Source of the DNA: a candidate division WOR-3 bacterium
GTDB lineage: Bacteria; Hydrothermota; Tepidihabitantia; Tepidihabitantales; DTDR01
DNA length: 47,438 bases
Direction: 5' to 3'
Assembly (NCBI GenBank): GCA_039801885.1
Contig: JBDRVN010000006.1
Location: 1 to 47,438, forward strand
Shown: in pieces, positions 1 through 47,438 of the stretch
How the letters are laid out: each line of letters opens with the position of its first letter
Numbering within the stretch: the first letter of the stretch is position 1
Position numbers and translations under genes: made by a program
The notes under the pieces: generated by a model
Database searches by the model: none
Seen by the model: the letters and a program-made list of their open reading frames with translations, nothing else
What the model was told of the DNA's origin: nothing

Positions 1-1
1 C

Positions 2-82
2 GAGTTTGGCAAAACCGAAGATATCTTTGTCCGACCAAAAGATAAAAGAACCGAAGATTTCCTTTTGGGGAAGTATGGTTAA
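2..82 (+). CDS. pstB: Phosphate ABC transporter ATP-binding protein, 3' end (partial)
   Basis: Translates as EFGKTEDIFVRPKDKRTEDFLLGKYG*, a typical PstB C-terminus; lies directly upstream of phoU. Confidence 0.88.
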   Translation, partial: EFGKTEDIFVRPKDKRTEDFLLGKYG

Positions 83-84
83 TA

Positions 85-113
85 TTGACAATTTTTTCAA
101 AATCTTTTATAAT
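85..113 (+). promoter_or_regulatory. Sigma70 promoter of phoU (leaderless)
   Basis: TTGACA(85-90)-17 bp-TATAAT(108-113); ATG at 119 follows after 5 nt; no SD. Confidence 0.85.
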
Positions 114-118
114 TAATT

Positions 119-772
119 ATGTTAGAAGAAAAATTAGTGATCTTGAAAGAGAAAATTATTGAATATGCCAATCATATTGAAAAGATGTTGGAAAAAACAA
201 TGAAGGGATTGCTGGAGAAAGAAAAGGAGACTTTAAGAATGGTGATTGAAGAAGATGAAAAAAAGGCAAATGATTTAGAAATTGAGATCGACGAACTTTG
301 TGTTGATTTGATTGCCCTTTATCAACCCAAGGCAAAAGATTTGAGAACAATTTTAATGATTTTGAAGATGAATAATGATTTTGAAAGGATTGGCGACCAT
401 ATTGTAAACATTGCCCAAAGTGCGGAATTTCTTATTGAAAGAGAACCGGTAAAACCTTTGATTGATATCCCAAGAATGGCTAATGAAGCAAGTAAGATGT
501 TAAAAGATAGTGTGAGGGCTTTTATGGAAGAAAATTCAATTTTAGCAAAAAATGTCTGCGAAAGGGATTTTTTGATTGATCATTTGCGTGACCAAATTTT
601 CCGGGAGCTATTTACCTATATGCTCTCTGACCCAAGAACAATTGAAAGAGCTTTTCATTTAATTAGAATAACCCAGAACTTAGAAAGAATTGCCGACCTC
701 TCGACGAATATCGGCGAGGATGTTATCTATATTGTAGAAGCAAAGATTATTAAACATCACAAAGAGCTTTAG
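119..772 (+). CDS. phoU: Phosphate transport regulator PhoU
   Basis: Two PhoU repeats (QPKAKDLR, ERIGDH, ERIADLSTNIGEDVIY). Confidence 0.97.
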   Translation: MLEEKLVILKEKIIEYANHIEKMLEKTMKGLLEKEKETLRMVIEEDEKKANDLEIEIDELCVDLIALYQPKAKDLRTILMILKMNNDFERIGDHIVNIAQSAEFLIEREPVKPLIDIPRMANEASKMLKDSVRAFMEENSILAKNVCERDFLIDHLRDQIFRELFTYMLSDPRTIERAFHLIRITQNLERIADLSTNIGEDVIYIVEAKIIKHHKEL

Positions 773-790
773 TTATCCCTAAAAAACAAT

Positions 791-818
791 TTGACTTTTT
801 ATTTTTTTCTTTTATAAT
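791..818 (+). promoter_or_regulatory. Sigma70 promoter of the rpsF operon
   Basis: TTGACT-16 bp-TATAAT; ATG at 828 follows after 9 nt; no SD. Confidence 0.75.
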
Positions 819-827
819 TTTAAAACT

Positions 828-1127
828 ATGAAAAATCATAATAAATATGAATGTGTAATAATTTTGAGCGAAAAAATGTCAGAAGAAGAGATAAATAAGA
901 TTGATAATGATTTAAAAAATATCTTTAAAAATTGCGGTGCTGATAATATTATTTTAGATAAAAAAGAGAAAAAAAAATTTGCCTATCCCGTTAAAAAATT
1001 AGAATACGGTTATTATCTTTTCTACAAATTTGCCTCGCCCTCCGACACAATTGAGAAAATTAAAGAAAGTATTAAACATAATGAAAATATTTTAAGGAGT
1101 TATTTTATTAATTATGGCCGAGATTAG
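828..1127 (+). CDS. rpsF: 30S ribosomal protein S6
   Basis: YECVIIL, KKFAYPVKK..GYY and ENILRS motifs; precedes ssb. Confidence 0.93.
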   Translation: MKNHNKYECVIILSEKMSEEEINKIDNDLKNIFKNCGADNIILDKKEKKKFAYPVKKLEYGYYLFYKFASPSDTIEKIKESIKHNENILRSYFINYGRD

Positions 1128-1539
1128 ATTAGGAAGAATTAATTATGTGATTTTAATGGGCAGGGCAACAGTTGATCCAACTTTGCGTTATAATCCCAAG
1201 GGTATCCCTTTTTTAAATTTCCAGATTGCCGTTAACCGGGTTTACCGAAACAAAGAAAGTAATGAATGGAAAGAGGTGGCTAATTTTTTTACCGTTGTTA
1301 CTAGTGGTCCCCAAGCCGAGAGATTACAAGATAGGCTTAAAAAAGGAAGTGCCGTAATTGTGGAGGGAGAACTGAGAAGCAGAAGCTATGAAAAGGAAAA
1401 TGGCGAAAAAAGAAATGTTGTCGAAGTTTTTGCTCGGCGAGTCCAAATTCTTGATAAATTTGTATCCGAAGAGATAAACGAAGAAACTCCGGAAGATATT
1501 ATTCTGCCTGACGATAACCTTGATGACTTGCCCTTCTAA
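1114..1539 (+). CDS. ssb: Single-stranded DNA-binding protein
   Basis: OB fold (NYVILMGR..DP.LRY, KGSAVIVEGELRSRSY) and acidic DDLPF tail. Confidence 0.97.
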   Translation: MAEIRLGRINYVILMGRATVDPTLRYNPKGIPFLNFQIAVNRVYRNKESNEWKEVANFFTVVTSGPQAERLQDRLKKGSAVIVEGELRSRSYEKENGEKRNVVEVFARRVQILDKFVSEEINEETPEDIILPDDNLDDLPF

Positions 1540-1541
1540 AA

Positions 1542-1757
1542 ATGGCTAAAGAAAGAAAAAAAGAAGCCAAAAAAATTCGTGAAATACCCCTTACCCATTT
1601 TAAAAGAAATAATTATTTATTATTAATTTTAGGTATTATAACAATTATTTTAGGTTATATCGTTTTAAGCACTGGTGATATTACGATTGCTCCTATTTTA
1701 CTTGTTTTGGGTTATTGTGTTCTTATTCCCCTTGCCCTCCTTTTAAAATTTAAATGA
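1542..1757 (+). CDS. Small two-TM membrane protein (DUF3098-like)
   Basis: F.RNNY.LL..G..I.LGY and TIAPILLVLGY pattern; 71 aa; coupled to its neighbours. Confidence 0.7.
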   Translation: MAKERKKEAKKIREIPLTHFKRNNYLLLILGIITIILGYIVLSTGDITIAPILLVLGYCVLIPLALLLKFK

Positions 1758-2281
1758 AACTAAAAGACGAAAGAGAGATTAATAAGAAAATAAAAAACCT
1801 TGCCCAAAAAATCTATAAAAAACATAAAAAAAATCTTAATGTTTTGTGTCTTATCGGTATAAAAAGACGGGGAATAAGTATCGCTCAAAGACTAAGTTAC
1901 GAATTAGAAAAACTTACTAATATCAAAATTCCGATCGGTGCTTTAGATATCAGTTTTTATCGGGATGATTTACAGATGATTGCTTTATCACCAATCGTCC
2001 GCGGTAGTGAAATAAATTTTTCTATCCAAGATAAAATTATAATTTTGGTTGATGATGTTATTTATACGGGAAGAACAATAAGAGCAGCATTAAGTGAAAT
2101 TCTGGATTACGGAAGACCAAAAAGGATAGAATTACTTGTTTTGGTTGATAGAAATTATCGGGAACTGCCAATTCAACCAGATTATGTCGGTTTTAAATTT
2201 AATATTAAGAAAGAAGATTTAATTGATGTCTTTTTAAAAGAAGAAGATAAAAAAGAAGGGATTTATTTAAAAAGAAGGTGA
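1754..2281 (+). CDS. pyrR: Pyrimidine regulator / uracil phosphoribosyltransferase PyrR
   Basis: LDISFYRDD, VDDVIYTGRTIRAAL, RELPIQPDYVG. Confidence 0.96.
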   Translation: MKLKDEREINKKIKNLAQKIYKKHKKNLNVLCLIGIKRRGISIAQRLSYELEKLTNIKIPIGALDISFYRDDLQMIALSPIVRGSEINFSIQDKIIILVDDVIYTGRTIRAALSEILDYGRPKRIELLVLVDRNYRELPIQPDYVGFKFNIKKEDLIDVFLKEEDKKEGIYLKRR

Positions 2282-3207
2282 AACATTTATTATCCGTTAA
2301 TGATTTAAGTGAAAAAGACATTTATAAAATCTTTAAATATGCTTCTCAATTTGAAGAGGTTTTAAAGAGGCCAATTCCGGTTATTCCTTCTTTAAGAGGG
2401 AAAACAATTTTGACTCTTTTTTATGAACCTTCAACAAGGACTCAAACTTCCTTCACTTTAGCTGGTAAAAGATTATCCTGCGATGTGGTAAATTTCTCCT
2501 TTTCCACTTCTTCTCTTCTTAAGGGAGAAAGTTTACTGGATACCGTTAAAAATATTTTAAAAATGAAGACGGACGGAATTATTATCCGCCACACAGTTGC
2601 TGGTGTTCCTCATTTTCTTGCCTATCATTTAGATAAAGAAAATATCTTTGTGATTAATGCCGGTGACGGAACTAATGAACATCCCACCCAAGCCTTATTG
2701 GATGCCTATACTCTTTACAAAAAATTTAAAGATTTTAAAAATCTAAAGATTTTAATTGTTGGTGATATTAAACATTCTCGCGTTGCCCATTCAGATATTC
2801 TTATTTTCCAAAAATTAGGTTGCGAGGTTTATGTCTCTTGCCCCTATTCTTTTTTACCCCTTGATTTTGAAAAGACGAATATTACTCATCTTTTAGATTT
2901 TCGTAAGAAATTAGATGGTTTTGATTGTGTGATTGCTTTAAGGGTTCAAAAAGAAAGACATAATTTAAGTTACTTGTCATCTATTAGGGAATATCACCTG
3001 CTATACGGAATTAAAAAAGATGATTTAAATAAAATGAAAAAGAATGCTCTTTTAATGCATCCAGGACCGGTTAATTGGGGAGTTGAACTCTCTTATGATG
3101 TTTTGGAGGATGAGAGATGTGTAATATTAGACCAGGTTTTTAATGGTGTAGCAATTAGAATGGCAGTAATTTTCTTATTATTTCAAGAAAAACATGAAAA
3201 TCGATAA
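2278..3207 (+). CDS. pyrB: Aspartate carbamoyltransferase catalytic subunit
   Basis: FYEPSTRT, NAGDGTNEHPTQALLD, HPGPVN; GTG start overlaps the pyrR stop. Confidence 0.97.
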   Translation: MKHLLSVNDLSEKDIYKIFKYASQFEEVLKRPIPVIPSLRGKTILTLFYEPSTRTQTSFTLAGKRLSCDVVNFSFSTSSLLKGESLLDTVKNILKMKTDGIIIRHTVAGVPHFLAYHLDKENIFVINAGDGTNEHPTQALLDAYTLYKKFKDFKNLKILIVGDIKHSRVAHSDILIFQKLGCEVYVSCPYSFLPLDFEKTNITHLLDFRKKLDGFDCVIALRVQKERHNLSYLSSIREYHLLYGIKKDDLNKMKKNALLMHPGPVNWGVELSYDVLEDERCVILDQVFNGVAIRMAVIFLLFQEKHENR

Positions 3208-4486
3208 TCTATCTGAATATCTTTTATTAAAAAATGGTACATTAATTGATTTAGATAAAAAAGAAAAAAAAGAAGTTGACATACTAATAAAAGAAGGTAG
3301 CATCGAAAAAATTGCAAAAGGGATCGAAAAGAAAGATAAGTTTAAAATTATTGATATTAAAGGTTGCTATATCTTTCCTGGATTAATTGACCTCCATACC
3401 CATTTAAGAATACCAGGTAGAGAAGATGAGGAAACAATCGAAACTGGCACAAAAGCAGCGATTGCCGGTGGTTTCACAAGAATATGCTGTATGCCCAATA
3501 CGGAACCACCATTAGATAACGAGTCTTTAATTACTTATTTGCTAACAGAAAATAAAAAATATAATTATTGCAATTTATATCCCGTGGCTTGTGCGACAAA
3601 AAAAAGAGAAGGAAAAGAACTTTGTGATTACTACCTTTTAAGAAATGCTGGAGCAATTGCTATTTCGGACGATGGCTCACCAATCTCCTCTTCTCAAATT
3701 TTAAGACTGGTTTTAGAATATTCCAAAACTTTTGACCTTCCTTATTTTAGTCATTGTGAAGATAGAGAATTGTCCCAAGGGGTGATTAACGAAGGCTTTT
3801 TATCTTACAAATTAGGATTGAGGGGAATACCTGATATTAGCGAGACTATTTTTGCTTTCCGAGATATTTTAATTGCCAATTATGTAAAAAGCAAAATCCA
3901 TCTTTGTCATATCTCTTCTAAGAAAACTATTGAAGTCCTCCGATTCTTAAAAGAAAGGAATTATGAATTCACTTGCGAGACCGCTCCGCATTATTTCACC
4001 TTGACAGAAAATGATATTCAAAATTACAACACCAATTACAAAGTAAATCCACCTTTAAAAAAAGAAGAAGATAAAGAAGAAATAAAAAAGGCATTAAAAG
4101 AAGGGTTAATTGAAGTTATTGCCTCTGACCACGCACCTCATCTTTCACAAGAAAAAGAACAAGATTTCGAAAATGCTCCTTTTGGAATTATCGGCTTAGA
4201 AACCAGCTTTCTTTTATCTTATGAAGAATTGGTTTTAAAAGGTAATCTTACAATATTTGAATTATTAGAAAAATTTATTACCAATCCAGCAAAGATTTTA
4301 GGAATAGAGATAAATAAAATTAAAGAGGGAAAAGAGGCAGAAATGGTAATCTTCTCACCAAAAGAAAAATTTATTTACCGGGAAGATAAGATTTATTCAA
4401 AAAGCAAGAATACACCCTTTTTAAATAAAGAGTTCAATTGCCGAATTAAAACAGTTATCAAGAATAATAAAATTTTTTATCTTTAA
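3194..4486 (+). CDS. pyrC: Dihydroorotase
   Basis: DLHTHLRIPG, MPNTEP, KVNPPL, ASDHAPH, GIIGLET. Confidence 0.96.
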   Translation: MKIDNLSEYLLLKNGTLIDLDKKEKKEVDILIKEGSIEKIAKGIEKKDKFKIIDIKGCYIFPGLIDLHTHLRIPGREDEETIETGTKAAIAGGFTRICCMPNTEPPLDNESLITYLLTENKKYNYCNLYPVACATKKREGKELCDYYLLRNAGAIAISDDGSPISSSQILRLVLEYSKTFDLPYFSHCEDRELSQGVINEGFLSYKLGLRGIPDISETIFAFRDILIANYVKSKIHLCHISSKKTIEVLRFLKERNYEFTCETAPHYFTLTENDIQNYNTNYKVNPPLKKEEDKEEIKKALKEGLIEVIASDHAPHLSQEKEQDFENAPFGIIGLETSFLLSYEELVLKGNLTIFELLEKFITNPAKILGIEINKIKEGKEAEMVIFSPKEKFIYREDKIYSKSKNTPFLNKEFNCRIKTVIKNNKIFYL

Positions 4487-4487
4487 A

Positions 4488-6887
4488 TTATTTATCCTTC
4501 TCCTCTTCTTTTGCTGAAGTAAACTTTTTATAATTTTCAGCAAGTTCCTTTAATCTCTCTTTTACTTTTTTATGAACTTCCTCGGCTTTCATTCCGGTTA
4601 AAATCTCTATTCCTTCGTCAACACTTTTTATTGCATAAATATGGAAAAGACCTTTTTTTACTGCTTCACAAACCTCTTCTTTAAGCATCAAATCATCGAT
4701 ATTACTGTAAGGAATAATAACTCCCTGCGTACCCGTTAACCCTCTTCTTTTACAAACCTCAAAAAACCCTTCTATTTTTTCATTTACACCTCCGATCGCC
4801 TGAATTTCTCCCTTTTGATTCACTGAGCCGGTTACGGCAATATCTTGTCTTAAAGGAATGGCGCCAATGGAAGATAACAAAGCGAAAAGTTCCGCCGAAG
4901 ATGCTGAATCCCCTTCCACGCCGCCATAACTTTGTTCAAAACAGATAGAAGCACTCATAATAATCGGAAATTCTTGAGCATATTTATCTCGTAAATAGCC
5001 TTGTAAAATTAAAACACCTTTATCATGAATTTTTCCAGAAAGCTGAGCTTCTCTTTCAATATTAATCACACCTTTAGTCCCTACGGAAGTTTTCGCGGTT
5101 ATTCTTGTTGGTCTGCCAAACATATATTCTCCAGTATCATAAATAGAAAGTCCATTGATTTGACCAACAATCGAACCTTGGGTATCAATTAATAATACCC
5201 CTTCATCAATCATCTCCTGAATTTTCTCTTCAATTAATTTAGCTCGGTACTCCCTCATTTCTATTGCTTTTGTTACATGGCGAGAAAGGACTAAATCAGA
5301 ATTATCTTTTTCTGCCCAATAGCTTGCTTCTTTTAATATATCAGTAATAATACCAAAACGGGTAGAAAGTTTATTTTTTCTACCTCCCAATCTTATTCCA
5401 TATTCCACTAATTTAGCAATCGCACTTGCCGAAAAGTGTCTTAAATTTTCTTTTTCCACAATTGTCCGAACAGCATTCGCATACTCCCTTATTGTCTCTT
5501 CTTTTAAATCCATTGTCCAATCAAAATCAGCCCTAACTTTAAATATCTTTTTAAAATCTTCGTCATAGGTTGCTAATAAAGTATATAAAAAAGCATCACC
5601 AATCATTATCACTTTTACATTAATATCTATTGGCTCAGGTTTTAACGCTGTTACTCCAAAAAGAGAATAAGGGTCATAAGCAGTAATATCGACTTTTCTT
5701 GTTCTTAAACATCTTTTCAAAGCATACCAAGTCCCCTCTAAAAGAACATCCAAAGCATTCAAAACTAAAAATCCACCATCAGCTTTTACCAAAGAACCGG
5801 CTTTAATTTTGGTAAAATCTGTCCGCCACTGGCCTCGAGCATCCCAAACCTTTTCAATTGTTCCAAAAAGATTTTTAAAAGTTGGTGTATTTTCAAAAAT
5901 AATTGGTGCCCCAACTTCTTCCGCATTATCAACCAAAAGATTTACCCGAAATTCTAAATAGGGGTCACCGGGCAAAATTTCTTTTATAAAGGGAAAGGGA
6001 GCTTCCTCTTCTTTTTTCTCCTTCTTAAAAATACTTAAATCTTCTAAAATTGCTTCTTCCACCTCTTTTAAATATTCCTTTATTTTCTCGTTTTTTAACT
6101 TTTCTTTAATTTCGTTCAATCTCTCTTCCAAAATCGGTCTGATCGTTTCTTTATCTAAAGAACTTAATTTTTCTCTTGTTTCTTTTTCTAAATTTCTAAT
6201 TTCTTTAAATAAATTATTTAATTCATCAGTTAAATTTTGGGCTTTTTCTTTAATCTTTTCGTAATCCTCACGAGATATCTTTCCTTCTTCAACCGCGAAA
6301 AGTAAATCAGAAATTTTTACCGGATTTCCTTCCATCATATAAACGATCTCCGGTTTCACCATCGGCGCTGGTTGTTGCAAAACAAAACCTTCTTTCGTTA
6401 CCTTCTTTTCAAATTCCAAAACCATTCGGTTACTTTTCTCCTTAAATTCATCAATAATTATCTGTCGCTTTTTTTGATAAGTATCGCTTTCCAAAACTAA
6501 AGGAATATTTCTCTTAAGATACTCAATTAATTCATCCATACTATTTTTAAATATCCTGCCCCAGCCCGGAGGTAGCACAATTAACTTAGGTTGATCAGGA
6601 TTTTTAAAATTATTTACATAACATTTATCTGGCGGCGTCTCCACTGATTTTTCTAATGTTTCTAATAGGTATCTTACGGTCGTTGTTCGGCCAGTACCTA
6701 CCGGTCCCGTTACGAAAATATTATAGCCACTTGCTTTTATCTCCAAACCAAGTTTTAGAGCCTCTATTGCTCGTTTTTGGCCAATAATATCTTGACAACA
6801 GGCCAAATCTTTCGTGGAAGAAAACCCTAATTTTTTTTCATCAATAATAAACCTCAATTTTTCGTAAGGAACTTTATATTTTTCCAT
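4488..6887 (-). CDS. LonC-type Lon-like protease (AAA-like domain, coiled-coil insertion, S16 protease domain)
   Basis: GQKRA, GPVGTGRTT, FEQSYGGVEGDSASSAE (catalytic Ser), GGVNEKIEGFF (catalytic Lys). Confidence 0.92.
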   Translation of the reverse strand: MEKYKVPYEKLRFIIDEKKLGFSSTKDLACCQDIIGQKRAIEALKLGLEIKASGYNIFVTGPVGTGRTTTVRYLLETLEKSVETPPDKCYVNNFKNPDQPKLIVLPPGWGRIFKNSMDELIEYLKRNIPLVLESDTYQKKRQIIIDEFKEKSNRMVLEFEKKVTKEGFVLQQPAPMVKPEIVYMMEGNPVKISDLLFAVEEGKISREDYEKIKEKAQNLTDELNNLFKEIRNLEKETREKLSSLDKETIRPILEERLNEIKEKLKNEKIKEYLKEVEEAILEDLSIFKKEKKEEEAPFPFIKEILPGDPYLEFRVNLLVDNAEEVGAPIIFENTPTFKNLFGTIEKVWDARGQWRTDFTKIKAGSLVKADGGFLVLNALDVLLEGTWYALKRCLRTRKVDITAYDPYSLFGVTALKPEPIDINVKVIMIGDAFLYTLLATYDEDFKKIFKVRADFDWTMDLKEETIREYANAVRTIVEKENLRHFSASAIAKLVEYGIRLGGRKNKLSTRFGIITDILKEASYWAEKDNSDLVLSRHVTKAIEMREYRAKLIEEKIQEMIDEGVLLIDTQGSIVGQINGLSIYDTGEYMFGRPTRITAKTSVGTKGVINIEREAQLSGKIHDKGVLILQGYLRDKYAQEFPIIMSASICFEQSYGGVEGDSASSAELFALLSSIGAIPLRQDIAVTGSVNQKGEIQAIGGVNEKIEGFFEVCKRRGLTGTQGVIIPYSNIDDLMLKEEVCEAVKKGLFHIYAIKSVDEGIEILTGMKAEEVHKKVKERLKELAENYKKFTSAKEEEKDK

Positions 6888-6892
6888 AGAAA

Positions 6893-6921
6893 ATTATAGA
6901 AAATTTATCAAATAAAGTCAA
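6893..6921 (-). promoter_or_regulatory. Sigma70 promoter of the Lon-like protease (leaderless)
   Basis: Minus strand TTGACT-17 bp-TATAAT, then 5 nt to ATG at 6887. Confidence 0.82.
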
Positions 6922-7137
6922 TCTAAAAAATTTAAATGGTTTAAGGGTATTCTACCAGCCTGAGATTTTTTTAATTTTTTTATAAACAACCTTCTTTTGG
7001 TAAAATCATAAAGAATATTAAAAAATATGTATTCGAAAGTATACTAAATTATTTAAAAAGCCCTTTTCCCTTTTGCCCTTAGAATATCTCCCGGACTATT
7101 GGGGGAACGACTATTGAAATAGGTAAATTTAGCGCTA

Positions 7138-8664
7138 TTAATAAAAAATAATCTTCTTATCAAGAGGATATTCTATAAAGTAAAAGAGATTAATAATAAA
7201 CTTCTCTTCTGATTTCAAATTTTTATAATAGGTGAAGGTTCCTAAATTCTCATCCACCAGATCTGGTTTCGGTTCAATTTTTATCAATTTTACTTTTATT
7301 TCATCTGTTTGAGAAACCGGTATCTGCTCAACTATTTTTAATTTTCTTTCTTTACCCGAGTAGTTTTCAATTCTTGTTTCATAGGTAAATTCTTGCCTTT
7401 CTTTTTTATCAAAAACCCCTTCTTTTTTTATAAAAAATTTCACTAATTTTCTTTCTACTTTTATCCTTTCATCAACTCCGAAGTTTACTATTAATGTTTC
7501 TTGTGGTAAAAGAGTTTTTATTTTTGTTTTTCCCGTATAATTATTTTTAAAATAAGTTGCTGCCTCACCACTCAAAAAGACCATTTCTGAATTGTTAAAA
7601 ATTTTCCCTTCTAAATAGGCATTCTTATCTTTTCTTGGATAGACAAAATATTCAAATTCGGTAGGTAAATTTAATCCTTTTAAGAAAAATTTTTTCTCTT
7701 CGCCACTTTTTAAATTTATTCTTTTCGGCAATATGTATTCTAAGGAAATTCCTGTCTCTAAAATTTTTATCTCTTCTTCGGCTAAAGTCGCTACCCGCAA
7801 CGGCGCTTCTTTTTCATACATTGTTTTAGGATAGGCTGCGATTTCCAAATTTACATAATAAGGAGTAATTTCCGGAGCTACGGTAATTGGTAAAATTTTC
7901 GCAGTGTTTAAAACAACTTTGGTATTCTCCCAATCTTCACCGGTTTTCTGACTAATTTTTATATAATAATTTAAATTTACAAAATTTCCGTTGGCTTTCA
8001 TTTCATAATAAGGAGTAAAAGAACAGGCATTGGGAATATTATAGCTTATTTCAATTTCGTACTCACCACTCTTTTCGGGAAAGACATCAAAACTTACCTC
8101 TTTCTTATTTTCCACAATTGCTCGGATGTCTTGTAATTCCTGTTTTAAAGCTGCCAACTTTGTTTTAGCTTCATTAATTGAATCTTCAATTGTTAAACCT
8201 TTTCTTTTTAAATTTACTAATTTCCCCGATAAAAAATTTAATGCCTTTTCCCAACTTTCTGGTGAAATCTTTCCCATTAATAACTCTTTTGAGATGATTT
8301 CCGGTGAAGCTAATTTTATTGACGACAAAAATTCTTCTTCGGATTTTATCACTAATTTTTCATTTTCCCAATTTTTTATTTTATCTTCCAATTCCTTTAT
8401 TTTTCTCTCTAACTCTTTAACTCTCAAAGGAGGTTCTTCTAAATAAGTTTTTTTAATAAAAACTTCACCAATCTTTAGATTTTCGCTTTTAATCCAAACT
8501 GAATTATCCTCCAAAAGCCCCGAAAGAGGTCGAAAGGTTAAAATTTCTCCTTTTTCTAAAAATACTTTTGCTTTCCGAAAAACTACTACATAATTTGGAT
8601 AAATAATTACTGAATCTACCTTAGAATTTAAAGGGAGAGAAATTAAGAAAAGCAAAAGCTCCAT
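7138..8664 (-). CDS. DUF4140/DUF4139 (MuiA-like) protein
   Basis: VDSV.IY N-terminus, coiled coil, SQKTGEDW, FGVDERIKVER, EQIPVS. Confidence 0.85.
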   Translation of the reverse strand: MELLLFLISLPLNSKVDSVIIYPNYVVVFRKAKVFLEKGEILTFRPLSGLLEDNSVWIKSENLKIGEVFIKKTYLEEPPLRVKELERKIKELEDKIKNWENEKLVIKSEEEFLSSIKLASPEIISKELLMGKISPESWEKALNFLSGKLVNLKRKGLTIEDSINEAKTKLAALKQELQDIRAIVENKKEVSFDVFPEKSGEYEIEISYNIPNACSFTPYYEMKANGNFVNLNYYIKISQKTGEDWENTKVVLNTAKILPITVAPEITPYYVNLEIAAYPKTMYEKEAPLRVATLAEEEIKILETGISLEYILPKRINLKSGEEKKFFLKGLNLPTEFEYFVYPRKDKNAYLEGKIFNNSEMVFLSGEAATYFKNNYTGKTKIKTLLPQETLIVNFGVDERIKVERKLVKFFIKKEGVFDKKERQEFTYETRIENYSGKERKLKIVEQIPVSQTDEIKVKLIKIEPKPDLVDENLGTFTYYKNLKSEEKFIINLFYFIEYPLDKKIIFY

Positions 8665-8674
8665 AATTAAGTTA

Positions 8675-8703
8675 ATTATATAAAATTATAAATCATTTGT
8701 CAA
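8675..8703 (-). promoter_or_regulatory. Sigma70 promoter of the DUF4139 gene
   Basis: Minus strand TTGACA-17 bp-TATAAT; the -35 lies in the last codons of the upstream gene; 10 nt to ATG. Confidence 0.75.
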
Positions 8704-10255
8704 AATATAGTTGATACCAATCTTTGACATTAAAATCAAAGGGAACCTTTAAATAAAAAATTTCTTCTTCTTTATAAAGTTTAATATTAAAATAAGTAAG
8801 ATTATTAGTAAGGATTTCTTTTAATGGTATTTTTATTTCACCCTTCTTTTCTTTTGTCTTTTGTTTAAATCTTTCTATTTTCGTATCCATAATACGTAGA
8901 AAAGCAAAATTTAATTTCCCTTCTTTCGTAACTTTGGTTTCTAAAATGGAATCTTCGTTTTTGGCAAAATAAAAGAGAAGGGAATCAAATTGATAAAAAT
9001 CCTCAGCGTAATTGAGATAAAGATTTTCTTTATCATAACTGATAATAATTTTGTTTCTCCAATTTGCTGGAGTTCCATCAGCCTTACCAAATTCTTCTAA
9101 TGGGAAAATATCATTAACTTTGAGTTTTATTTCTTTTTTTACTGGTAAAACTAAGGTTAAACTATCTTTTTCTTCCTGGTAATAAATAAATAGAACAAGT
9201 CGAGGTAGAGGATAAATTTGGTAAGGTTTTTTTATTTTCACAACAAATTGATAATTTCCTTCGCCTTTTCCTTCTAAAACAAAATTTCCCTTTTCGGTGT
9301 CAAAAAGATAATTTTCTGAAGAAATTCGCCAAAAGAAACTACCTTTTATTTTTTCATTTAAAGGGTTAGTAAGATAAAGTCTTATCGTATCTTCTTCCTT
9401 TTCTTCCTTAATTATTAACGGAGTTAATCTTATCCCTTCCTTTTTAAATCTTTCTTTTGAAATGATTTTTTCCAACATAATTTTTTCTTTAGGAAAAATT
9501 GAGCCGGGTTTAATAACCGTAATTGATACCTGATTTTTCTCGACTTTACAAAGCAAATAATTTTGAAAAGCACCCTCTTTTTCATCAAAATAAACTTTGT
9601 ATCTCGAACCTGAAGGACCAACTTGAAAATAATGGATACTATCGTAGAAAAGATAGGTATAAAAATGATCATGGCCGGAAAAAACATAGTTTACTTTATA
9701 TTTTTTAAAAATTTGGTGCAGTGGAAAATCTTTCAATTTTTTTCTTTCATATTCATAGCGCCAAAAAGGACGATGAAAAAAAACAAATTTCCATCGGTAT
9801 TTCTTATTGGCTTGTAAGTCTTCTTCTAACCAATCAATCATTTCTTGAGGTATTTCAAAATAAGAGTTATATCTTGAATTATCTAAAATTACAAAATGGG
9901 CATTGGCATAAGAAAAAGAATAGTAAGTTTTGCCGATTAAAGAGAGATAAATTTTTTCAGATAATTCTGAGAAAATATCGTGATTTCCGGGAGTAAAATA
10001 CCAATTTATACCGGTCTCTTTCAGCATTCTCAAAACTCTTCCCCATTCTTTTAAAATGGCTAAACTATCTTGTTTATTACCTTCAATTAAGTCACCAACA
10101 TTAACACCAAAGTCGGGTTTTAAAACCTTAATCTCTTCAACTATTTTTTTAAATATTTCATCTTTTGCTCCGCCAGTTCTATCTCCTAAGATAACAAAGG
10201 TAAAAGAAAAGCCAAAATGCCAAAAAATTAATAAAAAAATAAATTTTTTTTTCAT
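8693..10255 (-). CDS. Exported calcineurin-like metallophosphoesterase with C-terminal extension
   Basis: Signal peptide; GD, VGDL, GNHD, FHRP and SGHDH metal motifs. Confidence 0.88.
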   Translation of the reverse strand: MKKKFIFLLIFWHFGFSFTFVILGDRTGGAKDEIFKKIVEEIKVLKPDFGVNVGDLIEGNKQDSLAILKEWGRVLRMLKETGINWYFTPGNHDIFSELSEKIYLSLIGKTYYSFSYANAHFVILDNSRYNSYFEIPQEMIDWLEEDLQANKKYRWKFVFFHRPFWRYEYERKKLKDFPLHQIFKKYKVNYVFSGHDHFYTYLFYDSIHYFQVGPSGSRYKVYFDEKEGAFQNYLLCKVEKNQVSITVIKPGSIFPKEKIMLEKIISKERFKKEGIRLTPLIIKEEKEEDTIRLYLTNPLNEKIKGSFFWRISSENYLFDTEKGNFVLEGKGEGNYQFVVKIKKPYQIYPLPRLVLFIYYQEEKDSLTLVLPVKKEIKLKVNDIFPLEEFGKADGTPANWRNKIIISYDKENLYLNYAEDFYQFDSLLFYFAKNEDSILETKVTKEGKLNFAFLRIMDTKIERFKQKTKEKKGEIKIPLKEILTNNLTYFNIKLYKEEEIFYLKVPFDFNVKDWYQLYFDK

Positions 10256-10260
10256 AAATT

Positions 10261-10292
10261 AAAAAGGCGGGTGGGGTTATTCCACCCGCCTT
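10261..10292 (-). terminator. Intrinsic terminator-like hairpin
   Basis: 11-bp stem (aaggcgggtgg/ccacccgcctt), 7-nt loop, U-tract on the minus strand, 20 nt after the lipoprotein gene stop. Confidence 0.75.
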
Positions 10293-10312
10293 CTCCTTAT
10301 TATCTTCAATTT

Positions 10313-12109
10313 TTATCTTTTACTTCCTGCTCGACCACTATGTTTTGGATCGTGTTGGAACATTGGCCAAGGAGTGTTAGCCAATGGTAATCGTTTATAA
10401 CCAACAATCGCAAAAAGATATTCTTCATTAGCAACATATACAATCCCATTTTCTCCTACAACTGGTGAACTTATAAAATCGGCTTGTAATTTTTTAGCCA
10501 AAAAAGAAGGAGTAAGATTTATTGGGAAAGGATGATATACTTCTCCATTAGAAGTGAACGGATTTATTGCAAATAGATCACCTGCATCATTATTAATATA
10601 AAGAACTTTTTCTTCTGTCCCAGCAAGACAAGGAGTTGATTTTATAGACGGATTCTTTTGATAACTGTAAATTTTTGTTAAATTTGGCTCAAAAACTTCA
10701 ATATATCCATCTTCAGTTGCTACAATCACTTTTCCGTCCCAACCGATAACCGGACCACCAATAACCTCGGTAGTGGTATCAGTAAAAGAAGCACTATAAG
10801 TAATTTGACCATCAAAAGAAATTCCATAGATTTTTCCTGCGACAGCGACGTATACTAAATTATTACCAATTGCACCTTGACCAAGAATTGGATCACCGAG
10901 ATAGATCGCCCAAATCAAATTCCCATTAGGGTCTAATTTATAGAAATAGCCACTGTCACTCTCACCGAAGTAGATATTTCCTTGGTCATCCATTATACAG
11001 GAACCATTTATACCTCCTATTGCTTTGAATTTCCACAAAACTTCGCCATTAGCCGTTGAGAGACAATAAAGAGTATCATTCTCAGAGCCCACAAATAATT
11101 TACTGCCGTCGGATGATAATACTGGCGTACCAGTAATTGTTCCTAAACCTATTTCACCACTATCCGGATATACCCATTTCCTATTTATAAGATTAGGATG
11201 GAAAGCATAGATCCTTCCATCAGCACTACCAATATATATCGCTCCATCATCTCCAATTACTGGTGAAGAGGCAAAATCCTCTCCAGAAACAAAGGTCTTC
11301 CCTTGATACTTTAAAGTTCCAGTGCTTGCCTTTATCGCATACAAATTTCCGCTATTATCACCAAAAACTACTAAGGTATCGCCACCATATATAGTAATCG
11401 CTGGAGAACTTACAATATCATCTTCGGCACGGAAGTAAAAAACAATATCACCTGGTCCTAATTCTTTCTTCACTTTGAACTCAATCGGCTCCGAAGTATC
11501 TGACCACACATATTTATTATCTTGAGCAACCACTTTAATTACATAAGTTCCGGTATCAGCATAACTTATTGATTCGGTTACCGCTGTGCCACTTGCTACA
11601 AAACCAGTAATTGTATCTCTACGATCTCCCCAAATAAAGTTATAACGGATACTATCGTTATCAGGATCAGTAGCAGTAGCAGTAAATTTGTAATAAGTAT
11701 TTATTAATCCATAAGAAGGTCCTTGTAAAGTAGGTCGGGAAGGTTTTTGGTTAGCAACCACCTCGATCCTTAAGGGAGAAGACCAACCAGAAATTGCTCC
11801 TTTAACATCTTCGGCTTGAACTTTTAAAGCGTAGGTATCAGCTTCTTCAAAAGTAATAGTTACTTTCGCCATATCACCTGATTTATAATAATTGGTAATT
11901 TCCTTCCCTCCATCCCAAGCGAAGTGATACCGGATACTGTCATTATTTGGATCGGTAGCAACTGCTTTATATTCAGCTTGCGCGCCCACACCAACTCTCG
12001 TCGGTCCAAAAACTTGGGGAACTTCTGGCGGGTTATTTTTCTTCTTACAAGTAATAGAAAAGAACAAAACTAAAAAAATAAAAAAGATGGTTATTTTTTT
12101 ACTCATCAT
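10313..12109 (-). CDS. Lipoprotein with two PKD/Ig-like repeats and a PQQ-like (BamB-type) beta-propeller
   Basis: Hydrophobic signal ending SIT-C; duplicated ATDP.NDSIRY.F.W; SSP/GTP blade motifs; WPMFQHD..HSG; GGAGG SD. Confidence 0.85.
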   Translation of the reverse strand: MMSKKITIFFIFLVLFFSITCKKKNNPPEVPQVFGPTRVGVGAQAEYKAVATDPNNDSIRYHFAWDGGKEITNYYKSGDMAKVTITFEEADTYALKVQAEDVKGAISGWSSPLRIEVVANQKPSRPTLQGPSYGLINTYYKFTATATDPDNDSIRYNFIWGDRRDTITGFVASGTAVTESISYADTGTYVIKVVAQDNKYVWSDTSEPIEFKVKKELGPGDIVFYFRAEDDIVSSPAITIYGGDTLVVFGDNSGNLYAIKASTGTLKYQGKTFVSGEDFASSPVIGDDGAIYIGSADGRIYAFHPNLINRKWVYPDSGEIGLGTITGTPVLSSDGSKLFVGSENDTLYCLSTANGEVLWKFKAIGGINGSCIMDDQGNIYFGESDSGYFYKLDPNGNLIWAIYLGDPILGQGAIGNNLVYVAVAGKIYGISFDGQITYSASFTDTTTEVIGGPVIGWDGKVIVATEDGYIEVFEPNLTKIYSYQKNPSIKSTPCLAGTEEKVLYINNDAGDLFAINPFTSNGEVYHPFPINLTPSFLAKKLQADFISSPVVGENGIVYVANEEYLFAIVGYKRLPLANTPWPMFQHDPKHSGRAGSKR

Positions 12110-12138
12110 AACCTCCAGTTAAACTACTCATTATTTTA

Positions 12139-12166
12139 ATAATAATCATTTTTTTTATAATGTCAA
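12139..12166 (-). promoter_or_regulatory. Sigma70 promoter of the PQQ lipoprotein gene
   Basis: TTGACA-16 bp-TATTAT with an SD-containing leader. Confidence 0.6.
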
Positions 12167-12727
12167 TTATTTCATTTCTTTATATTTTATTTTGGCAAAG
12201 ATAACTTTGCCAATCTGGGTTTCCATTGTGCCAATTACTTCACATTCTAATTCTTTGCCCACATATCGAGCACCGCCATCAACAACCACCTTTATCCCAC
12301 CATCCAAATAACCTATCCCTTCATCGGCATCTTTCCCCTTTTTCATTATTTTTACAGTAATAATCGAACCAGGTAAAAATACTGGTTTTACTGCTGAATA
12401 GATGTCGTCAATCGTAATTACAGTAACTTTCCCTTCTTCATCTTTCAATATGGGATTGGTTGTTAAAATTATACTGTTATCCTTTTTGGCTAACTGATGA
12501 AGTTTTTCTTTATTAAAATTTCCTTTTATAATCTTTAACTTCTTCCCAAAAAGGGTTTTTAATTTTTCTAAATTTTCTAAAATTAATCTTTTCTCTCCGT
12601 CTTCCAAAGCATCCTCACATATCAAAATATTCCCATCAAGAATTTTTAATTTCAAAAAATTTAGAATCCTTAAATCCTCTAAACTTTTAATATCGATCAA
12701 AATATTTCTTTCTTTTTTAAAAAACAT
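12167..12727 (-). CDS. PIN/TRAM domain protein (YacL-like, degenerate PIN, no TM region)
   Basis: TRAM motif GIGYLDGGIKVVVDGG...TQIGKVIFA; follows radA; start moved to ATG 12727 behind GGAGGTG. Confidence 0.85.
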   Translation of the reverse strand: MFFKKERNILIDIKSLEDLRILNFLKLKILDGNILICEDALEDGEKRLILENLEKLKTLFGKKLKIIKGNFNKEKLHQLAKKDNSIILTTNPILKDEEGKVTVITIDDIYSAVKPVFLPGSIITVKIMKKGKDADEGIGYLDGGIKVVVDGGARYVGKELECEVIGTMETQIGKVIFAKIKYKEMK

Positions 12728-12731
12728 AATT

Positions 12732-14081
12732 TCACCTCCCTTGGTCAAAATTAAGAATTTCAAATACCTCTTTTAAAAAACTTACCGGAATAATCTCTAA
12801 TTTATCTTCCAAAGAAATATGAACGTTTTCCTTCGGCAAAATAATTCTCCTAAAGCCAAGTTTTTGGGCTTCTTTAACCCTTTCCCTAATAAGTGAAACC
12901 GGCCTTATTTCGCCCAACAAACCAACTTCTCCTAAAAAACAGGTTAATTTTTTTATAGAAATTTTTTTTACTGCCGAAGCAACCGCACAAATTATTCCTA
13001 AATCCCCGGCATTCTCTTTAATATACAAAGAACCAGCAATATTCAAATAAATATCATAACGGCCAGTATTAATATTTGCCTGAATATCTAAAACTGATAA
13101 AAGAATTGATAACCTTCTTGCATCAAAACCTTGAACTATTCTTTGGGGATAAGGGAAATAAGTTGGTGTTGCTAAACATTGAATTTCAGTAACAATTACC
13201 CTTCTTCCTTCGGATAGAGGAACGAAAGTGAGTCCAAACATTTCTTCTTTTAAATGGGGAAGAAAAAGAAAATGAGGATTTTTCACTTCTTGTAAACCAA
13301 ATTCTTGCATTTCAAAAATTCCAATTTCGTTTGCTGGTCCAAAACGATTTTTTTCACATCGCAAGATTCGATAATCAGTATTAATATCACCTTCAAAATA
13401 TAAAACCACATCTACCATATGCTCCAAAACCTTAGGACCGGCAATCAATCCTTGTTTAGTTACGTGACTAATAATAATTATTGGCAGGTCCTTTCCTTTT
13501 GCTAAATTTAGTAATTTTAATGTCACCTCTCGCACTTGGGTAACAGAACCGGCAACGGTGGAAATTGTTTTATCTTCAATTGTTTGAATTGAATCAACAA
13601 CAACAATATCCGGATTTAAAACATTTATTTGCGAAAAGATTTCTTCTAAATCAGAAGTAAATAAAAGATAAAATTTTTCATAATTAACTTTCCAAAGGGA
13701 AGAAAGGCGATTATATCTTATTTTTATTTGGAAAGGATTCTCTTCGCTCGAAATATAAAGAACCTTAAAGCCTTTGTCGATTAATGCTAAAGAAACCTGA
13801 AGACTCAAAGTTGATTTGCCTATCCCGGGTTCACCACCGATTAAAACCAAAGAACCCTTCACCAAACCACCACCTAAAACACGGTCAAATTCTTCGATCT
13901 CAGTTTTTAATCTTTCTTCTTTCTTTTCCTTTATCTCAGCCAAATTAACTAACGTTCCCTTTTTCTTCTCTTTTTCTACCATTCCTTTTATTTCTTTAAA
14001 AGTATTCCAACCTCCACACATTGGACATCTTCCCAACCATTTAGAACTTTCGTAACCACAATTTTCACAAACAAAATTCAT
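12732..14081 (-). CDS. radA: DNA repair protein RadA/Sms
   Basis: C4 zinc finger, GGEPGIGKSTL, KNRFG. Confidence 0.97.
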   Translation of the reverse strand: MNFVCENCGYESSKWLGRCPMCGGWNTFKEIKGMVEKEKKKGTLVNLAEIKEKKEERLKTEIEEFDRVLGGGLVKGSLVLIGGEPGIGKSTLSLQVSLALIDKGFKVLYISSEENPFQIKIRYNRLSSLWKVNYEKFYLLFTSDLEEIFSQINVLNPDIVVVDSIQTIEDKTISTVAGSVTQVREVTLKLLNLAKGKDLPIIIISHVTKQGLIAGPKVLEHMVDVVLYFEGDINTDYRILRCEKNRFGPANEIGIFEMQEFGLQEVKNPHFLFLPHLKEEMFGLTFVPLSEGRRVIVTEIQCLATPTYFPYPQRIVQGFDARRLSILLSVLDIQANINTGRYDIYLNIAGSLYIKENAGDLGIICAVASAVKKISIKKLTCFLGEVGLLGEIRPVSLIRERVKEAQKLGFRRIILPKENVHISLEDKLEIIPVSFLKEVFEILNFDQGR

Positions 14082-15427
14082 TCTGGTTCAAGTTCTTCTT
14101 CAAAAGTTAAATTATCAAATTTCATATATTCATTAATAAAGGCTAACCGAAATTGGCCGGTTGGACCATTTCTTTGTTTAGCAATAATTATCCTCGCTAA
14201 TCCTTTCTCCGGACTATTTTCATTATAAAATTCATCCCGATACAAAAGAATTACTAAATCCGCATCTTGTTCAATTGCCCCTGATTCTCTTAAATCGGCT
14301 AATTGGGGAATTGGTTTTTTGGGATCTCTTCTTTCCGGACTTCTTGATAATTGAGAAAGACAAATTACGGGAATATTTAACTCCTTTGCCATTGCTTTTA
14401 AAGAACGAGAAATTTCCGAAATTACTTCTTGTCGAGTTGCACTACGACTCTCTCTCACTCCTTCAATTAATTGTAAATAATCAATAACCACCAGTCCCAA
14501 AGGAACTTCTGATTTTAATCTTCTTGCCTTTGCCCGAATATCCAACACTGATAATCGTGGAGAATCGTCAATAAAAAATTCTGTCTCATAAAAAAGACCA
14601 CAAACCGAAGAAATTCTCTGCCAAGCATCGCGCGGAAGAGCACCGGCTCTTAATGCTCTTAAACCAATTCGTGCTTCACTACAAATCAATCTTTGGATAA
14701 GTAGTTCTTTGGACATTTCTAACGAGAAAAAAGCTACTGGTATCTGATTTCTCACCGCAACATTTATTGCTAAATTTAAAGCAAAAGCAGTTTTTCCCAT
14801 CGAAGGTCGACCAGCAATAATTATCAAATCACCATTCTGAATTCCAGAAGTCATTTCATCCAGTCTATCAAATCCCGTCTCCAAACCGGTAAGAAGCTTT
14901 TTATTCTGCGAAACTTCTTCGATCTTTTTTAAAGTATCTTTCAATATACTCTTTATATTAACAAAACCTTTTCTTATTCGTGCTTCTTTAATTGAAAAAA
15001 TCATCGATTCGGCTTTATCTAAAAGTTCATCAACCGGTAATTTGTTTTCGTAAGTTTCTTTAACAATTTGCGTAGCAATCTGCATCAACTTTCTCCTAAT
15101 CGCCTTTTCTAAAATCAGCTTCGCCCAATCTTCTACGCCGGCAGTTGTTAAAACTGAGTTAACTAAATTTGCTAATTCCTCCCGACCACCAATCTCAGCT
15201 AATAAATTTTGCCTTTCCAATTCTTCGCTAACGGTCATAATATCTACTGCCGAATTCTTTTCAAAAAGCGTAACGATAGCATTAAAAATTAACTGATGGG
15301 CTTGAGAATAAAAGCAAGTTTTATCAACATATTCCAAAACCCGTGGAATTACTTCTTGGTCAAGGAGCATCGCTCCTAATAATGCCTTTTCTACCTCTAT
15401 TGAATGAGGTGCCTCTCTTTCAACCAT
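14078..15427 (-). CDS. dnaB: Replicative DNA helicase
   Basis: GRPSMGKT, IDYLQL, LSQLSR, DLRESGAIEQDAD, KQRNGPTG; no intein. Confidence 0.98.
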   Translation of the reverse strand: MVEREAPHSIEVEKALLGAMLLDQEVIPRVLEYVDKTCFYSQAHQLIFNAIVTLFEKNSAVDIMTVSEELERQNLLAEIGGREELANLVNSVLTTAGVEDWAKLILEKAIRRKLMQIATQIVKETYENKLPVDELLDKAESMIFSIKEARIRKGFVNIKSILKDTLKKIEEVSQNKKLLTGLETGFDRLDEMTSGIQNGDLIIIAGRPSMGKTAFALNLAINVAVRNQIPVAFFSLEMSKELLIQRLICSEARIGLRALRAGALPRDAWQRISSVCGLFYETEFFIDDSPRLSVLDIRAKARRLKSEVPLGLVVIDYLQLIEGVRESRSATRQEVISEISRSLKAMAKELNIPVICLSQLSRSPERRDPKKPIPQLADLRESGAIEQDADLVILLYRDEFYNENSPEKGLARIIIAKQRNGPTGQFRLAFINEYMKFDNLTFEEELEPE

Positions 15428-16578
15428 AATTCAATTTCCTCAATAAGTTTGAAAGCAAATTCTTTTTTATCCATTAAAGAAAATTCTTTCTTTTTGCCAT
15501 TTCCCAAAAGCAAAATTGCTTTTATTTTTTGGCTGCCAATCGTCTCGCTGGGATTTATTACACAAAGGGATAAAGACTTTTCTTTTAATTTCCTTTCTCC
15601 TTCTTTTAATTCATCTTCGGTATCGCAAGAGAAACCCACTTTACAAAGTAATTGAGCCTCTTTTAATTCTTTCAAAATATCAATATCTCTTATAAGTTTT
15701 AATTCCAATTCTTTATTCTTTAATTTAGAAGAGATTTTTTCCTCAACCTTATAGTCACAAGGAGCGGCATTCATAATTAAACAGGTATTTTCGCTAATCT
15801 CTCCTTTTATTGCCTTAAGCATCTCCTTGTTAGTAAAAGCCCTTCTTATTTTTATCGGCAAAGAAGGATAATATTCACTTCTTCCTAAAATCAAAGTAAC
15901 TTCATATCCCAATTGATAACAGGCTTCGGCTAATAAAACACTCAAAAGACCGCTTGCCCGATTGGTAATTATTCTAATCTTATCAATATTACTTTCAGTA
16001 GCACCACCAGTAATCACAAATTTTATCTTTTTCTTTTCTTCTAACAAAAGAGATTTAACAAAATTTAGAATTCTTTCCGGTTCCGCCATTCTTCCTTTTC
16101 CTTTTTCCCCACAGGCCAATTCTCCCTCTTCCGGTTCAATTACAAAAAATCCGTCTCTCTTTAAATTTTCGATATTCCGTTGAATTATTTTCTTTTCCCA
16201 CATATTCACATTCATTGCCGGTGCAATCACAATTGGCGACCTACAAGCAAGCACCGTAGTAGTAAGTAAATCATCGGCAATACCATTAGCGATTTTTGAA
16301 ATAATGTTAGCTGTTGCCGGGGCAATAAGAAATAAGTGAATATTTTGAATTAATTCTAAATGAGGATATTTTTTTTCTTCAGAAAACATCTGCCAAAAGG
16401 TTGGATTACCAGAAAGGGCAGAAAAAAGCAAAGGATTAACTAACCTCTTGGCATTTTTGGTCATCACCACAAAAACCTCTGCTCCTTCTTTTTTAAGCAA
16501 ACGAATTAGCTCTAAGGATTTATAGATGGCAATACTGGAAGATACTCCGAGAAGAATCCTTTTATCTTTTAAAATCAT
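15397..16578 (-). CDS. coaBC: Phosphopantothenoylcysteine decarboxylase/ligase
   Basis: APATAN, PAMN, GELACGEKGKGRM, TGGAT..ID..R.ITNRASG. Confidence 0.95.
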   Translation of the reverse strand: MILKDKRILLGVSSSIAIYKSLELIRLLKKEGAEVFVVMTKNAKRLVNPLLFSALSGNPTFWQMFSEEKKYPHLELIQNIHLFLIAPATANIISKIANGIADDLLTTTVLACRSPIVIAPAMNVNMWEKKIIQRNIENLKRDGFFVIEPEEGELACGEKGKGRMAEPERILNFVKSLLLEEKKKIKFVITGGATESNIDKIRIITNRASGLLSVLLAEACYQLGYEVTLILGRSEYYPSLPIKIRRAFTNKEMLKAIKGEISENTCLIMNAAPCDYKVEEKISSKLKNKELELKLIRDIDILKELKEAQLLCKVGFSCDTEDELKEGERKLKEKSLSLCVINPSETIGSQKIKAILLLGNGKKKEFSLMDKKEFAFKLIEEIELWLKERHLIQ

Positions 16579-16784
16579 TCTTCTTCAATTTTTACTTCGC
16601 CGCTTAAAATCTGCTTTAACGCATAAAGATAAACATTTTCTTTCTGCTCCATTTTTCCTTCCCTAATTAACTCTAAATATTTTCTTGCCAGTTTTGCTGC
16701 TGACAAAATTATTTGATATTTATTAAATTTCTTATCCTCTTCTTCAATATGAATCTTTTCATGAGGAATATGAAGGTCACTCAT
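16575..16784 (-). CDS. rpoZ: RNA polymerase omega subunit
   Basis: NKY....AAK.AR motif; lies between gmk and coaBC; GGAGG SD. Confidence 0.82.
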   Translation of the reverse strand: MSDLHIPHEKIHIEEEDKKFNKYQIILSAAKLARKYLELIREGKMEQKENVYLYALKQILSGEVKIEEE

Positions 16785-16796
16785 TTTTACCTCCTT

Positions 16797-17384
16797 TTAA
16801 ATTTTGGGCATTTCTTTTAAATCCTCTGCTTTAATAATTACCTTTAAATTTTCAACTGTTTCTTTTAAATCATCATTTAATAAATAATAGTCAAAAATCT
16901 TTTTATTTTTTAAGACCTCCTCCCAAAAATTTTTGTCCGCCGCTAAACGATAAGTGGCTTCTTTTTTATTTCTTCTTTCCAATCTTTTTCTTAAAGTAAA
17001 GAAAGAAGGAGGTAAAACTAAAATTATTTTGCTTTGTTCCTTAAATTTCTCTTTGATTTTTTTAGCTCCATTGATATCCAAATCCATTAAAATCTTTCTT
17101 CCTTCTTTTAATGCACTCTTAAAAGATTCTTTTGGTGTTCCATAATAATTGCCGTAGGTAAAGGTCCATTCCAGAAGCTTCTTCCCTCTAATCATTTTTT
17201 TAAACTCTTCTTTTGAAACAAAATAATAATCTTTTCCTTCTTTTTCTCCTTTTCTTTTCTTTCGACTGGTTACCGAAACTGAGTAAAAGATATCTTTATT
17301 ATCTTTTTTGAGCAACCTTTTAACCAAAGTTGATTTGCCACTTCCCGAAGAGCCAACCAAAACAAAAATCTTACTACTCAACAT
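16797..17384 (-). CDS. gmk: Guanylate kinase
   Basis: GSSGSGKST, SVTSR..R.GE.EG.DYYFV, YYGTP. Confidence 0.96.
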   Translation of the reverse strand: MLSSKIFVLVGSSGSGKSTLVKRLLKKDNKDIFYSVSVTSRKKRKGEKEGKDYYFVSKEEFKKMIRGKKLLEWTFTYGNYYGTPKESFKSALKEGRKILMDLDINGAKKIKEKFKEQSKIILVLPPSFFTLRKRLERRNKKEATYRLAADKNFWEEVLKNKKIFDYYLLNDDLKETVENLKVIIKAEDLKEMPKI

Positions 17385-18234
17385 TTCTCACTTGTTCCCG
17401 AATCTTATCAACTTCTTCTTTTATCAAAATTACCTTCTCGGAAATATAAAAATCTCTTGCCTTACTTGCCAAAGTCTCAACCTCTCTCATCATCTCAGAT
17501 AGAATAAATTCTAATTTTCTTCCCGATGCTATTTTTTCTTTTAAGGTAGCCAAAAAAAGTTGCGCGTGGGAATGAAGCCGACTGCATTCTTCGGCGATAT
17601 CAATCCGTTCTTGCAGTAAAGAAATCTCTTGTAAAATTCGGCTACGGGCTTCTTCTTTATTATTAAAACTAATCCGATTAAGAAGATCATTTTCTTTCTC
17701 TTTTAATTTATGAGGAATCCGTTCCTCAATCATTTTTACTAATCTAATAATTCGTCTGATTCTTTTTTTAAATTCTTGAGCAATAAATTTCCCTTCTTTT
17801 TCCCGCATCCGAATAAGATTGGTTAATGCCTTATTAAAGATCTTTTTTAAATTTTCATATAATGCCTTATTGTTTTTTTCTTTCTTCTCAACCTTTAAAA
17901 TCCCGGGCAAAGAAAGCAGGAAGTGTATATCCACTTCGCCCTTTAAATTATATTTATCCTTTAAATCCTTGCAGACTTTTAAAATATTTTCTACCAAATC
18001 TTTATCATAGGTAAACTCCTCATTAACTAATCCCTCGCTTTCTAAATTTATTGAAATCTGTAGATAACCCCGTTTAACCCTATTTTTTATCCATTCTTTG
18101 ATCTCGGCTTCGTAAATTTTTAATTTCTCCGGTATTTTTATTGCCATTTCTAAATGTTTGTGATTAAAAGATTTCAATTCAACATTTATTCCGTATCCTT
18201 TTCCCTCACCAATTCCGGTCATACTTCTGATCAT
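17374..18234 (-). CDS. yicC: YicC/YloC family endoribonuclease
   Basis: MIRSMTG, DIAEE..RL.SH, GRKLEF..EM.RE..T, REQVRNVE. Confidence 0.95.
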   Translation of the reverse strand: MIRSMTGIGEGKGYGINVELKSFNHKHLEMAIKIPEKLKIYEAEIKEWIKNRVKRGYLQISINLESEGLVNEEFTYDKDLVENILKVCKDLKDKYNLKGEVDIHFLLSLPGILKVEKKEKNNKALYENLKKIFNKALTNLIRMREKEGKFIAQEFKKRIRRIIRLVKMIEERIPHKLKEKENDLLNRISFNNKEEARSRILQEISLLQERIDIAEECSRLHSHAQLFLATLKEKIASGRKLEFILSEMMREVETLASKARDFYISEKVILIKEEVDKIREQVRNVE

Positions 18235-18235
18235 T

Positions 18236-18673
18236 TTACTCCTCCAAAATAAAGGTTACTGGACCGTCGTTTTCAATTTTTATTAACATCTTGGCGCCAA
18301 AAACTCCTTTTTCAACCTTTATCCCTTGATATTTTAATTCTAAAACAAATCTTTCATACAAACTTTCCGCAATCTCTTTCTTTTCTGCTTTAGTAAAATC
18401 TGGTCTTAATCCCGATTTCAAATCGCCGTAAAGGGTAAAATTAGGAATTACCATTATTTCACCCATTATTTTCTCTAAGGAATAAGTCATCTTTCCCGCT
18501 TCGTCTTCAAAAATTCTTAATTGAGGAATCCTCTGGGCTAATTTAATACATTTACTCTCACTATCACCTTCGCCAATTCCTAAAAAAATTAATATCCCTT
18601 TTCCGATTTTTGAATACAATCCTTTATTAATATAGCACTCAGCAGCTTTTACCCTTTGTAACACGCACCTCAA
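18236..18673 (-). CDS. dtd: D-aminoacyl-tRNA deacylase
   Basis: QRV, LRIFED..GKM, NFTL, GVFGA.M, NDGPVT. Confidence 0.93.
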   Translation of the reverse strand: MRCVLQRVKAAECYINKGLYSKIGKGILIFLGIGEGDSESKCIKLAQRIPQLRIFEDEAGKMTYSLEKIMGEIMVIPNFTLYGDLKSGLRPDFTKAEKKEIAESLYERFVLELKYQGIKVEKGVFGAKMLIKIENDGPVTFILEE

Positions 18674-18692
18674 GGAAAAAACAGAAAGAATT

Positions 18693-19301
18693 TTATTGCT
18701 TTTTCAAATAATCTAATATTATTTTCGCAAATTTCTCTGCTGCCTGTGGTCCGTTTGCCGTAATCACATTGCCATCAACAACCACATCTTTATCAACATA
18801 TTCCACATTAGCATTTTTAAATTCTTCTAATGCCCGTTTATCACTAAAACAAGTAGCCTTTCTTTCAGTAAGAACACCGCTCTTCACAAGTGTAATTGGT
18901 GCCAAACAGATGCCTGCCAAAAGTTTATTTTTCTCATTAAAATAACGACAAATCTCCCAAACCTTTCTATTATTCCAATAAAAAACCGAACCAGAACCGC
19001 CAATCAAAACAAAACCATCATAATCTTCATAATTTAAATTTTCCAAAGAGATATCTGGCTTTACCTTCATTCCCAACATACCAATTGCTTCGGTTGTCTC
19101 TTGCGAAACAACTGTTATTTTAACACCAGCATTTTTCAAATAATCGTAAGGAATTTTAAATTCTTCATCCCGAAAATCCTTGGGTGCAATCAGAAAGATA
19201 AGTTTTTTTTCAATTTTTATCTCTTCTTTTCTTACCTCTTTTTTCTGCCCACAAAAACTAAAGCACAAAAATACCAAAACAAAATATTTAAAAATTTTCA
19301 T
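18693..19301 (-). CDS. DJ-1/PfpI family protein with lipoprotein-like signal
   Basis: FRDEE, IGGSG, GICLAP, VVVDGNVITANGP; N-terminal hydrophobic stretch ending FSF-C. Confidence 0.9.
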   Translation of the reverse strand: MKIFKYFVLVFLCFSFCGQKKEVRKEEIKIEKKLIFLIAPKDFRDEEFKIPYDYLKNAGVKITVVSQETTEAIGMLGMKVKPDISLENLNYEDYDGFVLIGGSGSVFYWNNRKVWEICRYFNEKNKLLAGICLAPITLVKSGVLTERKATCFSDKRALEEFKNANVEYVDKDVVVDGNVITANGPQAAEKFAKIILDYLKKQ

Positions 19302-19309
19302 AACTTATA

Positions 19310-19338
19310 ATTTTAATTAAAGACTAATGAAAAGTCAA
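19310..19338 (-). promoter_or_regulatory. Sigma70 promoter of the DJ-1...dnaB-radA operon
   Basis: TTGACT-17 bp-TAAAAT, then 8 nt to ATG 19301; no SD. Confidence 0.72.
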
Positions 19339-19356
19339 TTTATAAGAATACAAAAT

Positions 19357-19384
19357 AAAAAAGGAGGACCAAAAGGTCCTCCTT
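19357..19384 (-). terminator. Intrinsic terminator after pstS
   Basis: Perfect 10-bp stem (aaggaggacc/ggtcctcctt), 4-nt loop, U-tract on the minus strand. Confidence 0.85.
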
Positions 19385-19405
19385 ACTTTTTTGTTTAAGA
19401 AGTGG

Positions 19406-20281
19406 CTACTTCTTTTCTATCAGACTAAGTACCTTTTCTTTTTCTGGTTTAGGAAGCACGACGAACCCAACTTCTTCAATTATTCCATCACCTTTTATAA
19501 GTTCCCATTTAATGAAATCTCTTAAGATTTTACCTTTGTTAGAATAAAAATATTCTTTATTAACAATATGATATAATAGCCGCGCTAATGGATATTTAGG
19601 AAGATTATTGATATCTAAGGGAGTATAATATTTCCCATCTTTCTCATTCTTTATCTTTAAAACCTTTATTCCTTTTATTCCTTTAATATATCCCAAACCA
19701 ACATAACCAATTCCGCCTTCGTCTTGAGATACCGCATCAACAATTGCTGCTGTTCCTGCCATCTGTTTCATATCCGGTGAATAATCTCCTTTTAAAACTA
19801 TTTCTTTAAAAAACTCATAAGTTCCGGAAGCGGGATTTCTACCATAAAGAGAGATTGGTTTATCGAAACCTTTCAACTCTTTCCAAACTTTTATTTTTCT
19901 TTGATAAATATCTTTCAATTCGCTTATTGTCAAACTTTCAATTGGATTATTTTCGTTTACAATAATACATAGCAAATCATAGGTAATGGGAATTTCTAAG
20001 TATTCTACATTATTTTCTCTTAATTTATTTTTCTCTTCTTCCTTTAATTCCCTTGAAGAATTGGCACACATTACCTCTTTATCAATCAAACCAGCAATAC
20101 CAACACCGCTACCGCCGCCCATTACGGTAATATTTGCCTTTGGATTTTCCTTTAAAAATCTTTCTACTAAGGCACTTACTAAATTAACCATCGTATCTGA
20201 ACCTTTGATAACCAGTGTCTCTTGACGAGGACAATTTAAAAGAAGCAAAAACAAGGCAAATAAAAGAATAAACCGTCTCAT
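19406..20281 (-). CDS. pstS: Phosphate-binding lipoprotein PstS
   Basis: KGSDTM, GGGSGVG, NSSR, SGTYEFF, GIGYVG, YPLAR. Confidence 0.93.
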   Translation of the reverse strand: MRRFILLFALFLLLLNCPRQETLVIKGSDTMVNLVSALVERFLKENPKANITVMGGGSGVGIAGLIDKEVMCANSSRELKEEEKNKLRENNVEYLEIPITYDLLCIIVNENNPIESLTISELKDIYQRKIKVWKELKGFDKPISLYGRNPASGTYEFFKEIVLKGDYSPDMKQMAGTAAIVDAVSQDEGGIGYVGLGYIKGIKGIKVLKIKNEKDGKYYTPLDINNLPKYPLARLLYHIVNKEYFYSNKGKILRDFIKWELIKGDGIIEEVGFVVLPKPEKEKVLSLIEKK

Positions 20282-20292
20282 CTTTCTCCTTT

Positions 20293-21276
20293 TTAGAAGT
20301 ATCCTTGTAATTGAAAGATAAGTTTTATTAATGTGTGCTTTTCCGCATATTTATAATAGGCGATATTGGGCATTACTTTTAAGTTATCTCCGTAAACAAA
20401 GTAATTTAGTCCAAAGGTAAATCCCATTTCCTTATTAGCATTGCTATCTTTTTTTCTAAAGTCAAATCGGAAAATTGGCTGGATTTTGTCGATTTGGTAA
20501 CCGAAAACTCCGTAAAAACCTTGTGGTTTTTTAACTGGTTCTTTTTCTTCTCTACCCATAAGATATTCAAATATTATTGTGAAAGGTGATTTTGTATAAC
20601 CTGCTTCTAAACCTAACCGAAGATAAGGAAGTAAGTCTTTTATTTCACCGATTCCTGTTTTTCCATAATAAAAGTTTGCACCGATAAAACTTTTTTCTAT
20701 TGGTTTTAATATAAACCTGCCCGAAACATCTTTCCATTCATTATCATCCGTAGGCGCTGTTCTTCCTGTGCCATTTACGAGATTAAGATTTATTTCAAAC
20801 ATCTTTGCTTTATAGAAGAACCCTAAACCGAAATCCCTCGTTGAGACTGGAGACCTTAAAGAAGAAATTAAAGAACCTTCAACAAAATGGACCTTATGAG
20901 CAGATGTGGCAATCTCATATCCTAAAAGTTGTTTGAATTTACCTAAACGGACTTCTGTCTCTTTTGTTGGTGTGAGAGCTACATACAAATCATAGGAATA
21001 CCAGTCCTTACCAGCAATATCAAAATAAACCTTTCCGTAAAAGATATTTTCGTATTCCAATTTGAAATCTAAATAAGTTCTTGGAATATAAAAAGTATTT
21101 GTGCGTTTGGTCGTATTATCTTGTTTTTCAATAGAAAAGAGATATCCGCTGAGAATATGGGGATTCAAGGTGAGTTTGAACTGGTCTTTCTGATACTCAA
21201 TCGCGTAAGAAAAATTGATTAAAAAAATAAAAAAAACTACAATAATTAATTTTTTAACTATTTTTTCTTTCATCAT
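20293..21276 (-). CDS. Phosphate-selective porin (OprO/OprP-like)
   Basis: Signal peptide, GKFKQ..G.E, RD.G, NG.G, amphipathic strands, terminal Phe; co-oriented with pstS. Confidence 0.82.
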   Translation of the reverse strand: MMKEKIVKKLIIVVFFIFLINFSYAIEYQKDQFKLTLNPHILSGYLFSIEKQDNTTKRTNTFYIPRTYLDFKLEYENIFYGKVYFDIAGKDWYSYDLYVALTPTKETEVRLGKFKQLLGYEIATSAHKVHFVEGSLISSLRSPVSTRDFGLGFFYKAKMFEINLNLVNGTGRTAPTDDNEWKDVSGRFILKPIEKSFIGANFYYGKTGIGEIKDLLPYLRLGLEAGYTKSPFTIIFEYLMGREEKEPVKKPQGFYGVFGYQIDKIQPIFRFDFRKKDSNANKEMGFTFGLNYFVYGDNLKVMPNIAYYKYAEKHTLIKLIFQLQGYF

Positions 21277-21294
21277 CCTCCCTTGTTAACATTA

Positions 21295-21322
21295 ATTATA
21301 ATAAAAATTTTTTAAAAATCAA
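21295..21322 (-). promoter_or_regulatory. Promoter of porin-pstS
   Basis: TTGATT-16 bp-TATAAT, then GGAGG SD. Confidence 0.55.
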
Positions 21323-21363
21323 TTAAGAAGTTAAAAAATTTTTAGACCCTAAAGATTAATATT

Positions 21364-22782
21364 TTATTTTACTATCAGTTTAATAATACCTTTTTCTTTA
21401 CTTGTCTCTAATACTAAGAAATAAATACCTTTTACTAAATTATTAACTAAGATTTTCAATTTGTGATTACCGGCAGGAAGGTATTGATTGTAAGTTTTTA
21501 ATAAATAGCCTGAATTATTATATAGTTTTAAAACGACATTATCAGAAAGAGCAAGATGGTAATAAATTGTTGTAAAGAAGTTACAAGGATTGGGCAGAGC
21601 TTTCAAAGATGATAAAATTTTATTTTCTTTTTCTTCTTTTATAAAAACTTGTGGATATCCTTGAAAGGCATAAAATATTCCATTCATATGACCAAAATAA
21701 ACACGGTTGCCAGGACCGATTGCCGGTGAAGAAAGGAAACTCTGACTTGAAGAAATTGAACGAGAACAGAGAATTTGACCGTTTGGTGAGACCACATAGA
21801 AATTTCTATCAGAACCAAGATAAATATTTCCTAAGGAATCAATTGCCGGTGCTGAATAACTGCTAAAACCAGAAAGTGACCAACGAATATTACCGGTACG
21901 AGAATCAACACAATAAAGTCTACCGGAAGCATTGATATATACTGTAGAATCATAGGCAATCGCTGGACAACTATAACCAGAAGAAGCAAGATTAGTCTGC
22001 CATTTTAAACTACCGTCAGGTTTGATTGCATAAAGAAGATAATTTGAATAGCCAACACTTATATAAATAACCGAATCATATCCTACTGCCGGTGTGGCAA
22101 AATCTGCTTCGCCAAGAAGATTATAACTCCAAGCAAGAGAGCCGAAAGGATTAAATGCCCAAAGTTTGTTTTGACTTGCCCGAGTAGTGGCAATATAAAT
22201 TCTACCGTCACGACCAATCGCCGGTGAAGAATTCACATCTCCCTCTAAATAAAAAGCCCAAACTAAATTGCCGGCAGGATCTAAGGCATATAGACTCTCT
22301 GAATAACAAGCAAAATATACCTTTCCATCGTTACCAATTACTGGTGAATGACTAATAGAAAGTAAATTATGAGTAGGCCAGGACCATAATATCTCACCAT
22401 TAGAATTAAGTTTTATCAATTTTCTACTTGTCGTCACATAGATATTGCCGCTATCATCTAATGCCGGTGTTGAAAAATAAACTGTTGCTCCCAAGGAAGT
22501 ACGCCACAAAAGTTCACCATTGGAATTTAAACAATATAAATAACCGTCCCGCGCACCAAAAATTATCCTTCCTAAATTATCCACTACTGCTGAACCAGAA
22601 ATTTCAGCACCAACATTATATGTCCAAGCAATTTCCAAAGAATCACCTACAATAAAATTAGAACGTCCAGTTCTTTGAGAATCATAATGATAACAAGCCC
22701 AAGGATGAGTTTGAAAATTTTCACCGAAAAGAACAAAGATTCCCAAAAGAAAGAAAAATATTAAAAACTTTTTAACCTTCAT
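21364..22782 (-). CDS. Secreted PQQ-like beta-propeller protein with T9SS type A-like C-terminal domain
   Basis: Signal peptide; W..Y.YD.QRTG; repeated SSPAIG.DG.IY blades; PNP...LYN.SG...GIYF...KLIV CTD; start moved to ATG 22782 behind GGAGG. Confidence 0.88.
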   Translation of the reverse strand: MKVKKFLIFFFLLGIFVLFGENFQTHPWACYHYDSQRTGRSNFIVGDSLEIAWTYNVGAEISGSAVVDNLGRIIFGARDGYLYCLNSNGELLWRTSLGATVYFSTPALDDSGNIYVTTSRKLIKLNSNGEILWSWPTHNLLSISHSPVIGNDGKVYFACYSESLYALDPAGNLVWAFYLEGDVNSSPAIGRDGRIYIATTRASQNKLWAFNPFGSLAWSYNLLGEADFATPAVGYDSVIYISVGYSNYLLYAIKPDGSLKWQTNLASSGYSCPAIAYDSTVYINASGRLYCVDSRTGNIRWSLSGFSSYSAPAIDSLGNIYLGSDRNFYVVSPNGQILCSRSISSSQSFLSSPAIGPGNRVYFGHMNGIFYAFQGYPQVFIKEEKENKILSSLKALPNPCNFFTTIYYHLALSDNVVLKLYNNSGYLLKTYNQYLPAGNHKLKILVNNLVKGIYFLVLETSKEKGIIKLIVK

Positions 22783-23884
22783 TTTCAACCTCCTTTAAAT
22801 AATTTTTAACTCTTTTAATAACTTCTTTAACTTCTCTCACCTTTAAAAAGGGATACAAAGGTAAACTCAAAACCTCTTTGGAAAATTTTTCTGCCCTTTT
22901 ACATCCAATTATCCTTGAATTATTTTTAAAAATTGGTTGATAATATAATGGATAAGGATAATAAATCTTTGTTTCAATCCCCAATCTCTCTAAATAACTT
23001 TTTAATTTTTTATTATCTTTTACTCTTATTGTGTAAATATTATAAGAATGGATTTTATTACTCTCTTCTTTTGGACAACTTAAAAAAGAACTTAAATTTT
23101 CATTATAGATCTGGGCAAATTCTCTTCTTTTTTCTAATAGAAATTTTATTTTCTTTAATTTTATTCTTAAAACCATCGCTTGAATGGTATCTAAACGGGA
23201 ATTAAATCCAATATCATCAACAAATTCTTTTTTTAAATCGGGATTTCTTAATTCTTTTATTTTCTTATAAAAATAAAAAGATTTTGTCAAACACAAGCCA
23301 CCATCGCCAAAGCAAGATAAATTCTTTGTTGGATAAAAAGAGAAACAACTAATCTCACCAAAAGAACCACAATAATTATTTTTATATTTTGCCCCAAAAC
23401 TTTGGCAACAATCTTCTATTAAAAAAAGTCCGTACCTATTTTTTATATCCATAATCTCTTCCATATCACAAGGAAGCCCAAATAAGTGAACGATTATTAT
23501 TCCCTTTGTCTTTTTAGATATTGCTTTTTTTATCTCTTTTGGCGAAATATTGTAATCTTCTTTGATATCAACAAAAACTGGTTTTGCTTTTACTTTTAAT
23601 ATTGCCAAGGCAGTGGAAATAAAAGAAAAAGAGGTGGTTATTATCTCATCTCCTTCTTTTACCTTTAATGCTTTTAATGCCAAAATCAAGGCATCAGTCC
23701 CGGAATTAACACCTACCGAATAAAAATTATTATTAGAAGAAAAGAATTTAGAAAAGTCCTTTTCAAAAAGTTCTAACTCCTTTCCTAAAATATAATCACC
23801 CTTTTTTAAAAAATTATCTATTTTGAAATCTCTTTTAAAGAATTGATATTCTCTTTTTAAATCAATGAAAGGAATTTTCACCAA
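22772..23884 (-). CDS. DegT/DnrJ/EryC1/StrS PLP-dependent sugar aminotransferase
   Basis: NSGTDAL, VHLFG, IED..Q, SFYPTKNL, NSRLD, LSLP. Confidence 0.95.
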   Translation of the reverse strand: MVKIPFIDLKREYQFFKRDFKIDNFLKKGDYILGKELELFEKDFSKFFSSNNNFYSVGVNSGTDALILALKALKVKEGDEIITTSFSFISTALAILKVKAKPVFVDIKEDYNISPKEIKKAISKKTKGIIIVHLFGLPCDMEEIMDIKNRYGLFLIEDCCQSFGAKYKNNYCGSFGEISCFSFYPTKNLSCFGDGGLCLTKSFYFYKKIKELRNPDLKKEFVDDIGFNSRLDTIQAMVLRIKLKKIKFLLEKRREFAQIYNENLSSFLSCPKEESNKIHSYNIYTIRVKDNKKLKSYLERLGIETKIYYPYPLYYQPIFKNNSRIIGCKRAEKFSKEVLSLPLYPFLKVREVKEVIKRVKNYLKEVENEG

Positions 23885-25127
23885 GTAAGAAATAGACTCC
23901 TTTCTTTAAATAGTTCACTTTTTGACCACTTATGTTATAAAGAAACTTATCTCCTTTTTTATCTCTTAAAATAATAATCTTCTTTATCTTCTTATCTTCG
24001 CTATTTTTCTCTTTGATACCAGAAAAGGGACGACTCTTTAAACAAAGGATTTGATAATTATTCCCATCTTGGTGGCAAACTAAGAGATAACCAAAGTTAT
24101 TATTATCAATAACTATTCCACCACTTGCTGTCCTGCCATCTGCCAAAACTTCCGAATTTATCCAACGATTAGTAAAATTAGAAGAGTGATAGATCATTCG
24201 GGTAGCAATATTACCATTTATTCTTTCCCAAGAGATATGAACTCTATCATCTTTTACAAAAAAGCTTCTCATATCGGCACTATTGGTATCGGTCATCAAC
24301 TCGTAGGGTTCCCAAATTCTTGAATTTGCTGGTCGGTGAAGATAGCAACTCCTTTTTCTTGTTCCCCAACCATCATCACCGGAAGCACAAAGGAAAAGTT
24401 CACCATTCTCTTTACTATAAATTGCTGAATTATAATCATAAAGATTAGCGGTTGTTAAAACTTCGTATTGAAAATTTGTATCACCTAAAAAGGAGTTTTC
24501 TGCGTGATGGATATGATAATCGGGATAATTGCCTCCCCGATAACTAATATGACAAATACCTTCTGGCGAAACTGAGATATAAGGACTGGCTCCTAAACCA
24601 AAATCGCCAATCTCACTATTTCTTATCTGATAGATATTAAAAGAATCTAATTTGCCAATAAAATAATAAAGTTTATAACCACTGCCTTCCAAACTTTTTA
24701 TCCAAACAATATGAGATAGATTATTTCTAAAAGAAATAGTTGGCGAAGCATCCCACAAATTGTCATTAGTTACTCTTATCTTTTGAAAACTACCATAACG
24801 ATTAGTTAAATAATACAATTCATTATAATTAACAATGGGCGAAGTAAAGGCAATATGAACTTTACCATTTGGTTCGCAAGCAATCACACCGTTAGCATTA
24901 GTGGTTTCAGCTAAAAGAATTGGTGTTGCCCAATTAGAATCTGGCTTCTTACAAGAATAAAAAAGATAATATAAATTACCAACCCTTTCGTGCCAGATAG
25001 TATGCAAAGTATTAAAAGAATCAATTACCAAAGACTGCATTGTCAAAGATTTTGGATTACTATTAACAACAATTGTGTCAATATCTATTGTTACCCATTG
25101 ATAAAAAAGAAGAAAAATAATTATCAT
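23862..25127 (-). CDS. Secreted beta-propeller-like protein with shortened CTD
   Basis: Repeats of the type D..G..HI.W/Y....L.Y; tail GIKE...LYNISGQKV..LKKGVYF. Confidence 0.7.
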   Translation of the reverse strand: MIIIFLLFYQWVTIDIDTIVVNSNPKSLTMQSLVIDSFNTLHTIWHERVGNLYYLFYSCKKPDSNWATPILLAETTNANGVIACEPNGKVHIAFTSPIVNYNELYYLTNRYGSFQKIRVTNDNLWDASPTISFRNNLSHIVWIKSLEGSGYKLYYFIGKLDSFNIYQIRNSEIGDFGLGASPYISVSPEGICHISYRGGNYPDYHIHHAENSFLGDTNFQYEVLTTANLYDYNSAIYSKENGELFLCASGDDGWGTRKRSCYLHRPANSRIWEPYELMTDTNSADMRSFFVKDDRVHISWERINGNIATRMIYHSSNFTNRWINSEVLADGRTASGGIVIDNNNFGYLLVCHQDGNNYQILCLKSRPFSGIKEKNSEDKKIKKIIILRDKKGDKFLYNISGQKVNYLKKGVYFLLGENSFH

Positions 25128-25132
25128 AAAAA

Positions 25133-25160
25133 ATTATAATTACCTAATATTGAAAGTCAA
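25133..25160 (-). promoter_or_regulatory. Sigma70 promoter (leaderless) of the 25127 operon
   Basis: TTGACT-16 bp-TATAAT, then 5 nt to ATG. Confidence 0.8.
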
Positions 25161-25334
25161 TAATCAGTTTTTCTCTTATTGTTTTTACTAAAAAGGGCTT
25201 TAAGTTTTAGATTTTAATAACGAGTACTATCTAGGATACTATCATAGGGATAACCCTATACCTACATAAGTCTTTGATTTATAAGAACTTATAAGTATAT
25301 ACCCCCTCCCCCTATCAAAATTAATCTTCTTTTC

Positions 25335-25362
25335 TTGACTTTTTTATATATTTTTATATCAT
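25335..25362 (+). promoter_or_regulatory. Sigma70 promoter (leaderless) of the tandem nitroreductase gene
   Basis: TTGACT-16 bp-TATCAT, then 5 nt to in-frame ATG 25368; the ORF track's TTG start is the -35 box. Confidence 0.75.
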
Positions 25363-25367
25363 TATTT

Positions 25368-26687
25368 ATGATTAATTTTATCTTTATTTCTTTTCTTATC
25401 TTACAAATTGAAACCTTGCCTCCGCCAGTGATTAATAGAAATTCTTTTGAACTTCTCAGTAATAGCCGATATTCTTTCCATTCTGGTTTTAGTAGCAACT
25501 TATCGGACCAAGTTTTAAGTAATATCTTATGGGCAATGGCTAAAGCACCACAGATTGGTTCTTATCGGGAAATATACATTGCCAAACCAAATAACTTATA
25601 TTTATATAATCCGGAAAGCCATACCTTAAATTTGCATCTTACTGGTAATCGACGTTCTAATAGTAATTCTGCTTTTGAGATTGGTGTTGCTACTGAAAGA
25701 TATGAAGAAGCCGGTTTTATTATTCAACTTGGTCTACTTGCTGCTACCAGTTTTTGGGATTCTCTATCTAATGCTGTTTCCTGTCCAATGCAAAGTGCCA
25801 CAAATTATGCGAATAATAACTGGTCACCAATCCATCCAGTTAGACTTGTTAATGTTTATGGTTTCTCTCAAAGAAGGGGAATTGATACAACTAATATTGC
25901 TATCTCTTCTGATTCTTCTTTACCAAGACCGGTAATCTATCAACATGATACTTTTGAAATATTAATAAGAGATTTAAGTTTTGATACGATTTTTTTACCC
26001 TCTCCCCTATCTATTGAAAAAATTTCCCAAATCTTATGGGCAGGATATGGTGTTACACCCCATCTAACTGCCAATAATCGTCGGGGATTAACTGTTCCCA
26101 GTGCCATTGCCAATTATTATTTAACTCAAAAAATCTATCTTGTTAATGAATATGGTGTTTATCGTTATCATAACCGCCTACCACCAGGAACAAATTTAAC
26201 AACTGCTGACCATAGAATTGAAATAATTGTTAATGAAGATCGAAGAAATGCTTTAAGAAATGCTATTCCGAGAATTCCCCAAACGGCACCAGTTTATATT
26301 GTTATCTGTGTTGGCGATACCAGTTCTAATTATCATCTCTTAGAAGCTGGTTTTGTTGGTATCCAAATGTTATTACAGGCAAAATCTTTAAATTTGTCTT
26401 CTTCTTTAACTCTGCCTTTATTACCTAATGAAAGAAATTTAATAAGAGAGGTTCTTTCCTTACCCAGTTCTGATTTTCCAGTAATTATCTTTTCTTGTAG
26501 TGAAAAAATTAGCAGAATAAAAGAAGAGAAGAAAGGAAAGAAGGAAAGTTTTGGGAGATTTAAGATCTATGACTTTTTAGGAAGAAAGATATTAGAAACT
26601 AATAAACCACTTGATACTTCTCGCCTTAAAAAGGGAATTTACTTTGTCTTTTATCAAAATCTTTGGAGAAAAATTGTTGTTGACTAG
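25368..26687 (+). CDS. Exported tandem SagB/ThcOx-like nitroreductase-fold protein with CTD
   Basis: Two copies of LP.P...LS....S.ILWA...Y.Y...EAG...Q..L; TVPSA in the second copy; tail IYDFLGRK...LKKGIYF...KIVV. Confidence 0.78.
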   Translation: MINFIFISFLILQIETLPPPVINRNSFELLSNSRYSFHSGFSSNLSDQVLSNILWAMAKAPQIGSYREIYIAKPNNLYLYNPESHTLNLHLTGNRRSNSNSAFEIGVATERYEEAGFIIQLGLLAATSFWDSLSNAVSCPMQSATNYANNNWSPIHPVRLVNVYGFSQRRGIDTTNIAISSDSSLPRPVIYQHDTFEILIRDLSFDTIFLPSPLSIEKISQILWAGYGVTPHLTANNRRGLTVPSAIANYYLTQKIYLVNEYGVYRYHNRLPPGTNLTTADHRIEIIVNEDRRNALRNAIPRIPQTAPVYIVICVGDTSSNYHLLEAGFVGIQMLLQAKSLNLSSSLTLPLLPNERNLIREVLSLPSSDFPVIIFSCSEKISRIKEEKKGKKESFGRFKIYDFLGRKILETNKPLDTSRLKKGIYFVFYQNLWRKIVVD

Positions 26688-27813
26688 AAAGTATATCCCT
26701 TTCTTTCTTTTTATCTTCTTCTCTTGTGTTCCTTTCGTAAAAAAGGGCAAGATATATGAACCAAATATTCGTGTCTTAATTGCTTTTGAACAAGATACCT
26801 TTTCTTTAAAAGGCTATTTTACTTTAACCCAGAAAGATAAAAAAATTGAAATAAGAGGTGAATTAATTAAAATAAAAGATAACAAGATATTTTTAAAAGA
26901 TTCCCTTTTGTTTGATTTTACTTTTGAGCCGGTTATTTTAACTCCCTATCCTAATACTAATCTCTCTTTTGGAGATAAAATCTATCGGGGATATTTCAAA
27001 ATTGTTTATGATGCTGTTTGGAAGTATAAAAAACCTTGTTTAGTAAATATCTTGCCATTAGAAGAATACCTTTTTTCAGTTGTTGCTTGTGAGATTGGTC
27101 CTATTGATGAGAAAAATTACGAAAGTGCCAAAGCCCAAGCAGTAGCGGCAAGGAGTTATGCACTATTTAGAATACTCCAAAATCAAAGGAAATTTTACGA
27201 TATCTTTGATTCACCTAACTTGGATCAAGCTTACGAAGGTAAAAAAAGAGAAACTTCTTTAACAACAAAAGCGGTAAAAGAGACAAAAGGCGAAGTCTTG
27301 ATGGAAAGTAAAAAAATTTATAAAGCAATGTATCATGCCAACTGTGGCGGTATTCTTTATAATGGCAAAAGGGATTCAGAAAGATATTCTTTATCTAAAA
27401 TGCCTTTTTGTAAAAATAGTAAGAATTATAAATGGGATAAGACCTTAGAAAACAAAGATTTTAGTGAGAGTTTAAAAAGAATAATTAGTTACCAAAAGAA
27501 AAAGCCATTAAGAATTAAAAAGATAAAATTGGAAAGGGAAAGAAAATCCCAAAGAGTTAAAAAAATAAGGTTTTATACTACTGCTGGAATTTTTTATCTA
27601 CCGGGATATAAATTTCGTAATCTCTTTGACTTGAAATCAACTTTATTGGAAGTAAAAATTACCAGAAATAAAATAAAAATTCTCGGTTACGGCTATGGCC
27701 ATGGCAAGGGAATGTGTCAAGATGGAGCAATGGCAATGGCAAGAAAGGGATATAACTATAAAGAAATCCTTTCTCATTATTATCCTAAGAAAAAGATTAA
27801 AAAAATCTATTAA
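26677..27813 (+). CDS. SpoIID/LytB domain lipoprotein (lytic transglycosylase)
   Basis: LEEYL.SVV..E, KAQAVAARSYA, YHANCGG, GYGHGKGMCQ.GA, IL.HYY; FFS-C lipobox; start is one of three TTG codons (26674-26680) after GGAG. Confidence 0.9.
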   Translation: MLTRKYIPFFLFIFFSCVPFVKKGKIYEPNIRVLIAFEQDTFSLKGYFTLTQKDKKIEIRGELIKIKDNKIFLKDSLLFDFTFEPVILTPYPNTNLSFGDKIYRGYFKIVYDAVWKYKKPCLVNILPLEEYLFSVVACEIGPIDEKNYESAKAQAVAARSYALFRILQNQRKFYDIFDSPNLDQAYEGKKRETSLTTKAVKETKGEVLMESKKIYKAMYHANCGGILYNGKRDSERYSLSKMPFCKNSKNYKWDKTLENKDFSESLKRIISYQKKKPLRIKKIKLERERKSQRVKKIRFYTTAGIFYLPGYKFRNLFDLKSTLLEVKITRNKIKILGYGYGHGKGMCQDGAMAMARKGYNYKEILSHYYPKKKIKKIY

Positions 27814-29273
27814 TGAAATTTCTTAAAATTCTTATCTTTCTTCTCTCGGTTATTATTCCTTTATTGACCGCTTTTTACTTTTATCAAAGATTTTTAAATA
27901 CTAGCTCCTCTCTTGATGGATTTTCTCATTTGTATATTGCCAAAAATATTATTCATAATGGTAAATATTCAACAATTAAAAACTTAGGAACAGTTTGGCT
28001 TCCCTTATATCATTTACTTCTTATTCCTTTTGTCTTTTTTGATACATTATATTTTACTGGTTTTTCTGGTACTATTTTAAACATACTCATTTTCCTTTTA
28101 ATTACATATTTTCTTTTTAAACTTCTTCCCTATCCTTATTCTCTTTTTACTTCTCTCCTCTTTTTATTTTATCCTTATTTTTTAGTTTATACCCTTTCAC
28201 CAATGACCGAAATTTTAACAATTTTTCTTTTGATTTTAACTTTCTATTATTTTCTTGAAGATGATTTGGATAAATTAATTCTCGTTGTTATCTTGGGAAC
28301 ATTAACCCGTTATGAATTTTATCCGATTGCCTTTTTCCTATTTTTTTATTTCTTTTTAAAATCAAGTAAAGTGTTTTTTTTCTTTTCCGGTATTATCTCT
28401 TGGCTTATTTGGAATTATCTTTTATACTCTAACCCATTCTATTTTTATAATCATCCAGTTATAAAAGATACCTGTGGAATTTTGCCCTACGCCTTTAATT
28501 TAAAAAATTTGTTGAGTTTTAATATCAGTATCTTTAAAGAACTCTTTGGCTATTTACCAGTTATCTCTTTTTTTAGCTTTTTTTATTTAATTTATAAAAA
28601 ATCTTATAAAATAATCTTACTTTTCCTTCCCTTATTTATCCATTTTTTATTAGAATATTTTAATATTAGCTTAGGTTACTCCCGTTTTTATTTATTATCT
28701 TTTCCATTTTTTATTATTACTCCTTTCCTTTTTCTTAAAAATATTAAAGATAAGCGCTTCAAAACAATTACTATTTTTTTAATCTTTTTGAGCCTCTTTT
28801 CTAACACCGAAATATTTTCTCTTTTTTTTACTGGCAAAAACCATTATCAGAATAAATTTCCTTACGGCCATCACCTTGATATCAACTATCCAATGGTAAA
28901 AGAAAAGATTTTATACTTTCAAAATTTATTTAAAGATATTGATTTGAAAAAGAAAAAGATTTTGATCCCTTCCCGCCAAGAATTTCAAGTATTTTCTTTT
29001 GCTTTAAAAATAAGACCGGAAGATATTTTTGACGCCTATGATGATAAAAAAAACAAGGAGATTATAAAAATAATGAAAGAACCAGAAAAATATTGTGATT
29101 TAATTATTATTGAGAATAACCTTGACGATTTTTCTTTTCGCTTTCATAAATATTTTAAAAACAATTATTATCCAGTGCTTTTCTTTCAAGATAACGAATA
29201 CCAAAAAAAGATCTTGGCTAATTTTTCTTTAATAAAAAACGATGGTAAATACTCAATATATTTGAAAAAATAA
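27813..29273 (+). CDS. Multi-pass membrane protein, GT-C-like glycosyltransferase
   Basis: DG.SH..IA, VWLPL.H, PMTE and LTRYE motifs; many TM segments. Confidence 0.65.
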   Translation: MKFLKILIFLLSVIIPLLTAFYFYQRFLNTSSSLDGFSHLYIAKNIIHNGKYSTIKNLGTVWLPLYHLLLIPFVFFDTLYFTGFSGTILNILIFLLITYFLFKLLPYPYSLFTSLLFLFYPYFLVYTLSPMTEILTIFLLILTFYYFLEDDLDKLILVVILGTLTRYEFYPIAFFLFFYFFLKSSKVFFFFSGIISWLIWNYLLYSNPFYFYNHPVIKDTCGILPYAFNLKNLLSFNISIFKELFGYLPVISFFSFFYLIYKKSYKIILLFLPLFIHFLLEYFNISLGYSRFYLLSFPFFIITPFLFLKNIKDKRFKTITIFLIFLSLFSNTEIFSLFFTGKNHYQNKFPYGHHLDINYPMVKEKILYFQNLFKDIDLKKKKILIPSRQEFQVFSFALKIRPEDIFDAYDDKKNKEIIKIMKEPEKYCDLIIIENNLDDFSFRFHKYFKNNYYPVLFFQDNEYQKKILANFSLIKNDGKYSIYLKK

Positions 29274-29295
29274 TTTTTAGAATAATAATTAATAT

Positions 29296-29907
29296 ATGAT
29301 TTTTCTTGTTTTCTCAATAGTTTTCAATTTGACGATTGCTCGGCTAAAGTATGAAGGTGGCGGTGATTGGTACAATGATCCCGAGATTATTCCCAATTTA
29401 GCAAAAGAGATAAATAGAAGAACAAGTGTAAAAGTAGAAGAGAAGGAAGAAGTAATAACTTTGCTTTCGGAAAATCTTTATCAATATCCTTTTATCTTTA
29501 TGACCGGCCACGGAAATATCAGCTTTTCTGAAAAAGAAGCAAAGAATTTAAGGAATTATTTATTAAATGGTGGCTTTCTATATGCCGACGATGACTACGG
29601 AATGGATTCGACTTTCCGAAGAGAAATTAAAAAAGTATTTCCTGATAAAGAACTTGTGGAAATTCCTATTAACTTTCCCATTTTTCATATCTTTTACTCT
29701 TTTAATAAACTACCAAAAATCCATGAGCATTATGAAGGACCACCAAAGGCTTTCGGAATTTTTCACGAAAAAAGATTAGTTTTATTTTATACCTGGAATA
29801 CCAATATTAGTGACGGTTGGACAGATAGATATAACGATCCACCGGAAAAAAGAGAAGAGGCAATAAGAATGGGAATTAATATCTTTCTTTATTCCTTATC
29901 CCAATAA
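29296..29907 (+). CDS. DUF4159 domain protein
   Basis: ARLKY.GGGDWY, YPF.FMTGHG, GGFL.ADD.YG, LPKIHEH, MG.NI. Confidence 0.88.
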   Translation: MIFLVFSIVFNLTIARLKYEGGGDWYNDPEIIPNLAKEINRRTSVKVEEKEEVITLLSENLYQYPFIFMTGHGNISFSEKEAKNLRNYLLNGGFLYADDDYGMDSTFRREIKKVFPDKELVEIPINFPIFHIFYSFNKLPKIHEHYEGPPKAFGIFHEKRLVLFYTWNTNISDGWTDRYNDPPEKREEAIRMGINIFLYSLSQ

Positions 29908-30940
29908 AATAATAAGTCAAAGTGATAGAAAAAAGCGAAAAAAAAGATAAAATCATTGTCAAATCTCTCTTTATAGGGAACCGATTCCAATAATGGTGGA
30001 AAGCCGAAGGAAAACCAAGAATTGCTAAAAGGATTAGAAATTTCTTGTCTTTCATTTTTCTCTCAAAAATCTCACCAATTAAGGGATAAAAAAAGATAAA
30101 AACTGGTGCCATTAATCTCTCGTTATCTTTTCCCAAAAGAGTAGAAAGAAAAATTAATATAAAAAAGAGAAATTTATCAAAATTTCTTTTGATATAAGAA
30201 AAGGTTAATTGATATTCTATAATTGGAATTAATGTCAATGGTGCAAAGGCATTAATAAACAGGCGAAAAAGAGCTGATAAAGAATAAATTTTCTTACTAT
30301 AATCAAATAAGGCACTAACCAAATAAGAAAAATCATTATCTTTAAATAACAACCTAACAAAAATAAAAATTCCTAATCCGGGTAAACAAGCAAGAAAATA
30401 ATCATTTTTTTTCTCCTTAAAAGTATAAAAAAGAGCCACCAAACACAGCAAAACTACTATCTCTCTTGCTAAAACTCCTAAAAAGAAGGCGAAGAGAAGG
30501 AGTAAAAAATTTTTTATCTCTAATCCATAAAAAAAGAGTAATATCAATAGAAGAGCAAGGATTTCATTAAGTCGATAGAAATCAAAAATAAAACAACCGA
30601 AATGGTATTTATTAAAAAGGAGAAAAAAGATAATAAGCAAAGCAGTTTCTTTTCTTATCTCTTTTTTTAAAAGATAATGATAAAAAAGAAAGATAAAAAT
30701 TAAAATTGTTATCAGAGAAAGAATAAAAAAATTTAAGGAAAGATTAGAAGAGAGTAATTTTGCTAAAAAAGGAGCCAAAATCCGCTGTTTGAAAGGAAGA
30801 GGGATAGAATCTAATTGGGGAATTTTTCTTGCCATTTCATAATAATATTTAGCATCGATTGCTTGGGGCTTTTCTATTTTTTTAGAAAAGAAGAAAATGG
30901 CAAAAAAGAAAAGAAAAAGAAGAATAATTTTATCTTTCAT
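29876..30940 (-). CDS. Multi-pass membrane protein, possibly GT-C-like
   Basis: D...Y..MA, PF..RIL.P and G...RE motifs; many TM segments; 3' end overlaps the DUF4159 gene. Confidence 0.55.
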   Translation of the reverse strand: MKDKIILLFLFFFAIFFFSKKIEKPQAIDAKYYYEMARKIPQLDSIPLPFKQRILAPFLAKLLSSNLSLNFFILSLITILIFIFLFYHYLLKKEIRKETALLIIFFLLFNKYHFGCFIFDFYRLNEILALLLILLFFYGLEIKNFLLLLFAFFLGVLAREIVVLLCLVALFYTFKEKKNDYFLACLPGLGIFIFVRLLFKDNDFSYLVSALFDYSKKIYSLSALFRLFINAFAPLTLIPIIEYQLTFSYIKRNFDKFLFFILIFLSTLLGKDNERLMAPVFIFFYPLIGEIFERKMKDKKFLILLAILGFPSAFHHYWNRFPIKRDLTMILSFFSLFSITLTYYFIGIRNKERY

Positions 30941-30997
30941 TTTTATATAATTTATAACCCAAAATAAATATTGGCTAGAGGTAAATTATCTTTCTGA

Positions 30998-32383
30998 TTA
31001 GTAATTAAGATAAAGACTTAATACCCATTTTTTATAGGCTTCTTTTTCAGCCGGCAATAAATAGCTGAAACGACAATTTAAGAAATCAAACAGTTTTAAT
31101 TTTAAATCAAAAAACCATTGATAATTATAACTTATTGTATCTTCTTCAATTGTGAAATAGGGAATAAAGATTGGAAAAAAGGAAAAACCACCTTTTTCAA
31201 AATTATTCCCTAAGTAGAAATAGACCTTTCCCTTCTTATCCCATTCTTTTTCTTTTTTTATTAAATCAATCTTCTCTTTTATTCCCAAAAATATTGTATT
31301 GTCAAGTTTTAAGAGAGAGAAATAATAATTGAAGCCAAAACCGCCTTCTTGATAGAAATTCTCTTTCTTTTCTTTTATCATTGCCTTTGTTTCATTTTTT
31401 ACACTTTTCCCTTCTTCGTAAAATAAAGATTCGCAATCCCAATAACCATCATAACTCTTTTCCCATTCTAAAAAAATTTCATAAGTACTATCAAAACTTT
31501 TTTGATAAGTATTCCCTTTTGTAATTTCAAAAGAGTATCCAAGCCGGGTAAAAAATATTTTCTTTTCTCTTATTCCTTTAATTTTCTTTCTCAAAAATAA
31601 GGAAATATCTTTATTCCAAATATTTAAGGTATCAATCCTCTCACTCCGATAATTATCAAATTCTACATCGCTGCTTAAATATTCTTCTAACTCCCTTAAA
31701 AGAGTGTCGCCTTCTTTTCGGTATTCATATTCTTCTTCAATTTCTAATTTCTTTTCTTCCCTTTCTTCTTTAAATATCCTTTTTTCAAGGGAATTTTTGA
31801 AATCAATACCAACATCTAAGCTTTTAAATTTAAGATAAAAAGCCAATGGACATAAAAGGAGAGCGCTTTTATTTTGGTAATAACTGAATTGTTGTAAATC
31901 TCTTTTTTCTAAGGAATAATAGTCTTCAAAATAAAAGTCTTCGCTACTGGAATCTCCGACTGGACCTTCTTGCTCCAGATTAAATTCACTTTTTTTATAA
32001 TTTAAAAGTGTTTCATAAAAATTTCTTATTTCGCCGATTTGGAACTTAAAACCATAAGAATAATCCTTTCTTTTTCTGGAAAAGAGAAAAGTAATACCTT
32101 TTTCCGAAGAAAATTCGGTTTCAAAATTGGTAAAAATTAAAGCATAAGGAAGAAGCTTATTAGGATTCAAAAAATTTAAATAGGCAAATTGGGTTTTTTC
32201 ATTATTACCATAAATCCCACAACCGATAAACCTTCCCTTCAGTTCGGCAAGAAATGCTGGATTAAAATAGTAATCAGTATAAGGATCTTCTAAAAGTTCA
32301 GAAATAAAAGCATCTTTTCTTAATGAAAAATCATAATAACTAAAAATAAATAAAGGCACTAAAAGAAAAATAAAATTTCTCAT
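30998..32383 (-). CDS. Putative outer-membrane beta-barrel protein
   Basis: Signal peptide, N-terminal NPA motif, amphipathic strands, C-terminal WVLSLYLNY; GGAGG SD. Confidence 0.55.
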   Translation of the reverse strand: MRNFIFLLVPLFIFSYYDFSLRKDAFISELLEDPYTDYYFNPAFLAELKGRFIGCGIYGNNEKTQFAYLNFLNPNKLLPYALIFTNFETEFSSEKGITFLFSRKRKDYSYGFKFQIGEIRNFYETLLNYKKSEFNLEQEGPVGDSSSEDFYFEDYYSLEKRDLQQFSYYQNKSALLLCPLAFYLKFKSLDVGIDFKNSLEKRIFKEEREEKKLEIEEEYEYRKEGDTLLRELEEYLSSDVEFDNYRSERIDTLNIWNKDISLFLRKKIKGIREKKIFFTRLGYSFEITKGNTYQKSFDSTYEIFLEWEKSYDGYWDCESLFYEEGKSVKNETKAMIKEKKENFYQEGGFGFNYYFSLLKLDNTIFLGIKEKIDLIKKEKEWDKKGKVYFYLGNNFEKGGFSFFPIFIPYFTIEEDTISYNYQWFFDLKLKLFDFLNCRFSYLLPAEKEAYKKWVLSLYLNY

Positions 32384-32413
32384 TTTTACCTCCTTCTAAT
32401 TAATTCTAACTAA

Positions 32414-33247
32414 TTACCGAAACCACCTTTCTTTTTCTCCCCGAACATCTACATGGATAAAAGGTCTTCGCCGATAATAACCTAAACCGCCGGTTAACTT
32501 TGGGTTTTCTTTACTCAATTTTTCATCAAATTCCAAGGCATAATTGTAAAGAAGTTTCTTTTCTTTTAGATCAATTCGGCCATCGTTATTTACATCTAAA
32601 CCAATATCACAGGCACCGCCATAAATATGGCAACTATTTCTTCCACCGCCGCCGCTATAATTTTGAGCTGGTGTCCGAAAGGCTGAATAGATTTTGAATT
32701 TAGAAAAGTTTAACCTCTTGCTCTTTAAATAATCAGTAAATAATTGGAGCTTATAAATTAATTCTTCTCTTAAAAAGATATAAGGATTCCGATGGGTAAG
32801 AAAGTCTTTTAATTGATAATCAGGTGAGAGATACAAATCTTTCAATTCCGATGAGACTTTTATAAAACCTTTAACTTTTTTTAAATTAAGATGGGGGCTT
32901 TCTTTTGGATATTTACCTATATAAAATTCGCCAACCCTTTTTTCTTTATTATAAGGAATTAATGGAATGAAATTTATTCTTATCTCTTTTTTACCATTGG
33001 TAATAACCAATTTAGAATAAGGATTTTGTGTATCGAAAATATAGTAAAGTTCTTTTATACTATCTTCACTTGCCTTTTCTACTATTTCGCCATCTTCATA
33101 AAAATAGCCAATCGGTTTTTGAGAAACCACCTTTATTGCCAGCGTCTCTTTAGGAAGTAAGAAGTAAGAAAATATAGGCCATTCATAAGTTAAATCATTT
33201 ATAATTACTTTTAAAGAAAAAAGGTAAAAAAGAATATTTACTATCAT
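32414..33247 (-). CDS. Peptidase M15A-family (Zn D-Ala-D-Ala carboxypeptidase-like) protein
   Basis: SAFRTP..N, S.H.YG.A.DI and FIHVDVRG zinc motifs. Confidence 0.85.
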   Translation of the reverse strand: MIVNILFYLFSLKVIINDLTYEWPIFSYFLLPKETLAIKVVSQKPIGYFYEDGEIVEKASEDSIKELYYIFDTQNPYSKLVITNGKKEIRINFIPLIPYNKEKRVGEFYIGKYPKESPHLNLKKVKGFIKVSSELKDLYLSPDYQLKDFLTHRNPYIFLREELIYKLQLFTDYLKSKRLNFSKFKIYSAFRTPAQNYSGGGGRNSCHIYGGACDIGLDVNNDGRIDLKEKKLLYNYALEFDEKLSKENPKLTGGLGYYRRRPFIHVDVRGEKERWFR

Positions 33248-33287
33248 ACTACTAAATCTAAAAGATTAAAAACAATTAAGGCAATAA

Positions 33288-35219
33288 TTATTTCTCCTCG
33301 ATAATTACAAATTCAACTCTTCTATTTAGCGCCCTTCCTTCTTCTGTTGAGTTATCAGCAATCGGCTTCTCTTCTCCATAACCAACAGCTCTTAATCTTT
33401 TAATATCGATTCTGTGATTTTTAACAAAATATTTAACTACCGCTTGTGCCCTTTGGAGAGAAAGCTTTTTATTATATTCGTCGCTACCAATATTATCGGT
33501 ATGACCTTGAATTTCCACAATAATTTTTGGGTTATCTTTTAAGATTTGGGCGGCAGAATCCAAAGTTGGATAAGAGTTAGGTCTAATAGTAGCTTTGTTA
33601 AAATCAAAATATATTCCTCGTAAAGTTATTACCATTCCTTTTTTCACCAGATAAAAATTTTTTTCCTGTGCCTTATCCTTTTCAATAATAATTGGTGCGG
33701 TTTGGGGGACATAACCTTCACTCGTCACAACTGCGGTATATGTCCCTACTGGTAATTCTATTCGGTAAATTCCGGTAAGAGGTTCTGTTGTTATTTTCAC
33801 ATTTGCTTCTTTTATTTCTACTTCTGCTTTGATCGGTGTTTTTTCTTTATAATCGAGAATTTGACCTGTAACAACTCCAAAAGCACCTTTTTTTGCCAAG
33901 GGAATTTCTAAATTTCTTACCTCCTTTGCCTTTACTTCTATAGTTTGAATATAAGGGTAATAATTTTCTTTTACCGCTTCTATTGTATAGATACCGGTTT
34001 CAATATTATCCATCCGGAACCCTCCGGTTATTGAATCGGATAAAATCTCGTTTCCCTTTTCTTTTAACACCACTTTTGCCGAAAGCGGCCGATTAGTCTC
34101 TTTATCATATACCCTACCAGCAATCGTTCCATATTGCAAAATTGGTTTTAAATATATATCAATAGTTGTCGTCTTCTCTCCCTCAATCACAACTGGAACT
34201 GCTTCCCGATAATATCCTTCTTTCTCAATATATATTACGTACTGTCCTTCCGCAATTTTACTAAAATTGTAAATACCGGTAATTGAATCAGAATATACTT
34301 CTTTCACATTTTCAATTATCAATTTTGCTAAAAGAGGTAATTTTGTTTCAAAATCTAATACCCGACCAGTAATAAATCCTTTCTTCTTAGGCGGTTTTCT
34401 CAAAAAATAGGAAGAGAAAGATAAAGAAAGATTATATTGCCAATCCGGTAAATCAGCTAATTTGTTTAACCGTTTAGTAACACTAAAACCAATATTAAAA
34501 ACCTCTCCTAAGGTAATGTTAAATCCCGGTGTTAATCTTACTCGATTTTTATTAAAGTCAAATATTTTATCTTCTTTTTTGCCTTCAATAAATAGCTCAC
34601 CAAAAACCGATAGTCTTTTTGCCGAAATGAGAAGACCTAATCCCAGGGTTCGGTAGGTAGTATCTTGGTATTTAAAATAACCATTTTCAACCAAAATAGA
34701 AGGGAGAGAAGGTAGTAAATCAGAGAATTTTAATTTAAATAGAAAAGAATAAGCCAATTTCTTTTCGGGAAGCGGAAAAATTGGCACTAAATTCCAAATT
34801 GAATCTCGAACTTTTAATGGATAGAAAAAAAAGGCGCCGAGTTTCAAAACCGGTAAAAAGGGAATAGAAATTTTGCCACAAAGAGCTCCGTCATAAGAAG
34901 AACTTCCAAATTTTGCTCCCACAATTGTTTCTGTTGCCAAAAAAATTGTCTCATTTCCATAAAATGCGCGAAAGGTCCCACCATAATAACCACCAATTTC
35001 TAAGAAAGAAGCAAGGGAATAAGCAACCGTTGGAAAAGGTATATCTAAATAATGCTCTTTTCCCTTTGGATAATACAAAAAATATGTCCCTAACCGCAAC
35101 TTTCCACTTTCTCTAATTTCTGCATCTTTCATCAAAAAAAGACCATCCGTCGGATAAAAACTATATTGAGAAAAAATTAAAGAAAAAATAAAAAATAATG
35201 AAATAAAAATTTTTTTCAT
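33288..35219 (-). CDS. OmpA family protein: N-terminal barrel-like region, three carboxypeptidase-regulatory-like domains, peptidoglycan-binding domain
   Basis: Three G.I.G...D..T..P...D..TG.Y repeats; GHTDNIG...N..LS..RA; NRRVEF. Confidence 0.92.
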   Translation of the reverse strand: MKKIFISLFFIFSLIFSQYSFYPTDGLFLMKDAEIRESGKLRLGTYFLYYPKGKEHYLDIPFPTVAYSLASFLEIGGYYGGTFRAFYGNETIFLATETIVGAKFGSSSYDGALCGKISIPFLPVLKLGAFFFYPLKVRDSIWNLVPIFPLPEKKLAYSFLFKLKFSDLLPSLPSILVENGYFKYQDTTYRTLGLGLLISAKRLSVFGELFIEGKKEDKIFDFNKNRVRLTPGFNITLGEVFNIGFSVTKRLNKLADLPDWQYNLSLSFSSYFLRKPPKKKGFITGRVLDFETKLPLLAKLIIENVKEVYSDSITGIYNFSKIAEGQYVIYIEKEGYYREAVPVVIEGEKTTTIDIYLKPILQYGTIAGRVYDKETNRPLSAKVVLKEKGNEILSDSITGGFRMDNIETGIYTIEAVKENYYPYIQTIEVKAKEVRNLEIPLAKKGAFGVVTGQILDYKEKTPIKAEVEIKEANVKITTEPLTGIYRIELPVGTYTAVVTSEGYVPQTAPIIIEKDKAQEKNFYLVKKGMVITLRGIYFDFNKATIRPNSYPTLDSAAQILKDNPKIIVEIQGHTDNIGSDEYNKKLSLQRAQAVVKYFVKNHRIDIKRLRAVGYGEEKPIADNSTEEGRALNRRVEFVIIEEK

Positions 35220-35262
35220 TTCTTCCTCCTTTTAATTGAAAACATCCGTAACATATTTGTAA

Positions 35263-35291
35263 ATTATATAAAATTTTTATTTTTTTGTCAA
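35263..35291 (-). promoter_or_regulatory. Consensus sigma70 promoter of the OmpA gene
   Basis: TTGACA-17 bp-TATAAT; leader contains AGGAGG. Confidence 0.85.
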
Positions 35292-35372
35292 ATTATAAAT
35301 ATCTTTTTTCAGAAAAATAATCACAACTTGTTTTTTAAACTTGTCAAGTAAAATATTGAAAATTCTCTTCTC

Positions 35373-35401
35373 TTGACATTTCTTTTAAATCTTGTTAATA
35401 T
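35373..35401 (+). promoter_or_regulatory. Sigma70 promoter with extended -10
   Basis: TTGACA-17 bp-TAATAT with TG at 35393-35394; ATG 35409 follows after 7 nt. Confidence 0.65.
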
Positions 35402-35408
35402 ATTTATT

Positions 35409-35537
35409 ATGTTTTTTAAAAGAAAATTTTTTAAAGAAAAGAATTACTTTTTACCATTAAGATATCTTTGGTATATTTTAATTATTTTAGCAATTATTGT
35501 GTTTTACCTAATTGTTAAAATTTTTAGATATTTTTAA
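35409..35537 (+). CDS. Putative 42-aa single-pass membrane microprotein (not in ORF track)
   Basis: MFFKRKFFKEKNYFLPLRYLWYILIILAIIVFYLIVKIFRYF*; starts at the predicted TSS and stops just before the next gene's SD. Confidence 0.55.
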   Translation: MFFKRKFFKEKNYFLPLRYLWYILIILAIIVFYLIVKIFRYF

Positions 35538-35550
35538 AAAGGAGGAAGAA

Positions 35551-36693
35551 ATGAAACTACATTATAACTATAAAGATATCTTTAGAAGCCTTCGTCTTGC
35601 TTTTTCTTTAAAAAAATTAGCAATAATGACTATATCCCTTTTTATTGCTTTCCTTTTTTATAACCTTTTCTCTTATTTGGCTTTTCTTTCTGCCGGTTAT
35701 TCTTTTACTGAAATATGGCTCACATTTAGATTTTTACCTTTTCTAATCAGCAACTTGCCTTATTATTCATATATCCTTTGGATTATTGGAATAATTGGCT
35801 TTATAATTATTTTCTTTATTGCCCAAAATGCGATTACAAAAATAACTTTTGAACAACTAAAGGGAGACGAATTTTTTGAGATCAAAGAAAGCTTAAAATT
35901 TGCCTTTAAAAACTTTAAATCTTATTTCCTTTCTCCAATTTTCCTAATTGTTTTTATAATTTTAATCCTTATCGCGGGAATTATCTTATCCCTAATTGGG
36001 AAAATACCTTATTTTGGTGATATATTTGTAGGAATTATGAGTATACCGGCTTTTTGCGCCTCTATCTTTATTTTATATCTTCTCATAATCTTTTTATTCT
36101 CTTTAATCCTCTCCCCTATTGTTGTTGGCTGTACTTCATCCGATACTTTTGATACTTTATTCGAAGTCTTTTCTTGTGTAAACGAACAACCAGCCCGTTT
36201 AATCTGGTATTCAGTTATTTTAAAATTCCTATCTTTTCTTGGTTTTATTGTGTTTGGCTACGCTACTTTTATATCAATAAATATTGGTAAAACTGTCTTA
36301 TCTGTATTAATTCCTAATAAAATTAATGAAGCCTTTTCTCTCGCTCATTACTTTATAAAGTTGTCTCCACCAGAAAATACTGGATTTTATTACCAATTTT
36401 GGACTACCGTAATAGAAAAACTAGGTCTTGCTTCTTTATCAGAAGCCGGATTAGATTTTATACCTAACAATTGGGGAATTGCTATTCTATCAATATTTTT
36501 TGCTTTAACGTTTTATATACTTTATCTTTTTGTTCTTTCTTACGGAATTAATATTTGGACCACTGGTCAAACATTAGTTTACATAAATCTTGTGAAGAAA
36601 AAGGATGATAGGGATTTATTAGAAGAAAAAGAGGAAAAAGAAGAAATAATTACCCCAACTGAAGAAAAGAAAGAAGAACTAAAAACAGAATAA
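35551..36693 (+). CDS. Multi-pass membrane protein of unknown function
   Basis: Several TM helices and an acidic tail; start moved to ATG 35551 behind AGGAGG. Confidence 0.8.
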   Translation: MKLHYNYKDIFRSLRLAFSLKKLAIMTISLFIAFLFYNLFSYLAFLSAGYSFTEIWLTFRFLPFLISNLPYYSYILWIIGIIGFIIIFFIAQNAITKITFEQLKGDEFFEIKESLKFAFKNFKSYFLSPIFLIVFIILILIAGIILSLIGKIPYFGDIFVGIMSIPAFCASIFILYLLIIFLFSLILSPIVVGCTSSDTFDTLFEVFSCVNEQPARLIWYSVILKFLSFLGFIVFGYATFISINIGKTVLSVLIPNKINEAFSLAHYFIKLSPPENTGFYYQFWTTVIEKLGLASLSEAGLDFIPNNWGIAILSIFFALTFYILYLFVLSYGINIWTTGQTLVYINLVKKKDDRDLLEEKEEKEEIITPTEEKKEELKTE

Positions 36694-36694
36694 A

Positions 36695-36710
36695 TGTTCC
36701 ACGTGGAACA
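36695..36710. other. parS: parS centromere-like site
   Basis: Perfect palindrome TGTTCCACGTGGAACA matching the ParB/Spo0J consensus, 175 bp upstream of dnaA. Confidence 0.92.
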
Positions 36711-36763
36711 TTCTTAGATTTTCTACTTTAATATAATAATTCAAATATAATATAAAAATTTTC

Positions 36764-36791
36764 TTGACTTAACTTAAAATAGTATTATTAT
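36764..36791 (+). promoter_or_regulatory. dnaA promoter
   Basis: TTGACT-16 bp-TATTAT; degenerate DnaA box TGTGGAAGG at 36804-36812 in the leader. Confidence 0.6.
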
Positions 36792-36884
36792 TTTAACAGT
36801 TTTTGTGGAAGGGTTTAAAACTATGTTATTTAAAATATTTTGGAAATTATTAAGTTTATATAATAAAAATAATTAGGAGGGAAT

Positions 36885-38198
36885 ATGATTAATGTAGAAA
36901 GTATTTGGGAGGAAATTTTAAAATATTTAAAAGATAGGATAAATCCAGACGGTTTTAGCACCTGGATTGAACCAATAAAAGCAAAACTGAATGGCGAAGA
37001 AATAATGGTATTAGAAGTTCCAAACCATTTTTTTGTGGAATGGATAAGCGAACATTATCTCCACATAATAAAAGATGCTGCTAAACAATGTGGAATTTCA
37101 GATATTAAATTTGAGATTATTCCCAAAAAATTTAAATTTGAGCCGGAAACCGAAGAAAAAAAGGTTTTTATCAATTATGGCATAAAAATTCCTCAAAGAT
37201 TTACATTCGATAATTTTGTAGTTGGCGAATGTAATCGTTTCGCCTTTGCTGCTTGTCGCAGAGTTTGTGAGGGTTTAGGTAAATACTATAATCCATTATT
37301 TATTTATGGCGACGTCGGGTTAGGGAAAACCCACCTTATTTGTTCTATTGGGAATTATGTTAAAAAAAATTATCCCTATTATCGTATTTTTTACACATCG
37401 GCTGAAGGTTTTTTTCTTGAGCTAATCCAAGCAATCCAAGAGAATAGTGTTGTTGAGTTTCGTAATAAATACCGTTCTTTGGATCTGCTTTTAATTGATG
37501 ATATTCATTATCTTGTTGGTAAAGAAAGACTTCAGGAAGAACTTTTTCATACTTTAAATTACTTACAATCAAGGGCGGTTCAAGTAGTTTTTACTTCTGA
37601 TCGGCCTCCTAAAGATATCCCAACCTTAGAAGAGAGACTTATCTCTCGTCTTAATCAAGGTCTTGTCTGTGATATTCAACCACCGGATTTAGAAACAAGA
37701 ATTGCGATAATTAATAAAAAAGCCGAAGAGGAAAATTTTTCTATAAAAAAAGATATTATATTATTTTTGGGAGAAAGGATAAGAACAAATATTAGAGAAT
37801 TAGAGGGAGCTTTAAAAAGGGTAATCTTGGCTTCTCAATTAAGAGGAAGGGAATTATCTTTAGAAGAAATTGAATTTTTATTAAAAGATTTATTACAAAA
37901 AAGAAGGGTGATTAACGTAGAGGATATTATCAAAGAAGTAGCAAAGGAATTTAATTTCGACGCAGAAATTTTAAAATCGCCTCAAAGAAATAAAAATATT
38001 TCTTTAGCTAGACAGGTGGCAATGTATTTGTGTCGACGCTATCTTAATATGAGCCTATTAGAAATTGGCTCATATTTTGGAAAAAAGGACCACACTACCG
38101 TACTTTATGCTTGTTGCCGAATTGAGGAATTAAGAAAAAATGATAATAACTTTTCGGAAATACTAATGAGGATAATTAATAAGATAAATAATGTTTAA
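36885..38198 (+). CDS. dnaA: Chromosomal replication initiator DnaA
   Basis: NPLFIYGDVGLGKTHL, LLIDDI, NIRELEGAL, RQVAMYL, DHTTV. Confidence 0.99.
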   Translation: MINVESIWEEILKYLKDRINPDGFSTWIEPIKAKLNGEEIMVLEVPNHFFVEWISEHYLHIIKDAAKQCGISDIKFEIIPKKFKFEPETEEKKVFINYGIKIPQRFTFDNFVVGECNRFAFAACRRVCEGLGKYYNPLFIYGDVGLGKTHLICSIGNYVKKNYPYYRIFYTSAEGFFLELIQAIQENSVVEFRNKYRSLDLLLIDDIHYLVGKERLQEELFHTLNYLQSRAVQVVFTSDRPPKDIPTLEERLISRLNQGLVCDIQPPDLETRIAIINKKAEEENFSIKKDIILFLGERIRTNIRELEGALKRVILASQLRGRELSLEEIEFLLKDLLQKRRVINVEDIIKEVAKEFNFDAEILKSPQRNKNISLARQVAMYLCRRYLNMSLLEIGSYFGKKDHTTVLYACCRIEELRKNDNNFSEILMRIINKINNV

Positions 38199-38391
38199 TT
38201 TCTTGTTAATATTATGTGGAAAAATTGTGGAAAATGTGGAAATTTTTGTGATTTTCCTCATTTTTAACATTCTAAAATTAATAAATTGTGGAAATAATGT
38301 AATTAAAAACATAAAGAATTTATTGTCTTTTTTATATTTTCCACATTTTTTACACAATATAAATATATTATAATATTTAATATTATTTTAA
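38199..38391. other. oriC: Replication origin oriC (DnaA-box cluster and AT-rich unwinding element)
   Basis: TGTGGAAAA at 38215 and 38226; TGTGGAAAT at 38235 and 38287; TTTTCCACA at 38337; TTTTACACA at 38348; then a pure A/T run at 38356-38391; gene orientation largely diverges around this region. Confidence 0.88.
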
Positions 38392-38401
38392 GGAGAAAAA
38401 G

Positions 38402-39508
38402 ATGGTTAATGAATATGTGAAAAAATTAGCAAAAGTATTATGTAATTATTCTTTAAATATCAAAAAGGGAGAAATTGTAAAAATTGAAGGAAAATATAAC
38501 TCATTACCATTAATAATATCTTTTTATGAAGAAACTTTAAATAAAGGCGCTTTTCCTTTTGTAAAAATTATTATTGAAGAAACAACGGAAATCTTTTATA
38601 AAAAAGCAAAAGAATTTCAATTAAAATTTATATTTCCAAATGATTGGTTAGAACTTAAAAAAGTAAATTCCTGGTTAACAATTTGGACAGACTTTAACAA
38701 AAAATATTTAACAAATGTGAAATCAGAAAGAATAGCTTTGTTTAGAAAAGCAAGGAAAAATTATTACGCGAAATTATTATCAAAAATTGCTAATAAACAA
38801 ATAAAATGGTGTGGCACTGCTTATCCAGATAGTGCTAATGCAATGGATGCAGAGATGTCTTTAAACGAATATGAAGATTTTATATTTAAAGCCGGTTTTT
38901 TAGACAAAAAGGATCCAATAAAAGAATGGGAAAAATTAAGTAAATGGCAGGAAAAATTGATTAAATTTTTATTAAAAAAAGAAAGGATAAAAGTAATTGG
39001 AAATAATGTTGATTTAGAATTATTGGTAAAAGGTCGTAAATGGATAAATTGTGACGGTAAAGAGAATTTTCCTGATGGAGAAGTTTTTACTTCACCGATT
39101 GAAAATTCGGTTAATGGAATTATAAAGTTTAGTTTTCCCTGCGTTTATGGAGGAAAAGAAGTTGATGGGGTAGAACTTCAATTTAAAGAAGGAAAGGTTA
39201 TTAAAACAAAGGCTGAAAAAAACGAAGATTATTTATTTGCTCTAATTAATACCGATGAAGGTGCAAAAAGGGTGGGCGAATTTTCCTTTGGGACAAATTA
39301 TAATATCCAAAGATTTGTAAAGAATACTTTATTTGATGAAAAGATTGGGGGCACAATCCATTTAGCTCTTGGCTCTTCTCTTTTTGAAACTGGTGGAAAA
39401 AATAAATCAAGTATTCACTGGGATATGGTTTGCGATTTAAGAAAAGAGGGTGAAATTTACGCTGATAACGAGCTTATCTTTAAAAATGGTAAATTCCTTA
39501 TTGATTGA
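38402..39508 (+). CDS. Aminopeptidase, M29 family (AmpS/AmpT)
   Basis: NFPDGEVFTSP, GEF..GTN, LFDEKIGGTIHLALG, S.IHWDMV. Confidence 0.95.
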   Translation: MVNEYVKKLAKVLCNYSLNIKKGEIVKIEGKYNSLPLIISFYEETLNKGAFPFVKIIIEETTEIFYKKAKEFQLKFIFPNDWLELKKVNSWLTIWTDFNKKYLTNVKSERIALFRKARKNYYAKLLSKIANKQIKWCGTAYPDSANAMDAEMSLNEYEDFIFKAGFLDKKDPIKEWEKLSKWQEKLIKFLLKKERIKVIGNNVDLELLVKGRKWINCDGKENFPDGEVFTSPIENSVNGIIKFSFPCVYGGKEVDGVELQFKEGKVIKTKAEKNEDYLFALINTDEGAKRVGEFSFGTNYNIQRFVKNTLFDEKIGGTIHLALGSSLFETGGKNKSSIHWDMVCDLRKEGEIYADNELIFKNGKFLID

Positions 39509-39524
39509 TATATTTTAACTTGGG

Positions 39525-39731
39525 TTATTCCGAAATTTTTTCAACCTTGACAGCTTTTTTGCCTTTCGGACTATCAGCAATTTCAAATCTTACTTTTTCA
39601 CCTTCCTTTAAAGTTTTAAAACCTTCGCTAATAATATCTGAATAATGAACAAAAACATCGCCACTACCATCTTCCGCTTCAATAAAACCGTAACCCTTCT
39701 TACTATCAAACCACTTTACTTTACCAAACAC
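39525..39731 (-). CDS. Cold-shock protein
   Basis: GKVKWF, KGYGFI (RNP1), DVFVHYS (RNP2); GTG start. Confidence 0.97.
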
Positions 39732-39796
39732 ATTCTCACCTACCTTTAAGCCTATGATTAACCAGAAAAATTTTAATTCTGGTTAAGGCCTAAGTA

Positions 39797-39859
39797 AGTA
39801 TAGTAAAAAAAATTATAAAGTCAATAATTATTGACTTTATATAAAAAGTAAATTATAAT
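39797..39859. promoter_or_regulatory. Back-to-back divergent sigma70 promoters (csp and kelch protein)
   Basis: Minus strand TTGACT-16-TATACT; plus strand TTGACT-17-TATAAT; both -35 boxes lie inside a 28-bp perfect palindrome. Confidence 0.78.
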
Positions 39860-39881
39860 TAAAATAAATAAGGAGGTTAAG

Positions 39882-41357
39882 ATGAAGAAGATTTCTTTAT
39901 TAGTTTTAGTTATTTCTTTTATTTTTTGTCTTGACATCTCAGTAAAAAATATCATTCGGCCAACTGGTATTCAAGAACCGGACGTTTATACTCCGCGTGT
40001 CCAAATTCAAAATGAATCTCCAGAGGCAGCAAATGTTTCTGTCTATTTAAAAATTCTTCAATTACCAAATAATAATCAAGTATATCTTGATTCTCAGCAA
40101 GTTACCATTAATGGTAATTCAACCCAATCAATTGATTTTGCTCCTTTTAACGCCCAAGTGGGAATTTATTTAGTGAAATGTTCTTTATATTCTGTCAATG
40201 ACACCAATCCTATTAATGATACATTGTCAAGTAAATTAAGAATTGCAGAGATTCCTTTAAATCAATGGATTTTATGGGACAGTGTTCCTTTGGGTGAAAA
40301 GGGGAAGAAAGTTAAAGATGGTGGAGGAATGTGTGATGGTTCAGTAAGAGGCGATAAGAAAATCTTTTTTATGAAAGGAAATAGGACAAATGAGTTTTAT
40401 TTGTATGATCCAATAATTAATTCCTGGACAAGAAAGTGTTCAATTCCTAATTATTTACTATCTGCTAAATATTTGCCTAAGAAGGGTAGTTGTATTTGTA
40501 AATCTGGTGATTTTATCTACTTGGCAGTCGGTAATAATACCCGGGAGTTTTTGGCATATTCCCTGACTTACGATAGTTGGCAAAGAAAAAGGGAAATTCC
40601 TTTAGGACTTTCTAACAAAAATTTAAAAGGTGGTTCTTCTTTGGCAAAAGGGAAAATTTTAAATAAAGATTATCTATTTCTTATTAAAGGAAGCAGTACA
40701 AGAGAGTTTTATGCCTATGACATTAATAATGATACTTGGATTGAAAGGGCGATGACGCCTTATTTAGAAAAAGAGACAAAGATTAAGAAAGGAAGCTGTC
40801 TTTGTTCGGATGGAAGAAATATCTATCTTTTAAAAGGTGGCATAAATGAATTTTTCTTTTATAATGCCGATTCTGATAAATGGGAACCAAGAAAGAGTAT
40901 GCCCCTTTATAACAAATTAGGAACAAAAAAGAAAGTGAAAGATGGAGCCTTTATGGTTTATGAGCAAGGGCACGATGTTATTTTTGCCTTTAAAGGTGGT
41001 AATACAACTGAATTTTGGGCATATTTTGTTAATGGTGATTCTTGGCATGAATTACCACCTTTACCGCTTGGCCCTTCTAATAAGAAAGTGAAAGCCGGTG
41101 CTTCTCTTTTACTTTTTGCTGGTGGTCTTTTTGCCTTAAAGGGAAATAATACAAATGAAGTCTGGTTTTATAAATATGATTTTCCGTTGCCCTTTATGGA
41201 AATAAAAGAGGGGAGAGGAAAAAACGAAAAAAGGGATAGAAAAAAGACTACCGATTTAAAAATCTTTAATATTGCTGGTCAAAGAGTTGCCTATCTTAAA
41301 AAGGGGATATATTTTACCTTGATAGATAAAAAGATAAAAAAAGTTATTGTAAAATAA
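39882..41357 (+). CDS. Secreted protein with Ig/CARDB-like domain, kelch-like propeller and shortened CTD
   Basis: Signal peptide; DTNP.NDT; six K.G...(K)G..T.EF..Y....W repeats; tail IFNIAGQRV..LKKGIYF...KVIVK. Confidence 0.82.
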   Translation: MKKISLLVLVISFIFCLDISVKNIIRPTGIQEPDVYTPRVQIQNESPEAANVSVYLKILQLPNNNQVYLDSQQVTINGNSTQSIDFAPFNAQVGIYLVKCSLYSVNDTNPINDTLSSKLRIAEIPLNQWILWDSVPLGEKGKKVKDGGGMCDGSVRGDKKIFFMKGNRTNEFYLYDPIINSWTRKCSIPNYLLSAKYLPKKGSCICKSGDFIYLAVGNNTREFLAYSLTYDSWQRKREIPLGLSNKNLKGGSSLAKGKILNKDYLFLIKGSSTREFYAYDINNDTWIERAMTPYLEKETKIKKGSCLCSDGRNIYLLKGGINEFFFYNADSDKWEPRKSMPLYNKLGTKKKVKDGAFMVYEQGHDVIFAFKGGNTTEFWAYFVNGDSWHELPPLPLGPSNKKVKAGASLLLFAGGLFALKGNNTNEVWFYKYDFPLPFMEIKEGRGKNEKRDRKKTTDLKIFNIAGQRVAYLKKGIYFTLIDKKIKKVIVK

Positions 41358-41369
41358 AATCTATAAATT

Positions 41370-41397
41370 TTGACATTATTTTCTCTTTCGTTATAAT
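41370..41397 (+). promoter_or_regulatory. Sigma70 promoter (leaderless) of the ABC operon
   Basis: TTGACA-16 bp-TATAAT, then 5 nt to GTG 41403. Confidence 0.82.
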
Positions 41398-41402
41398 AAA
41401 AA

Positions 41403-42335
41403 GTGGCAATAATTTTTTGTGAGAATTTAACCAAAATCTATCGGAGTGGTTTTTGGAAATTAAAAAAAATAGTAGCGGTAAATAAACTTTCTTTAATAAT
41501 TAATGAGGGGGAAATTTATGGTCTCTTAGGTCCTAATGGGGCGGGGAAGACAACAACATTAAAAATGCTTGTTGGGCTTTCGCGACCTACAAATGGTAAA
41601 ATTACCATAATGGGGAAGAAGCCAAAATCTCCGGAAGTGAGAAAAGAGATTGGGTTTTTACCAGAGCAGCCATATTTTTATGAATATCTTAATGGGTATG
41701 AATTAGTTTATTTAACTGCCCAAATGTATGGTAAGGAAGTTACCAATAAAAAGATTTATGAGATTTTAGAATTAGTAGGAATGTTAGAAGCAAAGGATGT
41801 TTATTTAAAAAATTATTCCCGAGGAATGTTACAAAGAATTGGACTTGCTTGTTCTTTAATCACTAATCCCAAAATTTTGATATTAGATGAACCAATGGGC
41901 GGGCTTGATCCAATTGGGAGAAAAGAGATTAGGGATTTGATTCTCCGATTAAAAAAAGAAGGAAAGACAATAATTTTTTCTTCTCATATTTTATCGGATG
42001 CCGAAATGCTTTGTGATCGGATTAGTATTTTAATAAAAGGGGAGAAAGTAAAAGAAGGCACAATTTCCGAAATTGTGGGCGAAGAGGTTTATGAGTACGA
42101 AATAATTTTTTCCCAGGTAGCAGAAATTTATTTGCCCGAAATAAAAAGATTGGCAAGAGATTTAATAAAAAGTGGTGACAAAATAATGGCAATATGTGAC
42201 AATGAAAGAAAAAGAGAAGAAATTATTTTTTTAATTCAAAGGTTTGGCGGAAATTTATTGGCTTTAATTCCGCGAAGAAAAAGTTTGGAAGAATATTTCT
42301 TTTCCTTTGTGAAAGAGAAAAAATATGCGCCTTAA
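41403..42335 (+). CDS. ABC transporter ATP-binding protein (PilH/XapD-like)
   Basis: GPNGAGKTT, PEQPYFYEYL, YSRGM, LDEPMGGLDPIGR, SSH. Confidence 0.93.
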   Translation: MAIIFCENLTKIYRSGFWKLKKIVAVNKLSLIINEGEIYGLLGPNGAGKTTTLKMLVGLSRPTNGKITIMGKKPKSPEVRKEIGFLPEQPYFYEYLNGYELVYLTAQMYGKEVTNKKIYEILELVGMLEAKDVYLKNYSRGMLQRIGLACSLITNPKILILDEPMGGLDPIGRKEIRDLILRLKKEGKTIIFSSHILSDAEMLCDRISILIKGEKVKEGTISEIVGEEVYEYEIIFSQVAEIYLPEIKRLARDLIKSGDKIMAICDNERKREEIIFLIQRFGGNLLALIPRRKSLEEYFFSFVKEKKYAP

Positions 42336-43086
42336 AGCAATTATTTTAAATACCTTTATTGAAAGTATTCGGGATAAAATTTTAGTAATCTTGTTGGCCG
42401 TAGGTTTTATTTTAATGGCTAGCAGTAAATTTATTAAACCCTTGGCTCTGGGCGAAGAAGCAAAAATTATTAAGGATTTATGCCTTTCTTCCATCAATTT
42501 CATTTCAATATTAATTGCGATTCTTATTGGTGGACGATTAATTTATAAAGAGATTGAAAAGAGAACCATCTATCTGGTTTTATCAAAACCAATAAAAAGA
42601 TGGGAGTTTATTTTTGGGAAATACGTTGGTCAAATGCTTTTGCTCTTTTTCGTAATCGGAATTTTAACAATTGCTTTTGGGATAGTTTTGCTTTTAACTG
42701 AGACAGAAGCAGATTATCTTATTTTACTTCCTAATTTACTACTTCTTTTTCAATTATCAATAATCACTTCTTTGGCAATATTTTTCTCAACCTTTACTAC
42801 TCCCTTGACTGCTTCTATTTTTACTTTTATCTTGTATTTTGTTGGTCATTTAACAAGGGATTTAAAAGTTTTAGCCCAGATTTCTAAATCACCGATAGTA
42901 AAATTTGTTGCCAATTTTTTATATTATACTTTACCTAATCTTGCCAATTTTGATATTAAAGGAAAAGTGGTTCACGAGATTCCTATCTTTCCGGCGCATA
43001 TCTATCTGCCCATAATTTATGGTATCCTTTGGACAGTTGGTCTTTTATATTTTTCTTTTTTAATCTTTGAAAGGAAAGATTTTTAA
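42325..43086 (+). CDS. ABC-2 type permease (PilI/XapB-like)
   Basis: NTF.ESIRDK, KEIEKRTIY..LSKP..R..F..GKY, LPNL, F.RKDF. Confidence 0.88.
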   Translation: MRLKAIILNTFIESIRDKILVILLAVGFILMASSKFIKPLALGEEAKIIKDLCLSSINFISILIAILIGGRLIYKEIEKRTIYLVLSKPIKRWEFIFGKYVGQMLLLFFVIGILTIAFGIVLLLTETEADYLILLPNLLLLFQLSIITSLAIFFSTFTTPLTASIFTFILYFVGHLTRDLKVLAQISKSPIVKFVANFLYYTLPNLANFDIKGKVVHEIPIFPAHIYLPIIYGILWTVGLLYFSFLIFERKDF

Positions 43087-43087
43087 A

Positions 43088-43915
43088 ATGAAGATTTTTA
43101 AAATAATTCTAATCTTTCTTTTCTTTGTTAATTTTTCCTTTTTACAAATAACAATTGATAAGACAAAAAAAATAAGTTTGCGGGAGCTTTTACTCCAAGA
43201 GTTGATGTATTTTCCTAGCGGAAAGTTTTTAAAAGAGATGGCAATTGAGTATGATAATCTTTTAAGCGACCTTCTTTGGTTAAGAGCGATTCAATATTAC
43301 GGCTTCCATTTGGTAACGGACCGAAAATTTGACTACCTTTTTCATATTTTTGATATTATCACTACTTTAGATTCTCGTTTTAAGGGTGCCTATCATTTTA
43401 GTAGTTTTTGCCTTGCCTGGGATGCCCAAAAACCGGATAGTGCTATTTATCTTTTAAAAAAGGCGATACTTTATTCTCCTTTCCATTGGCAACATTATTT
43501 TGATATTGGTTTTGTAAATTATATGATAATCAAAGATTATGAAGAAGCTGGTTATTATTTTTATCTTGCTGCTCAATTACCGGAAACTTGGCGAATTAGT
43601 GAAAGATGGGCAGCCTTTTCTTTTGGTAAATCACCAAAAAAAGATTTTGCTGAAATTCTTTGGCAGGATATTTACAATTCAACAGATAATGAACAGTTAA
43701 AGAAAATTGCTAAAAGAGGATTGAAAGTACTAAAAAGAGAAAAAGATTTAGAATATTTACAAAAGGCATTAGATAAATTTATTCAAGATAAGAAAAAAGA
43801 ACCAACCTCTTTGTTGGAACTTTACAAAGAAGGTTATATCGATTCTATTCCTAAGGAACCTTTTGGTTATTATTATAAAATAAAAAATGGCAAAATTATT
43901 TTCACCAAAAAATAG
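43088..43915 (+). CDS. Membrane-anchored TPR-like protein (PilG/XapA-like)
   Basis: D.LWLR.IQYYG, T.LD..F...Y, helical repeats, tail P.SL.EL...GYI..IP.EPFG; start moved to ATG 43088. Confidence 0.65.
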   Translation: MKIFKIILIFLFFVNFSFLQITIDKTKKISLRELLLQELMYFPSGKFLKEMAIEYDNLLSDLLWLRAIQYYGFHLVTDRKFDYLFHIFDIITTLDSRFKGAYHFSSFCLAWDAQKPDSAIYLLKKAILYSPFHWQHYFDIGFVNYMIIKDYEEAGYYFYLAAQLPETWRISERWAAFSFGKSPKKDFAEILWQDIYNSTDNEQLKKIAKRGLKVLKREKDLEYLQKALDKFIQDKKKEPTSLLELYKEGYIDSIPKEPFGYYYKIKNGKIIFTKK

Positions 43916-44933
43916 GATTATTGATGTTAATTTTAATCGTTTGCGCGAAGCCTTAAAAATCTGCGAAGACCTTTTAAGATTTTCTTTTAAGGATAAAAAA
44001 TTACTTTTTCTGTTTCGGCAAGAAGTAAAAAAGATTAGAATAGTAATTTTAAAAGAAGAAAAAAAGTATTTACCCTTTCGCAATGTAAAAACGGATTGGG
44101 GAAAAGAATATGACTACGATAAGACTCCTTTAAAAATAAAAAACGAAAAGGAACTCTTATTAAGAAATCTAAAAAGATGTCAAGAGAATTGTCGGCTTTT
44201 GGAAGAATTTTATAAGTTAAAAAACGAAAGACTGGCTAATTTTTTCAAAAGAGAAAGATTTTTCTTTTATGATTTTGAAAAGAAGGTGTTCTTGAAATTT
44301 AAAAAAGAATTTGATTTAAGGGTATATCCCATTATTAATATTGGTACTTTAAATTTTAGAAAAATAAAGGAATACGGGGACTTTGCTATAAAACTTATCC
44401 AAAAAGGAGCAACTATTTTACAACTTAGAGCACCAAAAGATTTTAAGACCCGAGAATTTATTTCAATCGGACAAGAGGTTTTAAAAAGGATTAGAAAGAG
44501 AAATGTCAAATTAATTATTAATGATCGGGTAGATATCTGTTTGGCAATAGATGCTGATGGTGTCCATTTGGGAAAAGATGATATGCCGGTAAAATTGGCA
44601 AGAGAGATTTTGGGAGAAGAAAAGATCATTGGCAAGACAATAAGAAGTACAAAAGAATTAAAAAAGGCAGAAAAAGAAGGTGTTGATTATTGTGCCTGTG
44701 GTGCAATCTTTGAATCAAAGACAAAAGAAAAGGTAAAAGTTGTTGGTATAAAAATTTTAAAAAAGATACTGAAAGAAAGTAGTGTGCCAATCTGTGCCAT
44801 TGGCGGTATTGATTTAAGCAATATAGGAAAATTGTTAGAATTAAAAATTGCCGGTATAAGTTTCGTTTCGGCAATCAAAGATATTGAAAAACTTGCTAAG
44901 ATGGTTAAATGGAATTTAAAAGGTTCTTCCTAA
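43887..44933 (+). CDS. thiE: Thiamine-phosphate synthase with N-terminal ThiD2-like domain
   Basis: RIID.N.NR.REAL...ED N-domain; QLR, INDRVD, GVHLG.DD, AIGGI. Confidence 0.92.
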   Translation: MAKLFSPKNRIIDVNFNRLREALKICEDLLRFSFKDKKLLFLFRQEVKKIRIVILKEEKKYLPFRNVKTDWGKEYDYDKTPLKIKNEKELLLRNLKRCQENCRLLEEFYKLKNERLANFFKRERFFFYDFEKKVFLKFKKEFDLRVYPIINIGTLNFRKIKEYGDFAIKLIQKGATILQLRAPKDFKTREFISIGQEVLKRIRKRNVKLIINDRVDICLAIDADGVHLGKDDMPVKLAREILGEEKIIGKTIRSTKELKKAEKEGVDYCACGAIFESKTKEKVKVVGIKILKKILKESSVPICAIGGIDLSNIGKLLELKIAGISFVSAIKDIEKLAKMVKWNLKGSS

Positions 44934-46429
44934 AAGTTTCTTCTTTTACCGTTGGGACATTAATCTCTCGGATTACCGGACTTTTAAGGGAGATGGTTTT
45001 TGCCTATCTCTTTGGTGCCTCTTATGCCACTGATTGTTTTAATGTTGCCTTTCGGATTCCTAACTTATTAAGAGATATGTTTTCCGAAAGTGCTCTTTCT
45101 GCTGCTTTTGTACCGACTTTTTGCGAGAAGATGAAAAAAGAGGAGAAGAAAAATATGTCTCCTTCTCTTTCTTTATTTGCTTCTAATGTTCTGAATTTTC
45201 TAATATTAATTGTTGGTAGTGTTACTTTACTATTGATAATATTCTCTTTTTATGTTGTGAAAATTCTCTCTTTTGGCTTTTCTCAGAATCCGACGAAATT
45301 TACCTTAACTTTAAATTTAACGAAGATAATGCTTCCTTTTTTATTTTTTATCTCCTTAGCCAGTTGGGCAATGGGAATTTTGATCGCCTATGGTTATTTT
45401 TTTGTTTCGGCAGTTAGTAGTGCCATTTTTAACATATTTTCTATTCTCATTCCTATTTTTACTTATACGATATTTTTAAAATTAAATTATGAACCGATTT
45501 TATCAATGGCTTATGGTGTCTTATTCGGTTCAATATTCCAATTTTTTTTCTTATTAATATTTCTTAAAAAACTGGGCTATAAATACCATTTTTATCTATC
45601 CTTAAAAGATGAGGCATTAAGAAGAGTTTTTAAATTATATCTACCGGTAATTTTTGGTCTGGCTGCTTATCAGATTAATTTCTTTGTTAACACGATTTTG
45701 ATAACCTTTTTAGAAGAGAAAAGTATTACCTATTTAAATTATGCCTATCGGGTTATGCATCTACCAGCCGGTCTTTTTGGTGTGGCGGTTGGTAGTGTTG
45801 CCTTGCAAGAATTTTCTCTTTCTGAAAGGGAAGAGTTAAAAGATAATATCTTTGTGCCGATAAAAATAAATATATTGTTGCTTTTACCAGCTACTATTAT
45901 CTTTATAATCTTATCATTACCGATTACTCGAATACTTTATGAAAGAGGAAAATTCTCTTTTATTGATTCTTCTTATACAGCAATCGCCCTTTCTTTATAT
46001 AGTTTCTTAATATTTCCTTCCAGTCTGGTAAGGGTTTTTGCCAGTCTATTCTATTCTTTGAAAGATACAAAAACACCGGCATTAATTGGCTTTCTTTCCG
46101 TTTTTTTAAATATTTTGTTAAATCTAATATTAATGAGAAAAATTGGTTTTCGAGCATTTCCAATAAGTGCTTCAATTGCAGCGATTTTTCAAGCTAGTTT
46201 ATTATATTCCTTACTTAAAAAGAGAGTAGGGATAAAAATTATTAATAATGAAACAAAAGAATTCTTCAAAAAAACCTTTTACTTTCTTATCATTTTTTCC
46301 TTAGCCCTTTATTTTTTATATAAAATCTTTAATCTTCTAAAAATTCCTTTTATTCTATCTTTTATTTTAATCATCATTATTAGTAGCTTTATTTATTTAT
46401 ATTTTCTTAGAAAAAATTTCACAAAATAA
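44909..46429 (+). CDS. murJ: Lipid II flippase MurJ
   Basis: SRITGLLRE, AFRIPNLLR..F.E.ALSAAFVP, LP.GLFG, FYSLKDTKTP. Confidence 0.96.
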   Translation: MEFKRFFLKVSSFTVGTLISRITGLLREMVFAYLFGASYATDCFNVAFRIPNLLRDMFSESALSAAFVPTFCEKMKKEEKKNMSPSLSLFASNVLNFLILIVGSVTLLLIIFSFYVVKILSFGFSQNPTKFTLTLNLTKIMLPFLFFISLASWAMGILIAYGYFFVSAVSSAIFNIFSILIPIFTYTIFLKLNYEPILSMAYGVLFGSIFQFFFLLIFLKKLGYKYHFYLSLKDEALRRVFKLYLPVIFGLAAYQINFFVNTILITFLEEKSITYLNYAYRVMHLPAGLFGVAVGSVALQEFSLSEREELKDNIFVPIKINILLLLPATIIFIILSLPITRILYERGKFSFIDSSYTAIALSLYSFLIFPSSLVRVFASLFYSLKDTKTPALIGFLSVFLNILLNLILMRKIGFRAFPISASIAAIFQASLLYSLLKKRVGIKIINNETKEFFKKTFYFLIIFSLALYFLYKIFNLLKIPFILSFILIIIISSFIYLYFLRKNFTK

Positions 46430-46918
46430 AATTTTATGTAAATAGAGATTAATTCACTTCTATACTATATAGGATACTGCTCCCTTTATAATAAAAAGAA
46501 AATCCCTCTTAGGTATTTAAAGCAGCTTTTTAAAGATATTTAAAGAAATTATTTAATTATCTTTATTACCTCCTTTTTAAGATATTTTCATTTATGCTTT
46601 TTCTTTTGGCAATAAAAATAAGCCACCGGATTCCTTTTTTATAGGATAAATAAGAGAAATATTGAATAGGTCTTATTTTTCGATGAGAGATTAATTTTCT
46701 CTTTATTCTGTTATCTAAAGAAGGAAACCCTTGGTATTTTGAGATAATATTTTCAATAATTCTTTGATAGGCACTTATTACCATTAATATCTTCCTCTAT
46801 ATATAAGACGAAAAAATACTCCTTTAGGTTACCACTTTTTTTTAATTCGTTTGCGAGAGATCGAAAACATATACTTTATTAATTTGACAAAAATCTAAAT
46901 TATATATATATATTATTT

Positions 46919-47438
46919 ATGACAAAAAAAGAAAGGCTTGTTACCAATTCAATAAAGATTTTTGATAAATTTATCCATTTTTTACCAGGTAATATTTTGG
47001 CAAAATTGATTATTGAAATGATTTCGCCCTTTCTAAAAAAGACCTGTATGAATAAAGAGCACACTATTTCTAAGGGCGTGGGTGAGGATATTTTTTATAT
47101 GACAAAGGCAATGCTTTATACCATTTTAAGAATAGAGCTTTCTGATGTTTCAAGAAATATTTTTGTTAATGGTTTATTTCATAAAGAGAGATGGCATAAT
47201 ACAAGTAGAGAATGGCGAGAAAAATATGGAGAAGGACCGCCGGGCTTTTTAGTTATCTCGCCAACGAAGGCGTGTAATTTAAGGTGTTATGGTTGTTATG
47301 CGGATGCGGCAAAAGAGACTGACAAATTGCCCAAAGAGGTATTTGAGAGGATAATAAAAGAGGCTTTTAATCTTTGGGGGGTGAGGTTTTTTGTTATTTC
47401 TGGTGGAGAGCCATTGATGTATAAAGATAAGGGAGAAG
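46919..47438 (+). CDS. Radical SAM protein, 5' part (runs off the window; not in ORF track)
   Basis: Open frame from ATG 46919 containing ISPTKACNLRCYGCYA (CxxxCxxC) and FFVISGGEPL; TTGACA at 46884-46889 upstream. Confidence 0.92.
   Translation, partial: MTKKERLVTNSIKIFDKFIHFLPGNILAKLIIEMISPFLKKTCMNKEHTISKGVGEDIFYMTKAMLYTILRIELSDVSRNIFVNGLFHKERWHNTSREWREKYGEGPPGFLVISPTKACNLRCYGCYADAAKETDKLPKEVFERIIKEAFNLWGVRFFVISGGEPLMYKDKGE

Follow-up and report, generated by a model that had tools for sequence, protein, structure and literature searches.

The protein encoded at nt 25368–26687 of the window, as we call the whole 47,438-nt stretch of candidate division WOR-3 DNA analysed here, is in the reading we favour an exported, probably surface-targeted nitroreductase-fold pseudo-dimer made of a single chain. 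Its family is large, with most members in candidate division WOR-3, and the protein is predicted to act as a flavin oxidoreductase with one site. Established here are the duplication and the fold predicted for each half, as well as the conserved asymmetry of motifs and the presence of export-associated modules.

The coding sequence (P0001, + strand), taken from the ORF list and its translation, starts with ATG 25368 and ends at nt 26687, stop codon included, giving a product of 439 aa. The closest database relative, P0002, has 95% identity, the same length of 439 aa and an identical start. An alternative longer ORF is possible from TTG 25335. Every sequence string quoted in the first-pass annotation was found in the translation, namely LPPP (residues 17–20), SNSRYSFH (31–38), LSDQVLSNILWA (45–56) and EEAGFIIQLGLL (113–124) in the N half, and LPRP (185–188), IRDLSFD (200–206), LSIEKISQILWAGYG (214–228), TVPSA (242–246) and LEAGFVGIQMLL (325–336) in the C half.

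That one chain holds two homologous halves of nitroreductase fold, as proposed, is borne out by hhalign profiles, AF2 models and Foldseek. The N-terminal half covers residues 14–182 (nt 25407–25913, + strand; profile search, AF2 model, Foldseek) and the C-terminal half residues 183–380 (nt 25914–26507, + strand; PF00881, profile search). As single sequences the two are only weakly similar by BLASTP (14/33 identities, E 0.006); their profiles, built from 34 sequences, align by hhalign at 95.3% (E 2.1e-8, 85 columns), and an independent set of 14 sequences gave 89.4% (E 2e-6, 82 columns). In the PDB profile search chain 3hj9 matched both halves. The N-half profile retrieved 3hoi (E 2.4e-4) and 3hj9 (E 1.1e-3) and the C-half profile 8cqs (E 1.9e-6) and 3hoi (E 2.8e-6). 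PF00881 matches the C half at residues 209–376 with 28.4 bits against a cut-off of 23.5, and the Pfam search of the N half returned no match; among the 42 homologues scanned with Pfam, the best PF00881 stretch always lay in the C half wherever it was reported.

The AF2 model of the full-length protein reached a pLDDT of 82.2 and a pTM of 0.78, that of the isolated N half a pLDDT of 79.3. With the latter model Foldseek retrieved 3hoi, 8cqs and 3hj9, at E values from 3e-8 to 2e-6 and TMq 0.64–0.70; no solved structure matched the isolated N half better, and these three (BF3017, BT_0217 and Reut_A1228, respectively) are also the nearest solved sequence relatives of both halves. AF2, Foldseek and the profile match to 3hoi thus agree in predicting that the N half adopts the nitroreductase fold by itself, and the alpha+beta nitroreductase fold (PF00881 / NADH-oxidase fold) is predicted for both halves.

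The asymmetry noted at first reading, R-x-S in the N half only and PSA in the C half only, proved literally true, with R34-Y-S36 and, at the PSA site, KAPQIG in the former and the reverse arrangement in the latter. The N half retains R34-x-S36-x-H38 and C139-P140-M141, the loop K-A-P-Q-I-G at the PSA position being shortened. The codons of R34-Y35-S36, the candidate FMN-phosphate motif, lie at nt 25467–25475 (+ strand) and were recognised by conservation and by alignment to 3hoi, where R34 and S36 fall on the R and S of ERHSTRE. The C half reads L203-S-F-D206-T at the R-x-S position, with no R-x-S, and retains R238-R239-G-L-T-V-P244-S245-A246, whose PSA loop (P244-S245-A246, nt 26097–26105, + strand) was recognised by conservation and by alignment with APSAM of 3hoi and 8cqs.

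This reciprocal loss of motifs is conserved throughout the family, as seen in 142 tandem homologues and in 25 diverse members. Among the former, R34 and S36 are each kept in 141 and H38 in 138, and in the C-half loop S245 is kept in 140, A246 in 134 and P244 in 118, with alanine in 22. The C-half positions matching R-x-S are themselves conserved (L203 in 125/142, Q205 in 101/142, D206 in 126/142). As a refinement, the shortened loop of the N half has a conserved proline, P61 (139/142), and P-S is found there in 58 of the 142 relatives. N-S-R-x-S was present in the N half of 24/25 diverse members; no arginine was found at the equivalent C-half positions in 24/25, P0141 being ambiguous due to an insertion at that place.

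In nitroreductase dimers, as known from NfsB-type structures, the flavin site is composed of the R-x-S of one subunit and the P-S loop of the other. Because dimer sites pair these elements across subunits, one canonical composite FMN site would be expected here, made of R34/S36 from the N half and P244-S245-A246 from the C half. The two halves would have diverged reciprocally, the N half keeping R-x-S-x-H, at the site of FMN-phosphate binding in flavin-binding nitroreductases, with its PSA loop shortened and the C half doing the opposite, L-x-Q-D-S replacing R-x-S and the full R-R-G-L-T-V-P-S-A loop being retained, and the second interface pocket would be remodelled yet conserved. Both flavin binding and the single site are inferred from motif conservation. 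Near the C-terminal end of the N half we looked for a conserved basic pair of NfsB type, which aids phosphate binding in those enzymes, and identified none. Two symmetrical flavin sites sit at the nitroreductase dimer interface according to PMC10404671.

Judged from the alignments, conservation by itself does not favour one site over two. Residues of the second pocket are as conserved as those of the first (D206 126/142; F209 and P61 139/142 each), and therefore this pocket may bind something. It is then conceivable, but quite unlikely in our opinion, that both pockets are functional, FMN occupying one and a substrate, a second cofactor or a metal the other, remodelled one, which would be built from D194, E197, D206 and F209 of the C half with the P61 loop of the N half, so that fusion makes a two-pocket enzyme. 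The conservation on the supposedly degenerate side, to which E197 (136/142) and G64 (127/142) also contribute, would not be expected of a pocket under no selection, but the high identity within the family (mean column identity 59%) inflates apparent conservation everywhere and no known ligand motif was recognised in the second pocket.

An extracytoplasmic location, as suggested before, fits the signal-like N-termini, the C-terminal extensions, and the T9SS-type tails, dockerins and Tat-like signals of relatives, and export appears well supported on these sequence features. In the window protein the hydrophobic N-terminus, by direct reading residues 1–13, MINFIFISFLILQ (nt 25368–25406, + strand), is a putative Sec signal or signal anchor. 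A charged n-region is missing, as is a small residue at position -1, and the cleavage site is atypical (I-L-Q), the common context in homologues being A/G-Q-V-E-S-L-P. Of the 142 tandem homologues, 136 have a hydrophobic, signal-like N-terminal segment (called by a simple hydrophobicity heuristic) and 138 extend by 40 aa or more at the C-terminus; the median extensions were 21 aa at the N-terminus and 103 aa at the C-terminus. An RR motif was present in 14/142, six of which look Tat-like by eye.

The short tail of the window protein, similar to a C-terminal sorting domain, spans residues 387–431 (nt 26526–26660, + strand) and was recognised by sub-threshold Por_Secre_tail/TIGR04183 scores and by alignment to relatives. 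Of the two export features proposed for this protein, the hydrophobic N-terminus is present, and the T9SS-like tail, although visible, stays below both cut-offs, with 22.6 bits against 27 for Por_Secre_tail (PF18962) and 18.1 against 23 for TIGR04183. It is truncated, about 50 aa shorter than in most relatives, and aligns with the last strands of their FlgD_ig-type tail of about 100 aa. PF18962 exceeds its cut-off in the relatives P0123 (37.6 bits) and P0151 (33.1 bits). In the Pfam scan FlgD_ig and/or Por_Secre_tail were found in 28 of 42 homologues, FlgD_ig exceeding its cut-off in most relatives; Dockerin_1 occurred in four of the 42, above cut-off in two, and one homologue combines a Kelch propeller with Por_Secre_tail. 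The tail pattern G-(Q/R/N)...L-(K/V)-K-G-(I/V)-Y-F recurs in three further ORFs of the window, making 4/40 in all.

In its layout, with a signal at the N-terminus, then a functional module and finally a beta-sandwich tail, the protein follows T9SS type A cargo with a C-terminal domain in Bacteroidota, and some relatives are named "T9SS type A sorting domain-containing protein" by their sources; the window protein differs from such cargo in its truncated, sub-threshold tail and in its host, WOR-3 instead of Bacteroidota. None of the 40 ORFs of the window was recognised as a T9SS component. Among the papers listed in literature searches, none connected WOR-3 with T9SS or described a nitroreductase as T9SS cargo, and a search for periplasmic, extracellular, secreted or exported nitroreductases gave a single match, which concerns plants. 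Export would proceed through Sec, or through Tat in some distant relatives, and the beta-sandwich tail, which is of the type seen in T9SS type A / FlgD-Ig domains, would then sort or anchor the protein; a T9SS route in the WOR-3 phylum is presumed. Export is common among single-domain relatives too: 12 of the 15 inspected begin with a signal, lipoprotein or Tat-like sequence and keep RRSxRxF and RTAPSAG.

Tat is the usual route for cofactor-loaded proteins. Against the favoured reading, WOR-3 members carry Sec-type signals and would therefore cross the membrane unfolded, having to acquire FMN outside the cytoplasm, where NAD(P)H, the usual electron donor, is not expected. An alternative we consider unlikely is a surface or periplasmic pseudo-enzyme that catalyses nothing, its fold serving as a scaffold or binding ligands, for example for the capture of free flavin or another small molecule or as an adhesin-like module. 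It would be consistent with Sec-type export in WOR-3, most members lacking a twin-arginine, and with the expected lack of a nicotinamide donor outside; one pocket is without the phosphate-binding motif, and the module occurs together with dockerin, Kelch and Ig-like tails, a frequent arrangement for binding modules. For Acg, a protein with a single site, a role in sequestering flavin has been put forward (review PMC11841060). On the contrary, the near invariance of R34, S36 and S245 (141, 141 and 140 of 142), together with an invariant C139-P140, makes the site look like a preserved active site, and the Tat-like signals of distant members suggest cofactor loading before export. By comparison with NfsB structures, the strand bearing C139-P140 should adjoin the flavin. 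In the reading we prefer, that of a one-site oxidoreductase, the protein would be an extracytoplasmic flavin-dependent enzyme acting at the surface on some substrate. Redox activity is presumed, and the role first suggested, surface redox chemistry or flavin capture, may apply.

The label "SagB-like" given by the first-pass annotation turned out to be loose, since the match to TIGR03605, at 23.6 bits, falls below its cut-off of 78.4 and the nearest solved relatives by sequence are 3hoi and 8cqs. That the protein is an azoline dehydrogenase of SagB/ThcOx type, serving a RiPP pathway with partner genes elsewhere in the genome, is in our view very improbable. TIGR03605 is the top-scoring NCBIfam catalytic model for the window protein, McbC, BmdC and ThcOx are among the weaker Foldseek matches, and the C half resembles a SagB-type domain in its LWA...R..PSA...Y.Y region, SagB, ThcOx and McbC being members of the same superfamily. 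Against it stand, besides the low score, the export and sorting modules of the window protein, the known SagB/ThcOx/McbC azoline oxidases being, to our knowledge, cytoplasmic, and the lack, in both halves, of the KYG-R--RY segment that typifies single-domain relatives of SagB-like kind. This segment may correspond to the Lys-Tyr catalytic motif of the TOMM dehydrogenases, for which the candidate positions 321 and 322 are variable. The remark that no YcaO lies nearby was correct, no YcaO model matching among the 40 window ORFs (E<=0.1; E<=1e-4) or among 51 neighbour ORFs of 12 related loci. In addition, according to PMC5108345, ThcOx forms dimers in which each chain has one FMN, and its second domain is a peptide clamp, unlike the second nitroreductase domain of the window protein.

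Of the solved relatives, BF3017 and BT_0217 are small FMN-dependent nitroreductases of Bacteroides. With these and with Reut_A1228 the window protein shares the L-P-x-P domain start, the LWA helix and a short "EAG" helix region, but they are single-domain chains of about 190–200 residues, compared with the fused halves found here. The sequences of 3hoi, 8cqs and 3hj9 hold R-x-S-x-R and APSA in one chain, which the window protein splits between its halves, and the crystallised chains, as aligned, have no C-terminal sorting tail. Regarding the function of BT0217, PMC13171619 mentions the gene as part of a multi-deletion strain.

The top Foldseek match of the full-length model was 3eo7 (Ava_2154, a putative nitroreductase of Anabaena variabilis), at E 9e-12 over 492 columns and with TM 0.55/0.50. 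Its long chain (487 residues) is aligned end to end and therefore covers both halves. The PDB profile search did not retrieve it at E values up to 10, and the two proteins are 13% identical when aligned by structure. PMC7538488 shows 3eo7 with an FMN site and a Ca2+ ion and gives plant homologues as predicted to be organellar. Unlike the family of the window protein, 3eo7 showed no evidence of export signals.

The single-chain, one-site pseudo-dimer was already described for the Acg/FDO subgroup, in which a monomer imitates the dimer and has one site (PMC10404671). By sequence and model, the window protein would share the defining arrangement of that subgroup, one chain with two nitroreductase-like halves imitating a homodimer. 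MsAcg (2ymv) came at rank 18 in Foldseek (397 columns, E 3.6e-5, TMq 0.37, 12% identity) and had no PDB sequence match at E values up to 10, so that neither sequence kinship nor close structural kinship with Acg was found; with a match this weak and none in sequence, an independent duplication is therefore most likely. Acg and TyzC also differ, as they are described, in their intracellular roles (a DosR-regulated protein and a lipid desaturase), in a lid insertion and in having no sorting tail. The window protein would work like the Acg/FDO family but is no member of it.

The family itself counts 738 matches at E<=1e-3, at about 50–60% identity. In the ESM Atlas no clusters were retrieved but those of the family itself, which bear the automatic name FlgD Ig-like/Nitroreductase, come mostly from WOR-3 and have scores of 0.81–0.89. 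The family appears to have originated by tandem duplication, and the ancestor would be a small nitroreductase domain starting with L-P-x-P, of the BF3017/BT_0217 type, whose single-domain relatives often have export signals too. Nothing pointed to a heterodimeric (split) ancestor, the 11 shorter matches inspected looking like truncated or frame-shifted tandem genes and not like true single-half genes.

Downstream of the tandem gene lie a putative lipoprotein with a SpoIID/LytB domain (nt 26674–27813, + strand; TIGR02669 172.6 bits, PF08486 67.6 bits) and a hydrophobic protein of 486 aa (nt 27813–29273, + strand), presumably a multi-pass membrane protein. The TTG codons of the SpoIID gene at nt 26674–26682 overlap the end of the tandem gene (stop at nt 26685–26687), and the ATG of the 486-aa ORF overlaps the SpoIID stop (TAATG). 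Given these overlaps, the proposed SpoIID operon is plausible for this genome, but it says little on function because none of 15 related loci has either the SpoIID or the 486-aa neighbour. The name "GT-C-like" given to the latter found no backing, no Pfam, NCBIfam or PDB sequence match being retrieved. By tblastn, ten neighbour proteins of the window gave nothing at E<=1e-5 against the 15 related loci.

Pfam annotation of the 51 neighbour ORFs in 12 related loci identified mostly housekeeping genes: YebC lies downstream in L003, L004 and L009, with RuvC, RuvA and RuvB also in L003 and L009; rpsM (ribosomal protein S13) is found in L001 and L002, followed in L002 by rpsD and rpoA; and RibBA lies divergently upstream in L004 alone. 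Two further loci, L005 and L008, have an ORF layout equal to that of L003; the 12 loci scanned were other than these two. Gene context was consequently rejected as a functional clue, being variable, mostly housekeeping and without shared neighbours in 15 loci. An upstream FMN riboswitch was likewise discarded, with no Rfam match at gathering scores in the whole window or at E<=1 in nt 24900–25500. Scans of nt 25000–30100 were uninformative: promoter-like sites numbered 27, where shuffled sequence gave 25.1 +/- 4.8, and there was a single terminator-like site, where shuffled sequence gave 2.2 +/- 1.5.

Nitroreductase-fold flavoenzymes have been studied almost entirely as cytoplasmic homodimers using NAD(P)H. 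Single-chain mimicry of the dimer is already known, and the unusual part is the likely location outside the cell. A bolder interpretation, which we regard as possible but doubtful, would see here a previously unrecognised class of extracellular flavoenzymes, a self-contained, one-site "portable" nitroreductase that needs no dimerisation and is repeatedly joined to surface-display devices (the T9SS-type tail in WOR-3, dockerins in cellulosome-like systems, the Kelch propeller, Tat or lipoprotein signals). Such a class would perform core redox chemistry at the surface of WOR-3 cells, such as the reduction or oxidation of quinone-like, aromatic or polymer-derived compounds, or a step of extracellular electron transfer.

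Should flavin binding fail to be confirmed, the protein is just one more member of a very large superfamily, in an odd location. If it is confirmed, the questions become how a Sec-exported protein gets its FMN, which electron donor it uses and which substrate the uncultured WOR-3 transform at their surface. In that case the family would also offer a natural single-chain nitroreductase scaffold, an independent parallel to Acg, which may be useful for engineering. The occurrence of fused subunits in a large conserved family, together with several unrelated export and anchoring modules, suggests an uncharacterised job of the nitroreductase fold outside the cytoplasm.

The tandem nitroreductase-fold ORF extends on the forward strand from the ATG at nt 25368 to the stop codon at nt 26685–26687 and codes for a protein of 439 aa (P0001), and an identical 439-aa reading was found in its relative P0002 (95% identity). 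An alternative TTG start (nt 25335) could add 11 residues. A promoter-like match (nt 25335–25362) lies upstream of the ATG, such matches not being enriched near the gene (27 versus 25.1 ± 4.8 in shuffled sequence), and no riboswitch was found upstream of it. The first-pass annotation had read this ORF as a secreted tandem SagB-like nitroreductase with one composite FMN site; all the sequence strings it quoted were found in the translated ORF, in the order stated, and its observation is confirmed.

When compared as single sequences, the two halves are barely similar (BLASTP, 14/33 identities, E 0.006), but the profile comparison is clear. Splitting an alignment of 34 homologues (A1, mean column identity 59%) at residues 14–182 and 183–380, hhalign related the N-half and C-half profiles with 95.3% probability (E 2.1e-8, 85 columns), and two independent 14-sequence alignments, of the window protein and 13 genome loci (A2 and A3), gave 89.4% (E 2e-6, 82 columns). 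The hhalign alignment is confined to the first half of each domain, where both show L-P-x-P, an LWA helix, a Y-x-Y hairpin and a G-(N/D)-x-R turn. The halves are homologous, and the protein is almost certainly a tandem pseudo-dimer.

The Pfam family PF00881 matched the C half alone (residues 209–376, 28.4 bits versus a cut-off of 23.5), a restriction also seen in 42 scanned homologues. Nevertheless, the N-half profile matched the FMN nitroreductase BF3017 (3hoi, E 2.4e-4) and 3hj9 (E 1.1e-3), the C-half profile matched 8cqs and 3hoi (E ≈2e-6), and in a whole-protein search 3hj9 aligned to each half in turn. The AlphaFold2 model of the full protein built from A1 (pLDDT 82.2, pTM 0.78) had as best PDB match 3eo7 (E 9e-12, TM 0.55/0.50, 492 columns), a 487-residue chain annotated as "putative nitroreductase", followed by the small nitroreductases 8cqs, 3hoi and 3hj9. 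The N half modelled alone (pLDDT 79.3) matched 3hoi, 8cqs and 3hj9 (E 3e-8 to 2e-6, TMq 0.64–0.70). A nitroreductase fold of the N half, without which the earlier proposal would fall, is thus supported by profile and model matches, as is the same predicted fold in both halves; with the homology of the halves, this lends support to the structural part of that interpretation.

In HMMER alignments with 3hoi and 8cqs, the E-R-x-S-T-R-E segment of these enzymes falls on N-S-R34-Y-S36-x-H38 in the N half and on L203-x-(Q/F)205-D206-(S/T)207 in the C half, where arginine and serine are therefore both replaced. Conversely, R-R-G-L-T-V-P244-S245-A246 is retained in the C half opposite their R-T-A-P-S-A-M, the N-half loop being shorter (K-A-P-Q-I-G in the window protein, (R/K)-(V/A)-P-x-x-G across the family). 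Conservation was counted on the 142 of 270 collected proteins that span both halves, aligned to the core HMM. R34 and S36 are each kept in 141/142, H38 in 138, P61 in 139, C139 in 138 and P140 in 140, with serine at position 62 in 58; in the C half, D206 is kept in 126, F209 in 139, P244 in 118 (alanine in 22), S245 in 140 and A246 in 134. In 25 diverse members with identities as low as ≈35%, N-S-R-x-S is preserved in the N half of 24, and the arginine is absent from the equivalent C-half positions, again in 24, P0141 being ambiguous owing to an insertion there. The asymmetry noticed in the first-pass annotation is hence real and ancestral to the family. In NfsB-type structures, each flavin site is built jointly from R-x-S in a subunit and the P-S loop of its partner. 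The two symmetrical sites are placed at the dimer interface in PMC10404671. By this logic, the pattern predicts one canonical site, from N-half R-x-S and C-half PSA, and one remodelled pocket; that exactly one FMN is bound, at the composite site, we regard as an even chance. The remodelled side is conserved no less than the canonical one and is probably not a dead relic.

The core of the 142 tandem proteins is flanked by median extensions of 21 aa (N-terminal) and 103 aa (C-terminal), the latter reaching at least 40 aa in 138. A simple hydrophobicity test of the N-terminus was passed by 136; the remaining six comprise three with Tat-like RR motifs, two seemingly truncated at the N-terminus and one ambiguous. 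The most frequent N-terminal junction, (L/F/S)-(A/G)-Q-V-E-S-L-P, resembles signal-peptidase sites after which glutamine becomes the first residue, as in the Bacteroidota "Q-rule". An RR motif close to the N-terminus occurs in 14/142, six of which (P0127, P0130, P0135, P0137, P0141, P0151) appear Tat-like by eye, cases that argue for a bound cofactor. In a Pfam scan of 42 of the 142 proteins (P0103–P0162, E ≤ 1e-3), FlgD_ig and/or Por_Secre_tail were found in 28 proteins and Dockerin_1 in four (two above the cut-off), ten having no recognisable extra domain; according to precomputed Pfam assignments, PF13860, PF18962 or PF13585 occur in 104 of the 120 relatives listed. Single-domain relatives retain RRSxRxF and RTAPSAG, and in 12 of the 15 read the N-terminus is of signal, lipoprotein or Tat-like type. 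That one catalytic module carries several unrelated devices for export or anchoring argues strongly, by comparison, that it works outside the cytoplasm, where it is very probably located. In some distant relatives (P0123, P0141, P0148, P0149, P0153, P0158) the tandem module is joined to dockerin type I repeats or, in P0123 (1018 aa), to a Kelch propeller and a Por_Secre_tail (37.6 bits); such fusions hint at incorporation into cellulosome-like surface complexes.

The window protein departs from the family pattern: its tail falls ≈50 aa short of the usual length and scores under both curated cut-offs, and its N-terminus lacks both basic residues and a small residue at −1. A common short tail, ...G-(Q/R/N)...L-(K/V)-K-G-(I/V)-Y-F..., ends four of the 40 window ORFs: this one (nt 25368–26687, +), a PQQ-type beta-propeller (nt 21364–22788, −), a 421-aa protein (nt 23862–25127, −) and a Kelch-motif protein (nt 39882–41357, +). 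Since the tail recurs on the three other ORFs and that of the PQQ-type propeller, alone of the four, exceeds the Por_Secre_tail cut-off (30.2 bits), it looks like a genuine sorting signal here and suggests a compact signal used genome-wide. No T9SS component was recognised in the window, and among the papers listed by a literature search on WOR-3 and T9SS nothing bore on its use by this group. A second PQQ/BamB-like propeller lies at nt 10313–12109 (−), one of the two carrying PKD domains and the other the T9SS-type tail, which adds to the impression of an organism with many surface-displayed propeller proteins.

Downstream on the same strand lie a SpoIID/LytB-domain protein (TIGR02669, 172.6 bits), whose possible TTG starts (nt 26674–26682) overlap the nitroreductase stop, a hydrophobic protein of 486 aa that presumably spans the membrane several times (nt 27813–29273, +), whose ATG overlaps the SpoIID stop, and a DUF4159 protein (nt 29296–29907, +; 214 bits). 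The three form a tight envelope-related cluster specific to the source genome. The proposed operon led by the nitroreductase gene is plausible here from these overlaps, but counterparts of ten window neighbours were absent from 15 related loci, whose neighbours are varied and mostly housekeeping; the GT-C-like label given to the membrane protein found no support, with no match in Pfam, NCBIfam or PDB sequences. In one of 12 loci scanned (L004), a fused RibBA for riboflavin synthesis (DHBP synthase and GTP cyclohydrolase II; nt 4471–5763, −) lies divergently, directly upstream of the tandem gene, an adjacency that may be chance because it is seen once. The window also holds dnaA (nt 36885–38198, +; PF00308, PF08299, PF11638), and near 35–36 kb (≈36 kb) the sign of the GC skew changes, from negative before to positive after. 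The window probably spans the chromosomal replication origin of an AT-rich (≈30% GC) genome.

Membership of SagB/ThcOx was rejected: the protein fails the curated model, and no YcaO was found among the 51 neighbour ORFs scanned in 12 related loci. Databases name the relatives "nitroreductase family protein", "FlgD immunoglobulin-like domain containing protein" or "T9SS type A sorting domain-containing protein", and in the sources as far as accessible our literature search turned up no description of an exported or T9SS-linked nitroreductase. A monomer that mimics the dimer and has a single site is already described for the Acg/FDO subgroup (PMC10404671). With Acg the family shares no sequence kinship, only a weak structural match (2ymv, an Acg homologue, rank 18, 397 columns); by analogy it would work like Acg without being a member. 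The tandem arrangement most likely arose independently, by duplication inside the BF3017-like branch, and on balance we favour, with some reserve, the explanation as a whole: an exported single-chain pseudo-dimer predicted to bind flavin.
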